A model generated the notes under the pieces. The model saw nothing but the letters and a program-made list of their open reading frames with translations, ran no database searches and was not told the origin of the DNA. Position numbers and translations under genes: made by a program. Of a stretch of DNA of 64,000 nucleotides, positions 1 through 64,000 are shown one piece after another (position 1 is the stretch's first letter; each line of letters opens with the position of its first letter). The stretch covers positions 514,134-578,133 of the forward strand of contig PAUF01000007.1 in assembly GCA_002712715.1 (NCBI GenBank). Reading direction: 5' to 3'. The DNA is from Flavobacteriales bacterium (GTDB taxonomy: Bacteria > Bacteroidota > Bacteroidia > Flavobacteriales > BACL11).

Positions 1-1
1 A

Positions 2-403
2 GGAATGAAACAAGAAAAATTTGGAAGAATTATTAATATTATTTCAACTTCTGTTAAAGCTCCAATTCCTGGACTAGGAGTTTCCAACACAATTAGAGCT
101 GCTGTAGCAAATTGGGCAAAAACATTATCTATTGAATTAGGTCCATATGGGATAACTGTTAACAATGTACTTCCAGGATTTACAAATACTAATAGACTTA
201 AAAGTCTGATTGAGAAAAAGTCACAAGTACAAGGTAAATCAATTGAAAATATCACTCAAATCATGCAATCTGAAGTTCCTGCAGGAAGGTTTGGAGAAGC
301 GACTGAAGTAGCTAATGCAGTTGCTTTCCTTAGCACAAAAGAAGCCGCATATATAAATGGAATCAATTTACCAGTAGATGGTGGAAGAACAAAAAGCTTA
401 TAG
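2..403 (+). CDS. Short-chain dehydrogenase/reductase (SDR) family protein, C-terminal fragment (5' end off-window)
   Basis: The ORF is open to the window start. The translation GRIINIISTSVK...ITVNNVLPGFTNT...YINGINLPVDGG is a typical SDR C-terminal half. Confidence 0.7.
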   Translation, partial: GMKQEKFGRIINIISTSVKAPIPGLGVSNTIRAAVANWAKTLSIELGPYGITVNNVLPGFTNTNRLKSLIEKKSQVQGKSIENITQIMQSEVPAGRFGEATEVANAVAFLSTKEAAYINGINLPVDGGRTKSL

Positions 404-404
404 G

Positions 405-1847
405 ATGAAAAAAATTTTAAATTATATTGATGGTGAATTAATTGAACCGATTAACGGGGAATATTTAGACAATTTCAATCCTTCTACAGGTAAAGTATAT
501 TCTGTAGTACCAGATAGTGATCATGATGATATAAATAAAGCGGTAAAGGCAGCGCAAATAGCATATAATGAATGGAGTCAAACATCAAAAGAATATCGAT
601 CTGAAATGCTCTTGAAATTAGCAAATATATTAGAACTGCATACTCAAGAATTTATTGAGGCTGAAAGTAAAGACAACGGCAAACCTGAAACTTTAGCTGC
701 AAAAGTTGACTTACCTAGAGCGTTAACTAACCTTAGATTTTTCGCTTCTGCAATTCTACATGACAGCTCGGAAATGCATGATATGGATGGAGAAGCGATT
801 AATTATACATTAAGACAACCAATAGGTGTAGCGGCATGTATTTCAGCTTGGAACCTTCCAATATATTTACTTACTTGGAAAATAGCTCCAGCTCTTGCTA
901 CTGGGAATACTGTTGTTGCAAAACCTTCTGAAATTACACCCATGACAGCATATCTTTTTAGTAAAGTATGTATTGAAGCTGGACTTCCAAAAGGAGTTTT
1001 AAATATTGTTCATGGTGCCGGAAAGAAAGTAGGGGACCCATTAACTTCTCACCCTGATGTGCCAGTCGTATCATTCACTGGAGGTACTGCAACAGGACAA
1101 CATATATCAAGCATTACATCACCCATGTTCAAAAAACTATCTTTAGAATTAGGAGGAAAAAATCCAAATATTATATTTGATGACGCTGACTTCGAAAAAT
1201 CAGTTAGTTTCGCTTCTAGAGCCGCATTTACTAATCAAGGTCAAATATGCTTATGTGGATCAAGATTATTTATTCATGAAAAAATATATGAAAAATTCAA
1301 AAAAGCTTTAATTCAAAAAGCCTCTAAGCTAAATATTGGAAACCCTAGGTCAGCTGATTCTAATCTTGGAGCTGTTGTTTCAAAAGATCATATGAACAAA
1401 ATTTTATCTAAAATAAAAGAAGCTGAAAAATTGGGAGGAAAAATACTCTTAGGAGGAACTAGAAAGATTCTTCAAGGCGATCTAAAAGAGGGTTACTACA
1501 TTAATCCAACTATTATTGAAGGATTAGATTACAAATGTTCAATAAATCAAGAAGAAATTTTTGGACCTGTTGTTTCAATTATTCCATTTAAAGACGAAGA
1601 ACAAGTAATAACAATGGCTAATTCGACTAAATACGGCCTCTCCGCTTCAATTTTCACTGAAAATATTAGTAAAGCTCATAGGGTAGCTGCAAAAATTGAC
1701 TCTGGAGTAATATGGATTAATACATGGCTTCTTAGAGATTTAAGAATTCCTTTTGGAGGAATGAAGCACTCTGGTATTGGCAGAGAGGGTGGCTTTAATT
1801 CTCTAAGATTTTTTACAGAACCAAAAAATATATGTATTAAATTATGA
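405..1847 (+). CDS. NAD-dependent aldehyde dehydrogenase, probably 2-aminomuconate-6-semialdehyde dehydrogenase
   Basis: It has the ALDH motifs ELGGKNP and FTNQGQICLCGSR (catalytic Cys). It lies inside the kynurenine operon. I place the start at ATG 405 (MKKILNYIDGE), 1 nt after the upstream TAG, rather than at ORF-track 378. Confidence 0.75.
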   Translation: MKKILNYIDGELIEPINGEYLDNFNPSTGKVYSVVPDSDHDDINKAVKAAQIAYNEWSQTSKEYRSEMLLKLANILELHTQEFIEAESKDNGKPETLAAKVDLPRALTNLRFFASAILHDSSEMHDMDGEAINYTLRQPIGVAACISAWNLPIYLLTWKIAPALATGNTVVAKPSEITPMTAYLFSKVCIEAGLPKGVLNIVHGAGKKVGDPLTSHPDVPVVSFTGGTATGQHISSITSPMFKKLSLELGGKNPNIIFDDADFEKSVSFASRAAFTNQGQICLCGSRLFIHEKIYEKFKKALIQKASKLNIGNPRSADSNLGAVVSKDHMNKILSKIKEAEKLGGKILLGGTRKILQGDLKEGYYINPTIIEGLDYKCSINQEEIFGPVVSIIPFKDEEQVITMANSTKYGLSASIFTENISKAHRVAAKIDSGVIWINTWLLRDLRIPFGGMKHSGIGREGGFNSLRFFTEPKNICIKL

Positions 1848-2260
1848 ATGGACAAAAATTTAACTCATCAAGAGCTCCACAAGCTGTTGGACTTTATCCT
1901 CATGCAAGGAAGGTTGGAAACTTGCTTTTCCTTTCTGGTGTTGGCCCAAGGAAATTTGGTCAAAATAAAATTCCTGGAGTTACACTTAATGACCAAGGTA
2001 ATATAATTAGTTATGACATTAAACAACAATGTCATTCTGTTTTTGAAAACATTAAATATATCTTAGAAGATGCCGGATCTGCATGGGAAAACATTATTGA
2101 CGTTCAAGTATTTTTGACAAACATGAAAAATGACTTTAAAATTTATAATGAAATATACGCTGAATATTTTAAAGAAAATCAACCATGTAGAACAACAATT
2201 GAAATCAATAGTTTACCTACGCCAATAGCAATAGAATTAAAAGTAATAGCGACTATTTAA
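1844..2260 (+). CDS. RidA/YjgF-family protein (candidate 2-aminomuconate deaminase)
   Basis: The 138-aa size and RidA-like sequence fit the family. A 4-nt ATGA overlap couples it to the upstream ALDH. The specific role is inferred from operon context only. Confidence 0.6.
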   Translation: MNGQKFNSSRAPQAVGLYPHARKVGNLLFLSGVGPRKFGQNKIPGVTLNDQGNIISYDIKQQCHSVFENIKYILEDAGSAWENIIDVQVFLTNMKNDFKIYNEIYAEYFKENQPCRTTIEINSLPTPIAIELKVIATI

Positions 2261-2271
2261 AAATTAAAATC

Positions 2272-2799
2272 ATGGATATACAAAAACCTTTTAACTTACA
2301 AAAATGGATTGATGAAAATAGACATCATCTTAAACCTCCTGTTGGAAATAAAAATCTATATATTGAATCGGGAGATTATATAGTTATGATAGTTGCCGGA
2401 CCGAACGCAAGGAAAGACTATCACTATAACGAAACAGAAGAATTGTTTTATCAAATAGAGGGTGATATTATTGTTAAAACCCAACAAAATGGCAAATTAG
2501 TTGAGTATGAAATAAAAGAAGGAGACATGTTTCTTTTACCTGCAAAAATACCCCACTCTCCAGTGAGGTCAGCCGGATCAATAGGATTAGTGATTGAAAA
2601 GAAAAGAAATTCTAATCATAAAGATGGGCTTATGTGGTTTTCAGATACAGCTAATGAACTACTATATGAAGAATATTTTAATCTCACTAACATAGAAAAA
2701 GACTTTCTTCCTGTTTTTAAAAAGTTTTACTCTGATGAAAAATTAAGAACCTGCCCAAAAACTGGGGAAGTTATGGAAGTAGACAAAAGATATATTTAA
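2272..2799 (+). CDS. 3-hydroxyanthranilate 3,4-dioxygenase
   Basis: Cupin sequence blocks KPPVGNKNLY, VAGPNARKDYHYNETEELFYQIEGD and FLLPAKIPHSPVR match the conserved HAAO signature. Confidence 0.9.
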   Translation: MDIQKPFNLQKWIDENRHHLKPPVGNKNLYIESGDYIVMIVAGPNARKDYHYNETEELFYQIEGDIIVKTQQNGKLVEYEIKEGDMFLLPAKIPHSPVRSAGSIGLVIEKKRNSNHKDGLMWFSDTANELLYEEYFNLTNIEKDFLPVFKKFYSDEKLRTCPKTGEVMEVDKRYI

Positions 2800-2831
2800 A
2801 ATAAATCTGTTCTTAATATATATTTATAATT

Positions 2832-3869
2832 ATGCGTATAAATGGACACGGACATATTCTACCAGAACCTTCTCAGATTCCTAAGTTTATGAGGAAAAAG
2901 AAACTTTTTTGGATAGATGAAGACAAAAAATTTATGAGACAAGGAAATTGGTCAAGGCCAATTAATGGAACAGGATTTTTCATTGATGAAAAATTAGATT
3001 GGATGAAACAACACAATATAGATCATGGAGTTATGTTATCATTGTCTCAACTATACTGCAATGGATGGAAAAAAAACGATTGCCAAGATGTTATTAGTTT
3101 TCAAAATAATTTCAATGCATCTATTCAAGAAAATCATACAGAAAAATTCACATGCGGATTTGTGGTACAACCATTGTATACGGAACAAGCCCTAAAAGAA
3201 ATTGAGCGATGTGTAAATGATCTTAATCTTAAACTATTATGTCTGCCAACTCACTACATTAACAAAAACGGAGATTGGATGTCCACTGCAGAAAAAGAAG
3301 TTGATCCAATTTTTCAATTAGCTAATGAATATAAATTAGCGGTGCAAATTCACCCATATGATGGAGAAAAAATGATTGCTCTAAAAAACGCATATTGGAG
3401 ATTTCATTTAATATGGATGATGGCTCAATGTGCAGACACATTACATTTATTTACATTAAGAGATTTACCTAACAAATATCCAAATATTCGAACTTGTTTT
3501 GCTCATGGTGGAATGCTAGGGATAGCAAACTATGGTAGAAGAATTCAGGGTTTTGATGGACGTCCAGATATATTTGAAAATTTAGAAGACCCTCGAAAAA
3601 CCTTAGGTCATAAAAATTTATATTTTGACACATTAGTACATGACTCACACACATTAGATTTAATAAAAAAACGAGTGGGTTCAAATCAACTAATAATGGG
3701 TTTAGATGACCCTTTTCCATTAGGTGAAATTGATGGAGTTGGAACCTCATATCCGGGAAGAGTATTAGACTACGCAATTCAAGTAGGAATATTTTCTAAA
3801 CAAGAAGGAAAAGATATTTGGCATAAAAACATTTTAAATTGGTTAGGCAAGGATATTATTAAGAGATGA
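2832..3869 (+). CDS. 2-amino-3-carboxymuconate-6-semialdehyde decarboxylase (ACMSD, amidohydrolase_2 family)
   Basis: The N-terminal metal motif MRINGHGHILP (HxH) and a length of about 345 aa fit the family, as does its position between the HAAO and formamidase genes. Confidence 0.75.
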   Translation: MRINGHGHILPEPSQIPKFMRKKKLFWIDEDKKFMRQGNWSRPINGTGFFIDEKLDWMKQHNIDHGVMLSLSQLYCNGWKKNDCQDVISFQNNFNASIQENHTEKFTCGFVVQPLYTEQALKEIERCVNDLNLKLLCLPTHYINKNGDWMSTAEKEVDPIFQLANEYKLAVQIHPYDGEKMIALKNAYWRFHLIWMMAQCADTLHLFTLRDLPNKYPNIRTCFAHGGMLGIANYGRRIQGFDGRPDIFENLEDPRKTLGHKNLYFDTLVHDSHTLDLIKKRVGSNQLIMGLDDPFPLGEIDGVGTSYPGRVLDYAIQVGIFSKQEGKDIWHKNILNWLGKDIIKR

Positions 3870-4666
3870 AAGCCATAATTAAAATAAAAAAAAATAATTA
3901 TGAAGTAGACTTCTCTAAAGGAAATGATATTTCTATTCCCATGATCTTTAACGGAGAACAACCTAATACTTATAATGTCAACAAAGCAGTGTCTAAGCCA
4001 TATAAGGATGGCAATTTCATTGGAGATACTCGTAAAGGTGGTCCTTGCAATTTTGAAACATACACATTAACTCCACATTGTAATGGAACTCATACAGAAT
4101 GTATAGGCCATATAACAAAAGAAAGAATTTCAATTTTAAATTCATTAAAAAAAGAACTGTTTGCATCAACATTAATTAGTATTATTCCAGAAAATTCAAA
4201 AGAAAATTATTATCCAATTCTAAATGAAAATGATAAGATTATTTCAAAGAAAATATTAGAAGAAAAATTAACTGAAATAAAACCTGAATTTTTAGAAGGA
4301 TTGATTATTAGAACATTGCCTAACAAGGTGAAAAAAAAGAATAGAAATTATATTGAAAATCCACCCTGTTTTCTTTCAATAGACGCTATGGAATATATTG
4401 TTCAGTTAGGAGTTCAACATTTACTAGTAGATATTCCATCTGTTGATAGACTTTTTGATGATGGAATACTATCTTCCCACAACATATTTTGGAAAACTAA
4501 AGAGAAGAAATTTAATGAAGAAACTATTAACAAAACTATTACTGAAATGATTTTTGTTCCTAATAAAATTTCTGATGGAACATACATTACAAACCTTCAG
4601 TGCGCTCCATTTGATTCAGACGCTTCTCCAAGTAGACCTATTTTATACAAAATCCATGGAATATAA
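3866..4666 (+). CDS. kynB: Cyclase-family protein, probable kynurenine formamidase
   Basis: The motif HCNGTHTECIGH resembles the cyclase/KynB HxGTHxDxPxH motif but deviates from it (extra residue, E for D). A 4-nt overlap couples it to ACMSD, and it sits in the operon. Confidence 0.55.
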   Translation: MKAIIKIKKNNYEVDFSKGNDISIPMIFNGEQPNTYNVNKAVSKPYKDGNFIGDTRKGGPCNFETYTLTPHCNGTHTECIGHITKERISILNSLKKELFASTLISIIPENSKENYYPILNENDKIISKKILEEKLTEIKPEFLEGLIIRTLPNKVKKKNRNYIENPPCFLSIDAMEYIVQLGVQHLLVDIPSVDRLFDDGILSSHNIFWKTKEKKFNEETINKTITEMIFVPNKISDGTYITNLQCAPFDSDASPSRPILYKIHGI

Positions 4667-5909
4667 AACAACCAAAGAGTACGCGAAAAATCTAGATAGA
4701 AAAGATACGTTAGCAAAATACCGAAATCAATTTCATATCCCACTACAAAAAAATGGAGAGGAATATATATACTTTTGCGGTAACTCATTGGGATTGCAGC
4801 CAAAAAAAACCAAAGAATATGTGGATCAAGAAATTATTGACTGGGCAAATCTTGGAGTTGAAGGGCATCTAAACGCTAAAAACCCTTGGCTTCCATATCA
4901 TGAATTTTTAAGCTCAGGCTACGCAAATTTACTTGGAGCTAAAGCATCTGAAGTAATTGCAATGAATACCTTGACAGTTAATCTTCATTTAATGATGATT
5001 TCCTTCTATAATCCTACCAAAGAAAAATTCAAAATCATAATTGAATCAGACGCCTTTCCCTCAGATATTTATGCTGTAGAATCTCAAATCAGACTTCATA
5101 ATTTAGATATAAATAAATCCTTAATTAAAATTAAACCTAGAGAAGGAGAAACGGTAATAAGAATTCAAGATATAGAAAACCTTATTGAAAAAGAAGGTGA
5201 TAAAACGACGCTTATTTTATTAGGAGGAGTCAACTATTACACTGGACAAGTTTTCGAGATGAAAAAAATCACAGAACAAGCTCAAAAGAAGAATATAAAA
5301 GTAGGTTTTGACTTGGCTCATGCTATTGGAAACATTAGATTAAATCTACACAAATGGGGAGTAGATTTTGCAGTTTGGTGCTCATATAAATATCTCAACT
5401 CTGGTCCTGGATCTATTGGAGGAGCGTATATACATGAAAAACATCACTCCGCTCATCTTCCTAGACTTTGTGGGTGGTGGGGTCATAATAAAGATGATAG
5501 ATTTAAAATGCCTAAAAAGTTTAATCCAATACAAACAGCAGAAGGATGGCAATTAAGCAACCCTCCGATTTTATCATTAGCAGCTATAAGATCATCACTT
5601 AGTATATTCGATGAAGTTAGCATGGAAAAACTAATAGTTAAATCAAAAAACCAATCTAAATATCTTAGAGATTTACTGAAAACAATAAATACCGAAAGAA
5701 TAGAAATTATAACACCTGAGGATAGCGGATGTCAAACATCGATTCGAGTAAAATATGGGAATAAACTATTATACGAGAAAATCTCGGAGGAAGGCATTAT
5801 TGCTGACTGGAGAGAACCTGATGTTATTCGAATAGCTCCTGTACCTCTTTATAATTCTTATTTAGATATATATAAATTTTATAAGATTTTACATAAATTA
5901 ATTAAATGA
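4656..5909 (+). CDS. kynU: Kynureninase (PLP-dependent)
   Basis: It has the signature WCSYKYLNSGPG (PLP-Lys) and the N-terminus MEYKTTKEYAKNLDRKDTLAKYRNQFHIP. I place the start at ATG 4656. The ORF-track extension from 4554 lies inside the upstream gene. Confidence 0.9.
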   Translation: MEYKTTKEYAKNLDRKDTLAKYRNQFHIPLQKNGEEYIYFCGNSLGLQPKKTKEYVDQEIIDWANLGVEGHLNAKNPWLPYHEFLSSGYANLLGAKASEVIAMNTLTVNLHLMMISFYNPTKEKFKIIIESDAFPSDIYAVESQIRLHNLDINKSLIKIKPREGETVIRIQDIENLIEKEGDKTTLILLGGVNYYTGQVFEMKKITEQAQKKNIKVGFDLAHAIGNIRLNLHKWGVDFAVWCSYKYLNSGPGSIGGAYIHEKHHSAHLPRLCGWWGHNKDDRFKMPKKFNPIQTAEGWQLSNPPILSLAAIRSSLSIFDEVSMEKLIVKSKNQSKYLRDLLKTINTERIEIITPEDSGCQTSIRVKYGNKLLYEKISEEGIIADWREPDVIRIAPVPLYNSYLDIYKFYKILHKLIK

Positions 5910-7240
5910 AAAAACAAATAACAATTATTGGAGCGGGACTGGTAGGTTCATTGTGCTCATTATATATGAGCAAAAGAGGTTATGATGTAAATGTATTTGA
6001 AAGAAGAAGAGATCTAAGAAACGATAACATTTCTGCAGGAAAGTCAATTAATTTAGCTCTTTCTAAAAGAGGATGGACTGCGCTAGAAAGGGTAGGTGTA
6101 GATAAAGACGTAATGAAAATCGCGATTCCTGTATACAAAAGAATCATGCATGATAAAGATGGAAATTTAACACATCAACAATATGGAAAGAAAGATGAGG
6201 CAATATATTCAGTATCAAGATCTTTAATAAACCTATTGATGATGGATTTAGCAGAAAAAAACGGTGCTAAAATCTTCTTTAACGAAAAATGCGTAGACAT
6301 AAACTTCGAAAAAACTCAAGCTATATTTGAAAACACAAATACAAAAAAAACAACAATATCTGTATCTGATTTTATAATTGGTGCGGACGGAGCTTTTTCA
6401 GAAGTGAGAAAAAAAATGGTAGAGAAATTAAAACATGAATATAGGTATGATGAAATAGAACATGACTATAAAGAATTGTTAATACCCGCGGGGGAAAACA
6501 ATAAGTACCTAATGGATAAAAACGCGCTACATATATGGCCAAGAGGTAATTTTATGCTGATGGCCTTAGCAAATTTGGATGGGAGTTTCACATGCACACT
6601 ATTTGCTCCTAAAACAGGAAATAATTCATTCGAAAAACTAAAAGATCAAAAATCAGTAGAAAAATACTTTACAAAGAACTTTTTAGACTTTAGCCAAATA
6701 GTACCTGATTTATACGAACAATGGACAAATAACCCAACATCAAAATTAGGGATAATAAAAACGTATCCATGGCATAACAAAAATAATACAATTCTATTAG
6801 GAGACTCAGCTCATGCAACAGTACCATTCTACGGACAGGGTATGAACTGTGGATTTGAAGACTGCAGAATACTTGATGAACTATTAGAAAAACATGAAAA
6901 TATAGAAGAATGCTTTAATGAATATTCTCAAATCAGAAAACCTAATGGTGATGGTGTACAAGAATTATCGATGCACAACTTTATTGTAATGAGAGATAAA
7001 ACAGCAGATCCTAATTTCTTACTTCAAAAGAAAATAGAAAATAAATTTTCAAAAAAATACCCAGAATTATGGCAACCACTATATAGTATGGTTTCGTTTA
7101 CAAATATTGAGTACTCGAAAGCAATAAAAATAGGCGAAAAACAAGAAAATATTATGAAAACTATTATGCAAGAAAAGGATATTCATTTAAACTGGGACTC
7201 AGAAGAGACAATGAAAAAAATTAAATCACTAATTACTTAA
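5906..7240 (+). CDS. kmo: Kynurenine 3-monooxygenase (FAD-dependent)
   Basis: It has the FAD fingerprint IIGAGLVGS and the block GDSAHATVPFYGQGMNCGFEDC. A 4-nt overlap couples it to kynU. Confidence 0.9.
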   Translation: MKKQITIIGAGLVGSLCSLYMSKRGYDVNVFERRRDLRNDNISAGKSINLALSKRGWTALERVGVDKDVMKIAIPVYKRIMHDKDGNLTHQQYGKKDEAIYSVSRSLINLLMMDLAEKNGAKIFFNEKCVDINFEKTQAIFENTNTKKTTISVSDFIIGADGAFSEVRKKMVEKLKHEYRYDEIEHDYKELLIPAGENNKYLMDKNALHIWPRGNFMLMALANLDGSFTCTLFAPKTGNNSFEKLKDQKSVEKYFTKNFLDFSQIVPDLYEQWTNNPTSKLGIIKTYPWHNKNNTILLGDSAHATVPFYGQGMNCGFEDCRILDELLEKHENIEECFNEYSQIRKPNGDGVQELSMHNFIVMRDKTADPNFLLQKKIENKFSKKYPELWQPLYSMVSFTNIEYSKAIKIGEKQENIMKTIMQEKDIHLNWDSEETMKKIKSLIT

Positions 7241-7355
7241 TAATTCTCGCATTATATCGATTTTTGAGCAAAATAATTCGTTTTTAAGACATTTAATGTG
7301 AAAAAAACAGTTTTTTAAAAAATAATATTTCATAAATAATATGATTTATTACATA

Positions 7356-7458
7356 TTTTTTACACATTTTTAAAGGTTTTTTACACATTTTTACACATTT
7401 TTAAAGTTTTTTTACACATTTTTACACGTTTTTACACGTTTTTACACGTTTTTACACA
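7356..7458 (+). repeat. Direct array of 8 T-tract+ACAC(A/G) units at 10/21-bp spacing
   Basis: TTTTACACA occurs at 7358, 7379, 7389, 7410 and 7450. TTTTACACG occurs at 7420, 7430 and 7440. All copies are in the same orientation. Confidence 0.9.
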
Positions 7459-7920
7459 TTTTCAAAAGCTTTTTGAGGATTTAATAAAATCAAATTATGT
7501 TATTTACACTCATTTTAAAAAAATCGAAACATATTTTTAATATAATTAAATCATTTCTAACTAAATAAATATTAAAAAAGAAGAAGTAGAAAAAAATGAA
7601 TTTATTACATTTTTTTAAACTTTTCGTTCATTTTTTTACACTTTTAGTTAATTTTTTGACACTTTAGTCTGTTTTTCAACACTATATAGTGATTTTAAAC
7701 ATCTCTCTATCAAATAAAAATCAAAAAACTATTAATATTTACAATAACTGTAGCCTTAAAAAAATAAAAAATGACTAAAAAAAGCACAAAAAGCACAAAA
7801 AAACATTAAAAAAAACATTAAAATGAAAAAAAAAGACACATTAATAAAAATTATTAACATTTAATAAGTATTAAAGAAACCATTTTTATAAATATTTATA
7901 GTTAAATGATTTTTTGTAAT

Positions 7921-7928
7921 TATATTTG
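7921..7928 (+). promoter_or_regulatory. Bacteroidota-type -7 promoter box TATATTTG
   Basis: It matches TAnnTTTG and lies 21 nt upstream of ATG 7949. Confidence 0.4.
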
Positions 7929-7948
7929 AATAATAATTTCAAGACAAA

Positions 7949-8143
7949 ATGGAACAAATTGTAAAAATAATTTCATTCGTAGTACTATTCTTTTTAATAA
8001 ATTATCTTTTAATATTTTTTATTTATAACGTGGATCCATTTATTCATATGGGCGACTATCAATGGACATTAATTACCAGTATAGCTTCTTCTTTTTTAAT
8101 AACTAATTTTGTAGTTCTAAGAATTTTCAAGAATAAGAAATGA
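7949..8143 (+). CDS. Small hypothetical membrane protein (two predicted TM helices)
   Basis: The 64-aa ORF has two hydrophobic stretches. Its stop overlaps the next start (ATGA at 8140), and a -7 box lies upstream. Confidence 0.4.
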   Translation: MEQIVKIISFVVLFFLINYLLIFFIYNVDPFIHMGDYQWTLITSIASSFLITNFVVLRIFKNKK

Positions 8144-8904
8144 ATTTAAGAAAAATTATATTTCTATTACTAATTTCTGTCATTTCGTGTAAAATTCAAT
8201 CTTCACATAAAAACGACAATATAGAATTTGATAAGACAATAATTCTTCTATCCAAATCTTCTGAAAATTATACTAAATGGCTATATGATGAAAATACAAT
8301 ATTTATTGACGCCTACAATTCTGAAAATATTGATAGCATTTTATTGATCGCCGACGGAATAGTTTTAACTGGAGGAGAAGATATTAACCCAAAAGAATAT
8401 AATGACACTTTAAACATTCCTCTTTGTGGCACCATTAATTATAGGAGAGATACACTTGAAAGAACAATTTTTAACTATGCACTTAAATCAAAAATTCCAT
8501 TCGTAGGTATATGTAGGGGTATGCAAATGATGAATGTTGCATGCGGAGGAACCCTTTATGGTGACATACCTACACAAATTGGAAACAAAGTTACACATAG
8601 AAACAAAGGAGAAGTAATGCACGACATTTATTTAGTAGACACAAGCTCCTTAATTTTCCCTATTAAAACGAATACCTTTAACGTAAATTCATGGCATCAT
8701 CAAGGATTAAATTTGATTGCAGATAACATTAGAGTATTAGCAAGATCTTATGACGGCCTCCCTGAAGCGGTAATTATGAAAAAAAAGATACATCCATATA
8801 TGATAGCAGTTCAGTTTCATCCCGAAAGACTTGGTAATCAAAACATAATAAGCAAGACAATAAAAAAAAGTTTTTACAGAGCTATAAAACAACACAATGA
8901 TTGA
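8140..8904 (+). CDS. Peptidase C26 / class-I glutamine amidotransferase-like gamma-glutamyl hydrolase, with a lipoprotein-type signal
   Basis: It has the catalytic Cys block GICRGMQMMNVACGG and the His/Glu block VQFHPE. The N-terminus MNLRKIIFLLLISVISC looks like a lipoprotein signal peptide. Confidence 0.75.
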   Translation: MNLRKIIFLLLISVISCKIQSSHKNDNIEFDKTIILLSKSSENYTKWLYDENTIFIDAYNSENIDSILLIADGIVLTGGEDINPKEYNDTLNIPLCGTINYRRDTLERTIFNYALKSKIPFVGICRGMQMMNVACGGTLYGDIPTQIGNKVTHRNKGEVMHDIYLVDTSSLIFPIKTNTFNVNSWHHQGLNLIADNIRVLARSYDGLPEAVIMKKKIHPYMIAVQFHPERLGNQNIISKTIKKSFYRAIKQHND

Positions 8905-10405
8905 AAACAAAGTTGTACTATTAATTTTAGATGGATGGGGCCATGGACAGAAGAATGCTAATAACGCTATATATACAGCCAACACTCCATTTATAGACTC
9001 TCTGTATCAAAAATACCCAAATGCTGAACTAATAACTCATGGAGAAAGTGTAGGTCTTCCAAAAGGACAAATGGGTAACTCAGAAGTAGGACACATAAAT
9101 ATTGGAGCAGGAAGAATAGTTGATCAAAGCCTAGCTAGAATTAATAAAGATTGTGAAAACAATAAAATTTTACAAAATAACAACCTTAATAAAATACTAA
9201 ACAATACCAAAAATAATCTACATTTAATTGGATTAGTTTCTGCAGGAGGAATACACTCTCATGAAAACCATCTTTATAAATTATGTGAAATAGCAAAAAA
9301 CAAAGGAATTGAACAAGTTTTCATTCATGTATTTACTGATGGCAGAGACTGTGATCCTCACAGCGCCATCGAATCGATAAAAAATTTAGAAGAAAATAGT
9401 CATGGAGCTAAAATTGCTACTATATGTGGGAGGTTTTACGCAATGGACAGAGACAACAGATGGGAAAGAACAAAAATATGTTATGAAGCATTAGTAAATG
9501 GGACCGGTGAAAAATCAAAAAATATCTACTCAAGCATAACTAATTCATACAATAATGGAATTAGCGATGAATTTATCAAACCAATAATACACGTAGACAG
9601 ATCAAATCAACCTATTGCAAAAATATGCAATGGAGACAGTATAATTTGTTTTAATTTTAGAACGGATAGATGCCGACAACTAACTAATGTTTTAACTCAA
9701 AATGATTTCCCTAAATTAGGTATGAAAAAACTCAATCTCATATATGCAACTATGACCGTTTACGATGAGAATTTTATAAACATAAACGCTATTTACGAGA
9801 AAGATAAAATCAAAAATTCAATTGGAGAGATTATATCAAAAAACAATTTAAAACAAATAAGAATAGCTGAAACAGAAAAATATCCACACGTAACGTACTT
9901 TTTTTCTGGAGGGAATGAAATAGAATTTACAAATGAAAAAAGAATTTTAACCGCTTCTCCTAATGTCACAACATATGATAAAAAACCTGAGATGAGCGCG
10001 ATTGAAGTGACTAAAAAATGTGTGAACGAAATCAATGAAAACTCAACTGACTTTATCTGTGTCAACTTAGCAAATCCTGATATGGTAGGACATACTGGTA
10101 ATTTTCAATCTATAGAAAAAGCAGTAGAAACCGTTGACAAATGCACCAAAGAAATTGTAAGAAATTCTATACAAAATAATTATTGTATTTTAATTATTGC
10201 TGACCACGGTAATGCAGAGTTTGCTAGAAATAAAGATGGGACACCAAATACAGCTCATACGAAAAACCCCGTACCTATTTTTGCAATTAATACAAAATAT
10301 AACAACATAGAAAATGGAATACTTGCAGACATAGCTCCGACAATTTTAAATATTATGGGAATTACAATACCAAAAGAAATGACTGGAAAAATTATACTAA
10401 AATGA
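8897..10405 (+). CDS. gpmI: 2,3-bisphosphoglycerate-independent phosphoglycerate mutase
   Basis: It has the motifs LLILDGWG, NSEVGHINIGAGR and ADHGNAE, and is about 500 aa long. Confidence 0.92.
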   Translation: MIENKVVLLILDGWGHGQKNANNAIYTANTPFIDSLYQKYPNAELITHGESVGLPKGQMGNSEVGHINIGAGRIVDQSLARINKDCENNKILQNNNLNKILNNTKNNLHLIGLVSAGGIHSHENHLYKLCEIAKNKGIEQVFIHVFTDGRDCDPHSAIESIKNLEENSHGAKIATICGRFYAMDRDNRWERTKICYEALVNGTGEKSKNIYSSITNSYNNGISDEFIKPIIHVDRSNQPIAKICNGDSIICFNFRTDRCRQLTNVLTQNDFPKLGMKKLNLIYATMTVYDENFININAIYEKDKIKNSIGEIISKNNLKQIRIAETEKYPHVTYFFSGGNEIEFTNEKRILTASPNVTTYDKKPEMSAIEVTKKCVNEINENSTDFICVNLANPDMVGHTGNFQSIEKAVETVDKCTKEIVRNSIQNNYCILIIADHGNAEFARNKDGTPNTAHTKNPVPIFAINTKYNNIENGILADIAPTILNIMGITIPKEMTGKIILK

Positions 10406-11799
10406 AAGAAATAAATAAATATATAAATAAAAACAAGGATAGATTTATAAATGAACTTATTAATCTATTAAAAATACCTTCAATATCTGCTGACTCGAAT
10501 TACTCTAAAGATGTTCTTTCTTGTGCAGAACATGTTTCTAAATCATTAATTAAAGCGGGCGCAGAAAATGTCGAAATCATTCCTACCGATGGATTTCCTG
10601 TAGTATATGGAGAAAAAATTTTTGATGAGAACTTACCAACTGTACTAGTATATGGACATTATGATGTACAACCAGCTGACCCCTTAGAATTATGGGAAAG
10701 CGGACCTTTTGACCCTATAATAAAAAAAACAAAAATTCACCCCGATGGAGCTATTTTTGCAAGAGGTGCATGCGACGATAAGGGTCAATTTTTTTCTCAT
10801 GTAAAAGCATTTGAAACAATGATCAATACAAATAATCTTACATGCAATGTAAAATTCATGATTGAAGGAGAAGAAGAGGTCGGATCTATAAACCTTTCAA
10901 AATTTGTCAAAGAAAATAAGCAAAAACTTTCATGTGACACTATTTTAATTTCCGATACAGGAATAATTTCTAACAACAACCCATCCATAACAACTGGATT
11001 GAAAGGGCTTAGTTATTTAGAAGTAGAAGTTACTGGGCCTAACAGAGACTTACACTCAGGACTATATGGAGGAGCTGTTGGAAACCCTATTAATATATTA
11101 TGTGAAATGATTTCCAAGCTAAAAGATAAAAATAATAAGATTACTATTCCTGGATTTTATGATAATGTTCAAGAGCTATCTGAATGTGAAAGAAAAGATA
11201 TGGGAAGAGCTCCATTTAACATTGATAAATATAAAGAAGCTTTAGAATTAAGTGATATACATGGGGAAAAAGGATATACAACTATTGAACGAACAGGAAT
11301 AAGACCTACATTAGATGTTAATGGAATATGGGGAGGATATATAGGCGAAGGAGCAAAAACAGTTATTCCTTCAAAAGCATTTGCCAAAATATCCATGCGT
11401 TTAGTGCCTAATCAAAGGGATAATGAAATTACTGAAAAATTTACAGACTTCTTCAAGTCTATAGCTCCCAAAAGTGTTTCAGTGAAGGTCTCCCCTCACC
11501 ATGGAGGAGAGCCTTATGTGTGCCCTACAGATATCCCATCGTATTTGGCCGCAAGTAAAGCAATGGAAATAACTTATAATAAAAAACCGATACCCGTAAG
11601 AAGCGGAGGAAGTATTCCTATAGTTGCTCTATTCGAAAAAGAATTGAGGGTAAAATCAATTTTACTAGGTTTTGGACTAGATTCAGACGCTATTCATTCA
11701 CCTAATGAACATTACGGAATATTCAATTACCTTAAAGGAATAGAAACAATACCATATTTCTTTAGTAATTACAGCAAACTATTTAACAAAAAAATATAA
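10402..11799 (+). CDS. M20-family metallo-dipeptidase
   Basis: It has the motifs YGHYDVQPA, GACDDKGQ and IEGEEEVGS. A 4-nt overlap couples it to gpmI. Confidence 0.8.
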   Translation: MKEINKYINKNKDRFINELINLLKIPSISADSNYSKDVLSCAEHVSKSLIKAGAENVEIIPTDGFPVVYGEKIFDENLPTVLVYGHYDVQPADPLELWESGPFDPIIKKTKIHPDGAIFARGACDDKGQFFSHVKAFETMINTNNLTCNVKFMIEGEEEVGSINLSKFVKENKQKLSCDTILISDTGIISNNNPSITTGLKGLSYLEVEVTGPNRDLHSGLYGGAVGNPINILCEMISKLKDKNNKITIPGFYDNVQELSECERKDMGRAPFNIDKYKEALELSDIHGEKGYTTIERTGIRPTLDVNGIWGGYIGEGAKTVIPSKAFAKISMRLVPNQRDNEITEKFTDFFKSIAPKSVSVKVSPHHGGEPYVCPTDIPSYLAASKAMEITYNKKPIPVRSGGSIPIVALFEKELRVKSILLGFGLDSDAIHSPNEHYGIFNYLKGIETIPYFFSNYSKLFNKKI

Positions 11800-11820
11800 T
11801 TTATAAATTTAAATCTACTA

Positions 11821-13089
11821 CTAAATAACCACAATTATAAAATAATTTTTCTTGCCTTTCTGTCCAAGAATATATTTGTCATTTAATATATGATTAGAAT
11901 TCAGATAATCAACATCTATCACTCTCTCCTTATTAATACTAACAGCATTACTATTAAACATTCTTCGAGCCTCTCCTTTGCTTGAAAAAACCTTCGTTTT
12001 TTCAGTAAGTAATTCTAATAAATTACTACTTAAGTCTTTTCTATTAATTTCATATAAAGGCACCCCTTCAAACACAGAAAGAAAGGTATCTTCATCCAAT
12101 TTCCTTAAGTCTTCTGACGTCGACTTTCCAAACAATATAGAAGAAGATTGAATAGCCATTTCTAAATCTTCTGGGGAATGAACTCTTTTAGTTACATCTT
12201 CGGCAATTGCCTTTTGCAATAAGCGAAGATGAGGTGACATTTCATGTTCTTTAATTATTAAATCTATTTCTTTTTGGGTTTTAAGTGTAAATATTTTAAT
12301 GTAATTTTTCGAATCTTCATCCGAAGCGTTAATCCAAAATTGATAAAACTTATATGCTGATGTTTTAATTTTATCCAGCCATACATTACCATCCTCAGTT
12401 TTTCCAAATTTACCACCATCTGATTTCTGAATTAGAGGAGTGGTTAAAGCAAATACCTGTCCTCCATCTTTTTTCCGTATTAACTCTATTCCAGTAACTA
12501 TATTACCCCACTGATCTGACCCACCTAATTGCACTGTACATGATTTATTTTTCCATAACCAATAAAAATCATATCCCTGCACTAATTGGTATGAAAACTC
12601 AGTAAAACTCATGCCTGTTTCAATTCTATTTTTAACTGAATCCTTAGTCATCATATAACCAATAGGTATATATTTACCTACATCTCTAATAAAACTTAAA
12701 AAATTATATGATTTAAACCAATCAAAATTATTTACAATCTCCGCTGAGTTATCTCCGCAGTTGAAATCTAAGAATTTTTCTAATTGTTTCTTAACTGCAT
12801 TAATATTATTATTTAATGTATCTTCATCTAAGAGGTTTCTCTCTTTACTTTTCCCTGAAGGATCCCCAACCATTCCAGTAGCTCCTCCAATTAAAACAAT
12901 AGGCTTGTGCCCCATTTTTTGTAAATGAACTAAAGTCATTATTTGAACAAGGCTGCCAATATGTAATGAATCAGCAGTAGGATCAAAACCAATATAAGCT
13001 GTAATCATATTGTTTTGAAAATGATCATCTGTACCAGGAACCAGGTCATGCACCATTCCTCTCCACTTCAATTCTTTCACTAAATCCAT
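11821..13089 (-). CDS. tyrS: Tyrosine--tRNA ligase
   Basis: It has the HIGH-type motif (LHIGSL), the KMSKS-type motif (KFGKT) and a C-terminal S4-like domain. Confidence 0.92.
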   Translation of the reverse strand: MDLVKELKWRGMVHDLVPGTDDHFQNNMITAYIGFDPTADSLHIGSLVQIMTLVHLQKMGHKPIVLIGGATGMVGDPSGKSKERNLLDEDTLNNNINAVKKQLEKFLDFNCGDNSAEIVNNFDWFKSYNFLSFIRDVGKYIPIGYMMTKDSVKNRIETGMSFTEFSYQLVQGYDFYWLWKNKSCTVQLGGSDQWGNIVTGIELIRKKDGGQVFALTTPLIQKSDGGKFGKTEDGNVWLDKIKTSAYKFYQFWINASDEDSKNYIKIFTLKTQKEIDLIIKEHEMSPHLRLLQKAIAEDVTKRVHSPEDLEMAIQSSSILFGKSTSEDLRKLDEDTFLSVFEGVPLYEINRKDLSSNLLELLTEKTKVFSSKGEARRMFNSNAVSINKERVIDVDYLNSNHILNDKYILGQKGKKNYFIIVVI

Positions 13090-13105
13090 TAAAATATTTT
13101 TTTCT

Positions 13106-13113
13106 CAAAATTA
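13106..13113 (-). promoter_or_regulatory. -7 promoter box (TAATTTTG on the minus strand) for tyrS
   Basis: The plus strand reads CAAAATTA, 17 nt upstream of the tyrS ATG (13089). Confidence 0.4.
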
Positions 13114-13145
13114 AAAAAATATTCTGATTAAATAACTCATTATCA

Positions 13146-13153
13146 TATCTTTG
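13146..13153 (+). promoter_or_regulatory. -7 promoter box TATCTTTG, only 4 nt from ATG 13158 (leaderless candidate)
   Basis: It is an exact TAnnTTTG match that ends 4 nt before the start codon. Confidence 0.45.
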
Positions 13154-13157
13154 CTGT

Positions 13158-14159
13158 ATGATATTTGTTACTGGCGGAACAGGTCTTGTTGGATCACACA
13201 TTTTATTAGAAATTACCAAGCAGAAAATACCTGTGAGAGCTCTTAAAAGAATTAGTAGCTCTAAAATAGTTTGTGAAAAGGTTTTTAATTACTATAAACA
13301 ATCACATCTTCTTAAAGAAATAGAGTGGATTGATGGCGATATCAATGATATTATATCTATAGAAGAAGCTATAAATGGATGTAATTATGTCATTCACGCA
13401 GCTGCTATTATATCTTTTAATCCAGATGATGTTAAAGAAATGCTTAATGTCAATATAAAAGGAACAGCTAATGTTGTTAATGCCTGCCTAGATTCTAATA
13501 TTAAAAAAATAGCATACATAAGCTCTATCGCAGCTTTAGGAAGAAATACATCAAAAGGGATTGTGAATGAGAATTGCATTTTTCAAATGAATAAATTAGA
13601 AACAAATTATTCCATATCAAAATACCACGCAGAGCTAGAATTATGGAGAGGAGCTGCAGAAGGTTTAGAGACAGTCATTTTAAATCCATCTGTAATTTTA
13701 GGTGCGGGTGATTGGTCAAAAGGCAGTTCTCAAATCTTTGAAAAATCTTTCAAAGGAATCAAATATTATAGCGAAGGAGGCACAGGGTATGTAGATGTAA
13801 TTGATGTAGCAAAATGCGCAGTTATGTTATTACATTCTGATATAAAAAATGAGAGGTTTATTATTAATTCTGAGAACATTAAATATCGAGATATTTTTGA
13901 CACTTTATCAGAAAAATTTAACAAACCAAAACCTAAAATAAAAGTCACTACACTAATGAAAGAAATCGCTTGGAGAATTGAATATGTTAAATCTTTATTT
14001 TTAGACATAAATCCTAGAATTACTAGAGAAACAGCAAATATGGCAATGTCACGAAGTGAATACTCGAATAACAAACTCCAAAAATATTTAGATTACAAAT
14101 TTATTCCAATCTCAGAAAGTTTAGAAAATTACGCTAATTGGTTTTTATCAGAGAGATAA
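13158..14159 (+). CDS. NAD-dependent epimerase/dehydratase family protein (dihydroflavonol-reductase-like)
   Basis: It has the N-terminal Rossmann motif MIFVTGGTGLVGSH and an extended-SDR YxxxK (YSISKYHAE). Confidence 0.75.
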   Translation: MIFVTGGTGLVGSHILLEITKQKIPVRALKRISSSKIVCEKVFNYYKQSHLLKEIEWIDGDINDIISIEEAINGCNYVIHAAAIISFNPDDVKEMLNVNIKGTANVVNACLDSNIKKIAYISSIAALGRNTSKGIVNENCIFQMNKLETNYSISKYHAELELWRGAAEGLETVILNPSVILGAGDWSKGSSQIFEKSFKGIKYYSEGGTGYVDVIDVAKCAVMLLHSDIKNERFIINSENIKYRDIFDTLSEKFNKPKPKIKVTTLMKEIAWRIEYVKSLFLDINPRITRETANMAMSRSEYSNNKLQKYLDYKFIPISESLENYANWFLSER

Positions 14160-14510
14160 TAAAATATTCTTTTCATTTTCTAAATCTTCTAAAATTGAAT
14201 CATAAATTTCGAGCATTAATTTCGGATTAGTTGAGTAATAATCAAAAGAATGGATAAATTCTTCATAATTAACGTTATATTTTAAAAGTATCTGTTGATA
14301 TGGACTACTAGAAGAATCAACTACATTTTGAAGATTATATGATTCTGAAAGATAGAATTCTTTCAAACAATTTCTAAAGTCTTCTTTTGATAATGGAGTA
14401 GAGTTTGAAAAATAATTATCTACCGCATTACAAGACAGGAATAAAGATAGAAATATAAAAAAAAATCGTTTCACATGACAAATATATTTTATTTTATATA
14501 TTTGCACCAA
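14148..14510 (-). CDS. Hypothetical lipoprotein (DUF4296-like)
   Basis: The signal/lipobox KRFFFIFLSLFLSC is present. The true start may be GTG at 14474, giving MKRFFF..., with a -7 box 5 nt upstream. Its 3' end overlaps the convergent epimerase gene by 12 nt. Confidence 0.55.
   Translation of the reverse strand: MVQIYKIKYICHVKRFFFIFLSLFLSCNAVDNYFSNSTPLSKEDFRNCLKEFYLSESYNLQNVVDSSSSPYQQILLKYNVNYEEFIHSFDYYSTNPKLMLEIYDSILEDLENEKNILLSL
14479..14486 (-). promoter_or_regulatory. -7 promoter box (TATATTTG on the minus strand)
   Basis: The plus strand reads CAAATATA, 5 nt upstream of the candidate GTG start at 14474. Confidence 0.35.
14497..14504 (+). promoter_or_regulatory. -7 promoter box TATATTTG for the DGGDT-repeat gene
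   Basis: It is an exact TAnnTTTG match 32 nt upstream of ATG 14536. Confidence 0.5.
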
Positions 14511-14535
14511 TTATTAACCAATTAACATCAAAAAA

Positions 14536-14781
14536 ATGGATAAGAAAAAAGGAATTATTGTAATACTTATCGCTGCAGTTGCAATCTGGTGGTTCATGAA
14601 AGAACCTGCAGAAGCTACACCAGCTGGTGATGGGGATCAAAACCCTCCAACTAATGTACCTGCTTCTACTGATGGTGGAGATACTGATGGTGGAGACACT
14701 GATGGTGGAGACACTGATGGTGGAGACACTGATGGTGGAGACACTGATGGTGGAGATACTGATGGTGGAGACACTAAGTAA
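14536..14781 (+). CDS. Small N-terminally membrane-anchored protein with an acidic (DGGDT)x7 tandem repeat
   Basis: The 81-aa protein has a TM segment IIVILIAAVAIWWF, a Pro/Thr linker and then 7 perfect pentapeptide repeats. It has its own -7 box and a strong terminator. Confidence 0.7.
   Translation: MDKKKGIIVILIAAVAIWWFMKEPAEATPAGDGDQNPPTNVPASTDGGDTDGGDTDGGDTDGGDTDGGDTDGGDTDGGDTK
14671..14775 (+). repeat. In-frame 15-bp tandem repeat x7 (GATGGTGGAGA[C/T]ACT)
   Basis: Seven head-to-tail copies differ only at one synonymous position (copies 1 and 6 carry GAT). Confidence 0.95.
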
Positions 14782-14803
14782 AATTACAATTTGAAAAAAT
14801 AAA

Positions 14804-14830
14804 GAAGACGTCTTTTAGACGTCTTTTTTT
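14804..14830 (+). terminator. Rho-independent terminator
   Basis: AGACGTCT (14806-14813) pairs with AGACGTCT (14817-14824) around a TTT loop, followed by a T-run to 14830. Confidence 0.8.
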
Positions 14831-14877
14831 ATGCAATAAATATTTTTTATAACTCATATCAATATCCTATTTAAGAA

Positions 14878-14893
14878 TATCTTTGTATCTTTG
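14878..14893 (+). promoter_or_regulatory. Tandem duplicated -7 boxes TATCTTTG TATCTTTG
   Basis: Two exact TAnnTTTG matches sit back to back, 22-30 nt upstream of ATG 14915. Confidence 0.5.
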
Positions 14894-14914
14894 TAAAAGT
14901 TAAATACAAGAATT

Positions 14915-15166
14915 ATGAAAAAAACACTATCAATACTAACAATACTTTTATTTACTTTTGCTGTTACAATCAGCTCATGTGGAGACTCTGATTCTGCAAA
15001 ACAGTGTGACAGTGCTACAGAAACTACTTCAGTAGCTACTGATGGTAAATGCTGCGGAAATGAAAAAGGATGTTGTTCTGGAGGAGAATCGCACAGTCAT
15101 AATGAAGGAGACAGCGACCATGATCACCCTTCGAATGCTGATGGAGAGGTCGAAGCTGCGGAATAA
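14915..15166 (+). CDS. Small Cys/His/Asp-rich lipoprotein (putative metal-binding)
   Basis: It has the signal plus lipobox FAVTISSC. The mature part contains KCCGNEKGCCSGG and HSHNEGDSDHDH. Confidence 0.65.
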   Translation: MKKTLSILTILLFTFAVTISSCGDSDSAKQCDSATETTSVATDGKCCGNEKGCCSGGESHSHNEGDSDHDHPSNADGEVEAAE

Positions 15167-15178
15167 ATTTTTTAGAAA

Positions 15179-16510
15179 TTATCGATTAAATAGGAGTCTT
15201 TTTCCCTTTTTATTTTCATAAAAAGAGCCATCTTCATATACTAAATTTCCATTTATAATGGTATGACTAACTTTAGAATTAAACTCATGACCCTCAAAAG
15301 GTGACCAGCCACACTTATATAAAATATTATTTTTATTAACAGTCCATTTTTTATCTAGATCAATTAACACAAGATCTGCATAATATCCCTCTCTAACATA
15401 TCCTCTATCTTCTATCTGAAAACAGATAGCAGGGTTGTGACACATTTTTTCAACTATTTTTTCTAAAGAAATTTGATCATTAAAATGAAATTCTAACATG
15501 GCATGTAACGCATGTTGAACCAAAGGACCTCCTGATGGAGCTGAAAAATAAGGGTTGTTTTTTTCTTCTAATGTATGCGGAGCATGATCCGTGGCAATAA
15601 TATCTAATTTATCAGTTAAAAGGCCTTCAAATAAAGCCGCTTTGTCTTGCTTCGACTTAACAGCTGGATTCCACTTTATAAAAGTACCTTTATCAACATA
15701 GTCAGACTCATCAAACCATAAATGATGGACACATACCTCAGATGTAATTCGCTTATCCTTCAACGAAATTGTATTATCAAAAAGCTCCAATTCTTTAGCA
15801 GTTGATATATGGAAAACATGTAACCTAGCATTATGTTTTTTCGCTAATGAAACAGCATAATAACTAGATTGATAGCATGCATTCTCACTACGAATATTAG
15901 GATGCTCAACAATTGGGACATTCTCTCCATATTTCAATTTCGCTTCTTTGATATTTTCTCTAATGATTGACTCATCTTCACAATGTACCGCTATCAACAT
16001 TTCAGATTTTTTAAATATTTCCTCTAAAACGTCCTTATTATCTACTAGCATATTACCAGTTGAAGATCCCATGAATATTTTTAAAGCTCCTACTTTTTTA
16101 GGATCTGTCGCGAGCACCTCTTCAATATTATCATTTGACACACCCATAAAGAAAGAGAAATTCGCTAAAGACATCTTGCTAGCAATCTCAAACTTGTCTT
16201 CTAACAACTTTTGAGTAAGTGTTTGAGGATTAGTATTGGGCATTTCCATATAAGAAGTGATTCCTCCAGCAACAGCCGCCTTGCTTTCAGTATAAATTTC
16301 TGCTTTATGAGTCAATCCAGGTTCCCTAAAATGCACTTGATCGTCAATTACTCCTGGAATCAGGATCTTCCCTTGTGCATTTATAATTTTATCTGCCTTA
16401 ATATCTATTAATGAAGAAATTTCTTTTATCCTTTCACCTTCAATTAAAAGGTCAGAAACAAAAACTTTTCCCTCATTAACAATAGTAGCTTGCTTGATAA
16501 GAGTTATCAT
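15179..16510 (-). CDS. pyrC: Dihydroorotase (class I amidohydrolase)
   Basis: It has the motif DDQVHFREPG, the later blocks HCED and TDHAPH, and is 443 aa long. Confidence 0.8.
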   Translation of the reverse strand: MITLIKQATIVNEGKVFVSDLLIEGERIKEISSLIDIKADKIINAQGKILIPGVIDDQVHFREPGLTHKAEIYTESKAAVAGGITSYMEMPNTNPQTLTQKLLEDKFEIASKMSLANFSFFMGVSNDNIEEVLATDPKKVGALKIFMGSSTGNMLVDNKDVLEEIFKKSEMLIAVHCEDESIIRENIKEAKLKYGENVPIVEHPNIRSENACYQSSYYAVSLAKKHNARLHVFHISTAKELELFDNTISLKDKRITSEVCVHHLWFDESDYVDKGTFIKWNPAVKSKQDKAALFEGLLTDKLDIIATDHAPHTLEEKNNPYFSAPSGGPLVQHALHAMLEFHFNDQISLEKIVEKMCHNPAICFQIEDRGYVREGYYADLVLIDLDKKWTVNKNNILYKCGWSPFEGHEFNSKVSHTIINGNLVYEDGSFYENKKGKRLLFNR

Positions 16511-17241
16511 CTCCTATTAAATTTTCTAAAAAAACTTTTGATTTTCATCTGCAAAACACCAAAAACTGCTTCAAAGAAAATACCACCACTCATTTTAGAC
16601 TCTCCCTCTGTTCTATCAGTAAAAATGACTGGAACTTCTATTATGTTAAATTGATATTTCCAAGCAGTGAACTTCATCTCTATTTGAAAAGCGTAACCTA
16701 CAAACTGAATTTTATCAAGATCGATCGTTGTCAAAACTTCTCTTCGATAACATTTGAAACCAGCAGTTGCATCATTTATAGGCATTCTAGTAATTAACTT
16801 AACATATTTTGAAGCAAAAAACGACATTAACAATCTCATCATGGGCCAATTTACTATATTAACTCCTTTAACATATCTTGAACCAATCGCTACATCCCCT
16901 CCCTGATTACTACACGCGTCATATAAACGTGTTAAATCTTTAGGGTCATGAGAAAAGTCAGCGTCCATCTCAAAAATATACTGATAATCTTTAATTAAAG
17001 CCCATTTAAATCCATGTATATAAGCAGTTCCCAGACCTAATTTACCTGTTCGTTGCTCTAAAAATAATTGTGATGCAAATTCTGATTGTAAACCCTTAAC
17101 TATATCAGCTGTTCCATCTGGGGAACCATCATCAACAATCAAAATATCAAACTTCTTTTCTAACGAAAAAATTTTTCTGATTATTTTATCAATATTTTCT
17201 TTCTCGTTATAGGTAGGTATTATAATTAAACTGTCTGACAT
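16507..17241 (-). CDS. Polyprenol-phosphate mannosyltransferase (GT2, Dpm1-like)
   Basis: The blocks IIIPTYNEKENI, VDDGSPDGT and MDADFSHDP are typical of the family. Confidence 0.8.
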   Translation of the reverse strand: MSDSLIIIPTYNEKENIDKIIRKIFSLEKKFDILIVDDGSPDGTADIVKGLQSEFASQLFLEQRTGKLGLGTAYIHGFKWALIKDYQYIFEMDADFSHDPKDLTRLYDACSNQGGDVAIGSRYVKGVNIVNWPMMRLLMSFFASKYVKLITRMPINDATAGFKCYRREVLTTIDLDKIQFVGYAFQIEMKFTAWKYQFNIIEVPVIFTDRTEGESKMSGGIFFEAVFGVLQMKIKSFFRKFNRR

Positions 17242-17401
17242 GTAATTTATATTATTCTAGGCTAAAATAACATTTGTTTTATAAAGATAATAAATATGCT
17301 ATGAATTTGTTAATTCAACATTTATATTGATAAATTTTTCTCTTTCTAATAATATTAATGTAATGCTTTTTGTAGTTTAGCTATATACAAAAACAATTAT
17401 T

Positions 17402-18313
17402 ATGAAAACAAATCTACTCTCTATATTTATTCTAATAACTTTTTTCTTGAATGCTCAAGATTGCTCCGATTTATTCATCTCAGAATATGTTGAAGGGCCT
17501 GCAAACAATAATGGTATAGAAATATATAATCCAACAAATAATTCAATAGACTTATCATCATACACTATTAATAGATATAGTAACGGATCAAGCTCAAGTC
17601 CAGAAATATTTTCACTCTCTGGATCTATTTCTGCTGGAGATGCAATCGTATTTGGTAATGGGCAATTAGATTCTGTTGATCTTGGAACTTATTGGTCACT
17701 TCCCGTAGATCCTATATTTTTTTCATATTTAGATTTTTCTTGTAATGGAGATTATGATGCAAACTCTACATTTTATTTCAACGGAGATGACGCAATGACA
17801 CTTGAAAAAAACAGCAACATTATTGATGTTTTCGGAAAAGTAGGAGAAGATCCTGGATCAGCATGGACTGATGACGCTACTGCAGGATATACAGATGCAA
17901 ATGGAGGAACATGGTGGACAAAGCGTCAAACCTTAGTAAGGAAATACAATATTAGAAAAGGAGTTAATCAAAATCCTATTGTTTTTAATCCAACTATTGA
18001 ATGGGACTCTCTTCCCGATGCTACATATAACCAAATGGGACAGCACAGTTGCGACTGTATTACATCATCTACTAATATTAACAATGAAGTTTCCTATTGG
18101 ATATATCAAAATACAAACGATCAATCCAATAGTATTAGGATTAATTCTAAAATAAGAATCAAAAACGTTGAAATATTTGACATTTTAGGAAATAGAATTG
18201 GCAATTATTCATCTAATAAAATTCCCACTATTAATCTGTCGAAAGGAATCTATTTATATAAAATTCAATTTGTTGATGGACGATTCGCCTCTAACAAACT
18301 AACTATTAAATAA
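17402..18313 (+). CDS. Secreted lamin-tail-domain (LTD) protein with a T9SS C-terminal sorting domain
   Basis: It has a signal peptide. The LTD-like block LFISEYVEGPANNNGIEIYNPT...IDLSSY resembles the N-termini of extracellular nucleases. The C-terminus GIYLYKIQFVDGRFASNKLTIK is CTD-like. Confidence 0.65.
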   Translation: MKTNLLSIFILITFFLNAQDCSDLFISEYVEGPANNNGIEIYNPTNNSIDLSSYTINRYSNGSSSSPEIFSLSGSISAGDAIVFGNGQLDSVDLGTYWSLPVDPIFFSYLDFSCNGDYDANSTFYFNGDDAMTLEKNSNIIDVFGKVGEDPGSAWTDDATAGYTDANGGTWWTKRQTLVRKYNIRKGVNQNPIVFNPTIEWDSLPDATYNQMGQHSCDCITSSTNINNEVSYWIYQNTNDQSNSIRINSKIRIKNVEIFDILGNRIGNYSSNKIPTINLSKGIYLYKIQFVDGRFASNKLTIK

Positions 18314-18335
18314 ATCCTAAAATTCATTTCAAAAA

Positions 18336-21158
18336 ATGAAACTAAAGATTGTAAGTTTTATAATAATTTCCTTGGTTTCAATAATCGCAACATCACAAAA
18401 TTTTTCTATAAGTGGAAGTGTAACAGACGGTCAAACTGGTGAAGCATTAATTGGAGCAACTGTAATCTACGGCAAAGGTAAAGGCACATCAACAGATTTA
18501 AATGGAAAATTTTCTTTTGATATCCAAAAAGGGTTTAGATCAATAATAGTTTCATATGTTGGATATAAACAATGGTCTAAATCAATTAATTTTGAAAATA
18601 ATGGCAAAATAAACATTAAATTATATCCTATAGAACTATCTGAAGTCAAAATAATTGCTGACATTGCAATAGATAGAGAAACACCTGTGGCTTTTTCTAA
18701 TATTTCTCTAAAGAAAGTTAGTGAAGAATTAGCCTCTCAAGACATTCCTATGATTTTAAATAGCACTCCAGGTGTATACGCGACACAAAGTGGAGGTGGT
18801 GATGGGGATGCTAGAATAACTATTAGAGGGTTTAACCAAAGAAATGTTGCTGTTATGATTGATGGAATTCCCGTGAATGATATGGAAAATGGTTGGGTAT
18901 ATTGGTCAAATTGGTCTGGTTTAGACGCGGTAACTTCTAGAATACAAGTACAAAGAGGGCTTGGAGCTTCTAAAATAGCAATACCATCAGTTGGCGGAAC
19001 TATGAATCTATTAACACAAGGAATAAGTAATAAAGAAAGTGGTTCTTTTAAACAAGAAATTGGATCATTTGGACGGATTAAAACATCCATTGGTTACAAC
19101 TCGGGAAAGTTCAATAATGGCTGGGGATTTACAATAGCGGGTTCATATAAAAAAGGCAATGGCTTTGTTCAAGAAACATGGACGGAAGGATATTTTTATT
19201 ATGGTAAATTACAAAAAGAAATAGGAAATCATACTCTTACATTTTCCGCAATGGGAGCTCCACAAAAACATGGTCAAAGAGGATACAAAAGTACCATATA
19301 TTCATATGATACAACTTATGCGAACAATTTGGGCATAGGTGATTCTTTAGACTATCGAGATTTTAACATAATTGATAAAGGAATTAACTATAATAAACAT
19401 TGGGGTTATATTGACAGATGGAAAATAGATGAACAAGGTGATACAATTCATAATGAATCGATATTAAATACAAGACAAAATTATTACCATAAACCCCAGT
19501 ATTCATTAAGACATCTCTGGAATGTAAATGAAAGACTGTTTGTTTCTAATATAGCATACCTATCAGTTGGTAACGGAGGAGGAACTAGAATTAGTGGAGG
19601 AAATACTAATAATTATGATAATGAAGGGCAATATAATTTACAAGAAGCTTATAACGGAAACATGCAAAATATTGATTTATTATATTCTGAAAATGAAAAT
19701 AAATCAAGTAGTTACTTAAGAAGTTCTATAAACAATCACTTTTGGTATGGATCATTATCTACTATTAATTATAATATTAATGAATCAATGAAAATATCAG
19801 GAGGAATTGATCTGAGAAAATATACTGGAGAACACTATGGAGAAGTTTACGATCTACTAGGAGGTGATTATATAATTGATGAATCAAATTCAACTCAATT
19901 ATCACAAATCAAGAAAGTAGGAGACATTGTAGGCTATCATAATGATGGACACGTAAAATGGATGGGAGGATTTAGCCAAATAGAATATAAAAATGATAAT
20001 CTTTCAACATTTATAAATTTATCCGGATCTAACTCAGGATATAAAAGACATGATTATTTTAATAAATTAGATTTAATACTTTTGGACACAACTATATCAG
20101 AAATATTAGGCACATCTGTAACAACTGAATATGTTATAGATGAAAACGGAGCTATTATTGGAGCAAATAAATCAATGATTGTAGATACTGTCGAATATAA
20201 TGGTCAAAAATATACAATGAACTCACCTGAAGCTAGACAAGATATTACTGATTGGAAATGGATACCAGGTTATACTATAAAATCTGGAATGAATTACAAT
20301 ATAGATGAATTAAATAATGTGTTTTTTAATCTTGGATATATTTCAAAAGCTCCTAGGTTCAATAATGTCTTTGACTACAACAACGAGCTCTTTCGAGATA
20401 TAAAAAATGAAAAAGTAAAAGCAATTGAAACAGGATATTCATTTCGATCCAAGATATTTTCATCCAACGTCAACGCCTATTATACATTGTGGGAAAATAA
20501 ACCTTCAAACGGTGGTGTAACTGTATTAATTGATGACGAAGCATTCAGATCTAATGTTAATGGGATGAATGCCTTACACAAAGGATTGGAAATTGATATC
20601 GCATATAAACCATTGAAAAACCTTCAAATCGAAGGACTACTATCTCTTGGAGATTGGAGATGGACATCAGCTGATACTGTTAGATTTTATGATGACAACA
20701 ATGAGATTGTAACTGATGATTTTGGAAATGAAGTTATAGCAGCGTTCGATGCTGAAGGTGTACATGTAGGTGATGCAGCGCAAACTCAATATGGGATTAG
20801 TTTAAGATATGAACCAAATAGAAAATCATACTTAAAATTAAGGGCAACTTATTTTGATGATTACTATTCTGATTTTGATCCATTAAGTTTGAATGGCAAT
20901 AACGCAGGAAGAGAAAGTTGGAAAATACCTGAGTATAGTCTTTTGGATTTACACGCAGGATACACAATAAATTTATATAAAGAAACTAAATTATCAATCA
21001 AAATAAGTGTTCTTAATTTACTGAACACAGTATATATTTCTGATGCTCAAAATAATGACCCATACAATGCTTCATTTCAAGATTTTGATGCTAAGTCCGC
21101 TGGTGTTTTCTTTGGGCTTGGTAGAAGATTTAATATAACAGCAAAAATAAACTTTTAA
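18336..21158 (+). CDS. TonB-dependent outer-membrane receptor (CarboxypepD_reg N-domain, no SusD partner)
   Basis: It has a signal peptide, the block ISGSVTDGQTGEALIGATV, a plug region, a 940-aa length and a barrel ending ...TAKINF. Confidence 0.85.
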   Translation: MKLKIVSFIIISLVSIIATSQNFSISGSVTDGQTGEALIGATVIYGKGKGTSTDLNGKFSFDIQKGFRSIIVSYVGYKQWSKSINFENNGKINIKLYPIELSEVKIIADIAIDRETPVAFSNISLKKVSEELASQDIPMILNSTPGVYATQSGGGDGDARITIRGFNQRNVAVMIDGIPVNDMENGWVYWSNWSGLDAVTSRIQVQRGLGASKIAIPSVGGTMNLLTQGISNKESGSFKQEIGSFGRIKTSIGYNSGKFNNGWGFTIAGSYKKGNGFVQETWTEGYFYYGKLQKEIGNHTLTFSAMGAPQKHGQRGYKSTIYSYDTTYANNLGIGDSLDYRDFNIIDKGINYNKHWGYIDRWKIDEQGDTIHNESILNTRQNYYHKPQYSLRHLWNVNERLFVSNIAYLSVGNGGGTRISGGNTNNYDNEGQYNLQEAYNGNMQNIDLLYSENENKSSSYLRSSINNHFWYGSLSTINYNINESMKISGGIDLRKYTGEHYGEVYDLLGGDYIIDESNSTQLSQIKKVGDIVGYHNDGHVKWMGGFSQIEYKNDNLSTFINLSGSNSGYKRHDYFNKLDLILLDTTISEILGTSVTTEYVIDENGAIIGANKSMIVDTVEYNGQKYTMNSPEARQDITDWKWIPGYTIKSGMNYNIDELNNVFFNLGYISKAPRFNNVFDYNNELFRDIKNEKVKAIETGYSFRSKIFSSNVNAYYTLWENKPSNGGVTVLIDDEAFRSNVNGMNALHKGLEIDIAYKPLKNLQIEGLLSLGDWRWTSADTVRFYDDNNEIVTDDFGNEVIAAFDAEGVHVGDAAQTQYGISLRYEPNRKSYLKLRATYFDDYYSDFDPLSLNGNNAGRESWKIPEYSLLDLHAGYTINLYKETKLSIKISVLNLLNTVYISDAQNNDPYNASFQDFDAKSAGVFFGLGRRFNITAKINF

Positions 21159-21162
21159 CAAC

Positions 21163-23325
21163 ATGATGAAAAAAACTTTAATACTAGTAATTTCAACTTT
21201 ATTTAACCTCTCAATAATTTCTCAAGACTTGTCCACTATACGTTTACAACCATTAGGAACAACAGTTACAGTAACGGGCATTGCTACAAATGGTTCTGAA
21301 CTTGGAGTAATTAGATATATAGAAGACGGAACAGCAGGCATAGCTCTATATGATTTATCTCAATCTACGGCATCACCAAATAATTATCTTACTAATATTT
21401 CCAGAGGAGACAGTATTACAATTACTGGTGAACTGGCTGATTATAACGGATTATTAGAAATTTATGTTTCAGTCCCTCCAACATTACATTCTACAAATAA
21501 TGCTTTACCGATACCTCAATTAGTTACACCCATCCAAATAGGAGAAAACACTGAAGCTGAACTTGTACAAATTGATAACGCTATTTTTAGTAATGGAGGA
21601 TCTATCTTTGCTGGCAACAGCACTCATGATTTTACTTCAAATGGAGAATCTGGCAGAGTCTATATTAAATCAGGCAGTCCTCTAGCAAACTCACTAATAC
21701 CAATGGGACCTGTTACAATTATTGGGATCTCTTCTCAATACATAAATCCAGCAAGTCCCAACATATTAACTAGCTACCAAATTATTCCAAGAGACTCCTC
21801 AGATATCATTCCTGGATCTCTAATTTTCACAACACCAGTAATGCAAACCAATATTACTTCAAATTCTTTTGACTTATCTTGGTCTGTTTCAGATTCATCT
21901 AATACTAATTGCAATTTCGGCACTAGTATAACAATGGGCAACGTCATCAATAATGCTGGAAACTCACTTTCGCATTCAATGACCTTGTCAGGACTACAAC
22001 CCGCTACCTTTTATTTTGTTCAATGCTATTCAATAAAAGGCATTGACACTGCATTTTCAAATGTGGGGATCTATAGTACTGCGTCAAATTCTACTGGAAA
22101 AATTAGGCCTTACTTCAATCATTCTGTGGATACATCATTTGCTATTATTTCAGGCACAAATGCGCAAAACATTACTACTTATTTCAATGATACAATAAAA
22201 GCATATATGGATTTAGCTCAATCAACTCTAGATATTTGCGTTTACAACGCTTCTGACGCAACTATCGCTAGCGCTATTAATGACGCTTACAATAGGGGTG
22301 TATCTGTAAGATATATAGCAGATGATGATGTAACTAATTCAATGATTGGATCGCTCAACACTAATATCCCTATAGTATATAGAAATTCATCTTTATCTGG
22401 AATCATGCATAACAAATTTGTAATTATAGATGCTAACAGTGTCAATAATTCATGGATATTAAGTGGATCTACAAATTGGACAAACCCTTCAAATCTTTTT
22501 AACGATTATAATAATTTAATATTTATTCAAGACCAAGCTTTAGCTAAAGCTTATACTATAGAATTTGAAGAAATGTGGTCTGGAATTTTTGGAAATCAAA
22601 AAGAAGACAATACCCCTCATAAATTCTCTATTGGAGGAAAAGATGTTGAATTATACTTCTCTCCATCAGATCAAACAACATCTAAAATAATCGATTTTAT
22701 TGATAAGGTTGATTACAGTTTGGAAATAGGTCTACTAAGTTTCACTAGAGATGATATTGGAGATAAAGTGATTGAAAAAGATAATCAATTTGGCGTAATT
22801 GTTAGAGGAATTATTGAACAGGAAAATGTTACTGGAAGTGAGTTTTCAAATTTAAATAGCGCAGGTGTCAATGTTAGATCTCATACGGGAGTCCAACATT
22901 CATTTCACCACAAATACGCAATAGCTGATGCTAATGTGTCAGCTGCTAATTCAGCAGTATTAACGGGATCTCATAATTGGAGCACAAATGCTGAAGTAAA
23001 TTCTGATGAAAATACACTTATAATTTATGATAATATAATTGCAAATATATATTTACAAGAATTTGAAAAAAGATGGTCTGAATTAAGTTCCACAAATTTA
23101 ACCAATGTGCATGTAAATATTTCAAGTTACCCTAATCCATCTAGAGGAAATGTGAATTTAGAATCAGACTTTGAAATACTTTATACTAATATTTATAATT
23201 ATGAAGGAAAATTGATCCGAAAAGAAAACACCAATACTTTTATAATTGATAAAGGAGGAATTTATTTTCTAAAATCATTTTTAAAAAATAACACTTTCTC
23301 ATTAAATAAAGTAATAATACAATAA
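21163..23325 (+). CDS. Secreted phospholipase-D/nuclease-family protein (2 HKD motifs) with an N-terminal OB-fold-like domain, an FN3-like domain and a T9SS CTD
   Basis: The HKD motifs are HNKFVIIDAN...GSTNWT and HHKYAIADAN...GSHNWS. The CTD begins SSYPNPSRGNVNL. Confidence 0.75.
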   Translation: MMKKTLILVISTLFNLSIISQDLSTIRLQPLGTTVTVTGIATNGSELGVIRYIEDGTAGIALYDLSQSTASPNNYLTNISRGDSITITGELADYNGLLEIYVSVPPTLHSTNNALPIPQLVTPIQIGENTEAELVQIDNAIFSNGGSIFAGNSTHDFTSNGESGRVYIKSGSPLANSLIPMGPVTIIGISSQYINPASPNILTSYQIIPRDSSDIIPGSLIFTTPVMQTNITSNSFDLSWSVSDSSNTNCNFGTSITMGNVINNAGNSLSHSMTLSGLQPATFYFVQCYSIKGIDTAFSNVGIYSTASNSTGKIRPYFNHSVDTSFAIISGTNAQNITTYFNDTIKAYMDLAQSTLDICVYNASDATIASAINDAYNRGVSVRYIADDDVTNSMIGSLNTNIPIVYRNSSLSGIMHNKFVIIDANSVNNSWILSGSTNWTNPSNLFNDYNNLIFIQDQALAKAYTIEFEEMWSGIFGNQKEDNTPHKFSIGGKDVELYFSPSDQTTSKIIDFIDKVDYSLEIGLLSFTRDDIGDKVIEKDNQFGVIVRGIIEQENVTGSEFSNLNSAGVNVRSHTGVQHSFHHKYAIADANVSAANSAVLTGSHNWSTNAEVNSDENTLIIYDNIIANIYLQEFEKRWSELSSTNLTNVHVNISSYPNPSRGNVNLESDFEILYTNIYNYEGKLIRKENTNTFIIDKGGIYFLKSFLKNNTFSLNKVIIQ

Positions 23326-23375
23326 AACTATATTACCTTTTTAAGATTAAAATACATATAGTAATAATAAAAGGT

Positions 23376-23383
23376 TAGTTTTG
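23376..23383 (+). promoter_or_regulatory. -7 promoter box TAGTTTTG
   Basis: It is an exact TAnnTTTG match 18 nt upstream of ATG 23401. Confidence 0.45.
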
Positions 23384-23400
23384 CAGTAAATTCTCTAAAG

Positions 23401-25158
23401 ATGAAATTTTCAGAAATTGGATTAAATGAAAAAATCCTGAAAGCAATAAAGGATTTAGGCTTTGAAAATCCAACGCCTGTACAAGTACAAACTATACCTT
23501 TTGTTCTTCAAGAAGAAAGGGACTTAATTTCTCTTGCTCAAACAGGAACAGGTAAAACTGCCGCATTTGGATTGCCAATTATTGAAAGAATTGATGAAAA
23601 TAGAAACCAAACTCAATCAATTATTTTATGTCCTACAAGAGAACTATGTCTTCAAATAACTAAAGATCTAAATACTTACTCTTCATACTATAAAAAATTA
23701 AAAATTACCGCTATTTATGGAGGAGCTAATATACAGCCTCAAATAAGAGCTCTAAATTCAGGCAGTCAAATTGTTGTAGGAACACCCGGCAGAGTTATTG
23801 ATTTGATTAATAGAAAAAAACTAAAACTGAAAGATGTAGAATTTCTTGTTTTAGATGAAGCAGATGAAATGCTTAACATGGGATTTAAAGAAGATTTAGA
23901 TATAATATTAGCTGAAACGCCAGAAGAAAAACAAACTCTTTTATTTTCCGCTACAATGCCAAAAGAAGTGCTTAAGATAACAAAAAACTATATGCACTCA
24001 CCCCATAGGATTGAAATAGCTAGCAGAAATGAGGGCGCTGATAACGTAGAGCATCATTACTATATAATTAACGCAAGAGATAGATATAAAGCCCTTAGAA
24101 GAATCAGTGATATAAATCCTGATATTTACGGTATTGTTTTCTGTAGAACAAGGAGAGAAACAAAAGATGTGTCGGATAAGTTAATGCAAGATGGATATAA
24201 TGCTGATGCTATTCATGGAGATTTATCACAAGCCCAAAGAGACCATGTAATGAATAGGTTTAGAAAAAAAAATCTGCAAATTCTAGTAGCTACTGATGTT
24301 GCGGCTAGAGGAATTGACATAAATGAATTAACCCATGTAATAAACTATAATCTTCCGGATGATAATGAAGTATATGTTCATCGATCTGGCAGAACAGGTA
24401 GGGCGGGAAATAAAGGAATTTCTATTATAATAGCACATAGCAGAGAGAAAAGAAAACTAATATCAATTGAAAAAATGATAAAAAAGGAACTAATCCTAAA
24501 AAAAGTTCCTAGAGGAGAAGAAATCTGTGAAGTGCAACTTATGACATTAATTGATAAAATTGTGGAAACTAAAGTAAGCCCGCAAATAGAACAGTATTTA
24601 GACGTAATTGAGGAAAAGCTATCTCATCTAAACAAAGAAGAACTATTAAAACATTTTGTTTCTGCTGAATTCAATAGATTTCTATCTTTTTACAAAAATG
24701 CTCCTGATCTAAATTGTATCGCCTCAAATAGTAAAAAAAATGAAAGATTGTCAGAAAAAGGATTTACACGTTTCTTTATTAATTTAGGAAGGAGTCATGA
24801 TCTTGAGCCTCAAAACCTAATAGGGTTAATTAATGAATATACAAGAAATAGAAATCATATTATTGGCAAAATTGATATCATGAAAAACTTTTCTTTCTTT
24901 GAAGTAGAGAAAACTGCAGAGAAAGAGATTTTATCTGGATTTTCTAAAAGTCAATGGAATGGTTTTCAATTGACTGTGGAAATTTCTAAACCAAAAAATG
25001 ATTCTAATAAAAGAAGAAATAAAAAATCCAATACTAAGAGCAAAAAAGGGGGATTGAGGGAAAATAAAAGAAAAGTATTTACTAAGAACAATTCAACAAA
25101 AAAAGGAGATTCTTTCAAAAATAAATTTAAAACAAGAGGGGGTAGAAAAAGAAGATAG
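23401..25158 (+). CDS. DEAD-box ATP-dependent RNA helicase (DeaD/CsdA-like) with a Lys/Arg-rich tail
   Basis: It has the motifs AQTGTGKT, DEAD, SAT and HRSGRTGRAG, plus a C-terminal DbpA-like region and a basic tail. Confidence 0.9.
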   Translation: MKFSEIGLNEKILKAIKDLGFENPTPVQVQTIPFVLQEERDLISLAQTGTGKTAAFGLPIIERIDENRNQTQSIILCPTRELCLQITKDLNTYSSYYKKLKITAIYGGANIQPQIRALNSGSQIVVGTPGRVIDLINRKKLKLKDVEFLVLDEADEMLNMGFKEDLDIILAETPEEKQTLLFSATMPKEVLKITKNYMHSPHRIEIASRNEGADNVEHHYYIINARDRYKALRRISDINPDIYGIVFCRTRRETKDVSDKLMQDGYNADAIHGDLSQAQRDHVMNRFRKKNLQILVATDVAARGIDINELTHVINYNLPDDNEVYVHRSGRTGRAGNKGISIIIAHSREKRKLISIEKMIKKELILKKVPRGEEICEVQLMTLIDKIVETKVSPQIEQYLDVIEEKLSHLNKEELLKHFVSAEFNRFLSFYKNAPDLNCIASNSKKNERLSEKGFTRFFINLGRSHDLEPQNLIGLINEYTRNRNHIIGKIDIMKNFSFFEVEKTAEKEILSGFSKSQWNGFQLTVEISKPKNDSNKRRNKKSNTKSKKGGLRENKRKVFTKNNSTKKGDSFKNKFKTRGGRKRR

Positions 25159-25167
25159 AACTCCAAA

Positions 25168-25824
25168 TTATACTATAGCCTCTTTCAAATAGAAAGGATC
25201 ACAATAAGCTACATCTTCAAAATCATTTTCACTAAACTTTTGGAAGGACATAGATCCCATTGATCTTGCTGATGGCATAATATCTAATAAAAAATTACCG
25301 TTGGGGATTATGTTTTTAACTTTTTCAGATCCTGTTCCAAAACAAATTACTTTCTTATAATGGTTTGTATTAAAAGAATCTTGATGGACACTAACAGACG
25401 CAATTGGTTCAACTAAATTTAAATTAATATCATACAATGCGGTATACACTTCATTTTTTCTAGAGTTAATCATTGGTCTGAATAAATCAAAACCGCTATT
25501 ATTAGATAAAACTTGGCATGTCATTATTTCTAAGGAATTTAAACCAATTAAAGGAATAGATAATGCATAGCAAAGTCCCTTTGCTGAAGCCATCCCTATT
25601 CTCAATCCAGTATAAGATCCGGGTCCTTTAGAAATAGAGATTGCTGAAATATCAGAAAAACTAACTCCATAATCATCAACAACATCTTTAATGAAAGTAG
25701 CTAGATTTTCCGAATGAGAATAATTTTCAGAACAAATTTCTTTAAAAGAAATACAATCATTTCTATTAAATAACGCAACAGAACAATTTTTTGAAGAAGT
25801 TTCTAAATTTAATATTAAAGCCAT
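25168..25824 (-). CDS. tsaB: tRNA t6A37 biosynthesis protein TsaB
   Basis: It has the blocks LNLETSSKNCSVAL and GPGSYTGLRIG and is about 218 aa long. Confidence 0.8.
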   Translation of the reverse strand: MALILNLETSSKNCSVALFNRNDCISFKEICSENYSHSENLATFIKDVVDDYGVSFSDISAISISKGPGSYTGLRIGMASAKGLCYALSIPLIGLNSLEIMTCQVLSNNSGFDLFRPMINSRKNEVYTALYDINLNLVEPIASVSVHQDSFNTNHYKKVICFGTGSEKVKNIIPNGNFLLDIMPSARSMGSMSFQKFSENDFEDVAYCDPFYLKEAIV

Positions 25825-27411
25825 TTAAAAATCGTAATATTTATTAAACATATCTGACTTAATAGCAAAGAAAGTAAAATTTGTAACTCTAGGACTATAA
25901 CTTTCATGATGAATTTGTGGATTTAAATATCTCAACAAATGACCTATCTCTAATTTCAAGTTAGTTGTAGGATTAATTAAATAAGAAATAGAGAATTTAC
26001 AAGATACAAGTTTGGTATCATTTCCCTGAAACATGTGTATTCCATAATCTGAAGGTCGATTAGAATTTGTCACGAAAATATCATCACCATAATTTGTAGG
26101 GTTGCCAGGAATTTTAGATCCATATCGAGCTCGCATATATTGTGTATTAAAATACCATTTGTTATATTTATAATCTATAAAAACTAATAGCTCATTGAAA
26201 TTAGATCCTAATGGATGAGATAAAGACTCGTAATAATGTCCATAATTTTGACTTACACTGACATGAGAATACATATAAGGTCTAGCATAGTTGTTTTCTA
26301 TTTGTAAGATTAAATTAGATATATTAAAAAGGTCATAATATTTATATCCTAACTGAAAAGAGTATTTATTGCCCCACCATCCATCACCATTTTTTATAGA
26401 TGGTTGTGAAAACTCATCCAGAACAAACTGACCATACGTATTTGAATTTTTATTAATTAAATATTTGAAATTTATTCCCATTAAATAATTATCTGAAGAA
26501 TTTAATGAAAACTCTACAGGTCTTAAGAAAATTATAGGATTTAAATAAGCGATATCAAATCCAGAAAATTCTGGAGTTCTAATATTATCCCAGATTATAG
26601 TTTCATAAAGGCCTAAATTCCATCTATCACCAATATTTATACTTAGATGATGCAGTGTCATATATTTTCGATTATAAGTAATATCTTGAGAAGGGTTAGA
26701 CATCATGTCAATATGTTCCATATATAAATTAGTATACTTAAATTTACCAATAGAGGTAACTAACTTTAAATATGGATAATTAAAAGCATTGTCAGACAAT
26801 ATCATGGATCGATACCCATCGCCAATGAAATTTTTTCCTGTACCAAATTGTACATCAAGATAATTAGACAGCTGTAACGTAAAATTAGCAGAAGACATGC
26901 TATAATCAAAAATTGAATCATTAGTCCAACGAGATTCTCCTTGGCCAGGTATTATCCATGCATTTCTATTAAAAATAAAATTATTAATATAGGTTGGGAA
27001 TCTTGATTGATTTTCAAAAAAACTAGAAGTAAAGATTAATTTATTACCAATTTTACCTTCTAAAAGAAAACCTCTGGTATTATTCCATTTATATTGTTCA
27101 GAACCAAACTCACGATCTATTTCCAAATGAACAATTGGATTAAAAGCAAAATAATATTCATGATTTTTAGATATTAAAAAATTTTCATCCATTAATTTTC
27201 TTTGTAACCAATTTTTATTCATATCAAAATTTGATATGCTATCAATTTGAAAAGAGTATAAAGGTTTTACAGCAGTATGTAAGTCACTTCCTATCTGATT
27301 TCTTTCTTTTTCATTGTGGATGACATAATCTCTATCTAAACTTTGATATAATTTTTGATTAAAAGAATTAAATGAATAGAAAAAAAATATAAGTGCAAAC
27401 AAAAACCTCAC
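25825..27411 (-). CDS. Predicted outer-membrane beta-barrel protein (possibly capsule-assembly Wzi-like)
   Basis: It has a signal peptide, an aromatic-rich alternating sequence and a C-terminal ...KYYDF. A 4-nt overlap links it to the upstream wecA-like gene. The family assignment is tentative. Confidence 0.45.
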   Translation of the reverse strand: MRFLFALIFFFYSFNSFNQKLYQSLDRDYVIHNEKERNQIGSDLHTAVKPLYSFQIDSISNFDMNKNWLQRKLMDENFLISKNHEYYFAFNPIVHLEIDREFGSEQYKWNNTRGFLLEGKIGNKLIFTSSFFENQSRFPTYINNFIFNRNAWIIPGQGESRWTNDSIFDYSMSSANFTLQLSNYLDVQFGTGKNFIGDGYRSMILSDNAFNYPYLKLVTSIGKFKYTNLYMEHIDMMSNPSQDITYNRKYMTLHHLSINIGDRWNLGLYETIIWDNIRTPEFSGFDIAYLNPIIFLRPVEFSLNSSDNYLMGINFKYLINKNSNTYGQFVLDEFSQPSIKNGDGWWGNKYSFQLGYKYYDLFNISNLILQIENNYARPYMYSHVSVSQNYGHYYESLSHPLGSNFNELLVFIDYKYNKWYFNTQYMRARYGSKIPGNPTNYGDDIFVTNSNRPSDYGIHMFQGNDTKLVSCKFSISYLINPTTNLKLEIGHLLRYLNPQIHHESYSPRVTNFTFFAIKSDMFNKYYDF

Positions 27412-28520
27412 TTTCTTGTTTCTCTAATTCTTAATAAAATAAATGGAAATGACATACAGCTTAAGACAAAAGCAGATAAAGCAAAAATAGCTAATGAATG
27501 CTCATATTGAATCAATTGATAAGAAATACAAATAATTACTATGCTAAATATCCATAAAATAATACTTGATGTTCTATGGCCAAATCCTAAATCTAAAAGA
27601 GCATGATGAATATGATTTCTATCAGCATGTAAAGGATTGTATCCAGAAAGGGACCTAATTATAAATATCCTAAAAGTGTCGTATAATGGTACAGCTAAAA
27701 TTGCAATAGCCATAAAAGGACCCCTTTTACCGAAACGACTTTCATTTATCAAATCATCTCCAAAGGGCAAAGCAACTCCTTCGTTAATTAATCTTATTGC
27801 AAAAATAGACAATATCATTCCTACAACAAGTGAGCCTGTATCTCCCATAAAAATAGAAGCTGGATTAAAATTAAATCTCAAAAAAGCTAATAAGGATCCA
27901 ATAACTGCAAAAGATAAAATAGTAAAGCCATAGTCTTGATTTAAAAAAAACAAAAAACCAAAAAAAGCTGAAGATATTACCCCTAGACCTCCAGCAAGAC
28001 CATCAATTCCATCTATTAAATTATATGCATTTGTAATAACAATTACTACAAAAATTGTAAAAAATATTGATAACGACATCGGTAAAGCTTGAATTCCTAA
28101 AACCCCCATCATACTTTTTATTTCCAATCCACCCAAAAAAATAAGTATTAAAACAGCTACAATCTGAGATATTAATTTTTTTATAGGAGTTAAGGAAAGT
28201 AAGTCATCAATTAATCCCGTAAAAAAGATAATTATAATACTAAAAATAATTGCCAATCCTATCTTAAGATCTTGAACAATAATACTTACATCTTCATTCT
28301 CTATCCACAACAATGTCCTCCAAATTAATAACGACATAAGTATACCAACAAAAATACCGGCCCCTCCAAAAATAGGGACTTTTCCTTTATGAGAATGTCT
28401 TCCAGCCTTCGCTGCGTACAACCTTGAATTCTTAGCGAATTGAATAATTTTAGGAATAGCAAAATATGTTATAACAAAGGATGTTAACATTGGAGCAATA
28501 AATATTTTCAAAATCTCCAT
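27408..28520 (-). CDS. Polyprenyl-phosphate HexNAc-1-phosphate transferase (WecA/MraY family, initiating transferase)
   Basis: It has about 10 TM helices and the motifs NAYNLIDGIDGLAGG and FMGDTGS. Confidence 0.8.
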   Translation of the reverse strand: MEILKIFIAPMLTSFVITYFAIPKIIQFAKNSRLYAAKAGRHSHKGKVPIFGGAGIFVGILMSLLIWRTLLWIENEDVSIIVQDLKIGLAIIFSIIIIFFTGLIDDLLSLTPIKKLISQIVAVLILIFLGGLEIKSMMGVLGIQALPMSLSIFFTIFVVIVITNAYNLIDGIDGLAGGLGVISSAFFGFLFFLNQDYGFTILSFAVIGSLLAFLRFNFNPASIFMGDTGSLVVGMILSIFAIRLINEGVALPFGDDLINESRFGKRGPFMAIAILAVPLYDTFRIFIIRSLSGYNPLHADRNHIHHALLDLGFGHRTSSIILWIFSIVIICISYQLIQYEHSLAIFALSAFVLSCMSFPFILLRIRETRK

Positions 28521-28527
28521 TTTTTAT

Positions 28528-29565
28528 CTATTTCTTAAAATGTTTAATATTATTAATATCAGATGCAACCATTTCTTCACAAATATTAGATATTGAAACA
28601 TTAGGACTCCAACCAAGTAGTGATTTTGCTTTGGAATAATCGCCAATCAAAGCATCAACTTCTGCATGCCTAAATAATTTTTTATTTACTCTCACAATTA
28701 TTTTACCTGTATTAACATCTACCCCAACTTCCTCTACTCCCTTTCCTTCCCAAACAACATCAATGTCAACTATTTTAAAAGCCATCTCTGCAAATTGTCT
28801 TACAGTAAACGCCTCCCCTGTGGCTAAAACAAATGTATCTGGTTTATCATTTTGCATCATTCGAAACATTCCTTCTACATACTCGGGAGCGTACCCCCAA
28901 TCTCTACTAGCGTCCAAGTTACCTAATTCTAAATATTCTATTTCACCTTTTAATATTTTTGCAACACCTACAGAAATTTTCCTAGTAACAAATTCCATTC
29001 CTCTTAGAGGGGATTCGTGATTAAAAAGAATTCCACTACATGCAAAAATACCATAAGACTCTCGATAATTTGTTACCATCCAATGAGCATACAGTTTAGA
29101 AATACCATAAGGACTTCTGGGATAAAAAGGTGTAGATTCTTTTTGAGGAAACTCTAACGCTTTTCCATATAACTCTGATGTAGATGCTTGATAGAATTTA
29201 ATTTTCGTATCAACTAATCTTATTGCTTCTAACATATGTGTAACTCCAAGACCCGTAATCATACTAGTAGCAATTGGCTGATCAAATGATACATGTACAA
29301 AGCTTTGGGCGGCTAAATTATAAATCTCATCAGGATTAATACTTTGTACCATGCGAACTGTACTTAAAGGATCTATCAAATCATGCTCAACTAATTGCAA
29401 TCGGTCATGATTATTTATTTTCAAATATTCAATTCTCCAAAAATTCTGAGAACTTGTTCTTCTATACGCTCCATATACCATATATCCCTTATCTAACAAT
29501 AGCTTAGCTAAATAAGCTCCATCCTGTCCGGTAATTCCTGTAATTATTGCTTTTTTCATTATCAA
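28528..29565 (-). CDS. gmd: GDP-mannose 4,6-dehydratase family enzyme (may act on GDP-heptose)
   Basis: It has the blocks [27 protein letters not shown] and [16 protein letters not shown]. The start may be the third codon (MKKAIITG, 29559). Confidence 0.85.
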
Positions 29566-29590
29566 TTATGGTTAAGAATGGTAAAGATAC

Positions 29591-30097
29591 TTATTTTATA
29601 TAAGTAAATAAATTACTCCAGTTTTTTAATGTGAAATTTTCAGATAATTTAATAGATTTAATACCCATAGAGAGTCCCGCTTCAATATCCGAATCTGAAT
29701 CTCCTAATAAATAAGATTTTTTAAAATCAATGTCGGGAAATTCTTGAGCAGCTTGAATTATCATTCCAGGTTTTGGCTTTCTACAATTACATTCGAAATT
29801 TTCTAGATGAGGACAAAAATATATTTTATCAATTTTAACATTATATTTACTCAACTCATCTAACATTTGAGAATGTAAATTTAACAAATCGTTTTCTGTC
29901 ATTAATCCTTTTCCTATACCTTGCTGATTAGTAATGATTATAATTCTTTGAAATTTTTTACTTAAAATTCTCAGAGAGTCAAAAACTCCATCTATAAAAT
30001 TAAACTCTTCATAACTACTAATATAACCTGAAATCTTCTTGTTAATTACTCCGTCTCTATCCAGAAATAGAGTGGAAAACTCAACTTCATGACTCAT
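29591..30097 (-). CDS. gmhB: D-glycero-D-manno-heptose 1,7-bisphosphate phosphatase (HAD)
   Basis: It has the blocks FLDRDGVIN and CxCRKPKPGM. I place the start at ATG 30097 (MSHEV), 1 nt after the gmhA stop. The ORF-track extension to 30142 overlaps gmhA. Confidence 0.8.
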   Translation of the reverse strand: MSHEVEFSTLFLDRDGVINKKISGYISSYEEFNFIDGVFDSLRILSKKFQRIIIITNQQGIGKGLMTENDLLNLHSQMLDELSKYNVKIDKIYFCPHLENFECNCRKPKPGMIIQAAQEFPDIDFKKSYLLGDSDSDIEAGLSMGIKSIKLSENFTLKNWSNLFTYIK

Positions 30098-30098
30098 A

Positions 30099-30671
30099 TT
30101 AAAATAATTTTTTTTCAATAATTTCACATAAAATGTGACCAAATAAAATATGTGACTCCTGAACTCTAGCGGTATTATTTGATGGGGATTTTACTGATAT
30201 ATTACACAAATCACTTAACTTGCTCTTGTCTTTTCCTGTAAAACAAACACTCACAATCCCTAACTTATTTGCCTCAATAACAGCATTTACAATATTCTCT
30301 GAATTTCCTGAAGTTGATATCGCAATCAAAACATCACCTTTCATGCCCATAGCCTTCAACATGCGAGAGTAAACATTTTCGTATCCATAGTCATTAGCAA
30401 CTGCTGTAACATATGAGGAGTTTACATGTAATGCTTCTGCAAATAGTGGTTCTCTATCCATATTAAACCTGCCACTTAACTCCGCAGCGATATGCTGAGC
30501 ATCAGCAGCGCTGCCTCCATTTCCGCATAAGAGCAGCTTATTTCCCCTTTTATATGCATCTATAACACTTTCTACAGATAATTGAAGATTATCTAATATG
30601 TTTTTATCTTCTAATATTAGTGATTTTACACTAATTGAATCATTAATTAATTTTACAATTTGCTCATTCAT
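30099..30671 (-). CDS. gmhA: Phosphoheptose isomerase (SIS domain)
   Basis: It has the blocks CGNGGSAADAQHIAAEL and ISTSGNS and is 190 aa long. Confidence 0.88.
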   Translation of the reverse strand: MNEQIVKLINDSISVKSLILEDKNILDNLQLSVESVIDAYKRGNKLLLCGNGGSAADAQHIAAELSGRFNMDREPLFAEALHVNSSYVTAVANDYGYENVYSRMLKAMGMKGDVLIAISTSGNSENIVNAVIEANKLGIVSVCFTGKDKSKLSDLCNISVKSPSNNTARVQESHILFGHILCEIIEKKLF

Positions 30672-30713
30672 ATTAAATGATATTCAAGTTACATTGCTAA
30701 TATATACATATTA

Positions 30714-31856
30714 TCACAATAAGTTTTTGTATACTTCAGATGTTTTGTGCCCTATAATTTTCCAATCATAATGATTGATAATAAATTCTCTTCCTTTATC
30801 ATTAATCCTAATTAAATCCTCAAAATTCTGGAAAATATGATCTATTTTAGAAGATAAAGAAGAAGGAGATCCATTTTTAAATACATAACCTGTGTCATTG
30901 TCAATAATAACCTCAATTAAGGGTTCTAAATCTGAAACCAATACTGGCTTATTATAACTCATGCTCATCAACAAAACTCCACTTTGATAAATACGAGTAT
31001 ATGGTAAAACTACCAAATCAGCTGCCGAATAATAAAACTTAACATCCTCATGGGAAATGAAATAATTATGAATAATACAATAATCTGATAATTTATTATC
31101 ATTAATTATTTTTTGATAATAAGAAAAATCATCTTTCCAAGCTCTGCCAGCAATGACTAACACAAGATCTTGATTATTCTTAACTACTTCTTTCAATGAT
31201 TTCAACAAAACATCCAAACCTTTATTTTTTTTGATCATTCCAAAAAACAACAACACTTTTTTACTTTCATCAATTCCTATTTTTTTTCTCGAATCGGACT
31301 TATCTACATTTAATTTTACAAAGGGAATATAATTGCCGTGAGGAACTATTTCAACATCGGTTAAATAATAATTTTCTAATAATATTTTTCTAGAAAAACT
31401 ATTATGAGTCAACAACTTATCAGCTCTTTTAAACAACCATTTATTTAATTTTTTATTTGACATTTTATCATCAAAACTAATTACATCATGTATTGTATAA
31501 ACTAATTTCATTGACAAAATTTTCACTAAGAGAAAATCAACTATATTTAATAAATTTGGATGAAAAATATGAAAATGACAAATTTTAGATCCTGAAATCT
31601 TAGCATGAAAAATAGATCTAACTGAACCTATTATATATCTAAAAGCTCTCAATATACGATTATCATTAGAGTAAATTTTATTATAAAATTGATGAAAATT
31701 CAAACCCTTAATTTCTGGATTAGAAGTTATTTCATTAGTATATAAATTTACTTCTACACCAGCATTAATCAAACCGCTTGATTGACCGAACAAGTAATAA
31801 TGATGCGAACTTCCATGAGCACCTAAAGGGTCTATTATTGATACTTTTTGTCTCAT
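30714..31856 (-). CDS. Glycosyltransferase, GT4/GT-B fold
   Basis: At 380 aa, it has a C-terminal GT-B donor-binding region (…SGVLLMSMSYNKPVLVSDLEPLIEVI…). Confidence 0.7.
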   Translation of the reverse strand: MRQKVSIIDPLGAHGSSHHYYLFGQSSGLINAGVEVNLYTNEITSNPEIKGLNFHQFYNKIYSNDNRILRAFRYIIGSVRSIFHAKISGSKICHFHIFHPNLLNIVDFLLVKILSMKLVYTIHDVISFDDKMSNKKLNKWLFKRADKLLTHNSFSRKILLENYYLTDVEIVPHGNYIPFVKLNVDKSDSRKKIGIDESKKVLLFFGMIKKNKGLDVLLKSLKEVVKNNQDLVLVIAGRAWKDDFSYYQKIINDNKLSDYCIIHNYFISHEDVKFYYSAADLVVLPYTRIYQSGVLLMSMSYNKPVLVSDLEPLIEVIIDNDTGYVFKNGSPSSLSSKIDHIFQNFEDLIRINDKGREFIINHYDWKIIGHKTSEVYKNLL

Positions 31857-31857
31857 A

Positions 31858-32766
31858 TTATAATTTTAATCCTTCAAAAAAGGATTTATTAATTAATTTC
31901 CAAGTACTGAAGTTTTTCTGAATATCAATTCTGATAAAAAACTTTAAATTATTCTTAAAAAATAAATAACTAATATATAGGTAAGAGTAAAAAGTACCTA
32001 CTTTTTTTAAAAAATATACATGATTTCGAGTATTCTGTTTAATAAAAAAATCTCCCCTAAAATTTTTATTATTTATGGATTTAAATGATTTAGTAAGTCC
32101 TCCTACTTTATGAAAAAACAACACGTCTGAGAAATAAAAAAGCTTATGTTTTTTATGCTTATAAACTCTATATAAAAAATCAGTATCGTCAAAATAAACA
32201 AAATACTTTTCATCCATATAACCAATATCATGAAAAACAGTATCCTTAATTAACAAACAGCATGTAGGCGCATACTGAGTTTGAAAAATACCATCATACA
32301 ATTGACTATCAGGCTTGCGATTTCCAAAATGGATAGGCAATAATCCTTTAGATTTCACAAAATTACTTCCTGCATACCAAATAATCGAATTATCATCATG
32401 ATATAATATTTTTGGGGCTACCATTGAACAATTATTATTATATTGAATCTCAACCATTTTTTTTATTAAATCATGCTCACATTTAATATCATTGTTAAGT
32501 AATAAAACATTACTACAGTAATCCTCAAGCGCTGCTTTTATTCCTATATTATTTGCTTTAGCTACTCCATAATTAATATTATTACATATTAATTTTACAC
32601 GATTATCTTTCTTTTTTTTTATTAGGCCAATAGTGTTATCTTGAGAGTTATTATCAATAATGTATATATTAAAATTATCATATGACTGATTCAAGATTGA
32701 GTCAAAAAAATCTTCTAAAAATTTCTCAGAATTATATGTAACAGTTACAATACCTATTTTTTCCAC
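31858..32766 (-). CDS. Glycosyltransferase family 2
   Basis: It has the blocks IGIVTVTYNSEKFL and IIDNNSQDNT and a GT-A fold. Confidence 0.8.
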   Translation of the reverse strand: MEKIGIVTVTYNSEKFLEDFFDSILNQSYDNFNIYIIDNNSQDNTIGLIKKKKDNRVKLICNNINYGVAKANNIGIKAALEDYCSNVLLLNNDIKCEHDLIKKMVEIQYNNNCSMVAPKILYHDDNSIIWYAGSNFVKSKGLLPIHFGNRKPDSQLYDGIFQTQYAPTCCLLIKDTVFHDIGYMDEKYFVYFDDTDFLYRVYKHKKHKLFYFSDVLFFHKVGGLTKSFKSINNKNFRGDFFIKQNTRNHVYFLKKVGTFYSYLYISYLFFKNNLKFFIRIDIQKNFSTWKLINKSFFEGLKL

Positions 32767-33611
32767 AGTATTAGATTCTTATTCATAGCTTTCTCAAGCT
32801 TTTCTATATCATTAATATAATACTTAATTATCTTTTTTCTTAACTTATTACACAATATAGGCTTTTTAGAATCTGAAAAAAGATTTTTTTTCACAATGCT
32901 TGTAAATTTTACTGGAAGAATATTTTTCAACAACCTTCTCAAGAAAATCATTGAATATACTTTTCTGATAATTTTATTTTTGGGCAGACTAAAAGCATTG
33001 TGTTTTGTTTGAAGAATTGTATTTTTTTTAATATTAACAGACAAAAATTTATACGTTTTTTGTAATTCTTTTGTTCCAAATTCTACAAAATCTTCATACC
33101 AAATAATCTGAATTCTATCTTTATCAAAATTACTTAAGTATCTCATAACTTGCTCATAATAATTACCTATTTCAAAATACTGTTGAAAAAACAAGCTATC
33201 ACTTTTATTAAATATAGATTCAAAATCTTGATCTACCAAACCTAATTTATAATCCATTAAATAATGAGAAAAAGCTCTATCTACTGGGTTTCTTAGCATA
33301 ATTATAATCTTAGCATTTGTATTATATTGCTTGATTTTTTTTGCTACTAAAGGGTAAAACAAATAAGAAACAGAAGCCTCTCCTCTAATTTGACAATTTG
33401 AATCATCAAACAAATCATGATAATCCTCGATGTTTTCTATGGGATTTTTTCCATAATATAGAGGGTTTTTTAACAATTCATCTTTTGTGAAAAAATCAGG
33501 TTCTTTTATAGCGCTCATGCAAATTACTGAATGTTGTTTTAAATATTCATATAGAGAAGTTGTACCTGCCTTAGGAGCTCCAACAATAAAAAAATCAACT
33601 ATTTTCCGCAT
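32754..33611 (-). CDS. PAPS-dependent sulfotransferase (Sulfotransfer_1-like), copy 1
   Basis: It has the 5'-PSB loop VGAPKAGTTS and the 3'-PB block LRNPVDRAFSHY. Its start overlaps the 3' end of the upstream GH-A-like gene... no: its 3' end overlaps the start of the downstream GT2 gene by 13 nt. Confidence 0.8.
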   Translation of the reverse strand: MRKIVDFFIVGAPKAGTTSLYEYLKQHSVICMSAIKEPDFFTKDELLKNPLYYGKNPIENIEDYHDLFDDSNCQIRGEASVSYLFYPLVAKKIKQYNTNAKIIIMLRNPVDRAFSHYLMDYKLGLVDQDFESIFNKSDSLFFQQYFEIGNYYEQVMRYLSNFDKDRIQIIWYEDFVEFGTKELQKTYKFLSVNIKKNTILQTKHNAFSLPKNKIIRKVYSMIFLRRLLKNILPVKFTSIVKKNLFSDSKKPILCNKLRKKIIKYYINDIEKLEKAMNKNLILWKK

Positions 33612-33627
33612 ACAATATGTATTATAA

Positions 33628-35109
33628 TCAATATAAAAATAAAGAAATACTATGAGGTTTCAATAAAAAAGAATGATTTTGATCGAACTGATTAAATTCA
33701 AACAATTGTTGATATACCAATGTCTCTCTTGGATTAATATAGTAAGAATCACTATTGGTATCAAAAAGATTATTAGAAAAATAAGCGCAAACAAGAGTTT
33801 CTCGATTATTATTTTCGGGTATATTAAACTTTGGATCTAGAGAGTCCAAAGAATCTGAGATATCAATTTCCATATTTGACCAGTTAATAATAAATACTAA
33901 TCTTAAACTATTTTCACTATCAAAACAATAGTATGCAAAAACATCAGAATTTATTTTAACTTTTTCAATTTCATATATTTTGTTAAGAAAAATTTCATTT
34001 AATAAAGTGAATGGGATAAATGTAGAGTGGATATTAAATGTATCCATATTGTTCTTAAATATTGAGCCTGAAATATCTCTTCCAGCTAAATTATGATAGC
34101 TAGCGATAGTAATATTTTTCAATTCAGAAGATGAAAATAGTTCCATCATAAAGTGAGAAACAAAAAGAGATTGCAGCATTGTGTTTCCTGTTGTTTTTGA
34201 CATTTGCAAATTCCATTCAGTTAACCAAATTTCAACATCACCAAAAATCTCAATATATTCATTGATTTTTGACTTAAATCCTATATCTAATTCATGCAGA
34301 ATGATCTCCTTGTATAAAGAGAATTTTTTTTCAATAGGGATTTCAACGCTTTCTTCAAAAATCATTTGACCTGCTTCCGCTACTCCGCTAATAACCTTTG
34401 TATAAGAGTGATGAATAATAGCGTCAAAAAAATCATATTTCGCCAATTCCGAATTCCAATTCTTAATTCTGCTTGGCATATTTTTTTTAATTGGTGCCGC
34501 CACAACAGCAATTTTAAGTTCCGGATGATTTAATCTTATTTTTGAAGCAAATTTTTTAGATAAAATAAGATAGTCATCTATGTCTTTAATTTTTTTTGAA
34601 AAAGCTCTATTTGACAATTCACAACCTAACTCTACTCCAACTATCTCAATTTTTTCTGATTTTAATCGATCTATCATAGTCAATATCTCATCAGTATCTG
34701 CAGTAATAATATTAGCAACAACTAAAGCTTTAGCATTAACTTCTTTAATCAATCTTATATAATCATTAATATAGTTATGATTGTGTCCTTTTCTATTCTG
34801 ATCTTTTATCAATCCCCTAACACGTTTAGGCATTTTCTGAGAATGCCATTTATCTACTTCACTGATTTTAAATCCATAAGCAGGGCCGCTTACATGATAA
34901 AAGTTAGATATATTACCTCCAGGGAATCTCAAAATATTTGGAGATATAAAATTAATTTTATCTAAAAATTCCTTATCATTTACATCAAAATAAGTAAATG
35001 TATTAGATGTATTAAAACCAAATAAGTTTTTATTAATAGATGCTGATTGAGGAAAAACAAATAAAGTACAAAAAAATATGAGAATACAACAAAAAATTCT
35101 TTTCATCAT
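33628..35109 (-). CDS. Secreted (beta/alpha)8 clan GH-A-like glycoside hydrolase
   Basis: It has a signal peptide and the blocks ILRFPGGN, VGVELGCE (where the acid/base NE is expected) and IWLTEWN (nucleophile position). Confidence 0.5.
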   Translation of the reverse strand: MMKRIFCCILIFFCTLFVFPQSASINKNLFGFNTSNTFTYFDVNDKEFLDKINFISPNILRFPGGNISNFYHVSGPAYGFKISEVDKWHSQKMPKRVRGLIKDQNRKGHNHNYINDYIRLIKEVNAKALVVANIITADTDEILTMIDRLKSEKIEIVGVELGCELSNRAFSKKIKDIDDYLILSKKFASKIRLNHPELKIAVVAAPIKKNMPSRIKNWNSELAKYDFFDAIIHHSYTKVISGVAEAGQMIFEESVEIPIEKKFSLYKEIILHELDIGFKSKINEYIEIFGDVEIWLTEWNLQMSKTTGNTMLQSLFVSHFMMELFSSSELKNITIASYHNLAGRDISGSIFKNNMDTFNIHSTFIPFTLLNEIFLNKIYEIEKVKINSDVFAYYCFDSENSLRLVFIINWSNMEIDISDSLDSLDPKFNIPENNNRETLVCAYFSNNLFDTNSDSYYINPRETLVYQQLFEFNQFDQNHSFLLKPHSISLFLY

Positions 35110-36233
35110 TTTATCATACCTTTATTTTTTAATTCAATTACTGATTCCTTATATCTATCCATCATAACATCCTGACATTCAACCCATTTTACAAAATTTT
35201 TAATCCCAGAATCAAAGTCCGTTTTAGATTCAAAACCTAAATACGCCTTTGATTTTTTTACATCCGCAAAATTATGTCTAATATCACCGACTCTATATCT
35301 ACCCGAAATATTAATTTCAATGCTTGAATTATATAAATCCCTCAATTTTCTTGCTACATCAATAACCTTAATTCCTTTACCACTACCAACATTAAAAATA
35401 TCTTGTTGAATATCAGATGATTTAATAGATGAAAAAATAGATTCTATCACATCATCTATATAAATAAAATCTCTAGTTTGATTTCCGTCTTCATAAATTT
35501 CTATATTATTAGAATTTAAAATATTTGTGGAAAATACTGACAAAATTCCAGTATAAGGGTTAGATAAAGATTGTCCAGGACCATATACATTTTGAAACCT
35601 TAGAGAAATTGCAGAAATATCTAATGATTTACCTAAAAGAAGCACCATCTGTTCTTGTTGATATTTATTCATCCCGTAAATTGAATTAGGATTTATTTTA
35701 GATAATTCATCAGTATTAATAGCTTCCATATTCAAATTTGAACTTGGACATTTAACTTCAAAGTCATGGTTTTTCAAATTAATTTCTGATCTACTAAGTG
35801 GATATTGAAACCCTAATTTTTGAGAATAATACTTGCCTTCACCATATACAGCTCGAGATGAAGCTATAATTAATTTCTGTATATTATGACTTGTATTTAA
35901 TATAGACTCTAATAGAGTAGAAGTCCCCATTATATTGACATCATTATAATGATTAATTTTATACATTGATTGTCCAGTACCTGTTTCAGCTGCTAAATGA
36001 ATAATAATATCTTGATTTTTTATGGATTGAGAGCATTTTTCTGCATCTCTCACGTCACCAATAATTAATTTACTTATCTCTTGCAATTCACGAATTGTCT
36101 GCTTTGGATTTTCACCATGAATTTGGGTTGAAAGATTATCTAATATAGTAATATTATATCCATTACAATATAAGAACTTCGTTAATGCTTTCCCTATAAA
36201 TCCAGCTCCTCCTGTAATTAAAATATTTTTCAT
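35106..36233 (-). CDS. NAD-dependent sugar-nucleotide epimerase/dehydratase/reductase
   Basis: It has the Rossmann motif ILITGGAGFIGKAL and the YxxxK motif YGMNKYQQE. It is 375 aa long. Confidence 0.75.
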   Translation of the reverse strand: MKNILITGGAGFIGKALTKFLYCNGYNITILDNLSTQIHGENPKQTIRELQEISKLIIGDVRDAEKCSQSIKNQDIIIHLAAETGTGQSMYKINHYNDVNIMGTSTLLESILNTSHNIQKLIIASSRAVYGEGKYYSQKLGFQYPLSRSEINLKNHDFEVKCPSSNLNMEAINTDELSKINPNSIYGMNKYQQEQMVLLLGKSLDISAISLRFQNVYGPGQSLSNPYTGILSVFSTNILNSNNIEIYEDGNQTRDFIYIDDVIESIFSSIKSSDIQQDIFNVGSGKGIKVIDVARKLRDLYNSSIEINISGRYRVGDIRHNFADVKKSKAYLGFESKTDFDSGIKNFVKWVECQDVMMDRYKESVIELKNKGMIK

Positions 36234-36237
36234 ATGA

Positions 36238-37551
36238 TTATTTTGTAAATCTACTAAAAAAGGAAATCATTCCTGAAATAATGAATATTAGAAAAAATGG
36301 TCTAAATAATACTGGCTCAAAAAAAACTGAAATTATTATAATGAAGAGAAATAATTTTTTTCTTTCTGTAAATAAAGTTTGATTTAATAAAAAATAAAAG
36401 AAAATAAAAAATACAGGGAAACCCATAGTAGCCATCATTCCAGTAAGAGAATTAGTACTTCCTTTATCTGAAAATTCTGGCTTAAGTTTAAAACTTGTTA
36501 TATTCTCTACAAATTCAAGAGCATTTCTGCAGCTTCCTTTCATTGTATAACCCTTTCGAAATTCTCTAAATGCAACTAAATCTAAACCAACTCCGGAAAG
36601 TGGGTAGTCAGATGCAATACATGGACATTGTATTAAATCAAACATTCTTTTCTGAAATGAACTTTCTTCATTACCTACCGCTTTATTAAGGACATTAGGA
36701 ATAATAATATTTTTTCCTATATAATAAGCCGAAACAATTAGAGATGCTGATATTAAAATTACAATTAAAGGGTTTCTACGAACAATATTTTGATAAATAG
36801 AATCCATGTAGAGCGATAGAATTAATACTACCATTATAATGAAACCAGATGTTGAAAAAGTGGTAAATATTGAGAAAATAATCAAAAGTATTATCCATTT
36901 TTTTTTCTGTTTAAACACAAAACCTTCAAGAAAAAGTAAAATATTCAAATATATTTGATTTATACCTGGTTCCCAAAACCATCCTTGGTTCCTCACCAAA
37001 TCTATACCAAAAAATGTATACTCATGTTTAAGATCATAAAAAAACAAATAATTAAAATGCTGGACAGTATGAGAAGGAATAATCCATTTAGGTAAATTAG
37101 ATAAATATGAATTTCCAACAACGATTCCCAAAATGAAAGTTATTAAAGAAATAATTAAAATTATTCTCAAAACAGTTCTCAAATATACAAGGAACTTATC
37201 TATACCTATATTATTAAATATATGGATGCAAATTAAAACACACGTCATAATATTTAACAAGTAGAAACCATATTTTATCGCTTCCTGCGGTAAAGGACCT
37301 GCAAGTAAATAATTATATAAAATAATTATATAGGTAAAAATTAAAGTAACTATCGAAGCGCTAAATACAACTCTCTTCAAAGGTTTTTTATATAATAACA
37401 ATGTTAATAATGATACAGCACATAATAATAAATAAGCTGGTTTCTTAAAATAAACGAAAAATATACCTCCTCCACTCAAAGTTAATAGCAAGAATAAAAA
37501 TATATTTAATTTGTTATATATCGAACTCAGTCTCATATTTTTTGATGCCAA
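36238..37551 (-). CDS. wzy: Polytopic membrane protein, O-antigen/repeat-unit polymerase (Wzy)-like
   Basis: It has 10 or more hydrophobic segments and a large loop, and sits between sulfotransferase and epimerase genes in a Wzx locus. Confidence 0.55.
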   Translation of the reverse strand: MASKNMRLSSIYNKLNIFLFLLLTLSGGGIFFVYFKKPAYLLLCAVSLLTLLLYKKPLKRVVFSASIVTLIFTYIIILYNYLLAGPLPQEAIKYGFYLLNIMTCVLICIHIFNNIGIDKFLVYLRTVLRIILIISLITFILGIVVGNSYLSNLPKWIIPSHTVQHFNYLFFYDLKHEYTFFGIDLVRNQGWFWEPGINQIYLNILLFLEGFVFKQKKKWIILLIIFSIFTTFSTSGFIIMVVLILSLYMDSIYQNIVRRNPLIVILISASLIVSAYYIGKNIIIPNVLNKAVGNEESSFQKRMFDLIQCPCIASDYPLSGVGLDLVAFREFRKGYTMKGSCRNALEFVENITSFKLKPEFSDKGSTNSLTGMMATMGFPVFFIFFYFLLNQTLFTERKKLFLFIIIISVFFEPVLFRPFFLIFIISGMISFFSRFTK

Positions 37552-38435
37552 TCAAATTGTTTTTTTACCAACTTTTCAAATTTAAATATATCGTTTTTAA
37601 AATATTTCATATACATTGATTTTTTTATTTTTTCAGGCAATTCATCATAAATAAATGGTTTCGTATTAAGTGATTGAATTCTATTTCTAATAATCTGTCG
37701 ATATTTTAATGATGGGATTAGCGTTTTAACAACGTTATTCCACCATCCTTTTTTATTTAATACTTTTTTAAGAAACTTCATTCTAGATTTACTAGAAGGA
37801 TTACTTAAGTGATCTAAATTAAAATCAAAAGATTCTAAACCCATAAATAATATTAAATTATCTATTGTTTCCTTTCTGTTATTAATAAAATCAGCTTCAA
37901 AATCTATAATGAAAAAATTTTCCAAAGAAAAGTACTCTAAATATCTCTCCATCATCAATCCATATAGACTCTGGTTATAATATGAATGACGAAGCGATGA
38001 TATATTATTATTGTTAATACTATATTGATATAATCTTGTATCCTCCTCAGCAATAGCCTGTAAGAAGGTTAATGGTTCTTCTTCATCTCTTTTGGAATGC
38101 AAATAATGTGAATAAGCGCGATCTATAGGATCTCTCAATATTAAAACAAACTTCATATCTCCGCCAAAAGCATTGAAAATTCTTCTTGGCGCTTTACTAC
38201 AAAAAAAATACGACGGAGTATAATCAACACTTATTTTTTGATTAACATCTTTATAATATGTAGACTCATACCAGGATAAACCCTTTTCATAATTTTCATC
38301 AATATCAAAAAAATGTGGTTCTTTAAAAGAGGGAGAATAAATATTTGGATGCTGCCTTAAAATATTAAACAGACTAGTAGTACCACTTTTAGCGGCTCCA
38401 ACACACATTATATTTGGACAATTTAACTTAACCAA
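37533..38435 (-). CDS. PAPS-dependent sulfotransferase, copy 2
   Basis: It has the blocks VGAAKSGTTS, KEPHFF and LRDPIDRAYSHY. Confidence 0.8.
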   Translation of the reverse strand: MVKLNCPNIMCVGAAKSGTTSLFNILRQHPNIYSPSFKEPHFFDIDENYEKGLSWYESTYYKDVNQKISVDYTPSYFFCSKAPRRIFNAFGGDMKFVLILRDPIDRAYSHYLHSKRDEEEPLTFLQAIAEEDTRLYQYSINNNNISSLRHSYYNQSLYGLMMERYLEYFSLENFFIIDFEADFINNRKETIDNLILFMGLESFDFNLDHLSNPSSKSRMKFLKKVLNKKGWWNNVVKTLIPSLKYRQIIRNRIQSLNTKPFIYDELPEKIKKSMYMKYFKNDIFKFEKLVKKQFDWHQKI

Positions 38436-39325
38436 TGTTGTAAATCTTTTTTCAAAAATTTTGAAAGTTTTAAAATATCTTTTTCATAATAATCTTTCAA
38501 AACTTTTCTTTCTATATATGACATTTCAGATGTTTTAAAACTGTATGAATCAACTAATCTATTACGTATCAATTTTCTTAATTTTTTAAAGGGAATAACA
38601 AATTTGAAGAATTGTTTTAACTTATTTTTACTAACTAATAAATTTTTAACATAATTATTTGTCCAATTCCACCCACCAACCATATATTTATTTTCTTGAT
38701 CTACTAATATAGAAGAAATTCCTAAAAAACAAAAAATGGAATCCATCTCATTCTGAGAATTATGTTTAAAATCTTCAAAAAAAACTATCTTAACATTATC
38801 AAATTCTTCTCTATATTTCTTTACCTGTTCATAATACATCCCCAAAGTTTTATACCTACTTGCAGGAGTCATTAAATTATCTTGTAAATACCTTTCCTCG
38901 CATACATTCCAAGCGCTCAAAAAATTTTCATTGGTTTCTTTAACATTATACCTTCTTACATGATGATATCCAGAATAAGCTCTATCAATTGGGTTTCTCA
39001 ATGCTATAATTATTTTGACATCATCTCCAAAATGATATTTTATTTTGGGAATCACTATTTCAGGATACATTAAATACATTACTGATGATTCTCCTCTATA
39101 AGTTAATGACTTTCCTTTATAAAACAAATCATAATATTCTTCTGAATTAATAACTCCTGAAGGTATTCGATTTACTCCTATCTCTTTATTAATTAAAAAA
39201 TGTGGTTCCTTTGGGGTGCACATATGAATTTCAGGGTGTTGATTTAAATAATTATGAATAGAAGTAGTTCCACTTTTTGCAGCGCCTACTATAAATAAAT
39301 TGGGACTAACTAATTCTCTATCCAT
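38423..39325 (-). CDS. PAPS-dependent sulfotransferase, copy 3
   Basis: It has the blocks VGAAKSGTTS, KEPHFL and LRNPIDRAYSGY. Confidence 0.8.
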   Translation of the reverse strand: MDRELVSPNLFIVGAAKSGTTSIHNYLNQHPEIHMCTPKEPHFLINKEIGVNRIPSGVINSEEYYDLFYKGKSLTYRGESSVMYLMYPEIVIPKIKYHFGDDVKIIIALRNPIDRAYSGYHHVRRYNVKETNENFLSAWNVCEERYLQDNLMTPASRYKTLGMYYEQVKKYREEFDNVKIVFFEDFKHNSQNEMDSIFCFLGISSILVDQENKYMVGGWNWTNNYVKNLLVSKNKLKQFFKFVIPFKKLRKLIRNRLVDSYSFKTSEMSYIERKVLKDYYEKDILKLSKFLKKDLQHWLS

Positions 39326-40221
39326 TTTGACAAATCTTTTTTTAACAAATTACCCAATTTCATTACATCATCCTTATAAAATTGCTTTAGTTTGGCTCTT
39401 GTTTCTAAATTCATATCATCTACCTTTTTCTTAGAAAAATTTTCTAAATTTTTTCTGATATTTTTTCTTGAATTAGAGTTAAATAGACTCTTAGAAGTTC
39501 TTCTAATTAAATTATCTCTCATAAATATTTTTTTAACAAAATCATTCTTCCATTGCAAACCCCCTACATTATGTTTTACGGAAAAATCAATTTTTTGGTT
39601 AGGGTATACTTCTAAAAAATCAAATGTTTTCTTTAACTCAAACTCTGTATTATCTTTAAAGTCATCATGAAAAATTATATGAATATTTTCAAATTCATTT
39701 TTATAATAGTTAACCATTTTATAATAAAGGCCCATATCTTGATACATTACCATTGGAGTAAGCTGCTGATCACGCTCCAATCTATCTTTTTCTAACATTA
39801 AAGCTTCTTCAAAAGAAAATGATTCCTTTAACCCCCTAGATACATGAACATATGCCGAATATGCACGATCCACTGGATTTCTCAGCATAATTATAATCTT
39901 CACATCTGATCCTAAGTATTTCTTGATGTTATTAATAGCATGCTCATAATAATATAAGTATAATACGGTGGATTCTCCTACAGCTTTGAAATCACTTGAA
40001 GATTTAAATAAGTTCTTATACTCATTCCAATCCCAAACTCCACTATGTATTCTTTTTTTCACAAGATCTTTAATAAAAAACCTTGGCTCTTTCACTTTTA
40101 AACCATTTTCAGTATATGAAGGTAAGAAAATATCATTATGCTGATTAAGATAATTATGTAAAGATGAAGTCCCACTTTTTGCAGCTCCTACAATTAAAAA
40201 ATTTGGTAATTTTAAATTCAT
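39310..40221 (-). CDS. PAPS-dependent sulfotransferase, copy 4
   Basis: It has the blocks VGAAKSGTSS, KEPRFF and LRNPVDRAYSAY. Confidence 0.8.
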   Translation of the reverse strand: MNLKLPNFLIVGAAKSGTSSLHNYLNQHNDIFLPSYTENGLKVKEPRFFIKDLVKKRIHSGVWDWNEYKNLFKSSSDFKAVGESTVLYLYYYEHAINNIKKYLGSDVKIIIMLRNPVDRAYSAYVHVSRGLKESFSFEEALMLEKDRLERDQQLTPMVMYQDMGLYYKMVNYYKNEFENIHIIFHDDFKDNTEFELKKTFDFLEVYPNQKIDFSVKHNVGGLQWKNDFVKKIFMRDNLIRRTSKSLFNSNSRKNIRKNLENFSKKKVDDMNLETRAKLKQFYKDDVMKLGNLLKKDLSKWIEN

Positions 40222-41603
40222 AATCTTATAAAAGGTAAATAAAATGTAAAAAATCCGAATTTCTTCTTAATAAAAAGAACCATAGTTAGATTCCAAAAGA
40301 TCAAACTAGACATTGTTGCGATAGCGGCTCCTAATATCCCATACTTTGGAATTAATATAAAATTTAAACCTATATTTAATATTGCCCCAAGAGACAAGAT
40401 GATAAAATAAATATTTTGATTACCAGTCATTTGAAGTATATTTCCTACAGATCCTGAAATTGAACTAACAAACCTTCCTATTGATAACAGTATAAAAGCG
40501 CTAACTCCGTATTGAGCGAATTGTGGACCAAATAATCCTAAAATAAACTCAGGGAACATAAAAAAAATAATTAATAATGGTAATGTAGTCCAGAAAATCA
40601 ATTTGGTTGATTGAAATGACACCTTTTTTAATCCCTGTAAATCATTTCTACTATACATTTCTGCAAATTTTGGTGCTGCAATACTATTTATTGCCATTAA
40701 AGAAATAGCGGCAAACATAGACAGTCGAAAAGCAGCATGGTATATACCCACTTCTGTTTTCGTATCAGCGACAAGACCATCAACAACGTTTGGAGATTTT
40801 ATAGCGCCTAACATCAACTTATCTGTCCATGACATTATGAATTGAGCAGACTGAGCAAACATTAATGGAATGGATATTTTAATAATTGTTGAATCGTTAA
40901 TTTTTTCTACTAATGAATCATAAGAAATATTTTTATAAATAGCATATCTCATAGAGAAAAACGAAAGAATAGAGACAATAAGTATACTTATTAAAAACGC
41001 ATATAATGGAACGTTATACTGATGAGCATCTTCTATTAAAAAAAATTCATGAATTATATAGAGAATAATTAATGTAAACAAAGTAATAGAAACTCGAAAA
41101 AAAAAGGAAAACATAGCAATTTTCTTCAGTCCTCTTAAACTCTGATAATGGAGTACAAACAAAGACATCGGGGTAACAAAAAAAGCTAGTAATTGTAAAA
41201 TTGAAGAATCAATATTCACAATTTCAGAAATTTGATGAGATAAAAAATACATCAGGAATGAACTCAATATAGAAGAAATGGTAATTATTTGAATCATTTG
41301 GCTATTTAGCTTAAGTATACTATACCATCTTTTCTTTGTAGCAAATGAAGAGAAAAAACGAATTGCTGTAGTATCTATGCCTAATTTTCCAAAAACAACA
41401 AAAATTTTTAAAACTGTTATAGCAAGAACATATTCTCCAAGACTATCAGCACCATATTTACGAGCTATAAAAAAAGTCAATAAATAGCCTATAGCTAAAC
41501 CTGTTATTCTTAAAATAAATGATATTGAGCTTCCCCTAAATATTTCATTGAAGTCAGAGTCTCTTAGCAAACCATTTATTTTATTCTTAATATTTGAAAT
41601 CAT
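40218..41603 (-). CDS. wzx: Polysaccharide repeat-unit flippase (Wzx, MOP superfamily)
   Basis: The 461-aa protein has about 12 TM segments and a typical polysaccharide-biosynthesis-protein layout. Confidence 0.7.
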   Translation of the reverse strand: MISNIKNKINGLLRDSDFNEIFRGSSISFILRITGLAIGYLLTFFIARKYGADSLGEYVLAITVLKIFVVFGKLGIDTTAIRFFSSFATKKRWYSILKLNSQMIQIITISSILSSFLMYFLSHQISEIVNIDSSILQLLAFFVTPMSLFVLHYQSLRGLKKIAMFSFFFRVSITLFTLIILYIIHEFFLIEDAHQYNVPLYAFLISILIVSILSFFSMRYAIYKNISYDSLVEKINDSTIIKISIPLMFAQSAQFIMSWTDKLMLGAIKSPNVVDGLVADTKTEVGIYHAAFRLSMFAAISLMAINSIAAPKFAEMYSRNDLQGLKKVSFQSTKLIFWTTLPLLIIFFMFPEFILGLFGPQFAQYGVSAFILLSIGRFVSSISGSVGNILQMTGNQNIYFIILSLGAILNIGLNFILIPKYGILGAAIATMSSLIFWNLTMVLFIKKKFGFFTFYLPFIRL

Positions 41604-41610
41604 CTATATG

Positions 41611-42444
41611 CTATTCTACCAAAAACCATGGGTTTAAAAGATTTTTCTTGTTATAATTTAACTCTTGTTCAGAATTATACTTACAAACTTTGAATCCAGC
41701 AAATTTAACAATAGCATGCCCTGAAGCAGTGTCCCACTCCATAGTTGGAGCATATCTAGGATAAGCATCAGCATTGCCTTCAGCAACCATACATAACTTT
41801 AAAGAAGATCCTACACTTAGAATATCAATTTTATTATGCGTTTTTTTCTTTTGCTGAAAAAAATGTTCAGTTTCATTAGACATATGAGAACGAGAACCAA
41901 CTATTGTATAAGTTTCTCTAGTATTTTTTGCCGGTAATTTTTTAGCATTAGACATAAGCTGGTTAAAATTTTTAATTGTATGCATAATTTTAGTTTTCTT
42001 ATATGAACCCAAATCTGACATACCAAAATATAATTCTTGCTTTACAGGAACATATATAACCCCAAGTACAGGAGTGTCATTATGTATTAAAGCAATATTT
42101 ACAGTAAATTCGCCATTTCTTTTAACAAATTCTTTTGTCCCATCAAGAGGATCCACAAGCCAAAAGAAGGTCCAATCTTTTCTTTTTTCATAAGAGATCT
42201 TAGATCCTTCCTCACTTAAAATTGGAAGGTTAGTATCTCTTAACATTTTCTCAATTATATCATTACAATTTCTATCAGCCATTGTCAAGGGAGAATTATC
42301 TTTTTTGGTCTCAACAATAAAATCAGAAGCGTATACATCCATTATTTCCTTGCCTCCACTAAGAGCAGCATTTACCGATGTAATTAATAAAGATTGTGAT
42401 ACAGACTGAAATTCTAAATCGTGAATACTATTCTTGTTTTTCAT
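41611..42444 (-). CDS. cysQ: 3'(2'),5'-bisphosphate nucleotidase (PAP phosphatase, inositol-monophosphatase fold)
   Basis: It has the blocks ILSEE and WLVDPLDGTKEF. Its context is cysC and the sulfotransferases. Confidence 0.8.
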   Translation of the reverse strand: MKNKNSIHDLEFQSVSQSLLITSVNAALSGGKEIMDVYASDFIVETKKDNSPLTMADRNCNDIIEKMLRDTNLPILSEEGSKISYEKRKDWTFFWLVDPLDGTKEFVKRNGEFTVNIALIHNDTPVLGVIYVPVKQELYFGMSDLGSYKKTKIMHTIKNFNQLMSNAKKLPAKNTRETYTIVGSRSHMSNETEHFFQQKKKTHNKIDILSVGSSLKLCMVAEGNADAYPRYAPTMEWDTASGHAIVKFAGFKVCKYNSEQELNYNKKNLLNPWFLVE

Positions 42445-43151
42445 TGGTTTTCATTTAAAATTTGGAAAGCTTTGGAAGTTCCTATTCTGGAAGCTCCAGC
42501 ATCAATTAAACATTTACATTGCTCTATATTTTCGATACCTCCTGAGGCTTTAATTTCAAGCCCACTAATTGAAGATTTTATTAGTTTAACATGATATTCT
42601 TTTGCACCGAATCCACCATAATAGCCAGTGCATGTTTTAATATATACATTCCTCACAAAAGGTTGGAAATATTTATTAACTAAATAACTTATTCTAGAAG
42701 AAATTCCTGCAATTTGATTATCACTAAGAGCTGGAGTTTCTATAATCCACTTAACCGGAATATTTTTCTCATATCCAATCCTGGTTCCTTCAATAATAAC
42801 AATGTCAAACTTGTCAAAATTTTTATCCTTGTATGATCTGTAATCTGCGACATAATCCAATTCATCTGCTCCCATAGAAATCGCTTCTAAAGCGTCTTTA
42901 ACAACATTTTTTATTGGATCATTACCTTTTGGGAAATTAATCACAGTACCTAGAATAACATTTTTCTTTGAATGATCAATAATCTTTTTAGCTAAAGTGA
43001 GGTGATTAGAACGGATCATAACAGCCAAGAAGTTATTGTTAATAGCTTCAGTAACTAAATCAATTACCTTTAGTCTATTTTCCTCAGGCGTCAAACAAGC
43101 TTCTTTAGGAAGTTTAAGATAAGTAGATTCTAAATATCTGTCAATTCTCAT
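42441..43151 (-). CDS. Deoxyribose-phosphate aldolase (DeoC) family class-I aldolase
   Basis: It has the Schiff-base Lys block YIKTCTGY and the block IKASGGI...AGASRIGTS. A 4-nt overlap couples it to cysQ. Confidence 0.65.
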   Translation of the reverse strand: MRIDRYLESTYLKLPKEACLTPEENRLKVIDLVTEAINNNFLAVMIRSNHLTLAKKIIDHSKKNVILGTVINFPKGNDPIKNVVKDALEAISMGADELDYVADYRSYKDKNFDKFDIVIIEGTRIGYEKNIPVKWIIETPALSDNQIAGISSRISYLVNKYFQPFVRNVYIKTCTGYYGGFGAKEYHVKLIKSSISGLEIKASGGIENIEQCKCLIDAGASRIGTSKAFQILNENQ

Positions 43152-43173
43152 TTACAATATACATGATTTTGAG

Positions 43174-43181
43174 CAAATCTA
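43174..43181 (-). promoter_or_regulatory. -7 promoter box (TAGATTTG on the minus strand)
   Basis: The plus strand reads CAAATCTA, 23 nt upstream of ATG 43151. Confidence 0.4.
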
Positions 43182-43213
43182 GTAATTTTAAAGGAATTTA
43201 TTAAAAGAGTCTA

Positions 43214-43687
43214 TTATAAAACGATGCTACTATCAGAAAGATACTTCTCAACATCAGACTGAATAGATTCATCTACTAGTTCTCTCCATTCATGATTTCC
43301 TTCTTTAATAGAGTCCCTTATTTTAGTTGCAGAAATCCAACCAATATTTGGTGGGGGTGTAAACTCATTAATCTCATACCCTACACCTCTACCAAAATTA
43401 ACACTCTCGATATCAGGTATTATAATAACTTTAACGTCATGACCATGTGCTTCATGATATTTCTGTATCATCGCAACTGTTTGTTCAGTTGTGAAAGGAT
43501 TCTTAGCATCTGGATCAATATCTCTAACCATTATAAGCGCAGGGATTCCATCATTGATTTTTTGCATAATTAATGAAATATGCCCTTGATGATAAGGTTG
43601 AAATCTACCTACAAATATCGAATATTTTTTACTTTCATTACTAGTAGGTTCTCCACCATGATTAATTACGTCCCACTTTTTTTCCAT
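43214..43687 (-). CDS. Small HxGH nucleotidyltransferase (cytidylyltransferase-like superfamily, NMNAT-like)
   Basis: It has the motifs FVGRFQPYHQGH and ISATKIRD and is 157 aa long. The substrate is unknown. Confidence 0.6.
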   Translation of the reverse strand: MEKKWDVINHGGEPTSNESKKYSIFVGRFQPYHQGHISLIMQKINDGIPALIMVRDIDPDAKNPFTTEQTVAMIQKYHEAHGHDVKVIIIPDIESVNFGRGVGYEINEFTPPPNIGWISATKIRDSIKEGNHEWRELVDESIQSDVEKYLSDSSIVL

Positions 43688-43693
43688 AATTTC

Positions 43694-44290
43694 TTATTTT
43701 ATAATATTATTTTCTTTTAAATAATCGACAACTATTTGAGCACATTCGTCAATACCTTGTTGATCAGTTCTAATAGATAATTCTGGATTAGTGGGTACTT
43801 CATATGGAGCATCAATACCTGTAAAACCTTTAATTTCTCCGGATCTTGCTTTTTTATATAATCCTTTAGGGTCTCTGCTTTCACATACATCAAGAGGAGT
43901 ATCAACAAACACTTCAACAAAGTCTTCTCCTATAACTTTTCGGGCAGATTCTCGATCTTCAAGATAAGGAGAAATAAATGCTGTAAGAACTAAAATACCA
44001 GCGTCAGCAAACAAATTGGATACTTCAGTAATTCTTCGTATATTTTCAGTTCTATCTTCTGGAGAAAAACCTAAATCTTTATTCAATCCCATTCTAACAT
44101 TATCTCCATCTAATATATAAGTATGAATTCCCATATCATGTAATAATTTTTCTGTCGCATTAGCGATAGTAGATTTACCAGATCCTGATAAACCTGTAAA
44201 CCAAATTACACGAGATTGATGTAGGTTTTTTTTCTCTTTTAAATCTCTTGGAACACGATGTTTATGAAAATATAAATTATCTGCACTCAT
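43694..44290 (-). CDS. cysC: Adenylyl-sulfate (APS) kinase
   Basis: It has the P-loop [11 protein letters not shown] and the block [17 protein letters not shown]. Confidence 0.92.
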
Positions 44291-44309
44291 AAATTTAATT
44301 TTAGGATTG

Positions 44310-44317
44310 CAAATCTA
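44310..44317 (-). promoter_or_regulatory. -7 promoter box (TAGATTTG on the minus strand) ahead of cysC and the glycan locus
   Basis: The plus strand reads CAAATCTA, 20 nt upstream of ATG 44290. Confidence 0.45.
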
Positions 44318-44365
44318 CAATTTTATTTGAGATTTACATGAAATCAAGATGTTTTTATGAAAATA

Positions 44366-45055
44366 CTACCCAAGAGTACACCTAATTGGCACCGTATATT
44401 TTACTGGGACAGCTTTACCAATTTGTCTACCTGGAGTAAATTCTGGTAATTTATTAATCACCTCGATAGCCGCCTCATCTACATATTTATCCAAACCCTT
44501 AAGTATTTTAACCCTTCCTACTTCTCCATTCTTCTCAACAACAAACTCAAGAATAACTTTTCCTTCTACTCCATTAGCTTTAGCTATTTCAGGATACCTA
44601 AAGTTCCTGGCAATAAATTTCATAATCTCTGTTTGAGTGCACTGCTCATCTTCGCAATTACCTAACAACGGCATCTGCTCTACAGAAATAAAAGGCTCGG
44701 CAAATTCCTCTTCATACATTTCAAATTCATCATCTTCATCTGTCTCCGAGGAAGTGAGATCTAATTCATTTTCTAACTCTTCATCATCTTCCTTAACCTC
44801 AATTTCTTCTGGCAACTCTGGAGGAGGCTGCTCCTTTGGGGGAGGAGGTGGTGGCTTCTGCTCTTCAGGTCTAGTAATTTCTATATCCTCCTCGTCTATT
44901 TCTTCAAAATTAGATGCGAATCTATTAGTTTTAATATCTACTGAAGTTATATTAAGTAAAATCAAAATTAAAGACGCTGCTGCTAGTAACGAAACTGGAA
45001 AGAATATAGGTTTCCAAATATTAATATCTACTTTGGGATTTTTCTTTGAATCCAT
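44366..45055 (-). CDS. tonB: TonB-family energy transducer
   Basis: It has an N-terminal TM anchor, a Pro/Glu-rich spacer KPPPPPPKEQPPPELPEE and a C-terminal TonB domain (YPEIAKANGVEGKV...). Confidence 0.8.
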   Translation of the reverse strand: MDSKKNPKVDINIWKPIFFPVSLLAAASLILILLNITSVDIKTNRFASNFEEIDEEDIEITRPEEQKPPPPPPKEQPPPELPEEIEVKEDDEELENELDLTSSETDEDDEFEMYEEEFAEPFISVEQMPLLGNCEDEQCTQTEIMKFIARNFRYPEIAKANGVEGKVILEFVVEKNGEVGRVKILKGLDKYVDEAAIEVINKLPEFTPGRQIGKAVPVKYTVPIRCTLG

Positions 45056-45059
45056 CTCG

Positions 45060-45437
45060 CTAAGATACTAAATTTTTATAGTCTTCTGCAGATAACAATG
45101 TATCTATCTCATTAGAATCAATATTTGACAATTTAACAATCCACCCTTCCCTATATGGGTCAGTATTAATTAGCTCAGGATTATCTTCCAACATAGTATT
45201 CACTTCCAAAACTAAACCAGAAATAGGCATGAACAGGTCAGAAACAGTCTTAACAGCTTCAATTGTGCCAAATACTTCTTCTTGATCTAATTCTTCATCT
45301 AATGAATCTACTTCCACAAAAACTATTTCTCCTAACTCTTTTTGAGCAAAATCAGTTATTCCAACCGTAGCTATATTTCCTTCTATTTTAATCCACTCGT
45401 GATCTTTTGTATACTTTAATTTATCTGGCAAGTTCAT
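45060..45437 (-). CDS. gcvH: Glycine cleavage system H protein
   Basis: At 125 aa, it has the lipoyl-Lys block [11 protein letters not shown]. Confidence 0.9.
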
Positions 45438-45479
45438 TTTAAAATTTTTTTGCTAAAATACAACTTTATGAGTTCACTG

Positions 45480-45487
45480 CAAAACTA
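45480..45487 (-). promoter_or_regulatory. -7 promoter box (TAGTTTTG on the minus strand) for gcvH-tonB
   Basis: The plus strand reads CAAAACTA, 43 nt upstream of ATG 45437. It overlaps the sprA stop. Confidence 0.35.
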
Positions 45488-48400
45488 ACCCGCTAAAGTA
45501 AATCGCAGACTGAAACCAGCGTTAGTTATCGCTCCTGGATAACTTGTAGAAATAAATGGATTCGTTATAACTTTATCATAAAACAACTTGAAATTTAACC
45601 TAGAACTAACAACATAATCTGTCGAAAATTTTATACTAATAGATTGTTGGCCCATCGTAATTTGCTCTACGTCCTCTATCACTTTTCTAATAACTGTTTT
45701 ATTATTTCTAATATTTAAATCTAATTTTATATCAAGGTCACTTGAAATTGTTTTCGAGGAACCCGCTGCTTTATATTTAAACTTCAAATCTTTAATCCTA
45801 TACCCAGTCCCAATCACATATTCACTTCCGTTAATTTCTGTAATCTGATTATTGGACATAGATAAATTTAAAGTTCTATTTTTCTTAATCTCTAATTTTG
45901 TCATTAAACTATTTTTCCAAGTTAAATCTAACTTAATCAAAGGACTAAATTGTTCATTAATCGTTACCTGCCCAATCTCGTATTTTGAAAAGAAGTTCCC
46001 AGTATTTTCATTAATATTGGATGACCAACCATCATTCTCAATATAATCTAAACTAGAAGTAAATGATCCAACAGAATAAGTGCTTCTGTAAGCGTGAGCT
46101 AAAGTAAATGTTTTAAAATATTTCTTAATGAATTTCAACCTCATTAATCCATCATAATTAACTCGCCAGTTTGGTAATGGTAATTTAGGCATGCTGCTTA
46201 AGGATGATGAAATTGGATTCTTTCCACCATATGCGGCTAAAAAGGCAGGTATTAAAACATCAGGTGAAGCTAATCCATATCCTTGAGGAAAACCAGTAGA
46301 ATCATATAATCCAGAAAAATTTGGATTCGCGGATGCAAGTCGCTTCGCTATCTCATTCCTATAATTTCTAAAATCCTGGAATGATTGTGAACTGAAATTT
46401 TCATTATCTCTCATAAAAGCAGTCTTCCATGAAATAAATGATATACTATAACTTCCATTCTGAATCGGACTTACTGAATTAAACATATTATCACTTTCAG
46501 ACCATCTAAAATATTCCTGCTGATTAAATGAATTTGTCTTATTAGCCGTAAGTTCGATTCTAAATTTCTTAATTGGCTCTACAGTACTTCTAATAATTAA
46601 ATTAGACGATGAAGTTTTGCTAAATAATGTGTTAATATTCTGATTTTGTGATAGCCATCCATTGGTAGATGCTTGATATCGAATATCTTTTTGACTTCCA
46701 AGCACAAAGGGTATACCAGGAGCCATCTCTGCCCAATTTTGACCAAAAAAATTCGACTCCGGCATAAATCCAGGAATAAAAGTACCTTCATTTCTTGTTA
46801 AATTTACTGAAATATTTTTTACAGACAAAAAAACATTCAATAATGATCTAGCTAATTTATACTGATCTTTTTTCTTATTTTCCTTGGGATTCTCTTCGGA
46901 TCTAATTCTTGAGGTTCTTCTGTTATTATTTCTCTTATTAGAAGAATTTAAAACTTTCTTAAAATAAGGCACTTTATTGTATAAAGTATTCATATTAATC
47001 TGTCCATTATGCTGAATATTATTTGAATTTTGAATTGTATTCCCAAAATCTTGCATTGATAAAGCTGCACTATTCCAATCATAATTTGCATTATATCGAG
47101 TTGTTAAACTTAAAAAATTCACTAGTGGGATTTTGCTAAAAGGCCATTGATAATTTAAAGCCAAATCATGATGATATAATGTTGGCCTTCCTAAATTCCA
47201 GAAATTTTTCCATATAGTATCTCTTTTCTCTTTAAATAAAGGGTCTTGCCTATCTATTCTACCAACTGGTTCATCAATACTTGATTGGTTTCTGACAGAA
47301 AAATCTAACTTTAAAGTTCTTGTAATATCATATTTAAGATCATATGATCTGTTCCAATTAAAATACTTATTGTAAGTAGGAGAAATTATCATATAGGAAT
47401 TATTAATATTTCTAAGTAACGTCTCATTATACATCCTTTCAATATCAGTACGATATGAAAAAGATTTTGGAATTGCATAAAAATTAATATCCTTGATTAA
47501 TCTAGCGTAAGGACCTTTTCCTATTTTTAATTTTGAAAATGGTTTAATATTTTTAGGCCTCGAACTATAATTATATGTAATCGCTCCCCTATAATTTTTT
47601 GTCCTATTATATTCAGTATTAATATTTCGAAAAAATGTTTCATTATTAGAATAAGAAATTGTAAAATTCTCTAAATCGTAAATTTTTGGCTTCTTTATCT
47701 CTTCACCTTTCTTTTGCACTTTAGTTTTTCTAATATTGGTTAGATTAATACTTTTTCTACTAACGTAATCTTGGGAAACAAATCTAAATGAATCTCTTTC
47801 TGCTTTATTTTCAAGAGAAGAGAGAGTTGTCTTAAATAAAATATCAGGATCTAATGGATTATACTGTGGGTTACTAATCTGTTCGGAAACCCCAATATAC
47901 AAAGGAATTCTAACTCCATAATCATCAGCAAAAAACTTCCCTAACTCCAAATTAGAAGACATGTCATATTGAAAATCATTAGATTTTTGTCTCTCATTTA
48001 CCTTTTTCTCAATTGAACCAAATCCAACAGTACTCATATTTCCTGCTAAAGTGACAGTTCCAAAATCTGCCATCTTAGTAGTTACTCTAGCATTGGCTGC
48101 CCATCCACCATATTCATCAAAATCAGCTAAACGCAATTCGTTTACCCAAATCTCTCCGCACTTTGCGTTCCCATCATCATCTGATGACGTAGATAGTTTT
48201 TTAGGATTCTTGACTCCTATCATTATTGTTTTTATTCTACTAAGATTAGGGTTGCCAACTACAGTAATTTTATCTCCATTAGATAGATAAGTAATAAAGG
48301 GAGTCGTTGCATCATTAGTGTTAAAATTTCTTTGCTGTTTAGCAAATTGAAATTGCTCAAATTCAATATCTATATTATTTTCAACTGGCCACACTTCGTT

Positions 48401-51400
48401 TCTAGAACTCTCACCATGATTAGTAACTTTTAAAGGCAACTCATATTCATAATAATTCGACGTAAAGTCAGTACCTAATCTAATAAAGCATGATAAATCA
48501 CCATCTAACAAATCATCCTCAGCTCCCTCAGCATGTACAAACATCTTAAGTCTTTTATATGTTCTTACATCAAGATCTGAAGTTTTGTATGCTGCTCGCG
48601 CGTCCCCATCATTTAAATTACATACTTTTAATACTAAAGATTGTTCATTATCTCTACGTAATGTAGTAGTAGTATTGTCAATATTTTGTTCTATACCTGG
48701 AGGCAGTACATAATTAATTGGTATTCTCTGTCCATTTTCCTCAATGTTAACAGACGTCACATCAAATAAAGTTTCATCTGTTTCATCATTTGGTATATAT
48801 TCTCCTGGCTCTTGCAGACTAAAATTATACCTTCTCCATTCACCTCTCACTAACTCCATAGTAGCGAATCGACATACTATAGGCTCATTAAAATCTGTCA
48901 ATATCATTCTCATAAATCTTATAGATTTAAAATCTTGAATACTTCCAACCACCTTTTCTGGATTATATACAGGAACTCTAAATTGATACCATTTAATTAT
49001 TCGATCATCACCGTTTTTTGTAGTAACATTAGTTTCTAATACATCAGAAATGTTAGGGTTACTTATATTTAATTCTGATGGAGATATTGATATTTTATAT
49101 TGAAAATAACTTTCTGACTCACCAAGAGTATTGTCACGATTAATGTCCTCAGAGTTTGGAATGGTAGTTGCAGATGTAGAATATGATTCATTAGATTGTT
49201 CAGTTGTTGCAGAATTTCCATCAAGTCCATTATATCTTTTATATCTTGTTAAAATTGATGTTTCCTGATTGTCAAAATCAGTACTTCTAAAATATAGGTA
49301 ATTATCACCAGATGGATCCTCAATCGCGTTTTGATATGCTAATGAGGAAACTCCTAAAGCAGGATTATTAACTATTTTTTGTATATAAATACTATCAAAA
49401 AATAATTTTTCATCTTCATCACTCAATCCATCAATCCCAACATCTTGATATTGTCTTGAGAGTGGGTCATTATCAAAAGCTTCTACTATTGAATAGTTTG
49501 TTGGGACTCGCCCCCATGCTGTAGTATCAACATCTATTATATTATCATCGATTGGTAATCCGTTTTCAAAACTTTTATATCCATCTTTTAATATGTCTTC
49601 TGAAACATTTCCTAAGTGAATATACATTTCTCCTCCCTCATGATTAATATTACCATCATCAGGATTAAACGGATCCATCATCCAAAACTCTATAAATTCT
49701 ATATTAGCTGTTTCAAAATCATTGGTTTCTATCTTTCTCATAATACCACCCCAATTTTTAGCAGGGTTCATCAATTCTCCAGTAAACGTCAATTGATCAA
49801 CATTATAATTATATGGACCTCTTTCATTTGGATAATATGCTAAGTCTAATATTGAAAGATTAGTAATTTGACTCCCATACTGAGGGTCCTTATTTGGAAA
49901 TACTTCCTTTTCTAATATTTCTCGACTATAATGATAAGACTGTTGAGCAATTTGATTGCCATTTGGTAAATCAATTAAATTATCAACTCCAGGAGGAGTC
50001 ACAGAGGAAGTTCTAAAAAAAACTGATGGATCTATTGTGTACCAAGAAATTAAACCTCTACGGAAGCCAGTAGATAAATCATTATTCAGATTCGAATTTT
50101 CAAATATTGAATTTTGTCCCTGAGGAATTGACGCAATATTCCATGATCTAACATTTTTAATATCAATAGAACTCCTACTAGCTTCAAAATCATCGATATA
50201 GGAGACACCTCCATCACCATTATCAATTCTCCTATGGTGTCCTGGTATTAATCTAGCTATCTCAGCGTTAGCTATTACTCTAGATTTTGTTTTAGTTTCA
50301 ATTAAAGGCAATTTGTCTATTAACTTAGTAATTAAAGGAGATTCTGATTGATAAGTCCCATCAATACCGAGAATTGTATTTGATATAGGTTCATCACCGG
50401 CATTTATTTTATTTACATATGGAGCCTCAGACAATCTTAACAATGTACCTCCAAGAATAAAGTCTTTATTTATTTTATAATCAGCGTGAAAACCCAGCAA
50501 ACTTTTATCCTGTATACCAAACATTGCATTATTCTCTAGTGAAATTTTAATTGGAATACCCGAATTAAGAATGCCTTCATCAATAATTGTAACTCTTCCC
50601 AACATATAATCAACCGTATAATGCTGATTTTCAATTAGCTTTTGAGACCCTGCTGAAACCGTAACAGACCCTTCCGGGACATTCATAGCATTTAAAGAAA
50701 TCTCTGACCCAGCTGAAGATTTATAAGATCCTTTAAGTCTAAACTTATTTAACTGAGGATATTGCCTAGCTATTGTAAGGGTTGAATCATAAAGATAATC
50801 ATAAACATATTTATTCGCGATATTATTATCATTGAATTTTTCTCTAAGATCTGATCCAAATGGCTCTAATGTTGGAAATATCACTCGACCATTTGAAGAT
50901 TTAGCGGTAACTCCTTCAATAAAATCAAATATTCCATCAGAAACATCATTCTGCTGCTGATTTAAATTATCAAGATTTAATAATTTGATTAATGGAACTC
51001 CATCAATATTTCCCTCAGGAATATAATTAGTCAATCCACCAGATACCTCAGTGTTTTCATAAATAACGTCTAATATAAACTCATTCGCACTCATCTGATA
51101 CGCTCCTAACGCATAAATATTCTTCATCATTAAATCCCAATTAATTAGTTTCGGAGAAAATGTGGTGCCTTTAATTAATTTGAGTATTAATGATTGTGGA
51201 GCGGTAGGACCATTATTAGTTAGCTCACCTACTTGGAAGGTTTCATTACCTATAGTATATTGAAATGCTACCGCAAGCACTTCATCATTGTTTAAAGCTT
51301 GATTCAATGATATATATCCAAGCTGAGGGTGTAAAGTATACTCAGATTCATTTAACTTCCTGGCTCTTTCTAACTTTTCATAGTCTTGTCCAGCAATGAA

Positions 51401-52612
51401 ATTAATAGAAGACAAAGGTCCTAACTCAGAATTTACTTGGCTTATATCTCTAATTCCTGGATATTGCGATAATAATTTTTGATACATATCATTAGCCTGA
51501 TCATTATCTGGAAATGGAGAAGTAAATGAAGTGGTAAAGTTATTGTTTTGAATATTGCCCTGAGTTTCTCCAAGATCCATAAACGACAAAATATTTCTAC
51601 TATTTTCTGTAACACCTGTTTTATTAGTGATCCACACCTCTACTCTAGTTATATTTATTGAAGAATTTATAAATGGTAAATTTTCTAAAGCTGAATTATA
51701 GTTATCTTTAAAATAGTGAGATAAGAAAAAATGCTTATTTGCTTCGTACTGATCTGCATAAATATCAAAATCAGTAGTTTGCGCTCCTCCTGTAACTTCA
51801 ACTTCAGATGTTGTAGACTTTTGCTGAGAAAGAATACCTGTAATAGTTGTTTTTCCAAACTGAAGTTTCGTTTTTAATCCAAATAAACTTTGACTTCCAG
51901 TAATTAAGGTTCCATTAAGAGGCAAACTAACATTTCCGATTTCTATTTTCTTTATAATCTCATCTTCAAATCCTGTATACTCTAATTTCATGTCATTTTC
52001 AAAATTAAAGGTAGCTTCGGTATTGAAATTAGTAGTTAATTTTAGCTTTTCTCCAATTTTACCAATTACATTCATCTGAATTTTTTCTTGAAAATCAAAA
52101 GACGCTGTCCTTCTTTGTTCAACAGTATAGTTTGGATTGTCTAAACGATTAACTCGAACTGAAAAAATTAATTCAGCAGAACCTTGGGGTCTAATATCTA
52201 CAGTATTACCACCAAAAACCTTATCAAATGCATCACTACCAATAAACAATTTAGGTCTTCCATAATTGCGATCAACTAAGCCTCTCCTTTGTTCTGATTG
52301 TGATTTCCAATAATTAGACTGTGAATTTGAAGTTTGATAATTTAGATATTCACTAAACGACATAACCGTTTTATTAAAAATATCTGTATTACCTATTCGG
52401 GAATAGATAATATATTTTCCAGTTTTAGGATTATATACAACCTCTTTCTGAAAATTATTTGGTAGTTCCATGTATAAGCCTCCATATTGAGTTGAACTAA
52501 ATGGAAACGCAAGATGGTTTTTTGTAGTATCATCAACAGTCATTGCATGCAATGAGCTACTTAAGAAAAAGATGCTTAAAAAAACAGGTATATAAAAAAT
52601 ATTGCTTTTCAA
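45485..52612 (-). CDS. sprA: T9SS translocon / cell-surface protein SprA
   Basis: The 2375-aa protein has a signal peptide and beta-rich composition to the C-terminus. Its size and its gcvH/ruvA neighbourhood are typical of Flavobacteriia sprA. Confidence 0.85.
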   Translation of the reverse strand: MKSNIFYIPVFLSIFFLSSSLHAMTVDDTTKNHLAFPFSSTQYGGLYMELPNNFQKEVVYNPKTGKYIIYSRIGNTDIFNKTVMSFSEYLNYQTSNSQSNYWKSQSEQRRGLVDRNYGRPKLFIGSDAFDKVFGGNTVDIRPQGSAELIFSVRVNRLDNPNYTVEQRRTASFDFQEKIQMNVIGKIGEKLKLTTNFNTEATFNFENDMKLEYTGFEDEIIKKIEIGNVSLPLNGTLITGSQSLFGLKTKLQFGKTTITGILSQQKSTTSEVEVTGGAQTTDFDIYADQYEANKHFFLSHYFKDNYNSALENLPFINSSINITRVEVWITNKTGVTENSRNILSFMDLGETQGNIQNNNFTTSFTSPFPDNDQANDMYQKLLSQYPGIRDISQVNSELGPLSSINFIAGQDYEKLERARKLNESEYTLHPQLGYISLNQALNNDEVLAVAFQYTIGNETFQVGELTNNGPTAPQSLILKLIKGTTFSPKLINWDLMMKNIYALGAYQMSANEFILDVIYENTEVSGGLTNYIPEGNIDGVPLIKLLNLDNLNQQQNDVSDGIFDFIEGVTAKSSNGRVIFPTLEPFGSDLREKFNDNNIANKYVYDYLYDSTLTIARQYPQLNKFRLKGSYKSSAGSEISLNAMNVPEGSVTVSAGSQKLIENQHYTVDYMLGRVTIIDEGILNSGIPIKISLENNAMFGIQDKSLLGFHADYKINKDFILGGTLLRLSEAPYVNKINAGDEPISNTILGIDGTYQSESPLITKLIDKLPLIETKTKSRVIANAEIARLIPGHHRRIDNGDGGVSYIDDFEASRSSIDIKNVRSWNIASIPQGQNSIFENSNLNNDLSTGFRRGLISWYTIDPSVFFRTSSVTPPGVDNLIDLPNGNQIAQQSYHYSREILEKEVFPNKDPQYGSQITNLSILDLAYYPNERGPYNYNVDQLTFTGELMNPAKNWGGIMRKIETNDFETANIEFIEFWMMDPFNPDDGNINHEGGEMYIHLGNVSEDILKDGYKSFENGLPIDDNIIDVDTTAWGRVPTNYSIVEAFDNDPLSRQYQDVGIDGLSDEDEKLFFDSIYIQKIVNNPALGVSSLAYQNAIEDPSGDNYLYFRSTDFDNQETSILTRYKRYNGLDGNSATTEQSNESYSTSATTIPNSEDINRDNTLGESESYFQYKISISPSELNISNPNISDVLETNVTTKNGDDRIIKWYQFRVPVYNPEKVVGSIQDFKSIRFMRMILTDFNEPIVCRFATMELVRGEWRRYNFSLQEPGEYIPNDETDETLFDVTSVNIEENGQRIPINYVLPPGIEQNIDNTTTTLRRDNEQSLVLKVCNLNDGDARAAYKTSDLDVRTYKRLKMFVHAEGAEDDLLDGDLSCFIRLGTDFTSNYYEYELPLKVTNHGESSRNEVWPVENNIDIEFEQFQFAKQQRNFNTNDATTPFITYLSNGDKITVVGNPNLSRIKTIMIGVKNPKKLSTSSDDDGNAKCGEIWVNELRLADFDEYGGWAANARVTTKMADFGTVTLAGNMSTVGFGSIEKKVNERQKSNDFQYDMSSNLELGKFFADDYGVRIPLYIGVSEQISNPQYNPLDPDILFKTTLSSLENKAERDSFRFVSQDYVSRKSINLTNIRKTKVQKKGEEIKKPKIYDLENFTISYSNNETFFRNINTEYNRTKNYRGAITYNYSSRPKNIKPFSKLKIGKGPYARLIKDINFYAIPKSFSYRTDIERMYNETLLRNINNSYMIISPTYNKYFNWNRSYDLKYDITRTLKLDFSVRNQSSIDEPVGRIDRQDPLFKEKRDTIWKNFWNLGRPTLYHHDLALNYQWPFSKIPLVNFLSLTTRYNANYDWNSAALSMQDFGNTIQNSNNIQHNGQINMNTLYNKVPYFKKVLNSSNKRNNNRRTSRIRSEENPKENKKKDQYKLARSLLNVFLSVKNISVNLTRNEGTFIPGFMPESNFFGQNWAEMAPGIPFVLGSQKDIRYQASTNGWLSQNQNINTLFSKTSSSNLIIRSTVEPIKKFRIELTANKTNSFNQQEYFRWSESDNMFNSVSPIQNGSYSISFISWKTAFMRDNENFSSQSFQDFRNYRNEIAKRLASANPNFSGLYDSTGFPQGYGLASPDVLIPAFLAAYGGKNPISSSLSSMPKLPLPNWRVNYDGLMRLKFIKKYFKTFTLAHAYRSTYSVGSFTSSLDYIENDGWSSNINENTGNFFSKYEIGQVTINEQFSPLIKLDLTWKNSLMTKLEIKKNRTLNLSMSNNQITEINGSEYVIGTGYRIKDLKFKYKAAGSSKTISSDLDIKLDLNIRNNKTVIRKVIEDVEQITMGQQSISIKFSTDYVVSSRLNFKLFYDKVITNPFISTSYPGAITNAGFSLRFTLAG

Positions 52613-52624
52613 CTTATTTATTTT

Positions 52625-53200
52625 CTACCCTAAAGATTTTTTTACTAAATCCTCAACTGAAAGAGATTGATCTGAAGTCTTCAGAACTTTATCAATTTTA
52701 TTTTCAGCCATCTTTTTAGTAAATCCTAGAGCAAGTAATGCTGATAACGCTTCATCTTTAATTGTATTGTCTTGACTAAACAATAAATCTGATTTTTCAA
52801 TACCCTTACCTACTTTATCTTTTAAATCAATAATAATTCTTTGGGCAGTTTTACCTCCAATTCCCTTAATGTTTTGTATCGCACCAACATCAGCGCTTAT
52901 GATATGATGAACAATTTCATCAGCACTATATGTAGAGAGTATTACTCTAGCAGTACTGGGACCTACTCCAGAAACTGAGATTAAATGTCTAAATAATCCT
53001 CTTTCATCTTCAGAACAAAATCCATAAAGTGTATGAGAATCTTCCTTAACAGCTAAATGAGTAAATAGAAAACAATTTTCTGAATTTATAGAAGAGTATG
53101 TCTGAAGTGATATGTTTATCTTATATCCCACTCCATTACAGTCTATTACTACATAGGTTGGGGTTTTCTCTACTAATTTTCCTTGTATATGAGCTATCAT
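52625..53200 (-). CDS. ruvA: Holliday junction DNA helicase subunit RuvA
   Basis: It has an OB-fold N-terminus and the HhH blocks VSGVGPSTARVIL and IKGIGGKTAQRI. Confidence 0.9.
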   Translation of the reverse strand: MIAHIQGKLVEKTPTYVVIDCNGVGYKINISLQTYSSINSENCFLFTHLAVKEDSHTLYGFCSEDERGLFRHLISVSGVGPSTARVILSTYSADEIVHHIISADVGAIQNIKGIGGKTAQRIIIDLKDKVGKGIEKSDLLFSQDNTIKDEALSALLALGFTKKMAENKIDKVLKTSDQSLSVEDLVKKSLG

Positions 53201-53232
53201 GTATTTTATAAAAAGTTAATTTTCATTTAATA

Positions 53233-53240
53233 CAAATATA
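53233..53240 (-). promoter_or_regulatory. -7 promoter box (TATATTTG on the minus strand) for ruvA-sprA
   Basis: The plus strand reads CAAATATA, 33 nt upstream of ATG 53200. Confidence 0.45.
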
Positions 53241-53248
53241 ATGACAGC

Positions 53249-53275
53249 AAAAAAAAACCCCTTATAAAAAAGGGG
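53249..53275 (-). terminator. Rho-independent terminator (minus strand)
   Basis: CCCCTT (53258-53263) pairs with AAGGGG (53270-53275) around a 6-nt loop. A 9-nt T-run follows on the minus strand (A-run 53249-53257). Confidence 0.75.
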
Positions 53276-53298
53276 TAATTATATTAATAATTTACAAG

Positions 53299-54003
53299 TC
53301 ACTTGTTAATAATTAACTTCTTAATATCAAATAACTCTTCTCCTTCAAATATATTTACAAAATAAACTCCATTTGTAAAGTTATCTAAATTTACAATTGT
53401 TTCTATATCTTTCTGAATAACAATAGTTTTTAAACAGTTTCCTAAAATGTCTGATATTTGTATCTTTATATTAGACCCATGATAAGAAAAAACCTTAGTA
53501 AAATCGGTTGCTGGATTTGGATAAAAAGTAATTATATCCTGTTTTTCTTCTAACATACTAGTAGTATTCTCATTAGCGTGATAAGTTACAGTAACACAAG
53601 ACCTATCAGTAGGATTTTCTGATGGATAAAAACAATACTCTACAACTCCTGTTCCGGGAGCTGCGGGTCCTGGAATAAATGGATGGAAATATCCAGTAAA
53701 TCCATTTGTTTGTTCACCTGGAGACAAGGTATCCATTTTTGTAGAAATCATTGTTCCAGATCCATAACAAGTACCTCCCCAACAAAAATCATTACTCGCT
53801 GTAGAAGGTTCTGAAATTACTGTTTTTTCGCATAAAACGGTAACTGTATTAGAACTCACATTTTTTACAATAGCATGAGCTTCAATACCAAAATCATCAA
53901 TAGATCCGTATACTAAAGTATCACCCGTAACCATTAAAGACTGAGAGAAAACAGTATTGACTAAAAAAAGACTACTAACTAGAAGAAATAATTTTGATTT
54001 CAT
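53299..54003 (-). CDS. Hypothetical secreted protein with a T9SS C-terminal sorting domain
   Basis: It has a signal peptide, and the CTD begins ITFYPNPATDFTKV. Confidence 0.7.
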   Translation of the reverse strand: MKSKLFLLVSSLFLVNTVFSQSLMVTGDTLVYGSIDDFGIEAHAIVKNVSSNTVTVLCEKTVISEPSTASNDFCWGGTCYGSGTMISTKMDTLSPGEQTNGFTGYFHPFIPGPAAPGTGVVEYCFYPSENPTDRSCVTVTYHANENTTSMLEEKQDIITFYPNPATDFTKVFSYHGSNIKIQISDILGNCLKTIVIQKDIETIVNLDNFTNGVYFVNIFEGEELFDIKKLIINK

Positions 54004-54023
54004 ATTTTATTATTTATTAATTA

Positions 54024-54031
54024 CAAAGATA
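54024..54031 (-). promoter_or_regulatory. -7 promoter box (TATCTTTG on the minus strand)
   Basis: The plus strand reads CAAAGATA, 21 nt upstream of ATG 54003. Confidence 0.45.
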
Positions 54032-54094
54032 TAATAATAAATTATTATTATTATTTATTAGATACGAAATATCAAATATAAAGTTATCTTTTAG

Positions 54095-54102
54095 TATATT
54101 TG
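54095..54102 (+). promoter_or_regulatory. -7 promoter box TATATTTG
   Basis: It is an exact TAnnTTTG match 38 nt upstream of ATG 54140. Confidence 0.45.
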
Positions 54103-54139
54103 CTATACACTTGTTTTATAAATTTAAATTAATCTAGAT

Positions 54140-56011
54140 ATGAAAAAACTTATACCCTTAATGATATTAGCTATATTTTCTTTAATTGCTAATGCACAAA
54201 CATTTGTCAGTACATCTCCAGAAAATAAAAATGTTATTTTAGAAGAATTCACTGGAATCTATTGCGTATGGTGTCCAGCTGGACACTTAATTGGTCAACA
54301 GCTACATGACGCTAATCCTAATGATGTCTTTCTCATTAACATACATACTGGTGGATTCGCAACTCCAGGGGCTGGCGACCCAGACTTCAGAGTTGATCCA
54401 ATAGGTGCAAACATAGCTAGTCAATCAAATTTATCAGGATATCCTGCCGGTACAGTAAATCGTCATCTATTTTCAATGACACAAAATGGTGGCACTGCTA
54501 TGAGTAGATCGGATTGGTCTGCTGCTAGCAATCAAATATTAGCTCAATCATCTCCAGTCAATGTTGGGGCTCAAGCAAGTATTGATATGGCTACCAATGT
54601 TTTAACCGTAGATGTAGAAGTTTATTATACTGGAAGCCAAACAGTTAATAGTAACATGCTAAATGTAGCGGTTCTACAAAATAACGTTGAAGGACCTCAA
54701 ACTGGTGGAGCTAGTAATAATCCTGGATCTATGAATTCCAATGGGACTTATAATCACAATCACATGTTAAGACATATGATGACAGGGCAGTGGGGAGAAC
54801 AAATTTCTAACATTAGTCCTGGGTCTTTATATTCTAATACTTTTACATGGACAATACCTCCTAGTGTTAATGGAGTTATTCTTGACCCAACAAATATTTC
54901 AATAATTGCTTTTGTCGCAGAAGGTCAACAGGAAATATTAAGTGGAACTGAAGCTACTCCAAATGTTATATTCGCTAATTCATTTGACGCATACTGTATG
55001 AGCGCAAATGCTAATGACGCAATTTGTGGATCAAGTACAGATATTAATGTTACTTTTAGAAACTATGGAAATCAAAACTTGACCTCTCTAGACATTAACT
55101 ATTCAATTAATGGAGGATCAAATAGTACATATCCATGGACAGGGAATTTAGCTCCTGCAGGAACTGAAACGATCATTATACCTGGTGTAACATTTACTCC
55201 TCAAGCAAATAACAATATTAGCGTTTCAACCTCTAACCCTAATGGAAATACAGATCAAAATAGTTCTAATGACAATACATCCACTTCATTCTCACAATAT
55301 GACGCTGCCGGTCAAGTACAGTCAGGGGTTACTGTTGGAAATATTACTATTAATGTTACAACAGATCAATATGGTAGTTCTGAAAATTCATGGGAATTAA
55401 TGGATGATAATGGAAATATTATAGCTTCTGTAGCTCAAGGAAGTATGTCCTCAAGCGCTCCTCAAGCTCCTGTAAATGCTAATATCCAAGCTAACACATG
55501 TTACTCATTTAAATTCTATGATTCATATGGTGATGGTATATGCTGCTCATATGGTCAAGGATCTTACACTGTTACAGACGCTTCAGGAACTGTTATTGCG
55601 GGTGGAGGAAGTAATACAAGTTTTTCAAATTTCAATGAAAGAGCTGATTTCTTTAAAACAGGATCATCTACCCCTGCGGCTTCATGGAATTGTGATAATG
55701 GTAATTGTATTGATCCAGGCGATGGAAGCGGAATATATGGTTCATATACTCAATGTATGTCTGCTTGTAATTCTACATCTATCAATGATGATTCATTTAA
55801 AGGAATCTCTATTTTCCCAAATCCTGCTAAAAATATAATTAATATAGAAGGAACGTTTGAAACTATACAGTTGTATGACATTTCTGGAAAATTATTAGTA
55901 AATACTAATTACAAGACTATAAACATTCAAAATTTATCGGAAGGAATATACCTGCTACATATAGTAACAACTGATGAATTGATTGTTGAGAAAGTAACTA
56001 TTTCTAAATAG
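54140..56011 (+). CDS. Multidomain T9SS-secreted protein with an Omp28-like CxxC N-domain
   Basis: It has a signal peptide and the block EEFTGIYCVWCPAGH. It also has an Ig/CARDB-like middle, the Cys-rich module YGDGICCSYGQGSY, and a CTD beginning ISIFPNPAKNIINI. Confidence 0.7.
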   Translation: MKKLIPLMILAIFSLIANAQTFVSTSPENKNVILEEFTGIYCVWCPAGHLIGQQLHDANPNDVFLINIHTGGFATPGAGDPDFRVDPIGANIASQSNLSGYPAGTVNRHLFSMTQNGGTAMSRSDWSAASNQILAQSSPVNVGAQASIDMATNVLTVDVEVYYTGSQTVNSNMLNVAVLQNNVEGPQTGGASNNPGSMNSNGTYNHNHMLRHMMTGQWGEQISNISPGSLYSNTFTWTIPPSVNGVILDPTNISIIAFVAEGQQEILSGTEATPNVIFANSFDAYCMSANANDAICGSSTDINVTFRNYGNQNLTSLDINYSINGGSNSTYPWTGNLAPAGTETIIIPGVTFTPQANNNISVSTSNPNGNTDQNSSNDNTSTSFSQYDAAGQVQSGVTVGNITINVTTDQYGSSENSWELMDDNGNIIASVAQGSMSSSAPQAPVNANIQANTCYSFKFYDSYGDGICCSYGQGSYTVTDASGTVIAGGGSNTSFSNFNERADFFKTGSSTPAASWNCDNGNCIDPGDGSGIYGSYTQCMSACNSTSINDDSFKGISIFPNPAKNIINIEGTFETIQLYDISGKLLVNTNYKTINIQNLSEGIYLLHIVTTDELIVEKVTISK

Positions 56012-56028
56012 CACTTCGTTTATATTCT

Positions 56029-56058
56029 AAAACCTCATCTTTTCAGATGAGGTTTTTT
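56029..56058 (+). terminator. Rho-independent terminator
   Basis: AACCTCATCT (56031-56040) pairs with AGATGAGGTT (56045-56054) around a TTTC loop, followed by a T-run. Confidence 0.8.
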
Positions 56059-56090
56059 AGAATAAATATACTTGTATTACGTTAAAGCAA

Positions 56091-56098
56091 TATCTTTG
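56091..56098 (+). promoter_or_regulatory. -7 promoter box TATCTTTG
   Basis: It is an exact TAnnTTTG match 21 nt upstream of ATG 56119. Confidence 0.5.
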
Positions 56099-56118
56099 TA
56101 TAACTAAAAAATATAACT

Positions 56119-56610
56119 ATGAAAAGGTATCTATTATTTACAATTCTCTTTTTTTTCTTGTCTCAATATATTTTTTCCCAAGAAAAATTACCAAATATTT
56201 CCGTTAAAAACTTAAACGGTAAGAAAGTTAATATACAAGATATCAATAATGAAGGAAGCCCTATTGTTTTAAATTTCTGGGCTACTTGGTGTAAGCCATG
56301 CAAATTAGAGCTCAATACAATTGCTGAAGACTATGAAGATTGGCAAGATGAAACCGGAGTAAAAATAATTGCTGTTTCAATTGATGACAGTAGATCTATG
56401 TCAAAAGTTGCTCCCTATATAAACTCTGTTGGATGGGATTATGAAATCTATCTTGATCCAAATAGAGATTTAGCCAGATCTTTAGGTGTTTCAACAGTAC
56501 CACATACATTCCTACTGAATGAAAAAAAAGAAATTGTTTGGGAACATAGAGGATATATCCCTGGAGATGAACATAAATTATTAGAAAAAATAGAATCTTT
56601 AGTCAAATAA
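56119..56610 (+). CDS. Exported TlpA/ResA-like thiol-disulfide oxidoreductase (thioredoxin fold)
   Basis: It has a signal peptide and the active site WATWCKPC. Confidence 0.85.
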   Translation: MKRYLLFTILFFFLSQYIFSQEKLPNISVKNLNGKKVNIQDINNEGSPIVLNFWATWCKPCKLELNTIAEDYEDWQDETGVKIIAVSIDDSRSMSKVAPYINSVGWDYEIYLDPNRDLARSLGVSTVPHTFLLNEKKEIVWEHRGYIPGDEHKLLEKIESLVK

Positions 56611-56613
56611 AAA

Positions 56614-58266
56614 ATGAAGTTCAAAAACTTTTTATACATTATTTTTTTGACAACATACTACAGTTTTTCTCAAGAAAATAATAGTAGCATTAATGGTGAC
56701 TTCATTAATAACTTTCAAAGCTATAATGATGATCCATTAATTGGTGCCATTGCACCGGAAGAAAAAGTACTCAATAATGCATACTTAAATGTAATCTATA
56801 CAAAAAACAATTTCTCCATTGGCCTAAGATACGAGAGCTATCTTAATGCTCTGATGGACTTTGATTCAGAGTTTCAAGGTAATGGCATCCCATATCGATA
56901 TATTACATATACCGCTGATGGATTAGAGGTTACAGCTGGAAATTACTATGAACAGTTTGGGAGTGGACTTATACTCAGAACTTACGAAGATAAAGGACTA
57001 GGAATTGATAACGCAATGGATGGCATTAAACTTCGATTAAATCCAATATCTGGTGTTTATTTGAAATCTTTTATTGGCAGAAGTAGAACCTATTTTAATT
57101 ATTCTGAAGGCATTATTAGGGGAGTAGACATGGAAATGGACATCAACGAAATGTTAAGGATTGAAAATAACGGATCATATATATTTGGATCTAGTATAGT
57201 AAGTAGATTTCAAGAAGATAATAATCCTAAGTTTAATCTCCCACAAAATGTTGCTGCGTTTTCAAATAGATTAAATATCATGCATAGTGGATTTAATTAC
57301 TATATTGAATACGCCTATAAATTTAATGATCCAGTTGGTTCATTCTCTCTAGAAAGTAACAATTATGCTCCTGGCAAGGCTTTATTAAGTAATCTTAGTT
57401 ATTCCAAAAAAGGAATTGGTATAAATATTGAAAGCCATTGGATAGATCACATGGAATTCCGATCAGAAAGAGCTAAAGAAAAGGAATTTATTATAAATTA
57501 CATTCCGACAATATCTAAACAACATACCTATACACTTTTAGCTTTATATCCAGCTTCAACACAAATGGAAGGAGAATTTGGTGTACAAGCTGATATTTTC
57601 TATAAATTAAAAAAAGGGTCTTTACTTGGAGGAAAATACGGAACTAAAATCAATATTAATTTTTCTAAAATTAATGCAATTAAAAATGGAACTTCATTCC
57701 TAAATGATAGCCTAAATATAAGATCGCCTTTTCTAAGCTATGATAATGATAAATTATATTTTACTGATTTTAACATAGAGATTAATAAGAAGTTAGATAA
57801 AAAGACAAAAATTAATTTTATAGTTTCCAATCAAAAATACAATAAAGATATATTAGAAGGAAAGACACCGGGAGAATATGGAACAATACAATCAACAATT
57901 GGAGTTGTAGATATAAGCTATAAAATTAAGAAAGGTCATACTATTAGAATTGAAAGTCAAGCACTACGTTCTAAACCTGATCCCAATGCGACAAAAAAAG
58001 GCGACGGTCACTGGGTAATGTTATTATCAGAATACACGATCTCTCCTAATTGGTTTTTCTCTATTCAAGATATGTACAATTTTGGAAATTATGATCAAAC
58101 TCAAAGATTACACTACATAAACGCTACATTTGGATACATAATAGGATCTAATAGATTTGAAATTGGTTATGGTAAAAAAAGAGCAGGCATTTTCTGTGTT
58201 GGAGGAGTTTGTAAAGAAGTTCCCGCTTCTAATGGTTTAAATATTAATATCTCTTCAAGTTTTTAA
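56614..58266 (+). CDS. Predicted outer-membrane beta-barrel protein (DUF6029-like)
   Basis: It has a signal peptide, an alternating amphipathic pattern and a C-terminal ...NISSSF. Confidence 0.55.
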   Translation: MKFKNFLYIIFLTTYYSFSQENNSSINGDFINNFQSYNDDPLIGAIAPEEKVLNNAYLNVIYTKNNFSIGLRYESYLNALMDFDSEFQGNGIPYRYITYTADGLEVTAGNYYEQFGSGLILRTYEDKGLGIDNAMDGIKLRLNPISGVYLKSFIGRSRTYFNYSEGIIRGVDMEMDINEMLRIENNGSYIFGSSIVSRFQEDNNPKFNLPQNVAAFSNRLNIMHSGFNYYIEYAYKFNDPVGSFSLESNNYAPGKALLSNLSYSKKGIGINIESHWIDHMEFRSERAKEKEFIINYIPTISKQHTYTLLALYPASTQMEGEFGVQADIFYKLKKGSLLGGKYGTKININFSKINAIKNGTSFLNDSLNIRSPFLSYDNDKLYFTDFNIEINKKLDKKTKINFIVSNQKYNKDILEGKTPGEYGTIQSTIGVVDISYKIKKGHTIRIESQALRSKPDPNATKKGDGHWVMLLSEYTISPNWFFSIQDMYNFGNYDQTQRLHYINATFGYIIGSNRFEIGYGKKRAGIFCVGGVCKEVPASNGLNINISSSF

Positions 58267-59199
58267 ATGATGAAAAATACATTTTCTTTAATTGCTGTAT
58301 TTAGTATAACAATACTTATAATATTCCCTAAATGTGATATTGTTGAATCTCCATATATGACAAGTAATAACAATACAATTAACGATACTAATTCTTTCAT
58401 AAAGAAAGTCCTTATTGAAGATTTTACAGGTCATCGATGTCAAAACTGCCCTGAGGCAGCTGAAGAGATAAAATCTCTCCAATCATTTTATGAAGGACAA
58501 ATTATTGCTTTAGCAATACATCCTAATACTACATTCTCGATTCCAAGCCCAATTGGTTCATCTTCATATACATATGATTTTAGAACAGAATGGGGAAATG
58601 AAATAGATAATATTTTCAACATTTCTATGGATGGATTACCTGCGGGAATGGTAAGTAGGAGTGGATTTAATACTGAACACCGATTAGGGAAGGATGAATG
58701 GTCTAATATTGTTCTACAGGAATTATCTAAGGATCCATACTTTGGTATAACACTAAATTCAAACTATTCAAACAATATCGCAAATATCTCTATAGAAATT
58801 GAATCACTATCAAATCTTTCTGATGAGTATAATGTTGTAGTTTGCCTTGCTGAGAATAACATTGTCAACTGGCAAAAAAATACTAATACTGATTTAGAAG
58901 ATTATCAACATAACCATGTGCTTAGATCAATTATTAATTCAACATTAGGAGAAAGTATTGGCAGTAGCTTTCAAATTGGTCAAAAGTGGAATAAAGACTA
59001 TATAATAAACATTAATGATTTAGAATTATACAATAATAATTATTCAATAAATAATTTACTTGCAGGAAATGGAAATTGCGGTGGATGGATAGCTGAAAAT
59101 ATGGAAATCATCGTATATGTGTATAATACTTCTAACTACGCGATTGAACAAGTAGAATCTATTCCTCTAATAACAGAAACTATTCTCCCTAATAAATAA
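58267..59199 (+). CDS. Omp28-like CxxC protein, probable lipoprotein
   Basis: The N-terminus is ...ILIIFPKCD. The block EDFTGHRCQNCPEA is paralogous to the N-domain of the 54140 ORF. Confidence 0.6.
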   Translation: MMKNTFSLIAVFSITILIIFPKCDIVESPYMTSNNNTINDTNSFIKKVLIEDFTGHRCQNCPEAAEEIKSLQSFYEGQIIALAIHPNTTFSIPSPIGSSSYTYDFRTEWGNEIDNIFNISMDGLPAGMVSRSGFNTEHRLGKDEWSNIVLQELSKDPYFGITLNSNYSNNIANISIEIESLSNLSDEYNVVVCLAENNIVNWQKNTNTDLEDYQHNHVLRSIINSTLGESIGSSFQIGQKWNKDYIININDLELYNNNYSINNLLAGNGNCGGWIAENMEIIVYVYNTSNYAIEQVESIPLITETILPNK

Positions 59200-59206
59200 T
59201 TATATA

Positions 59207-60160
59207 ATGAAAAAAATAATTTTAATTCCATTATTGATTTTTTGTAATTACAGTATTGCACAAACCAATAGCGCTTCAGTAAATGAAATAGATGCAAGTA
59301 ATTTTCTTGAAGCGTACTTTTCTCCTTTAACCAAAAGTTTAGAATCCGGACTAACTAGTGGTTGGTACAATACGGGAAAACCTCATAAATTAGGTGGCTT
59401 CGACATTACTGCAACTATTAATACAATTTCAGTTCCTAATGAACAATTAACTTTTGATCCAAATAGTATACCAAATTTTAATTCAAATAGTAGTGCGACC
59501 TCAACAATTATTGGATCTGGTAATAGTACTGATATTCAATATCAAGGCAATACTTTTTCTATGCCTTCTCAAACATCCTCGATTAATAAAATGTATATTC
59601 CAATGATGAATGCAAGTATTGGGTTAGCTAAAAAAACTGATTTTGGATTCAGATATATACCAGAATATACAAATAAGTTTGGTAATTCATTTAAAGGGTC
59701 AATTTCTTTATGGGGAGCTAGCATAAAACACGATCTATTGCAATGGATTCCTTTCGGAAACAGCGTCCCAGCTGATTTGTCTTTTCATATAGGACATACA
59801 TCATTAAAGACTAACTTTGATGTTAATATTTCTGATGTCAAACAAGTGGTTGATTTGAATATTCGATCTACATCACTTAGCTTAATTGCATCAAAGAAAT
59901 TTCTAATGATTACTGCTTATGGATCACTGGGATACAATACTTCATCTACAATTTTCAATAGTACTACATCGTTTCAAGTTGGAACAGGATCAAATACATT
60001 AGACTTTAATGTGCCGTTGGATATTGATTTCGCGAAAAATAATTACCTAAAAGGAAATTTAGGAATACGTGCAAAACTAGCTTTTTTCACTCTTCATTTT
60101 GAAAGAACCTTTGCTAACTACCCGATATCAACTTTAGGAATAGGTTTTAGTTTTAGATAA
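59207..60160 (+). CDS. Hypothetical outer-membrane protein
   Basis: It has a signal peptide ending SIAQ and a beta-rich sequence. Confidence 0.5.
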   Translation: MKKIILIPLLIFCNYSIAQTNSASVNEIDASNFLEAYFSPLTKSLESGLTSGWYNTGKPHKLGGFDITATINTISVPNEQLTFDPNSIPNFNSNSSATSTIIGSGNSTDIQYQGNTFSMPSQTSSINKMYIPMMNASIGLAKKTDFGFRYIPEYTNKFGNSFKGSISLWGASIKHDLLQWIPFGNSVPADLSFHIGHTSLKTNFDVNISDVKQVVDLNIRSTSLSLIASKKFLMITAYGSLGYNTSSTIFNSTTSFQVGTGSNTLDFNVPLDIDFAKNNYLKGNLGIRAKLAFFTLHFERTFANYPISTLGIGFSFR

Positions 60161-60161
60161 G

Positions 60162-60758
60162 ATGAAACAATACTGCTCTATATTTCTTGTACTATTTTGC
60201 ATTTCATCTTTTTCCCAAAGCTTTAATGGAGGTTTAATTTCAGGAATTGCAACATCGCAGGTGTCTGGCGATAATTTAGGTGGATACAATAAAGCTGGAT
60301 TTTTATTTGGCATATACACACAATATCCTTTATCTGAAATTAGCAATTTACAATTAGAAATTAATTATATTGAAAAGGGAAGTAACAATCCCAAAATGAT
60401 TGAAAACAATATCCCTGACATTAGCTTATCATACATTGAAATTCCATTAATTTTCAATTACAATCAAAATGAAAAAATGAATTTTGAATTTGGGATTCAA
60501 TCTGCTCTATTAATATCCTCAAGCGACAATGACATTATTGGCCCTATTAACCCAATTAATTCAATTGAATTCAAAAAATATGACACTGGTCTTCTCTTAG
60601 GGATGAGTTATCTTCTTAATCAAAAAATTGCATTAAACACGCGGATTAGCAATTCTATTTTACCAATGAGAAAGCACGCTGAAGGAAATACATACCTCTT
60701 TAACAAAGGACAGTACAATACTGTTCTAAGTTTTTCACTAAAATTTATAATTATATGA
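60162..60758 (+). CDS. Small outer-membrane beta-barrel (porin/PorT-like family)
   Basis: It has a signal peptide and is about 198 aa long with 8-strand-barrel-like periodicity. Confidence 0.5.
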   Translation: MKQYCSIFLVLFCISSFSQSFNGGLISGIATSQVSGDNLGGYNKAGFLFGIYTQYPLSEISNLQLEINYIEKGSNNPKMIENNIPDISLSYIEIPLIFNYNQNEKMNFEFGIQSALLISSSDNDIIGPINPINSIEFKKYDTGLLLGMSYLLNQKIALNTRISNSILPMRKHAEGNTYLFNKGQYNTVLSFSLKFIII

Positions 60759-61327
60759 AAAATAAACATAAAATAGTACTAGGGATAACGGGAGCTAGTG
60801 GATCAATCTATGCAAAAGTTCTACTAGATAAACTAATTAATTTAAATGATCAAATAGAAGAAGTTGGAATTATTATGTCTGAAAACGCAAAATTTGTTTG
60901 GAGGACAGAGCTTAATAATTCAGAATTTGAAAAAGTACCATTCAAATTCTACAATAAAGATGACTTCAAGGCTCCATTTGCAAGTGGCTCTGCGAATTAT
61001 AATACAATGATTATCTGTCCTTGTTCTATGGGAACTCTTGGAAGAATTTCCACTGGGATTTCTAATGATCTAATTACTAGATCAGCTGATGTTATTTTAA
61101 AAGAAAGACGACAGCTTATTTTAGTAACAAGAGAAACTCCACTAAGCCTAATTCATATTAACAATATGAAAAAAATAACCGAATCAGGAGGAATTATTTG
61201 TCCAGCTTCTCCCTCTTTTTATAGTAATCCTAATACATTTAATCAATTAGCTGCTACGGTAATAGATAGGGTAATTAATCTTTCTGGCTTAACAAATAAT
61301 TCATATAGTTGGGGAGAAACACAATAA
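60755..61327 (+). CDS. ubiX: Flavin prenyltransferase UbiX
   Basis: It has the blocks ITGASGSIYA and CPCSMGTLGRISTG and is about 190 aa long. Confidence 0.88.
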   Translation: MKNKHKIVLGITGASGSIYAKVLLDKLINLNDQIEEVGIIMSENAKFVWRTELNNSEFEKVPFKFYNKDDFKAPFASGSANYNTMIICPCSMGTLGRISTGISNDLITRSADVILKERRQLILVTRETPLSLIHINNMKKITESGGIICPASPSFYSNPNTFNQLAATVIDRVINLSGLTNNSYSWGETQ

Positions 61328-61369
61328 AATAAAAAATTGATAGTTCTTCTAATATAAATTTACAATTAT

Positions 61370-61555
61370 ATGTTAGAATTCAGTAAAAAAGTACTCTCAA
61401 AAGTTAGTTTCGATAAAATACTTTTTCAAAAAGAATTAGAAAAAAGTGTGAGATGGGTAAAAAAGAGAGAGATAAATCATCTAAAAGTATGGGCCTTAAC
61501 ATCTTTTTCTCAATATAAAAGCCTAATTATTGAAGTATTTGATGGGATAAACTAA
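61370..61555 (+). CDS. Hypothetical small protein (may be spurious)
   Basis: This 61-aa ORF lies in the only gap between ubiX and ruvB and has no recognisable motif. Confidence 0.25.
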
Positions 61556-62574
61556 AATAAAGTGCTCTGATCATTAGATTTTGTAATTCCCAAATGACTA
61601 AAAGCCTTATCAGTAGCTTGTCTGCCTCGCGGCGTACGCATAAGATATCCTTCCTGTATTAAATAAGGCTCATAAACTTCTTCAATGGTACCTGCTTGCT
61701 CTCCTACAACTGTAGCTATTGTATTTATACCTACAGGCCCACCTTTATATTTTTCTATAATAGCTGATAAAATTCTATTATCCATATCATCAAGTCCATT
61801 TTCATCAACATTTAAAGAGTTTAATGAGTATTTCGTAATTTCTTTATCAATATTACCATCTCCTTTTACTTGAGCAAAGTCTCGTACCCTTCTTAGCAAC
61901 GAATTAGAAATTCTAGGAGTGCCCCTACTTCTGCCAGCTATTTCTAAAGAAGCCTCTTGACTAATATTAACTTCTAGGATTGCAGAAGATCTATTTACTA
62001 TTTCAGATAATAATGATTTATTATAGTATTCTAAACGTGAATTAATTCCAAAACGAGCTCTTAAAGGCGCTGTTAATAAACCTGATCTTGTAGTAGCTCC
62101 TACTAAAGTAAAAGGATTAATTTTTATTTGAACAGAGCGCGCATTAGGTCCTGAATCAATCATAATGTCAATCTGATAATCTTCCATAGCTGAATACAAA
62201 TACTCTTCTATTATTGGATTAAGTCTATGAATCTCATCAATAAACAAGACATCATTATCATCTAAATTTGTCAATAAACCGGCTAAGTCTGCTGGTTTAT
62301 CTAAAACTGGACCTGAGGTAGTAATTATATTTACCTCTAACTCATTTGCAACAATATTTGCTAAAGTAGTTTTGCCTAAACCTGGTGGTCCATGAAGTAA
62401 GACATGGTCTAAAGCATCTCCTCTTTCTTTTGCGGCTTGAATAAAAACCTTTAAATTTTCTACTATCTGATCCTGTCCTTTGAAGTCAATAAAGCCTTTT
62501 GGTCTTAATACTTGATCAAAATCTTCTGATTCAAAACTACTATCTAAATCATTCTTTAAATCATCATCATTCAT
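61552..62574 (-). CDS. ruvB: Holliday junction DNA helicase RuvB
   Basis: It has the Walker A motif [11 protein letters not shown] and the Walker B motif LFIDEIH, with an AAA+ layout. Confidence 0.93.
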
Positions 62575-62578
62575 ATAA

Positions 62579-62586
62579 CAAATGTA
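62579..62586 (-). promoter_or_regulatory. -7 promoter box (TACATTTG on the minus strand), 5 nt from the ruvB ATG (leaderless candidate)
   Basis: The plus strand reads CAAATGTA at 62579-62586. The ruvB ATG is at 62574. Confidence 0.4.
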
Positions 62587-62642
62587 GGAAGAAATTTAAA
62601 AACAAATGAGACAATAAACTACTAAGTTAGAATGAAAATCTA

Positions 62643-64000
62643 TTAATGAGAATCCTCATGAGGGTAAGAATGCAGATTTTTACTCTCATCTAAATATGGA
62701 TGATTTTTTGTTTCTAATGGTACTTTACTTAATGATTGGAAAACAATATAAATAAAAGCTCCAACAAAACCTAAACCAGTAGCTATTTCAGTCCAACCAA
62801 TATTACCATGTGTATTAAGAGAACCAGGGGCTACTAATAAATATGAATTAAGCCAATGGCCAATTAAAATAACAATACTAACAAAAATTAATCTTTTATG
62901 ATTTGTCTTAGAAGGAGCGCTCATTAATAAAATTAATGGCAATATGAAGCTAATTAACATGCTAAACCAAAATAAAAATCTATAATTGTCAACCTCTAAT
63001 CTAGCTGTATAATACGCGACTTCCTCAGGTATATTTGAATACCAAATTAACATATATTGACAAAACCAAGTATAAGTCCAAACTAAAGAAAATGCAAAAA
63101 CCCATTTTCCTAAATCATGAATATGACTATTGTTGACATATTTTAAATAGCCTTGGCTTTTTAAATATAATGTAATCAATAAAATAGTAGTAAACCCGAT
63201 CGCAGCCCATTCCGCAAATATAAACCATCCAAAAATTGTACTGAACCAATGTGAGTCAATAGACATAATCCAATCCCAAGAAGCAACGGAAGATGTTACA
63301 GCAAAGAAAACAATAAACCACGCTGATGTTTTAATACTTTTATTATAATAATTGATTCCTCCATTTAAATCTTCAGTTAAAGATAAAGATTTAAGTTTGC
63401 GAGCAAAATAAATCCAACCTACAACATATATCAGGGATCTTATTAAAAAGAAAGTAACGTCTAAAAATGCGGATTTTCCATCAATAATTTTATCATAAGG
63501 CTTATATACTCCTATACTATATGTTTGATCTATTACTCCTTCCGCCATCCAATGATAAATGTGATGCCAATGCAAAGCTCCAGCTACAGCGATTACAAGC
63601 ATCATTATTCCCGTATATGGAAGGAATGAAAGAACAGCCTCGGGAATTCTCTTAATAACAATTGACCATGCCGCCTCAGAGACATATTGTAATGCAATGA
63701 AGAAAACAGCAAAAATTGATATTCCTAAAAAGAAATAATTATTAAACAACAAAGATGTCCAAGGCTTTGATAATTTTGTATGATAAAATTTTCTTAACTT
63801 TTTCTCAAGTTCATATAAAGAGCTAATTGATTTTATTTCTTTGTTTTTTAAATGAAAATGCATACTCGACTCTGCTGTATCAATAATGGCATTTAAAATA
63901 GATGTATCTAACTTTAACTTTGAAGCCGCCATATATCTTAAATCTGTACGACCAGCTTGCTTTGAAAAAATATCCGCTGTATCCTTAGCTGGGTATATAC
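62643..64000 (-). CDS. Polytopic membrane protein resembling the alternative complex III quinol:cytochrome c oxidoreductase subunit ActF. Possibly 5'-truncated by the window edge.
   Basis: It has multiple TM helices, and the block HIYHWM...KIIDGKSAFLDVTFFLIRSLIYVVGWIYF is reminiscent of ActF. The first ATG is at 63932, but the frame has no stop through 64000. Confidence 0.5.
   Translation of the reverse strand, partial: IYPAKDTADIFSKQAGRTDLRYMAASKLKLDTSILNAIIDTAESSMHFHLKNKEIKSISSLYELEKKLRKFYHTKLSKPWTSLLFNNYFFLGISIFAVFFIALQYVSEAAWSIVIKRIPEAVLSFLPYTGIMMLVIAVAGALHWHHIYHWMAEGVIDQTYSIGVYKPYDKIIDGKSAFLDVTFFLIRSLIYVVGWIYFARKLKSLSLTEDLNGGINYYNKSIKTSAWFIVFFAVTSSVASWDWIMSIDSHWFSTIFGWFIFAEWAAIGFTTILLITLYLKSQGYLKYVNNSHIHDLGKWVFAFSLVWTYTWFCQYMLIWYSNIPEEVAYYTARLEVDNYRFLFWFSMLISFILPLILLMSAPSKTNHKRLIFVSIVILIGHWLNSYLLVAPGSLNTHGNIGWTEIATGLGFVGAFIYIVFQSLSKVPLETKNHPYLDESKNLHSYPHEDSH

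Follow-up and report, generated by a model that had tools for sequence, protein, structure and literature searches.

Organization of the operon

The four sulfotransferase genes found within a surface-polysaccharide operon of an uncultured marine Flavobacteriales bacterium encode, with a probability of roughly 70%, soluble enzymes of the cytoplasm that O-sulfate carbohydrates with PAPS as donor and belong to the NST/3-OST-like (heparan-sulfate) branch of Sulfotransfer_1; the genes lie inside a Wzx/Wzy operon. The window (the whole stretch of 64,000 nucleotides that was analyzed) contains the following genes of this operon; the open reading frames given for the sulfotransferases in an earlier note on this DNA proved exact, with all four on the minus strand.

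43694-44290, minus strand: CysC, APS kinase (APS_kinase, 239.5 bits)
43214-43687, minus strand: NT157, small HxGH adenylyltransferase-fold protein (CTP_transf_like), candidate compact ATP sulfurylase
42441-43151, minus strand: DeoC-like aldolase (TIGR00126, 130 bits, cut-off 117)
41611-42444, minus strand: CysQ-like 3'(2'),5'-bisphosphate nucleotidase (Inositol_P, 168 bits), PAP removal
40218-41603, minus strand: Wzx-type flippase (Polysacc_synt and MatE matches, ~10 hydrophobic segments)
39310-40221, minus strand: STa, sulfotransferase copy 1 (303 aa, KEPRF variant, PF00685 43.9 bits)
38423-39325, minus strand: STb, sulfotransferase copy 2 (300 aa, KEPHFLI, PF00685 57 bits)
37533-38435, minus strand: STc, sulfotransferase copy 3 (300 aa from the proposed TTG start, KEPHFFD, PF00685 62.9 bits)
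36238-37536, minus strand: Wzy-type polymerase (ATG start, TTG alternative at 37551, conserved position)
35106-36233, minus strand: NAD-dependent sugar epimerase/dehydratase (Epimerase, 159.6 bits)
33628-35109, minus strand: X493, exported conserved protein (N-terminal hydrophobic segment, weak Glyco_hydro_cc match only)
32754-33611, minus strand: STd, sulfotransferase copy 4 (285 aa, KEPDF, PF00685 71.6 bits)
31858-32766, minus strand: GT2 glycosyltransferase (Glycos_transf_2, 88.5 bits; 13-nt overlap with STd)
30714-31856, minus strand: GT1-group (GT4-family) glycosyltransferase (Glycos_transf_1, 94.5 bits)
27408-30671, minus strand: block of sugar-precursor genes and initiating transferase, as follows
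30099-30671, minus strand: GmhA-like SIS
29591-30142, minus strand: GmhB-like HAD
28528-29565, minus strand: GDP-mannose 4,6-dehydratase, Gmd (equivalog match, 454.6 bits, cut-off 415)
27408-28520, minus strand: WecA/MraY-family transferase

The operon adjoins SprA-GcvH-TonB in marine Flavobacteriales MAGs of ~35 GTDB species, and it is syntenic in ~35 species of uncultured marine Flavobacteriales from the PAPS genes through cysQ, wzx, three sulfotransferases and wzy onward. The cysQ gene lies directly upstream of wzx in nearly all related loci that cover that side, the DeoC-like aldolase gene is kept in most of them, and X493 is found in all relatives' loci, with zero matches to this protein in NCBIfam, PDB and PHROG. 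The Wzy-type polymerase has at least nine hydrophobic segments and a Wzy_C score of 28.3 bits, which is below the Pfam cut-off of 31.7. No PCP/OPX (Wzc/Wza) genes were recognized in the 64-kb window.

This arrangement bears on the nature of the acceptor. The enzymes could have an acceptor outside the Wzx/Wzy repeat unit, such as nucleotide-sugar precursors, lipid A/core or another glycolipid, a protein glycan or a small molecule, given that some known bacterial sulfotransferases (NodH, Stf0, KpsS) work on glycolipids and lipo-oligosaccharides (PMC11625862), and that phage modules combine a homologous sulfotransferase with APS kinase and an NT157-like gene in the absence of wzx or wzy. This is unlikely in view of the position of three copies directly between wzx and wzy and of the fourth overlapping GT2 by 13 nt, of a gene order that is kept in ~35 species, and of the fact that the nearest solved relatives work on polysaccharide chains.

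The overlaps between neighboring genes were read from the sequence, and those reported previously for wzx and copy 1 (4 nt, ATGA) and for copies 1 and 2 (16 nt) are correct. The 13 nt shared by copies 2 and 3 also stand, and require that copy 3 starts at the TTG at 38435. This start is supported by sequence comparison: the next ATG, at 38408, would remove most of strand beta-1 and a 'PN' that is at least 95% conserved among 30 orthologues, and upstream of this ATG the sole difference from a 93%-identical relative is a synonymous TGT to TGC change in the TTG frame. The 19 nt claimed between copy 3 and wzy are obtained only from the TTG at 37551, whereas starting wzy at the ATG of 37536 leaves an ATGA overlap of 4 nt. 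In the close relative L005 the start of wzy is called at the ATG equivalent to 37536, and an overlap of 4 nt rather than 19 is most likely. Translational coupling through overlapping stop and start codons may operate. The overlaps tell little about the sulfotransferases in particular, because they are usual throughout the operon: the modal overlap from cysQ to GT2 is 4 nt (~26 non-redundant relatives), and the STd/GT2 value is -13 in most relatives.

Sulfotransferase family and fold

The assignment of the earlier note to the Sulfotransfer_1 type holds, with all four copies matching the Sulfotransfer_1 and Sulfotransfer_3 profiles. Every copy scores between 44 and 72 bits against PF00685, for which the cut-off is 22, and the family likeness is therefore not due to chance; no NCBIfam model matches any of the four. 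The alignment places the blocks VGA[AP]K[SA]GT[TS]S, KEP[HRD]F[FL] and LR[ND]PxDRA[YF]S in each copy, as had been described. The proposed C-terminal tail also occurs in all of them, with its pattern widened to [YF][YF]xxD to accommodate the F-Y-K-D-D of copy 1. The divergence noted outside these motifs is borne out by pairwise identities of 28-41%.

Among solved structures, the bacterial sulfotransferase 3rnl is the best match by sequence and fold; the sulfotransferase domain of human NDST1 and heparan-sulfate 3-O-sulfotransferases come next. STb, which has more than 1100 homologues, matches 3rnl with an E value of 1e-33 in sequence searches, and its AF2 model (pLDDT 88.6) retrieves 3rnl, NDST1 and 3-OST with Foldseek. 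The 3rnl protein, from the Firmicute Alicyclobacillus acidocaldarius, is the best full-length match in sequence and fold (E 1e-33 and 5e-28, Foldseek 3.6e-18) and shares a basic C-terminal helical insertion; it differs in host and in sequence (28% identity), and is a structural-genomics entry without known function.

STc is the most 3-OST-like copy (E 4.8e-23 versus 3-OST-5), and aligns with K162/E184/H186/D189 of 3-OST-3 (PMC8341778). With the animal NDST1 domain and with 3-OST-1/3/5 the copies share their fold, a PSB Lys, the Arg/Ser of the 3'-PB and a general base, the Glu of the (K/A)EPHFF(D) loop, but identity is at most ~33% and limited to the N-terminal two-thirds, and the bacterial copies lack residues equivalent to Lys215 (in all four) and Arg166 of 3-OST-3. 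The animal heparan-sulfate enzymes likewise are several paralogues writing the sulfation pattern of one glycan, but they are Golgi type-II membrane proteins that work on the completed polymer inside the lumen. None of the four sulfotransferases has a signal peptide or membrane segment, and without such an anchor or signal the bacterial copies must act in the cytoplasm.

Catalytic residues and selection

A review (PMC11625862) defines polysaccharide sulfotransferases by three residues: the Lys of the PSB, the Ser of the PB helix and a base that is either Glu or His. The PAPS-loop (PSB) Lys, the 3'-phosphate (3'-PB) Arg/Ser and the Glu base are kept in all four copies, and the catalytic residues are invariant across ~30 orthologues of each. 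Values of dN/dS (STa 0.18, STb 0.23, STc 0.20, STd 0.19) are within the range of the neighboring genes. None of the copies lacks these catalytic residues, whose absence would have marked a pseudo-enzyme in the test proposed by the earlier note, and this invariance together with dN/dS of ~0.2 means that no copy looks like one.

The candidates for a catalytically dead copy, serving as a scaffold or acceptor-binding subunit, would be STa (KEPRF) and STd (KEPDF), where the equivalent of the 3-OST His186 is Arg and variable, respectively, given that this residue is among those important for activity in 3-OST-3 (PMC8341778). Even for these two the idea is very unlikely: no orthogroup varies at the PSB Lys, the Glu base or the 3'-PB Arg/Ser, the dN/dS of STa and STd is as low as that of STb and STc, and in STa the K, E, R and S are invariant in 31 orthologues, as is the Arg of KEPRF. 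Moreover, the active NDST1 appears to carry Gln at this position (FEEIQFF), so that, if this hand realignment is correct, the His is not universal.

Orthology and origin of the copies

Orthology of the sulfotransferases is one-to-one by position, with conserved blocks specific to each orthogroup. Orthologues are 45-61% identical, versus 28-44% for paralogues; those of STd are 33-51% identical and occupy the same slot between X493/STe and GT2. In agreement with the old duplications suggested by the earlier note, the STa, STb and STc orthogroups are each monophyletic with 94-100% bootstrap, and orthologues are closer than paralogues. The tree does not resolve the deeper branching among paralogues, and the similarity of STc to animal 3-OSTs (E 5e-23) roughly equals its similarity to the neighboring copies, so that simple tandem duplication at this locus is only a possible origin.

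STb is kept wherever a related locus has its sulfotransferase block resolved, while 13 distinct wzx-STb junctions directly lack STa and 7 distinct STb-wzy junctions lack STc. Most relatives have a fifth, very divergent sulfotransferase that is absent from this window. The pattern of absence and retention fits non-redundant, modular functions. It also shows that single copies are dispensable for keeping the locus, which, with catalytic motifs and fold common to all four, would be expected if the paralogues sulfated the same position and their number provided dosage or robustness. Such redundancy is quite unlikely, given that paralogue identity is just 28-41%, that each copy has its own conserved blocks outside the PAPS-binding motifs (~30 orthologues), and that purifying selection on every orthogroup predates the divergence of the species; a genome of 1.4-1.9 Mb would be expected to lose or homogenize redundant copies. 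The copies may be specialized to different positions.

Sulfate activation

NT157 (157 aa, NMNAT fold) sits where relatives have cysDN. No canonical ATP sulfurylase (CysDN or Sat) was found anywhere in the 64-kb window. NT157 carries the HxGH and ISxTxxR nucleotidyl-transferase motifs, and its similarity to NMNAT is only distant. It has no match to PF01747 or to CysD/CysN profiles, and Sat structures are not among its top Foldseek matches. The similarity to canonical ATP sulfurylases (CysDN; Sat, PF01747) lies in these motifs, in fusion to APS kinase and in context, the gene filling the cysDN slot beside cysC, with cysQ and the sulfotransferases downstream, while its length of 157 aa and NMNAT/PPAT-like fold set it apart. 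In bacteria, NT157-like genes lie next to APS kinase or are fused to it, and they are adjacent to it in 79 of 80 viral (phage) loci; the fusions, seen in both orders, recall PAPS synthases. NT157 is probably a compact ATP sulfurylase, and is treated here as a candidate.

Proposed pathway and known sulfated-glycan systems

In the proposed pathway, PAPS would be made locally by CysC and an ATP-sulfurylase activity, the latter probably provided by NT157 in place of CysDN. Three glycosyltransferases (the WecA-like initiating enzyme, GT2 and GT1) and the sugar-precursor enzymes would build an undecaprenyl-PP-linked repeat unit, of which each sulfotransferase may sulfate a different hydroxyl or sugar at the cytoplasmic membrane face, with the Glu of KEPxF serving as general base alongside the PSB-loop Lys and the 3'-PB Arg/Ser. 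CysQ would clear the inhibitory product PAP, Wzx would flip the sulfated unit, and Wzy would polymerize it into a densely sulfated surface glycan. We infer the acceptor, the non-redundant regiospecificity and the timing of sulfation before flipping.

A close parallel is xss of Synechocystis sp. PCC 6803, a Wzx/Wzy-type cluster with two sulfotransferases whose product, synechan, has two sulfates per repeat, the number of sulfotransferases being equal to that of sulfates (PMC8205485). Both clusters use PAPS-dependent enzymes of the Pfam Sulfotransfer families, but the hosts belong to different phyla, and xss has two sulfotransferases for eight glycosyltransferases, compared with four (five in most relatives) for ~3 here. 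In addition, xss is on a megaplasmid with XssQRS regulators, whereas the present locus occupies a fixed place in the core genome, on the chromosome, and has its own cysC, cysQ and PAPS module. With up to ~4 sulfates per ~3-sugar repeat, the polymer would have a charge density like that of glycosaminoglycans.

The combination of PAPS genes and sulfotransferases within one polysaccharide cluster has been described as the hallmark of sulfated-polysaccharide biosynthesis (PMC11641403). The capsule clusters of Vibrio sp. KMM 8419 and Cobetia marina KMM 1449 (PMC11641403, PMC11766843), also from marine heterotrophs, combine PAPS-synthesis genes with several sulfotransferases. That of Vibrio sp. KMM 8419 has cysNDC and three sulfotransferase genes (PMC11641403), but the latter are scattered over an 80-gene region and the capsule is exported by an ABC transporter (kps type), in contrast with the Wzx/Wzy pathway, the contiguous overlapping sulfotransferases and the NT157 in place of cysDN described here.

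The locus is thus a Wzx/Wzy sulfated-polysaccharide cluster of an already known type, unusually rich in sulfotransferases, and NT157 looks like an undescribed route of sulfate activation. Given the presence of four intact, anciently diverged sulfotransferases inside a surface-polysaccharide operon, the host probably makes a densely sulfated, heparin-like glycan.

The sulfotransferase genes and their junctions

The window contains four sulfotransferase genes:
39310-40221, minus strand: STa, sulfotransferase copy 1, 303 aa
38423-39325, minus strand: STb, sulfotransferase copy 2, 300 aa
37533-38435, minus strand: STc, sulfotransferase copy 3, 300 aa
32754-33611, minus strand: STd, sulfotransferase copy 4, 285 aa

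These reading frames coincide exactly with those proposed in the earlier note on this DNA, all of them on the minus strand. Alignment of the four proteins recovers in every copy the three blocks listed there as common to all, VGA(A/P)K(S/A)GT(T/S)S, KEP(H/R/D)F(F/L) and LR(N/D)PxDRA(Y/F)S. The C-terminal tail described with them is also present in all four, with the correction that its pattern has to be written [YF][YF]xxD(I/V)xK(L/F), given that STa reads FYKDD. Outside the shared blocks the copies are as divergent as had been claimed, with pairwise blastp identities of 28-41% (41% for STa and STb, 33-34% for STd versus STa or STb, and 28-30% for STc versus the other three), and a global alignment of the four gives 29-44%.

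The overlaps reported between STa and STb (16 nt), STb and STc (13 nt), and wzx and STa (4 nt, ATGA) can all be read in the sequence, the second of them requiring a TTG start for STc. This start is supported by the fact that the next ATG would drop the residues PN ahead of strand beta-1, which are at least 95% conserved in 30 STc orthologues. Upstream of that ATG, the sole substitution relative to the 93%-identical relative is synonymous in the TTG frame. The 19-nt overlap claimed with wzy arises from a TTG only; the ATG at 37536, which is the wzy start called in the close relative L005, gives a classical 4-nt ATGA. The overlaps of the window, -4, -16, -13 and -4 (or -19) nt, follow the same pattern in approximately 26 non-redundant relatives, where the modal value is -4 for wzx/STa and, from the ATG, for STc/wzy, while STa/STb takes values of -16, -13 or -1 and STb/STc of -13 or -4. 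Every junction from cysQ to GT2 is likewise overlapping or abutting across relatives. Such overlaps are consistent with a single compact operon in streamlined genomes, and the sulfotransferases are not exceptional in having them. The overlapping stop and start codons would permit translational coupling.

A polysaccharide operon around the sulfotransferases

An unbroken run of genes extends on the minus strand from 44290 down to 27408. The gene order on that strand, from Pfam and NCBIfam scans, is SprA, GcvH, TonB, CysC (APS kinase), NT157, a DeoC-like protein, CysQ, Wzx, STa, STb, STc, Wzy, an epimerase, X493, STd, GT2, GT1, GmhA, GmhB, Gmd, a WecA-like initiating transferase and Y528. Several of these genes are discussed individually:
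43214-43687, minus strand: NT157, 157-aa protein with an HxGH adenylyltransferase fold, directly downstream of cysC
42441-43151, minus strand: DeoC-equivalog aldolase
33628-35109, minus strand: X493, unassigned protein of 493 aa with an N-terminal signal-like segment
28528-30671, minus strand: GmhA-like, GmhB-like and GDP-mannose 4,6-dehydratase (Gmd) genes
25825-27411, minus strand: Y528, unassigned protein of 528 aa at the distal end of the operon

By its gene content, the locus is a polysaccharide operon of the Wzx/Wzy type that has a predicted sulfate-donor supply and PAP removal of its own. The profiles Polysacc_synt/MatE, Glycos_transf_4 (PF00953), GT2 and GT1 score above their cut-offs, which gives the flippase, the initiating transferase and the glycosyltransferases, and Wzy_C falls slightly under its cut-off (28.3 vs 31.7) in a polytopic protein of conserved position. 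Both cysC and cysQ lie in the window, and in relatives cysNDC occupies the position of cysC-NT157. Pfam scans of window ORFs recognised no PCP/OPX protein and no O-antigen ligase; chain-length and export proteins may be encoded elsewhere.

All related loci keep X493 in this place. No family, NCBIfam or PHROG entry matches it, a sequence search of the PDB gave nothing credible and Glyco_hydro_cc matches only weakly; it could be an exported glycan-processing enzyme. Y528, which has no Pfam or NCBIfam match and is also found in a few relatives (L035, L037, L039), may be an outer-membrane beta-barrel, being rich in aromatic residues and Asn and ending in YYDF. In most related loci the DeoC-like gene separates the PAPS module from cysQ; aldehyde dehydrogenase genes come after it in L087-L090. 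The gmh-like and Gmd genes hint at a heptose or a 6-deoxy sugar in the predicted repeat unit; the window shows no gene recognisable as a heptose kinase or nucleotidyltransferase, and the Gmd gene is found in only some relatives. A promoter and terminator scan of 27000-45500, with models that leave out Bacteroidota promoters, returned the same counts as shuffled sequence, and an Rfam scan of the whole window found no RNA family. Near SprA, several proteins encoded at 17402-23325 (plus strand) and 53299-56011 carry type-IX-secretion sorting domains (Por_Secre_tail), among them a PLD-like protein and Omp28-domain proteins. Such Por_Secre_tail proteins, together with SprA, assign the DNA to Bacteroidota.

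Family, fold and catalytic residues of the sulfotransferases

The assignment of the copies to the Sulfotransfer_1 type is borne out by PF00685 scores of 43.9, 57.0, 62.9 and 71.6 bits, for a curated gathering score of 22, and PF13469 (Sulfotransfer_3) is also above its cut-off for all four. No NCBIfam model matches any of them and PHROGs gave no useful sulfotransferase match. Among solved structures the best match is 3rnl, a sulfotransferase from Alicyclobacillus that is uncharacterised (E 1e-33 for STb and 5e-28 for STc), followed by the sulfotransferase domain of human NDST1 and then the heparan-sulfate 3-O-sulfotransferases (3-OSTs). The AlphaFold2 model of STb, the only copy modelled, has a pLDDT of 88.6 and a pTM of 0.83; in a Foldseek search of the PDB all of its top 50 matches have the sulfotransferase alpha/beta fold, and the same set of 3rnl, NDST1 and 3-OSTs is retrieved, with cytosolic SULTs scoring much lower.

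Polysaccharide sulfotransferases are defined by a Lys in the PSB loop, a Ser in the PB helix and a base that is either His or, as in HS3ST1 and NST1, Glu (PMC11625862). For 3-OST-3, the important residues are Lys162, Arg166, Glu184, His186, Asp189, Lys215, Gln255, Lys368 and Arg370, with Glu184 as the base (PMC8341778). The 5'-PSB strand-loop-helix with its conserved Gly and catalytic Lys is present in all four copies, and this Lys is invariant within each orthogroup. Also found in all four is the 3'-phosphate-binding strand-turn-helix, whose Arg and Ser are at least 95% conserved, as counted over approximately 30 non-identical orthologues per copy. The Glu of KEPxF, in the role of general base, is invariant. 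In HMMER alignments, K16, E39, H41 and D44 of STc fall on K162, E184, H186 and D189 of 3-OST-3. None of the copies thus has the appearance of a pseudo-enzyme lacking catalytic residues, the outcome that the earlier note had named as counting against it, given that Lys, Glu and Arg/Ser are invariant or at least 95% conserved. Relative to L005, the 93%-identical metagenomic relative, dN/dS is 0.18 for STa, 0.23 for STb, 0.20 for STc and 0.19 for STd, values inside the 0.08-0.46 spanned by neighbouring genes. These comparisons show four intact predicted PAPS-type sulfotransferases under purifying selection.

Membership of the 3-OST subfamily was considered and rejected, because no copy keeps the full residue set. 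The equivalent of His186 is an invariant His in STb and STc, an invariant Arg in STa and variable in STd; STc has Thr at the Arg166 position and Tyr at the Lys215 position, and the equivalent of Lys215 is absent from all four. STb retains the K, E and H of the 3-OST set. By hand realignment NDST1 appears to have Gln at the His position, in which case this His would not be universal. Judged from these alignments, the four copies are relatives of an NST/3-OST-like branch, outside the 3-OST subfamily. STc matches 3-OST-5 at E 4.8e-23, with EPHFFD...Y.KG..WY in common, and STb only at E 1e-3; the likeness of STc leads one to ask whether the bacterial and animal enzymes of this branch have an ancient relationship. 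None of the four copies has a hydrophobic segment and the P-loop strand begins within 10 residues of the N-terminus, indicating that they are probably soluble cytoplasmic enzymes.

Orthology and copy-number variation

Homologues of STb form more than 1100 clusters. Apart from one at 93% identity, the top ones have 54-59%, and their main sources are ENA, JGI and Tara metagenomes together with marine Flavobacteriales MAGs. Contigs of STb homologues and a scan of GTDB species genomes gave approximately 45 related loci, which were annotated with the window proteins. They belong to uncultured marine Flavobacteriales MAGs and SAGs, contigs of 1.4-1.9 Mb among them. The whole operon is syntenic in these loci, always adjoining SprA-GcvH-TonB, and is conserved at this core-genome position in approximately 35 species of uncultured marine Flavobacteriales. 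Sulfotransferase orthology is one-to-one by position.

Identity of each sulfotransferase to its positional orthologues
STa: 48-61%
STb: 44-59%
STc: 41-54%
STd: 33-51%

The paralogues are only 28-44% identical. The old duplications that had been claimed are supported by bootstrapped NJ trees, in which some extreme distances overflowed the Kimura correction and STa (94%), STb (100%) and STc (100%) are each monophyletic. In these trees STd is not exclusive (20% bootstrap) and the deeper order of the paralogues is without resolution. Recent tandem duplication was discarded as a demonstrated origin, given that STc scores 85 bits against animal 3-OSTs (phmmer) and 82-100 bits against its neighbours (blastp). 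A sister position of "STa-like" Chitinophagales genes to STa, seen in a single NJ tree, was set aside at a bootstrap of 0-7%.

The composition of the tandem block varies among relatives. Among distinct junction sets, 26 have a-b-c, 13 have b-c (STb comes straight after wzx) and 7 have a-b (wzy comes straight after STb). Most relatives also have a fifth copy, STe, between X493 and STd (15500-16510 in L001/L002, and in most of L009-L042), which is very divergent (336 aa, approximately 19% identical) and has a C-terminal hydrophobic segment. STe is absent from the window, where the gap between X493 and STd (33612-33627) is only 16 nt. Outside the PAPS motifs each copy has conserved blocks of its own: GvW...eY and ltPM.mY in STa, TPasRY and MvGgW.w.n in STb, lR.SY..Q..Y in STc, and SHYlMD..lG in STd. 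One-to-one orthology, the trees, the variation of the block and the copy-specific blocks argue for putatively old, non-redundant and modular functions of the paralogues. In Chitinophagales MAGs (L043, L046, L050, L053, L054, L061) the cluster is organised differently: wzx, GT2, GT1 and cysQ are interspersed with five or six sulfotransferase genes, so that multi-sulfotransferase operons are not confined to the Flavobacteriales clade.

Sulfate activation and NT157

Profile scans of the ORFs found no CysD, CysN or Sat encoded anywhere in the 64-kb window. In related loci, the slot from TonB to DeoC/CysQ holds either a divergent cysN-cysD-cysC or a co-oriented cysC-NT157, never both. The CysC linked to NT157 differs in type from the one linked to cysNDC: its identity to the window CysC is 67-77%, vs 43-56% for the latter. 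NT157 itself shows 78-86% identity among loci in which the sulfotransferases share only 44-55%. MBE50905.1, from a "Flavobacteriales bacterium" MAG, matches the NT157 of the window at 100% identity. Database names for NT157-like proteins are "hypothetical" or "cytidyltransferase-like", and for fusions "adenylyl-sulfate kinase".

The AF2 model of NT157 (pLDDT 91.9) has NMNAT and PPAT, both ATP-dependent adenylyltransferases, as its top Foldseek matches. The family-wide motifs are GR(W/F)QPxHxGH, ISATxIR and the family-specific GRGVGY, at the position of which the NMNAT of M. jannaschii has NSIWVSY. A true NMNAT is not the leading idea, since apart from CTP_transf_like the only profile matches are archaeal NMNAT models far below threshold (50 vs 127 bits). 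Neither by sequence nor by fold does NT157 fall in a known ATP-sulfurylase family (Sat PF01747, CysDN); one fused homologue has a sub-threshold match to the end of PF01747.

Of the 150 best representatives at 50% identity, 39 are fused to an APS-kinase domain, with the order kinase-NT in 26 and NT-kinase in 13. Their reading as NadR-like fusions of an NMNAT and a ribosylnicotinamide kinase was rejected, as the kinase halves match APS_kinase at up to 230 bits. Four distant stand-alone homologues adjoin APS kinase, sulfotransferase, or both, and APS kinase is adjacent in 79 of the 80 best viral loci (IMG/VR; L098-L177), with a sulfotransferase in 24 and a DUF2061 ORF in 41 of the same loci. The presence of gmhA and gmhB in the operon had raised the idea of a heptose-1-phosphate nucleotidyltransferase, which does not lead either, because NT157 is linked to APS kinase and not to gmh in every context examined. 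The parsimonious reading of this analysis is that NT157 is probably a compact ATP sulfurylase; given that it belongs to no known family, it is proposed to work like one and not to be a member. NT157 would adenylylate sulfate, the kinase then phosphorylating the 3' position, the same two-step logic as that of PPAT followed by dephospho-CoA kinase. A limited literature search, in which absence is weak evidence, gave nothing relevant on an NMNAT- or cytidylyltransferase-like ATP sulfurylase or on DUF2061 with APS kinase.

On phage and viral contigs, also in L092-L097, the genes widely form a (Sulfotransfer_1)-APS kinase-NT157-like gene-(DUF2061) module, which suggests a portable auxiliary function of PAPS synthesis and sulfation. 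Elsewhere in the window, at 378-7240 (plus strand), a run of kynurenine-pathway-like genes (aldehyde dehydrogenase, Amidohydro_2, cyclase/formamidase, kynureninase, FAD monooxygenase) suggests tryptophan degradation or de novo NAD synthesis, unrelated to NT157.

Proposed pathway, known systems and significance

In the proposed pathway, PAPS would be made by the genes next door to the sulfotransferases. Each sulfotransferase would sulfate its own hydroxyl or sugar on the Und-PP-linked repeat unit at the cytoplasmic face, PAPS and the enzymes both being cytoplasmic. CysQ would remove PAP, and the sulfated unit would be flipped by Wzx and then polymerised by Wzy. Given one initiating transferase and two glycosyltransferases for four sulfotransferases, the product could have more than one sulfate per sugar.

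The locus belongs to a known kind of system; what makes it noteworthy is the density of sulfotransferases, the degree of conservation and the clade in which it occurs. The xss cluster of synechan, with Wzx/Wzy like this locus, has two sulfotransferases and two sulfates per eight sugars (PMC8205485), and the synechan paper regards sulfated polysaccharides as essentially a cyanobacterial speciality among bacteria (PMC8205485). The sulfated capsule cluster of Vibrio sp. KMM 8419 has cysNDC and three sulfotransferases with ABC-type export (PMC11641403), and the sulfated capsule cluster of Cobetia marina is also among the closest described systems (PMC11766843). The animal heparan-sulfate enzymes are Golgi type-II proteins, whereas the copies of the window are predicted to be soluble and cytoplasmic. 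In the literature on sulfotransferases of this clade, no paper describing the locus was found.

Taken as a whole, a tentative reading, with a probability of roughly 45%, is that the locus specifies, for Flavobacteriales abundant in the plankton, a GAG-like surface glycan with combinatorial sulfation. As individual position-specific sulfotransferases were gained or lost, lineages would come to differ in their sulfation pattern, the set being a-b-c, b-c or a-b together with the fourth copy and, in some, the fifth. NT157 would feed the locus in this genome, as an unrecognised NMNAT-fold ATP sulfurylase of approximately 150 aa that replaces CysDN, is repeatedly fused to APS kinase and is spread by phages in the viral module.

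Sulfated polysaccharides are usually seen as algal and animal products, and marine Flavobacteriia as their degraders. A conserved operon with four or five predicted sulfotransferases in approximately 35 marine Flavobacteriales species suggests that these bacteria also produce highly sulfated glycans, with a possible reach to phage and grazer recognition, metal binding and the pool of recalcitrant sulfated marine carbon. If the reading of NT157 is true, it would be a third, minimal type of sulfate-activating enzyme and would reveal a phage-borne PAPS and sulfation module. The old, intact paralogues with lineage-specific presence and absence offer a natural experiment on the regiospecificity rules of bacterial polysaccharide sulfotransferases, which are wanted for the enzymatic synthesis of heparin-like molecules.

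Follow-up and report, generated by a model that had tools for sequence, protein, structure and literature searches.

A small NMNAT-like nucleotidyltransferase encoded beside APS kinase in a sulfated-glycan locus probably represents a third kind of ATP sulfurylase

The window analysed in this work, a stretch of 64,000 nucleotides from a Flavobacteriales contig, carries on its minus strand four genes which form the head of a sulfated-glycan operon with four sulfotransferases. The gene cysC (43694-44290) encodes a stand-alone APS kinase of 198 aa; the start of a gene for a 157-aa HxGH nucleotidyltransferase, referred to here as NT (43214-43687), lies 6 nt past its stop, and is followed by the gene for a short, DERA-like class I aldolase of the DeoC type (236 aa; 42441-43151) and by cysQ (41611-42444), which overlaps the DeoC stop by 4 nt and encodes a 277-aa 3'(2'),5'-bisphosphate nucleotidase that converts PAP to AMP and Pi. 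The kinase matches PF01583 (239.5 bits), retains the P-loop GLSGSGKST and passes the APS kinase model TIGR00455 with 276.7 bits against a cut-off of 138.7, and CysQ passes TIGR01331 with 261.6 bits against 228.8. Farther along the same strand lie a Wzx-type polysaccharide flippase (40218-41603; PF01943 and PF01554), three PAPS-dependent sulfotransferases in tandem spanning 37533-40221 (39310-40221, 38423-39325 and 37533-38435, each matching PF00685 and PF13469), and a Wzy-like polymerase (36238-37551) with a weak match to PF04932 (28.3 bits), which places the sulfation genes within a Wzx/Wzy glycan locus; a Wzy_C gene occupies the same position in relatives. The fourth sulfotransferase (32754-33611; PF00685, 71.6 bits) is located within the glycosyltransferase part of the locus, which also contains GmhA-like SIS and GmhB-like HAD genes.

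The positions and strand of the four open reading frames, the stand-alone nature of the kinase, the overlap of cysQ with the aldolase gene, and the placement and motifs of NT all agree with a first-pass annotation of the window. That annotation had also reported that no ATP sulfurylase accompanies cysC, and this holds: a Pfam scan of essentially all window ORFs of at least about 160 aa found no Sat (PF01747), CysD-type PF01507 domain or CysN-type GTPase, and no signature of Sat, CysD or CysN emerged from a six-frame motif scan of the window. The quartet represents real genes rather than chance ORFs, because the protein collection searched contains 2735 homologues of NT and the identical cysC-NT-DeoC-cysQ arrangement is found on 14 independent contigs; synteny in relatives, which the annotation had suggested checking, is thus present, with variants described below. 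A promoter and terminator scan for the operon boundaries gave the same counts as shuffled sequence and is therefore uninformative; the sigma-70 consensus, moreover, does not suit Bacteroidota.

NT carries three motifs, G27-R-F-Q-P-Y-H33-Q-G-H36, G99-R100-G-V-G-Y104 and I-S119-A-T121-K-I-R124, the first and last of which had been picked out in the annotation as GRFQPYHQGH and ISATKIRD. Its sole Pfam match is PF01467 (27.6 bits against a cut-off of 21), it narrowly passes the generic cytidylyltransferase domain model TIGR00125 (28.2 bits against 27.7), and its AF2 model has a pLDDT of 90.1, with an N-terminal extension of only 20 residues. The comparison with the models of characterized relatives that the annotation had called for shows that NT falls below the cut-off of every specific class: the top NCBIfam matches are the NMNAT models of the NadM/archaeal type, NF002243 (50.3 bits against 127) and TIGR01527 (42.6 against 181.2), neither of which is passed; the CoaD model TIGR01510 gives 21.2 bits against 103.3; the HldC/RfaE-II and TagD models give no match above noise in the NCBIfam search; and PF01747 gives no match at E <= 0.01. 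Database labels for the family are hypothetical, cytidylyltransferase-like or, for the fused members described below, just APS kinase.

The closest sequences and solved structures are those of NMNAT and PPAT. NT shares GRFQPxHxGH, NPFT and S-x-T-x-x-R with NadM and archaeal NMNAT (PDB 1f9a, 1ej2 and 2qjt), which supply its top sequence and fold matches, and PPAT is the second-best structural match, at a TM of about 0.6; Sat is absent among the best 50 fold matches and the best 60 PDB profile matches. A search for close homology between NT and Sat found none, just marginal model matches in distant family members: P0247 reaches 26 bits against the PF01747 cut-off of 24.3, and the alignments of P0128 and P0154 with NF004040, a Sat-CysC model, start near its position 302, ahead of the kinase part. 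The similarity of these three members to the Sat models is weak, but it speaks in favour of an ATP sulfurylase. Since the nearest relatives of NT are NMNAT and PPAT and not Sat, its assignment as an ATP sulfurylase rests on genomic context.

The conserved genomic partners of NT are APS kinase or APS reductase. Among the best 150 representatives of the family at 50% identity, 39 are fusions with an APS kinase domain, in both orders (26 APSK-NT and 13 NT-APSK), and NT-APSK fusions beyond this set number at least 120; in most of the fusions the kinase half passes TIGR00455, with 189-257 bits against the cut-off of 138.7. An APS kinase or APS-kinase-like gene is fused or adjacent to NT in 46 of 80 species genomes from more than 10 phyla (at the 80 species-level loci, cysC is part of a fusion in 13 and a same-strand neighbour in 30, and a short APSK-like kinase is present in 3 more), and among the taxa represented are Flavobacteriales, Marinimicrobia, MGIII archaea, SAR11, SAR86, CPR, Omnitrophota, Acidobacteriota, Planctomycetota and Gammaproteobacteria. 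Members of the family occur widely among marine bacteria, candidate phyla, archaea and viruses, and 72 of 80 viral contigs have an APSK homologue directly adjacent to NT. A point against the assignment is that in about 29 Dadabacteria genomes NT stands alone amid unrelated genes. Where the window block is compared with its relatives, NT is its most conserved gene, with 78-83% identity as against 71-75% for cysC and 61-67% for cysQ. The N-termini of P0127, P0174, P0175 and P0247 (about 180-240 aa) resemble Cys-rich HNH-type homing-endonuclease modules, which are typical of phage genes; the possibility that they form a new fused enzyme domain was rejected because of this HNH-type appearance, and they lie outside the enzyme.

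Two further contexts bear on the product of NT. In three MAGs (L013-L015) an operon consists of an Rrf2 gene, a sulfite reductase (NIR_SIR and TusA), a thioredoxin-dependent APS reductase, which passes TIGR02055 with 273 bits against 235, and NT, with no kinase; such an operon needs an ATP sulfurylase alone. In sister Flavobacteriales, the loci L092/L093, L100, L101 and L102 retain the unit DeoC-cysQ-wzx-sulfotransferase-Wzy, and L092/L093 and L101 additionally retain SprA-GcvH-TonB, but all of them carry cysC-cysD-cysN in place of cysC-NT. In L092, the locus that was compared directly, the retained genes are 50-70% identical to those of the window, and the scan of this locus gave 605 bits for CysN (NF003478, cut-off 590) and 442 for CysD (NF009214, cut-off 413); tblastn found no NT in L092/L093, and conversely no CysDN or Sat signature occurs within +/-10 kb of the NT-bearing loci. 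The presence of CysDN in the same slot beside cysC in syntenic loci argues that the two serve the same role in PAPS supply, and hence that APS is also the product of NT. NT is thus coupled to APS kinase or APS reductase and is interchangeable with a known ATP sulfurylase.

Four independent comparative lines, namely the APS kinase fusions, the adjacency, the APS-reductase operon and the replacement by CysDN, therefore point to ATP sulfurylase, and from them we infer that this is the chemistry of NT. Judged from this comparative evidence, the 157-aa protein of the window is very likely a minimal ATP sulfurylase, catalysing ATP + sulfate -> APS + PPi, that arose within the HxGH nucleotidyltransferase superfamily by recruitment from its NadM/archaeal-NMNAT branch. 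It is also probable, if somewhat less secure, that the GRxQPxHxGH/GRxVGY/ISATxxR family as a whole constitutes a third minimal class of ATP sulfurylase, with a core of about 135 aa and an NMNAT-like ancestor, which together with APS kinase forms a mobile "mini PAPS synthase", encoded as two genes or as a fusion, in more than 10 bacterial and archaeal phyla and hundreds of viral genomes. In the pathway encoded by the window, NT would make APS, CysC would convert it to PAPS by phosphorylation, the PAPS would be consumed by the four sulfotransferases encoded in the Wzx/Wzy glycan locus, and CysQ would return the by-product PAP to AMP. Within the enzyme, H33 and H36 together with S119, T121 and R124 presumably hold ATP as in other members of the family, the G-R100-x-V-G-Y loop may bind the sulfate anion, and the deletion of about 27 residues that accompanies this loop would shrink the pocket for the second substrate. 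The unfavourable equilibrium of the reaction would be pulled forward by pyrophosphatase together with either APS reductase or the APS kinase that is fused to NT or encoded alongside it, much as for the Sat-type enzymes, and in assimilatory sulfate reduction NT alone could supply APS to APS reductase.

Of the three roles that the first-pass annotation had entertained for NT, adenylylation of sulfate is the one that this comparative evidence selects, and the other two can be weighed against it. The supposition that NT is an ordinary NadM-type NMN/NaMN adenylyltransferase, which serves NAD salvage and merely happens to lie beside cysC, draws on the fact that the top HMM, PDB and fold matches are archaeal NMNAT/NadM and on the NadM-like motifs GRFQPxHxGH and NPFT. 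NT does carry the (H/T)xGH and S-x-T-x-x-R nucleotide-binding motifs expected of a NadM-type NMNAT, but these do not discriminate because they are common to the whole superfamily, and the similarity fades in the C-terminal, substrate-binding half. The C-terminal half of NMNAT, from the TPP strand to the SGT motif and including N-x-x-W-V-x-Y, is the NMN pocket. In the alignment to 1f9a the spacing from TPP to SGT is about 36 residues in NMNAT and 9 in NT, so that NT is shorter here, ahead of the S-x-T motif, by some 27 residues of the NMN-binding half; the N-x-x-W-V-x-Y of archaeal NMNAT is replaced by N-x-G-R-G-V-G-Y, whose GRxVGY is family-specific and invariant in 80 of 80 genome copies; and the PDB profile match spans profile positions 13-83, that is, the N-terminal half alone. 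The neighbourhood survey of the family loci found no NAD gene as a recurrent neighbour. Distant phage relatives also lend this supposition some support: the Salvovirus phage fusions adjoin a COG3236/NADAR-type gene, so that their subfamily may have to do with NAD/ADP-ribose chemistry, and weak matches to the family come from the NMNAT-Nudix proteins of Brevundimonas phages. The window itself carries genes of a kynurenine-type de novo route, which we take to feed NaMN and to be served by NadD rather than NadM. The model scores, the lack of the C-terminal segment and a genomic context that includes fusions to bona fide APS kinases in both orders, the APS-reductase operon and the in-situ exchange with CysDN led us to reject a plain NMNAT identity, which we regard as very improbable.

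The proposal that NT serves the glycan by activating the phosphate of a sugar or polyol (heptose-1-P, as HldC does, glycerol-3-P, as TagD does, or a deoxy-sugar phosphate derived from DeoC) appears extremely unlikely, and was rejected. It fits the presence of the GmhA-like SIS, GmhB-like HAD and DeoC genes in the glycan locus and the score for TIGR00125, but the HldC and TagD models do not rise above noise, and NT is conserved while the glycan genes vary: it is 62-83% identical across Flavobacteriales, "Nitrospiraceae" and Dadabacteria MAGs whose flanks are free of glycan genes, while DeoC, ALDH and glycan genes accompany NT in one Flavobacteriales clade only, and DeoC keeps to cysQ where NT gives way to CysDN. 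NT is also encoded away from glycan loci, as in the sulfite reductase/APS reductase operon, and such an activity would give the APS kinase fusions no rationale. There is also a more general concern, which is that NT and an APS-kinase-type enzyme might together make another 3'-phospho-adenylylated compound, in analogy to PPAT and dephospho-CoA kinase, that NT might act on another oxyanion (selenate, molybdate or phosphonate), or that it might be accessory to a canonical Sat or CysDN encoded elsewhere. A nucleotidyltransferase followed by a P-loop 3'-kinase is indeed the logic of CoA synthesis as well, with PPAT high among the structural matches; the kinases that partner NT in SAR11, SAR86 and phages are short, divergent and not certified as APS kinases; and the absence of Sat and CysDN was established for the window and the +/-10 kb surroundings of NT loci. 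These explanations are nevertheless quite unlikely, because the kinases of the window and of most fusions pass the APS-kinase equivalog model, the contexts consist either of PAPS users and recyclers (sulfotransferases and CysQ) or of APS reductase with sulfite reductase, and the fact that CysDN stands in for NT at the same locus points to APS as the product.

If NT is an ATP sulfurylase, as we consider most likely, then it is of a third, previously unrecognised kind, and its relationship to the two known kinds differs. The Sat-type enzymes (PF01747; EC 2.7.7.4), including the Sat-CysC and CysC-Sat fusions, belong to the same HxxH/ISxT superfamily and catalyse the reaction proposed for NT; fusions with APS kinase exist for Sat and NT alike, in either domain order, and both occur in assimilatory operons beside APS reductase and sulfite reductase or beside sulfotransferases. 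Sat is about 380-400 aa long, however, whereas the NT core is about 135 aa and has no PUA-like N-terminal domain, and the GRxQPxHxGH and GRxVGY motifs of NT stand in place of QxRNPxHxxH and GRDHAG in Sat, so that the HxxH spacing and the G-R-x loop are analogous but not identical, and NT is closer to NadM than to Sat. NT has no GTPase coupling, and the same is true of Sat. CysDN, although it occupies the same slot as NT, has an unrelated fold: CysD is a PP-loop ATP pyrophosphatase and CysN an EF-Tu-like GTPase, and the GTP-coupled pair amounts to about 720 aa in two subunits, whereas NT, with PF01467 as its only domain, contains neither a PP-loop nor a GTPase domain. PPAT (CoaD) and CoaE follow the same two-step logic as NT and CysC, in which a small HxGH adenylyltransferase works first and a P-loop kinase then targets the 3'-OH of the adenosine, but the two pairs differ in substrate and context, and the window kinase is a certified APS kinase and not CoaE. 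In the literature that was searched, subscription-only papers aside, no description was found of an NMNAT-like or third type of ATP sulfurylase, or of genomes that encode APS kinase while lacking a sulfurylase.

Sulfate activation is the entry to assimilatory sulfur metabolism and to all PAPS-dependent sulfation, and to our knowledge only Sat and CysDN are considered in pathway databases and in metabolic reconstructions from genomes and metagenomes. If the proposed function is correct, many genomes and viruses now scored as unable to activate sulfate would be competent, and assignments of "no sulfate assimilation/sulfation capacity" would change for abundant, streamlined marine lineages, CPR/DPANN-like organisms and viruses. 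A mini PAPS synthase would then extend across SAR11, SAR86, SAR406, Dadabacteria, CPR, Omnitrophota and hundreds of viral genomes, where it would represent a widespread viral auxiliary metabolic module, and the sulfated glycans of marine Flavobacteriales without CysDN at the locus would be accounted for. The 157-aa enzyme, or a fusion of about 300 aa, might also be usable for the biotechnological regeneration of PAPS.

The DeoC-type aldolase, which the first-pass annotation had linked to NT through a possible deoxy-sugar phosphate, lies outside the conserved two-gene cysC-NT module. It passes TIGR00126 with 130.4 bits against 117.3 and remains below the Pfam threshold (PF01791, 19.4 bits against 23.8). 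As the annotation had recognized, the catalytic Lys is kept: in an alignment with solved DERAs, YIKTCTGY falls on the segment of the Schiff-base Lys (FIKTSTGF in 1mzh), and the same alignment shows that the catalytic Asp (ELD) and the second Lys (KASGG) are kept as well. Among NT loci the aldolase gene is limited to one Flavobacteriales clade, where it heads the cysQ-wzx-sulfotransferase unit, and it stays beside cysQ whether NT or CysDN is present at the locus, which speaks against a role in serving NT. That a DERA-type aldolase and cysQ are strictly paired in these Flavobacteriales would hint at a new link between PAP recycling and deoxyribose-phosphate metabolism.

The 157-aa HxGH nucleotidyltransferase (NT) beside cysC is encoded in a tightly packed run of minus-strand genes downstream of SprA (45485-52612), GcvH and a TonB_C protein, in a metagenome-assembled genome (MAG) of a marine Flavobacteriales bacterium with a GC content of about 30%; the protein is identical to NCBI's "CMP51_04355, Flavobacteriales bacterium" and is also present in Tara Oceans data. 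The gene for NT (43214-43687) starts 6 nt past cysC (43694-44290) and is followed after 62 nt by a gene for a 236-aa DeoC-type aldolase (42441-43151), which overlaps cysQ (41611-42444) by 4 nt, the 6-nt gap and this overlap agreeing with the first-pass annotation; CysC, DeoC and CysQ each pass their NCBIfam equivalog cut-offs. Beyond cysQ the same strand encodes a Wzx flippase, three sulfotransferases, a group comprising a Wzy-like protein, an epimerase and an ORF without known identity, a fourth sulfotransferase, GT2 and GT1 glycosyltransferases, GmhA-like SIS and GmhB-like HAD proteins, a GDP-mannose dehydratase and, at the end of the run, a WecA-like initiating transferase. The earlier observation that this quartet occurs in a window without an ATP sulfurylase is confirmed, because the NT and DeoC motifs it named are present in the window sequences and because Sat, CysD and CysN are absent from the 64 kb according to both a Pfam search that took in nearly all ORFs of appreciable size and a motif scan of all six frames. 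The GmhA-like SIS isomerase, the GmhB-like HAD/PNK3P phosphatase and the GDP-mannose 4,6-dehydratase are grouped at 28528-30671 (minus strand), no heptose kinase or heptose nucleotidyltransferase being recognizable alongside them in the window's glycan locus, which leaves an incomplete account of the heptose/deoxyhexose branch of the glycan. Neither of two large minus-strand ORFs in or beside that locus (33628-35109, 493 aa; 25825-27411, 528 aa) matches a Pfam model at E <= 0.001.

Genomic context makes it probable that NT is an ATP sulfurylase, catalysing ATP + sulfate -> APS + PPi. In sister Flavobacteriales loci, found by searching with the window's short DeoC and inspecting the contigs of its homologues, the unit DeoC-cysQ-wzx-sulfotransferases-Wzy is kept in every locus found, SprA-GcvH-TonB is also kept in L092/L093 and L101, and cysC-cysD-cysN, encoded on the opposite strand, stands where the window has cysC-NT. 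A direct comparison, made with L092, gave 50-70% identity to the window for the genes in common, and the CysD and CysN of L092 score above their equivalog cut-offs; NT is absent from L092/L093 by tblastn. Three configurations can be distinguished: cysN-cysD-cysC beside DeoC(short)-cysQ; cysC-NT-DeoC(short)-cysQ, found in the window, L011 and L096-L099; and cysC-NT-DeoC(long)-ALDH-ALDH'-cysQ, found in L001-L010 and L012. The quartet, whose conservation the first-pass annotation had marked for checking, recurs in other genomes in its original form as well as in this last variant. All three configurations contain cysC, cysQ and some DeoC, plus either CysDN or NT, with none containing both and none containing neither, and no signature of Sat, CysD or CysN was detected in any NT-bearing locus within the 10 kb examined on either side (1.55 Mb in total). 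Identity to relatives within the block is highest for NT (78-83%), followed by cysC (71-75%) and cysQ (61-67%).

NT would fill the same gap in a different pathway. In three MAGs (L013-L015), an NT that is 77-79% identical to that of the window is the fourth gene of an operon that opens with genes for an Rrf2 regulator, a sulfite reductase of 823 aa (NIR_SIR + TusA) and a thioredoxin-dependent APS reductase (273 bits with TIGR02055, cut-off 235), and that continues past NT with a TrpD-like protein. The operon contains no kinase, and none is needed, because the substrate of APS reductase is APS itself; the sole step of assimilatory sulfate reduction that is absent is that of ATP sulfurylase, and NT sits in its place. 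The sequence directly past NT (e.g. L015:10477-12311) encodes the TrpD-like glycosyltransferase-family-3 protein (TIGR01245, 161 bits, under the cut-off of 199) and then a DUF420 membrane protein; it is intriguing that a putative PPi-/AMP-handling phosphoribosyltransferase should adjoin a predicted ATP sulfurylase.

Fusion to APS kinase is frequent. An exhaustive search of representative proteins (1.84 billion) returned 1069 NT relatives, and among the best 150 of these there are 26 APS kinase-NT and 13 NT-APS kinase fusions, the kinase halves of which pass the APS-kinase equivalog model; a second search added at least 120 NT-APS kinase fusions, in Omnitrophota, Woesearchaeota and others, which carry only the source label "adenylyl-sulfate kinase". 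The known PAPS synthases are likewise fused in both orders, as Sat-CysC and CysC-Sat. Among other metagenome proteins, P0132 joins an NT domain to DUF6717 (PF20475, 117 bits), while P0127, P0174, P0175 and P0247 carry, ahead of the NT domain, about 180-240 aa of Cys-rich sequence that includes HNH-like CxxC pairs. This N-terminal extension resembles a homing-endonuclease module that has been fused to the NT gene or is read through into it; such modules are typical of phage genomes.

A scan of genomes, one per species, found at least 525 with an NT relative, and of the 80 loci ranked best, 13 have cysC fused to NT and 30 have it as a same-strand neighbour, with a short APS-kinase-like protein fused or adjacent in three more (SAR11, SAR86). 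These loci come from Flavobacteriales, Chitinophagaceae, Marinimicrobia, MGIII archaea, SAR11, SAR86, CPR phyla, Omnitrophota, Acidobacteriota, Planctomycetota and Gammaproteobacteria, and sulfotransferases (PF00685, PF19798, PF06990/PF03567) recur near NT in several lineages. The SAR86/SAR11 single-cell genomes (L086:9568-9978, L081, L084) pair NT with an APS-kinase-like P-loop protein of about 136 aa that lacks the C-terminal part of CysC and is of the same type as in phages. In four Bacteroidetes single-cell genomes (L018, L024, L029, L041) cysC-NT is followed directly by genes assigned by sequence as metK (SAM synthetase) and ahcY (SAH hydrolase), surroundings that belong to a sulfur/methyl cycle and not to a glycan locus. 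Two large contigs with many sugar-modifying genes encode a PNK3P-family HAD phosphatase, possibly a non-CysQ PAP 3'-phosphatase, immediately upstream of an NT-APS kinase fusion (L087:9479-9997; L088:9167-9658).

At least 415 viral contigs in IMG/VR carry an NT relative, with up to 76% identity to the window NT, and in 72 of the best 80 (L103-L182) an APS-kinase homologue is immediately adjacent, so that the pair looks like a widespread "mini PAPS synthase" auxiliary module. In cultured phages of the Salvovirus type, a short APS-kinase-like domain and an NT domain (GRYQPWHAGH, YGRDVGY) are joined in one protein of 243-246 aa, as in Xylella phage Bacata (L090:4578-5318) and Stenotrophomonas phage DLP_6 (L091:3590-4321), annotated as "kinase", "adenylylsulfate kinase" or hypothetical.

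The NAD-salvage role offered in the first-pass annotation would make NT a plain NMN adenylyltransferase (NMNAT), and by both sequence and fold the family is indeed nearer to NMNAT than to Sat. The top NCBIfam matches of NT are archaeal/NadM NMNATs, its AlphaFold model (34-sequence alignment, pLDDT 90.1) has a moderate likeness to NMNAT and PPAT (TM about 0.6), and Sat is not among the 50 best fold matches listed for the model. The NT family nevertheless falls outside the NMNATs: the scores of NT, 50 and 43 bits, are below the respective cut-offs of 127 and 181; its PDB sequence and profile matches are confined to the N-terminal half; the stretch from the TPP strand to the SGT motif, about 36 residues in the M. 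jannaschii NMNAT, is reduced to 9 in NT (FTPPPNIGWISAT); and in the alignment N-x-G-R-G-V-G-Y stands where NMNAT has N-x-x-W-V-x-Y. A run of kynurenine-pathway-like genes at 378-7240 (plus strand), encoding an aldehyde dehydrogenase (378-1847), an ACMSD-like Amidohydro_2 protein (2832-3869), a cyclase/kynurenine formamidase-like protein (3866-4666), a kynureninase (4554-5909) and a KMO-like FAD monooxygenase (5906-7240), suggests that NAD is made de novo from tryptophan, which agrees with NT being dispensable as an NMNAT. Counter-evidence to the assignment of NT as an ATP sulfurylase comes from about 29 Dadabacteria genomes, in which a stand-alone copy lies amid unrelated genes. The distant Salvovirus fusions (30-38% identity, short kinase) are beside a COG3236/NADAR-type gene, the fusion gene lying past it in Bacata, so that a different activity is possible in the most divergent subfamilies.

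If NT is an ATP sulfurylase, H33 and H36 together with S119, T121 and R124 would bind ATP and stabilize the transition state, as is established for HxGH nucleotidyltransferases, and the NMN pocket would be replaced by a small anion pocket formed by the invariant Arg of the GRxVGY loop and the shortened C-terminal half. The adjacent or fused APS kinase, or else APS reductase, would together with pyrophosphatase pull the unfavourable equilibrium forward; in the window, APS would pass through CysC to the four sulfotransferases of the Wzx/Wzy glycan pathway, with CysQ removing PAP. Three motifs define the family: GRxVGY and IS[AG]TxxR, kept (the former as a GRxVGY-type loop) in all 80 genome copies examined, and GR[FWY]QPxHxGH, kept in 79, the exception being a contig-edge copy. 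The proposed reaction (EC 2.7.7.4) and pathway are already known, but the family belongs with neither Sat nor CysDN and would be a third structural type of enzyme for activating sulfate. Neither NCBIfam (June 2026) nor Pfam has a model specific to it, source annotations label its members hypothetical or "cytidyltransferase-like", and full-text searches of openly accessible literature found no description of it.

By sequence the window DeoC is a genuine DERA-like enzyme whose catalytic residues are preserved, in keeping with the retained catalytic Lys reported at the outset. In the loci examined it accompanies NT in this Flavobacteriales clade only, and it lies directly upstream of cysQ even where CysDN takes the place of NT, so it is outside the universal NT module. 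Most NT-bearing relatives have in the same slot a different DeoC of 301 aa (TIGR00126, 185 bits), about 28% identical to the window DeoC locally, over an 85-aa stretch. In L001-L010 and L012 it is followed by a full 484-aa aldehyde dehydrogenase and then by an ALDH-like protein of 286 aa whose matches to ALDH models are confined to their N-terminal half (slot at, e.g., L005:8579-11802). Because two non-orthologous DeoC genes share this position, selection for DERA activity at the NT-cysQ slot is suggested. The aldolase may have a role in the glycan or in the handling of nucleotide by-products; the simplest reading is that of a housekeeping deoxyribose-phosphate catabolic gene linked to cysQ, with the ALDH clearing acetaldehyde.

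Follow-up and report, generated by a model that had tools for sequence, protein, structure and literature searches.

The analysed window, a 64-kb stretch of Flavobacteriales DNA, carried six genes on the forward strand, P1 to P6, all of which an ORF check recovered where the original prediction had placed them, together with their motifs. Intergenic gaps from P1 to P6 were 107, 3, 0, 7, and 1 nt, in keeping with the predicted spacing of at most 8 nt after the first gap. Among ORFs of at least 110 aa in the whole window, CxxC motifs were confined to P1, P2, and P4.

P1 (54140..56011, + strand) encodes a T9SS-secreted protein of 623 aa, as indicated by Pfam, NCBIfam, and PDB sequence matches, and is built from a signal peptide, an HBP35/Omp28-like thioredoxin and beta-sandwich module, a variable cysteine-containing middle, and a type A C-terminal sorting domain. 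Pfam placed an Omp28 domain at residues 93-268 (E 6e-21) and the T9SS sorting domain Por_Secre_tail at residues 558-621 (E 2e-12), the NCBIfam model lipoprot_Omp28 spanned residues 16-268, and PDB sequence matches were to Omp28 (2r2c) and, in the CxxC region, to HBP35 (5y1a). The CxxC motif of P1, C42-V-W-C45 (residues 42-45; 54263..54274, +), lies inside LEEFTGIYCVWCPAGH, and P1 orthologues keep its context as LEEFTGxxCxxCPDGH. Directly 3' of the P1 stop codon, within the 107-nt gap, we detected a terminator-like stem-loop followed by a U-run (56023..56064, +), with a predicted RNA folding energy of -23.5 kcal/mol (z = -5.3) that none of 200 shuffled sequences equalled. TAnnTTTG, a -7-type element that marks Bacteroidetes promoters, occurred as a pattern match 38 nt 5' of the P1 start codon (54095..54102, +) and again 21 nt 5' of the P2 start codon (56091..56098, +). 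Given the terminator-like hairpin and the promoter-like motif in the P1-P2 gap, these sequence signals suggest that P1 probably has its own transcript, apart from P2 onward. Divergently from P1, a small gene (53299..54003, - strand; 234 aa) encodes T9SS cargo with Por_Secre_tail at residues 161-232. A homologue lay at the same position in 49 of the 80 genome loci, plus loci L084-L088, and most of these proteins keep an F-C-W-G/A-x-x-C-Y (C-x4-C) motif; this cargo is a possible client or partner of the neighboring genes, an association that is tentative.

P2 (56119..56610, +; 163 aa) is an exported, soluble thiol-disulfide reductase of the TlpA/ResA type according to Pfam, NCBIfam, and PDB matches, with an N-terminal signal peptide that has no cysteine and an active-site motif, W-C58-K-P-C61 (WATWCKPC; 56290..56301, +), located by motif search. 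Its Pfam families were AhpC-TSA, Redoxin, and Thioredoxin/Thioredoxin_8, its best NCBIfam matches were ResA, StoA, DsbE, and TlpA, all under equivalog cut-offs, and its PDB matches were to 2m72 (E 2e-41), ResA (E 2e-20), and also CcmG/DsbE. As had been predicted, no CcdA/DsbD-like polytopic ORF was seen in the 64-kb window by a crude hydropathy and motif screen, an absence that is not informative. One related locus (L123) had a full DsbD, with DsbD_N, DsbD_TM, and a thioredoxin domain, immediately downstream of the module, 42 nt from the lipoprotein gene and on the same strand.

P3 (56614..58266, +; 550 aa), which ends in ...SSSF, is a DUF6029 outer-membrane beta-barrel (Pfam 575 bits, E 1e-172). 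Its AF2 model (mean pLDDT 81.7) had 24 long strands from residue 24 on, which points to a barrel of about 24 strands without a plug domain of its own, and Foldseek returned only generic large barrels (FimD/PapC, LptD, TonB-dependent transporters, MtrB, and AlgE; TM 0.25-0.45). The barrel has just two cysteines, which form C528-V-G-G-V-C533 (58195..58212, +), on a short beta-hairpin (525-529/532-536) between strands 23 and 24, modeled with pLDDT below 50 at residues 529-532. This C-x-G-G-x-C pattern was kept in 141 of 141 complete DUF6029 homologues and was invariant in alignments A1, A3, and A4. In the model, every two-residue turn fell at an even-to-odd strand junction, and strand parity would place the Cys-x4-Cys on the last outward-facing loop. 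An i,i+5 disulfide across this hairpin may be purely structural.

P4 (58267..59199, +; 310 aa), whose start codon abuts the P3 stop codon, is an HBP35/Omp28-like lipoprotein with a thioredoxin-like N-domain and a beta-sandwich (Pfam Omp28 E 3e-24; NCBIfam lipoprot_Omp28 135 bits, cut-off 150). It shares 24% identity (E 3e-9) with P1, which bears out the proposed paralogy of the two Omp28-like CxxC proteins, and both matched the NCBIfam model "Omp28-related selenoprotein" weakly (33-38 bits versus a cut-off of 200). The predicted lipidation cysteine C23 (58333..58335, +) aligns with a lipidation cysteine that does not vary among homologues, is invariant in A2 and A5, and is directly followed by a conserved D-[KIV]-[IV]-E-x-P-Y, with C-D-K-I-E-x-P-Y in most family representatives. 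The acidic residues behind the lipidated cysteine (C-D-K-I-E-E-P-Y) bear a loose resemblance to the export signals of Bacteroidetes lipoproteins, K-(D/E)2, SDDDD, and SDDFE, but the N-terminal motif of P4 is not a canonical one. The CxxC motif, C58-Q-N-C61-P62 (58438..58449, +), lies inside IEDFTGHRCQNCPEA and is conserved in homologue alignments; as the original prediction expected, its cysteines are a hallmark of the family, kept in all 80 syntenic loci and, among representatives of clusters at 50% identity, in 144 of 148 (∼97%). Also conserved were a cis-Pro-type GLPxGM loop and an invariant histidine, H85 in P4, after the second strand of the thioredoxin domain. In the AF2 model (pLDDT 76), the CxxC is flanked by a beta-strand and a helix, the placement typical of the anticipated thioredoxin fold, and the best PDB fold match was HBP35 (5y1a; E 1.4e-9, TM 0.57, 282 columns), followed by Omp28 (2r2c). 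The beta-sandwich of P4 carries Y213-Q-H215-N-H217 (58903..58917, +), which aligns with Y-L-H204-Q-H206 of HBP35; Y213, H215, H217, and R220 were invariant in A2, and the YxHxH motif is common to P4, P1, and Omp28.

HBP35 is a T9SS-anchored surface thioredoxin and hemin-binding protein of P. gingivalis; it outpaces E. coli thioredoxin in insulin reduction, and its C48S/C51S variant is inactive (PMC2907840); C58 and C61 of P4 are equivalent to these two cysteines. HBP35 could also stand in for DsbA in an E. coli dsbA mutant (PMC2907840), so that the direction of the thiol chemistry in vivo is not fixed. Hemin binding by HBP35 resides in residues M135-P344, with H204 and H206 as proposed ligands, and is independent of its cysteines, and hbp35 mutants grow poorly under hemin limitation (PMC2907840).

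P5 (59207..60160, +; 317 aa) is an exported DUF6588 protein (Pfam E 4e-69) with a signal peptide, for which a PDB search found no relative, and P6 (60162..60758, +; 198 aa) is a small OMP_b-brl_2 outer-membrane protein (Pfam PF13568, E 6e-12). P5 is a clade-specific accessory gene and P6 a frequent one, occurring in 56 and 62 of the 80 genome loci, and in 1 and 24 of the 80 metagenome loci, respectively, the latter being the 80 top-ranking of at least 589 matches and biased towards one subfamily. Of the three expected outer-membrane barrels, P3 was borne out by its AF2 model, P6 is a putative barrel by family membership, and P5 offered a DUF and a signal peptide. The gene for the UbiX flavin prenyltransferase, ubiX (60755..61327, +; NCBIfam TIGR00421, 180 bits, above cut-off), shares its first 4 nt with P6, runs in the same direction, and is probably co-transcribed with it, without an evident functional tie to the module; it lies beside P6 in many loci and is missing from many others. 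This overlap, like the hairpin behind P1, the divergent T9SS cargo gene, the Cys-x4-Cys of the barrel, and HBP35, did not figure in the original prediction.

The order TlpA-like reductase, DUF6029 barrel, Omp28/HBP35-like CxxC lipoprotein was found in 77 of the 80 genome loci, which had been located via DUF6029. In the reverse test, which started from metagenome lipoprotein homologues of 30-44% identity (from the same 80 top-ranking matches), DUF6029 lay directly upstream in 49/54 and TlpA directly upstream of DUF6029 in 36/41 of those; RuvB, UbiX, and P6 were mostly absent there, and the genes upstream of the core differed. Four loci kept just the barrel-lipoprotein pair, with no TlpA nearby, and two kept the barrel without a lipoprotein. 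The locus adjoins sprA in many genomes and, given that the wider neighborhood (sprA, ruvA ... ruvB) is also syntenic across many Flavobacteriales, part of the gene order reflects inheritance. The linkage of TlpA, DUF6029, and lipoprotein, recovered from either partner as the predicted synteny would have it, is strong and independent of flanking genes.

All three cysteine motifs of this core are conserved, and in 63 of 97 loci a further CxxC was encoded by the T9SS gene that precedes TlpA (34 Omp28/HBP35-type, 26 classical WC[GP]PC thioredoxin/redoxin-type, and 3 other), these domains being non-orthologous, while about one third of loci had no secreted CxxC gene. Given that this upstream gene carries its CxxC via different domains, including WCxPC replacements, redox chemistry is favored over a structural or metal site, and the dependence of HBP35 activity on C48 and C51 argues in the same direction. 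A thiol-redox function of the module is well supported. The original prediction was thus supported in its redox motif, paralogy, and synteny, but not in its view that no function had been described, as HBP35, a T9SS-anchored thioredoxin displayed on the cell surface, is a described protein with the same architecture.

The best explanation, which we put forward tentatively and somewhat short of an even chance, is an outer membrane-anchored, reductive envelope thiol-disulfide module with an electron relay to the outer face. P2 would be the soluble periplasmic TlpA/ResA-type reductase, drawing its electrons from a DsbD/CcdA protein of the inner membrane whose gene lies elsewhere in the genome, and would hold the CxxC of P4 reduced. 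P3 and P4 would be an outer-membrane pair, presumably in physical complex and in contact with P2, with P4 exposed at the surface. Electrons would flow outward, and reducing equivalents would arrive at the outer face of the outer membrane, where the invariant Cys-x4-Cys hairpin of the barrel and T9SS-exported CxxC proteins such as P1 could accept them and, on proteins of the cell surface or on substrates outside the cell, break disulfides or maintain thiols in the reduced state. We regard this transfer of electrons through the outer membrane as a plausible hypothesis. The DsbD of locus L123 fits the proposed electron source. Points against the scheme are the probable separate transcript of P1, the third or so of loci that lack a secreted CxxC gene, the loci without a nearby TlpA or without the lipoprotein, the partly inherited gene order, the non-canonical N-terminus of P4, the low pLDDT at the cysteine hairpin and its possibly structural disulfide, the dsbA complementation by HBP35, and the bias of the metagenome sample.

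Alternatively, P4 could face inward and, together with P2, reduce or isomerise disulfides of proteins in transit, with no electrons crossing the outer membrane; the DUF6029 barrel, T9SS cargo (P1 and the divergent C-x4-C protein), and other outer-membrane proteins would be the clients, P1 among them rather than a surface acceptor. The ResA/CcmG/TlpA family, to which P2 belongs by type, acts on specific periplasmic clients, and T9SS cargo is folded in the periplasm before export. Periplasmic quality control would also suit the conserved C-x4-C in both the barrel and the divergent cargo, the position beside sprA in many genomes, and the P4 N-terminus, which is not a canonical export signal. However, an isomerase would be superfluous for two neighboring cysteines on either side of a hairpin, the thioredoxin-type active site of the secreted partner (63/97 loci), including WCGPC replacements, is left unexplained, and the nearest relative to have been characterised, HBP35, is a surface-displayed protein. 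We consider this alternative unlikely, though worth serious attention.

It is more doubtful still that P4 and P1 capture haem or metal at the surface through their Y-x-H-x-H sandwich domain, with the plug-less DUF6029 barrel as entry channel and the CxxC/TlpA chemistry reducing or releasing the ligand or protecting the site. By analogy, a wide barrel and its partner lipoprotein bring to mind the barrel-lipoprotein uptake pairs of Bacteroidetes. The hemin binding of HBP35 (H204 and H206 proposed) and the hemin-limited growth defect of hbp35 mutants (PMC2907840) speak for such uptake, as do the alignment of the HBP35 histidine motif with the invariant YxHxH of P4, P1, and Omp28, and the invariant H85. 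However, the linked genes showed neither a TonB box nor a plug domain and included no inner-membrane transporter, the secreted partner in many loci is a plain thioredoxin/redoxin domain without the histidine-bearing sandwich, and HBP35 binds hemin independently of cysteines, whereas cysteines, TlpA, and DsbD in one locus are the conserved theme here.

A very improbable reading takes DUF6029 as a polysaccharide-export porin (Wzi/AlgE-like) with unrelated thioredoxin-like neighbors. HHpred has linked DUF6029 to some Wzi-barrel-like matches near OPX genes (PMC9603273), AlgE was among the Foldseek matches of P3, and genes for mannose-6-phosphate isomerase, GT1, and protein-O-mannosyltransferase-like proteins recur beside the module in some loci. 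However, those Foldseek matches were generic (TM ≤0.45), the P3 model has ∼24 strands versus 16-18 for the barrels in PMC9603273, and the tight, flank-independent linkage to TlpA and a CxxC lipoprotein would go unexplained; moreover, no OPX/Wza, PCP, or Wzx/Wzy was found beside the module in 168 loci, using profiles of the window's own families and Pfam on ∼30 selected neighboring ORFs. Least credible is that unrelated envelope genes became neighbors by chance or stayed so by inheritance alone. The synteny of the whole sprA-ruvA ... ruvB region in many Flavobacteriales would suit this reading, but the three-gene core survives replacement of its flanks and is recovered from either starting partner, its genes abut or overlap, and CxxC in the window is limited, among ORFs of at least 110 aa, to P1, P2, and P4.

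The module, widely conserved yet unstudied in environmental Bacteroidota, ties a disulfide reductase of the periplasm to a large outer-membrane barrel without a plug and to a thioredoxin-like lipoprotein and secreted proteins that are relatives of HBP35, and its probable role is to provide reducing power for thiols on the cell surface or close to it.

The gene cluster at 54140-60758 is probably a dedicated thiol-redox module, built around a three-gene core that encodes a TlpA-like reductase (P2), a DUF6029 barrel (P3), and an Omp28/HBP35-like CxxC lipoprotein (P4). Six plus-strand ORFs, P1 to P6, could be read in the window exactly where the original prediction had placed them, with successive gaps of 107, 3, 0, 7, and 1 nt. 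P1 (54140-56011, 623 aa) carries a signal peptide, and Pfam places Omp28 at residues 93-268 and a T9SS sorting domain at 558-621. P2 (56119-56610), an exported protein of the AhpC-TSA/Redoxin/Thioredoxin families, has the motif WCKPC, and DUF6029 covers the full length of P3 (56614-58266), whose C-terminal residue is F. The Omp28-related P4 (58267-59199) carries IEDFTGHRCQNCPEA and matches 'hypothetical protein CMP51_04405 [Flavobacteriales bacterium]' at 100% identity; P5 and P6 belong to the Pfam families DUF6588 and OMP_b-brl_2. When every ORF of 110 aa or more in the 64-kb window was considered, CxxC was confined to P1, P2, and P4. A crude hydropathy and cysteine screen of the same size class of ORFs found no CcdA- or DsbD-like membrane ORF in the window, as had been stated before.

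The 107-nt spacer between P1 and P2 holds a long hairpin followed by a U-run at 56023-56064 (-23.5 kcal/mol; z = -5.3), which was found by RNA folding and missed by the promoter-scan tool. A TAnnTTTG motif lies 21 nt 5' of the P2 ATG, and a second one precedes P1. Given the hairpin after P1 and the motif before P2, these sequence features suggest that P1 is likely transcribed separately and that P2-P6 likely form one operon; a sigma-70 promoter scan was uninformative (44 sites against 51 expected). Downstream, ubiX overlaps P6 by 4 nt, and we rejected it as a functional member of the module because it is gone wherever the flanks change. After ubiX comes a 61-aa ORF at 61370-61555 (+), the 3' end of which overlaps the ruvB stop codon; its sequence is kept in the related locus L001, an ORF of equal size (61-62 aa) follows ubiX in the distant lineages L003 and L085-L088, and no Pfam match is on record for it. 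On the other side, sprA, encoding the T9SS translocon, and ruvA are located immediately upstream of the cluster (45485-53200, minus strand), an arrangement that many Flavobacteriales retain, commonly with genes for a malic enzyme and SIR2 in between. PDB sequence searches with P5 and P6 returned nothing meaningful.

The N-terminal module of P1 is paralogous to P4 (24% identity over 223 residues, E 3e-9), and the two have in common the xE[ED]FTGxxCxxCP motif, a histidine past the next strand, a G-[LY]-P-x-G-[MT]-V-x-R loop, and a Y-x-H-N-H-x-L-R motif. The CxxC was kept in the P4 orthologues of 80 out of 80 genome loci, the single apparent exception being an N-masked codon, which bears out the conservation claimed originally. 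When a library of 1.84 billion representatives was searched, 3,583 family clusters were recovered at E ≤1e-3; [ED][FY]TG[HFQ]xCxNCP occurred in 144 of the best 148 of these, most of which have an N-terminal lipobox cysteine followed by D-[KIV]-[IV]-[ED]-x-P-[YF]. The lipidation cysteine, both active-site cysteines, the next proline, one histidine, and the loop proline are invariant in the lipoprotein alignment (A5), as are W, Q, R, and G positions. C23 of P4 does not vary among homologues, in which it comes after typical lipoboxes (...SCD, ...ACD), and the acidic stretch behind this cysteine bears at most a loose likeness to published Bacteroidetes lipoprotein export signals. P1 lacks a lipidation cysteine and has a plain signal peptide together with its T9SS sorting domain. 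In the AF2 model of P4 (mean pLDDT 76), C58 and C61 lie between strand 48-51 and helix 61-74, with a confident beta-sandwich after; structure prediction thus places the CxxC at a strand-helix junction, the arrangement of a thioredoxin, as the original prediction of a thioredoxin-type site had suggested.

Both proteins exceed the gathering threshold of Pfam PF11551 Omp28 (P1 75.4 bits, P4 86.2 bits; threshold 34.9) and fall below the curated cut-off of 150 bits for NCBIfam NF033782 (P4 135.4, P1 96.1), so we call them Omp28-related rather than members by the curators' rule. The NCBIfam Omp28-lipoprotein model spans P1 residues 16-268, the CxxC region included. The NCBIfam 'Omp28-related selenoprotein' model gave weak matches to P1 and P4; no selenocysteine (TGA) versions of the CxxC motif were found in 1.9 Mb of related loci, and our literature searches returned nothing joining Omp28 with selenoproteins. 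The Paraprevotella clara protein 00502, annotated as 'Omp28-related' and required for trypsin recruitment, was not taken as a relative, since its authors' model shows WD40 and Ig domains and is not thioredoxin-like.

P2 combines a signal peptide with WCKPC and exceeds the Pfam thresholds for Redoxin and AhpC-TSA. Its nearest named families are ResA, StoA, DsbE, and TlpA, with every score far below the equivalog cut-off (NCBIfam ResA 91.7 against 170, TlpA 45.5 against 230), and its nearest solved relatives are 2m72 (E 2e-41), followed by ResA (E 2e-20) and CcmG/DsbE. P2 resembles the reductases of the pathways that run from DsbD/CcdA to TlpA, ResA, or CcmG in family fold, signal peptide, and WCxPC. 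The known clients of those pathways, namely apocytochromes c, Sco and CoxB, and spore-cortex proteins, are periplasmic, whereas the conserved partners here are an outer-membrane barrel and an outer-membrane lipoprotein. At one related locus, L123 (metagenome contig Ga0208460_10000064, 3525-8979), TlpA, DUF6029, and Omp28-like genes and a complete DsbD, with DsbD_N, DsbD_TM, and thioredoxin domains, follow one another on one strand with short gaps; this was the only one of 168 loci with the presumed inner-membrane electron donor adjacent.

The plus-strand gene just 5' of TlpA, the position of P1, encoded a CxxC protein in 63 of the 97 loci with room for it. Of these proteins, 34 were of the Omp28/HBP35 type, with LEEFTGxxCxxCPDGH as in P1 or with EEFT[QN]ASC[GP]PCA, 26 were classical thioredoxins or redoxins with F[IL]DFSAVWC[GP]PCWSYH, and three were of another type. 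Every secreted CxxC partner checked against Pfam ended in a Por_Secre_tail, while the middle regions differed (Cleaved_Adhesin, MAM-like, CARDB, or Ig). The secreted partners are interchangeable, and the feature common to their non-orthologous versions is a secreted thioredoxin-type active site. Because non-orthologous partners have such a site in common, the sequences argue for redox chemistry at the CxxC and against its being a metal site or a structural disulfide. The same observation bears on an unlikely but serious alternative, in which P2 and P4 would be a quality-control pair confined to the periplasm and acting on the barrel or on T9SS cargo: the habits of the TlpA family and the C-x4-C motifs of the barrel and of a divergently encoded cargo fit such a role, which nevertheless leaves the secreted partner's own active site unexplained. 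Even then, the genes would define a redox system dedicated to partnering an outer-membrane barrel. The cargo in question is a small T9SS protein (234 aa) encoded at 53299-54003 on the minus strand, divergent from P1. Its position is kept even in lineages without a P1-type gene (homologues in L001-L088), and most homologues carry F-C-W-G/A-x-x-C-Y, a C-x4-C like the C-V-G-G-V-C of the barrel; the redox module may have this protein as a client or a partner.

The original prediction knew of no described function for these proteins, which was incorrect, given that the activity of a relative, HBP35 of Porphyromonas gingivalis, has been described. HBP35 is displayed on the P. gingivalis surface as T9SS cargo, reduces insulin faster than E. 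coli thioredoxin in recombinant form, an activity abolished by C48S/C51S, and complements an E. coli dsbA mutant (PMC2907840). Its hemin binding resides in the M135-P344 part and is cysteine-independent, with H204 and H206 among the candidate ligands, and, according to the authors, what the thioredoxin domain does physiologically is not known (PMC2907840). Whole HBP35 was the best PDB match to the P4 model (5y1a; E 1.4e-9; TM 0.57; 282 columns), followed by the Omp28 fragment 2r2c. Like P4, this active surface thioredoxin consists of an N-domain that is thioredoxin-like and bears xFTxxxCxxCP, joined to a beta-sandwich that bears Y-x-H-x-H, and it matches P1 and the family profile in sequence; like P1, it is T9SS cargo with a C-terminal sorting domain (P1 Por_Secre_tail E 2e-12). 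P4 differs in being a lipoprotein and not T9SS cargo, with 14% identity to HBP35 in the fold alignment. The Omp28-like family profile matched the HBP35 CxxC region (E 4.5e-6), with HBP35 YLHQH aligned to family YEHNH, so that the conserved Y-x-H-x-H of the P4 family aligns with H204 and H206, the putative hemin ligands.

This motif, together with the wide, plug-less barrel, would fit an HBP35-like function in haem or metal capture and uptake. We consider such a function quite improbable, given that neither a TonB box nor transporter genes are linked to the module and that many secreted partners lack the histidine-bearing domain. A metal site made of the CxxC and histidines was set aside as a reading of its own; H56 is replaced by F, Q, or Y in homologues, only H85 and H215 are near-invariant, and a metal reading is retained solely within this alternative. 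P. gingivalis Omp28 (PF11551, NF033782, 2r2c) is a further relative, for which P1 and P4 exceed the Pfam threshold and which has a lipoprotein architecture like that of P4. Its structure matches the family profile across the sandwich domain (E 6e-34), although the crystal structure lacks the N-terminal half. DUF1223/Atu2684 (2axo) and small archaeal thioredoxins (1nho, 1fo5) have a local E-x-FT-x-x-x-C-x-x-CP in common with the family, in weak matches (E 0.01-0.08) limited to the active-site region. Our literature searches found neither a functional study of Omp28 nor an established function for it, no description of the electron source and partners of HBP35 or of a link of hbp35 to TlpA or DUF6029, and no relevant paper joining Omp28 with TlpA or DUF6588.

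Conserved cysteines are present in all three core proteins, including the barrel. P3 matched Pfam PF19494 DUF6029 with 575.5 bits over profile positions 7-538 of 538, and its AF2 model, built on a 54-sequence alignment (mean pLDDT 81.7), has 24 long strands from residue 24 and no N-terminal plug domain. It contains exactly two cysteines, C528 and C533 (CVGGVC), a pair found in 141 of 141 complete homologues. In the model they lie on either side of a G-G turn in the short hairpin 525-529/532-536 that links strands 23 and 24. Two-residue turns all lie at even-to-odd junctions (2-3, 4-5, 10-11, 12-13, 18-19, and 22-23), and long, less confident loops lie at odd-to-even ones. Given that barrel termini and tight turns are usually on the periplasmic side, the 23-24 connection is predicted to face outward. 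Foldseek retrieved generic large barrels only (the FimD and PapC ushers, LptD, TonB-dependent transporters, MtrB, and AlgE; TM 0.25-0.45), so DUF6029 is a family of its own.

Three known systems invite comparison with this barrel. In MtrCAB (6r2q), too, a redox protein of the periplasm goes with a large sheath-forming barrel and a redox-active surface lipoprotein, but it relies on haem wires where the module has candidate cysteine pairs; P1-P6 contain no CxxCH motifs of the kind expected for MtrCAB-type multihaem proteins, and the likeness (MtrB TM 0.42) is one of analogy, not homology. LptD-LptE also pairs a large barrel having conserved cysteines with a lipoprotein encoded beside it, and LptD was among the Foldseek matches, yet P3 lacks the LptD N-terminal domain and P4 is unrelated to LptE. 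Finally, porins of the Wzi/AlgE/PgaA type have 16-18 strands and are encoded near OPX or export genes, whereas the P3 model has about 24 strands (AlgE TM 0.32-0.39). In our literature searches, DUF6029 was found only in a paper on OPX proteins and porins (PMC9603273), where an HHpred remark prompts the reading as a polysaccharide porin; with a differing strand number and no OPX genes among the neighbors examined around the module, we regard that function as very improbable.

The original prediction had called for the synteny of the Omp28-like, TlpA, and DUF6029 genes to be analyzed. We fetched 80 loci from different species-level genomes with the DUF6029 alignment (44-66% identity) and read their gene content by searching six-frame ORFs with profiles of the window's own gene families. 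The order TlpA, DUF6029, Omp28-like was found in nearly all 80 (TlpA in 71, lipoprotein in 77). In close relatives, sprA-ruvA was kept upstream of the cluster and ruvB downstream, so part of the gene order is inherited. Elsewhere (L067-L082) the flanks were other and the core was still present, although as the barrel-lipoprotein pair alone in L075, L078, L080, and L082, where it adjoins a TMEM260-like O-mannosyltransferase, a methyltransferase, and a UbiA-family gene, and with the barrel lacking the lipoprotein in L068 and L070. Distant DUF6029 proteins on Mb-scale contigs again sat in TlpA-DUF6029-Omp28(-Omp28)-OMP_b-brl_2. For the reverse test, the lipoprotein alignment A5, of homologues mutually 30-44% identical, fetched the best 80 of at least 589 matching metagenome loci, from varied samples. 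In this best-80 set, DUF6029 was directly upstream of the lipoprotein in 49 of the 54 loci with at least 1.9 kb upstream, and TlpA was directly upstream of DUF6029 in 36 of the 41 of those with room; ruvB was present in 10, ubiX in 21, P6 in 24, and P5 in 1 of the 80, and the upstream neighbors were often a type I phosphomannose isomerase, a GT1 glycosyltransferase, or a TPR/LuxR protein. Since the core is kept amid changed flanks and in the reverse test, gene order indicates that the three genes form a tightly linked unit independent of the inherited flanks, with P5 clade-specific and P6 and ubiX frequent passengers. Coincidental adjacency, by which these genes would be neighbors by chance, is hardly credible.

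In some lineages, as in L086 (8659-10764), two Omp28-like genes stand in tandem after DUF6029, and some family representatives are fusions of two copies, about 520 aa long and with a pair of CxxC motifs (e.g., P0244, P0248, P0249, and P0311). Genes for protein-O-mannosyltransferase-like proteins (TMEM260-like, PMT_2) and type I phosphomannose isomerase recur beside the module at unrelated loci (L075, L078, L080, and L082, upstream on the minus strand; L116, 6841-8556; L161, 7760-9880; L125-L165, upstream of TlpA), which may reflect a lineage-specific neighborhood or hint at glycosylated module proteins. Elsewhere in the window, a compact kynurenine/3-hydroxyanthranilate pathway cluster at 378-7240 (+) encodes an aldehyde dehydrogenase, 3-HAO, an ACMSD-type amidohydrolase, a cyclase/kynurenine-formamidase-like protein, kynureninase, and a KMO-like FAD monooxygenase. 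Genes for a lamin-tail-domain protein, a TonB-dependent receptor with CarboxypepD_reg and Plug domains, and a PLD-like protein with two PLDc_2 domains stand in a row at 17402-23325 (+) and may be a set for scavenging extracellular nucleic acids or phospholipids. The region at about 27400-44300 (-) reads as a putative long surface-polysaccharide locus, whose ORFs include several sulfotransferase-like N-termini (GAAKSGTTS), polytopic flippase- or polymerase-like proteins, and an adenylylsulfate-kinase-like protein.

For the thiol-redox module, we propose that electrons would pass from DsbD/CcdA to P2 and on to P4, that P3 and P4 would form a complex with P4 and the P3 hairpin on the outer side, and that P1-type proteins would act as terminal surface reductases. 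A reductive thiol-disulfide module anchored in the outer membrane is the reading with the most support; that it also delivers thiol-reducing power to the outer face is a tentative proposal, and we give the whole somewhat less than an even chance. A true trans-membrane relay through the barrel is more doubtful. By such a relay, the periplasmic reductase would pass electrons through or along the plug-less, roughly 24-strand barrel via the invariant Cys-x-G-G-x-Cys hairpin to the surface lipoprotein thioredoxin, and from there to T9SS-displayed thioredoxins. It is similarly doubtful, if conceivable, that the trio is a cysteine-based outer-membrane conduit, the counterpart of DsbD in the inner membrane and of the haem-based MtrCAB.

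Each part is of a known kind, namely a TlpA-like reductase, an HBP35/Omp28-like thioredoxin, and an outer-membrane barrel, and our literature searches did not find the conserved combination with an invariant barrel cysteine pair described. To our knowledge, the envelope reductive pathways described so far stop in the periplasm, no system is known by which thiol-reducing power reaches or crosses the outer membrane of a Gram-negative cell, and the electron source of HBP35 has never been explained. The module is of interest because it suggests, in testable form, how the surface thioredoxins of Bacteroidota could be recharged, with a concrete parts list: a reductase, a cysteine-pair barrel, a CxxC lipoprotein, secreted CxxC proteins, and, at one locus, DsbD. 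Many uncultured Bacteroidota from marine, freshwater, and soil settings have it conserved, and it would place DUF6029 and the large Omp28-related family (about 3,600 clusters at 50% identity) in a functional context for the first time. Were the trio indeed a conduit of this kind, aerobic Bacteroidota would have enzymatic reducing power outside the cell.
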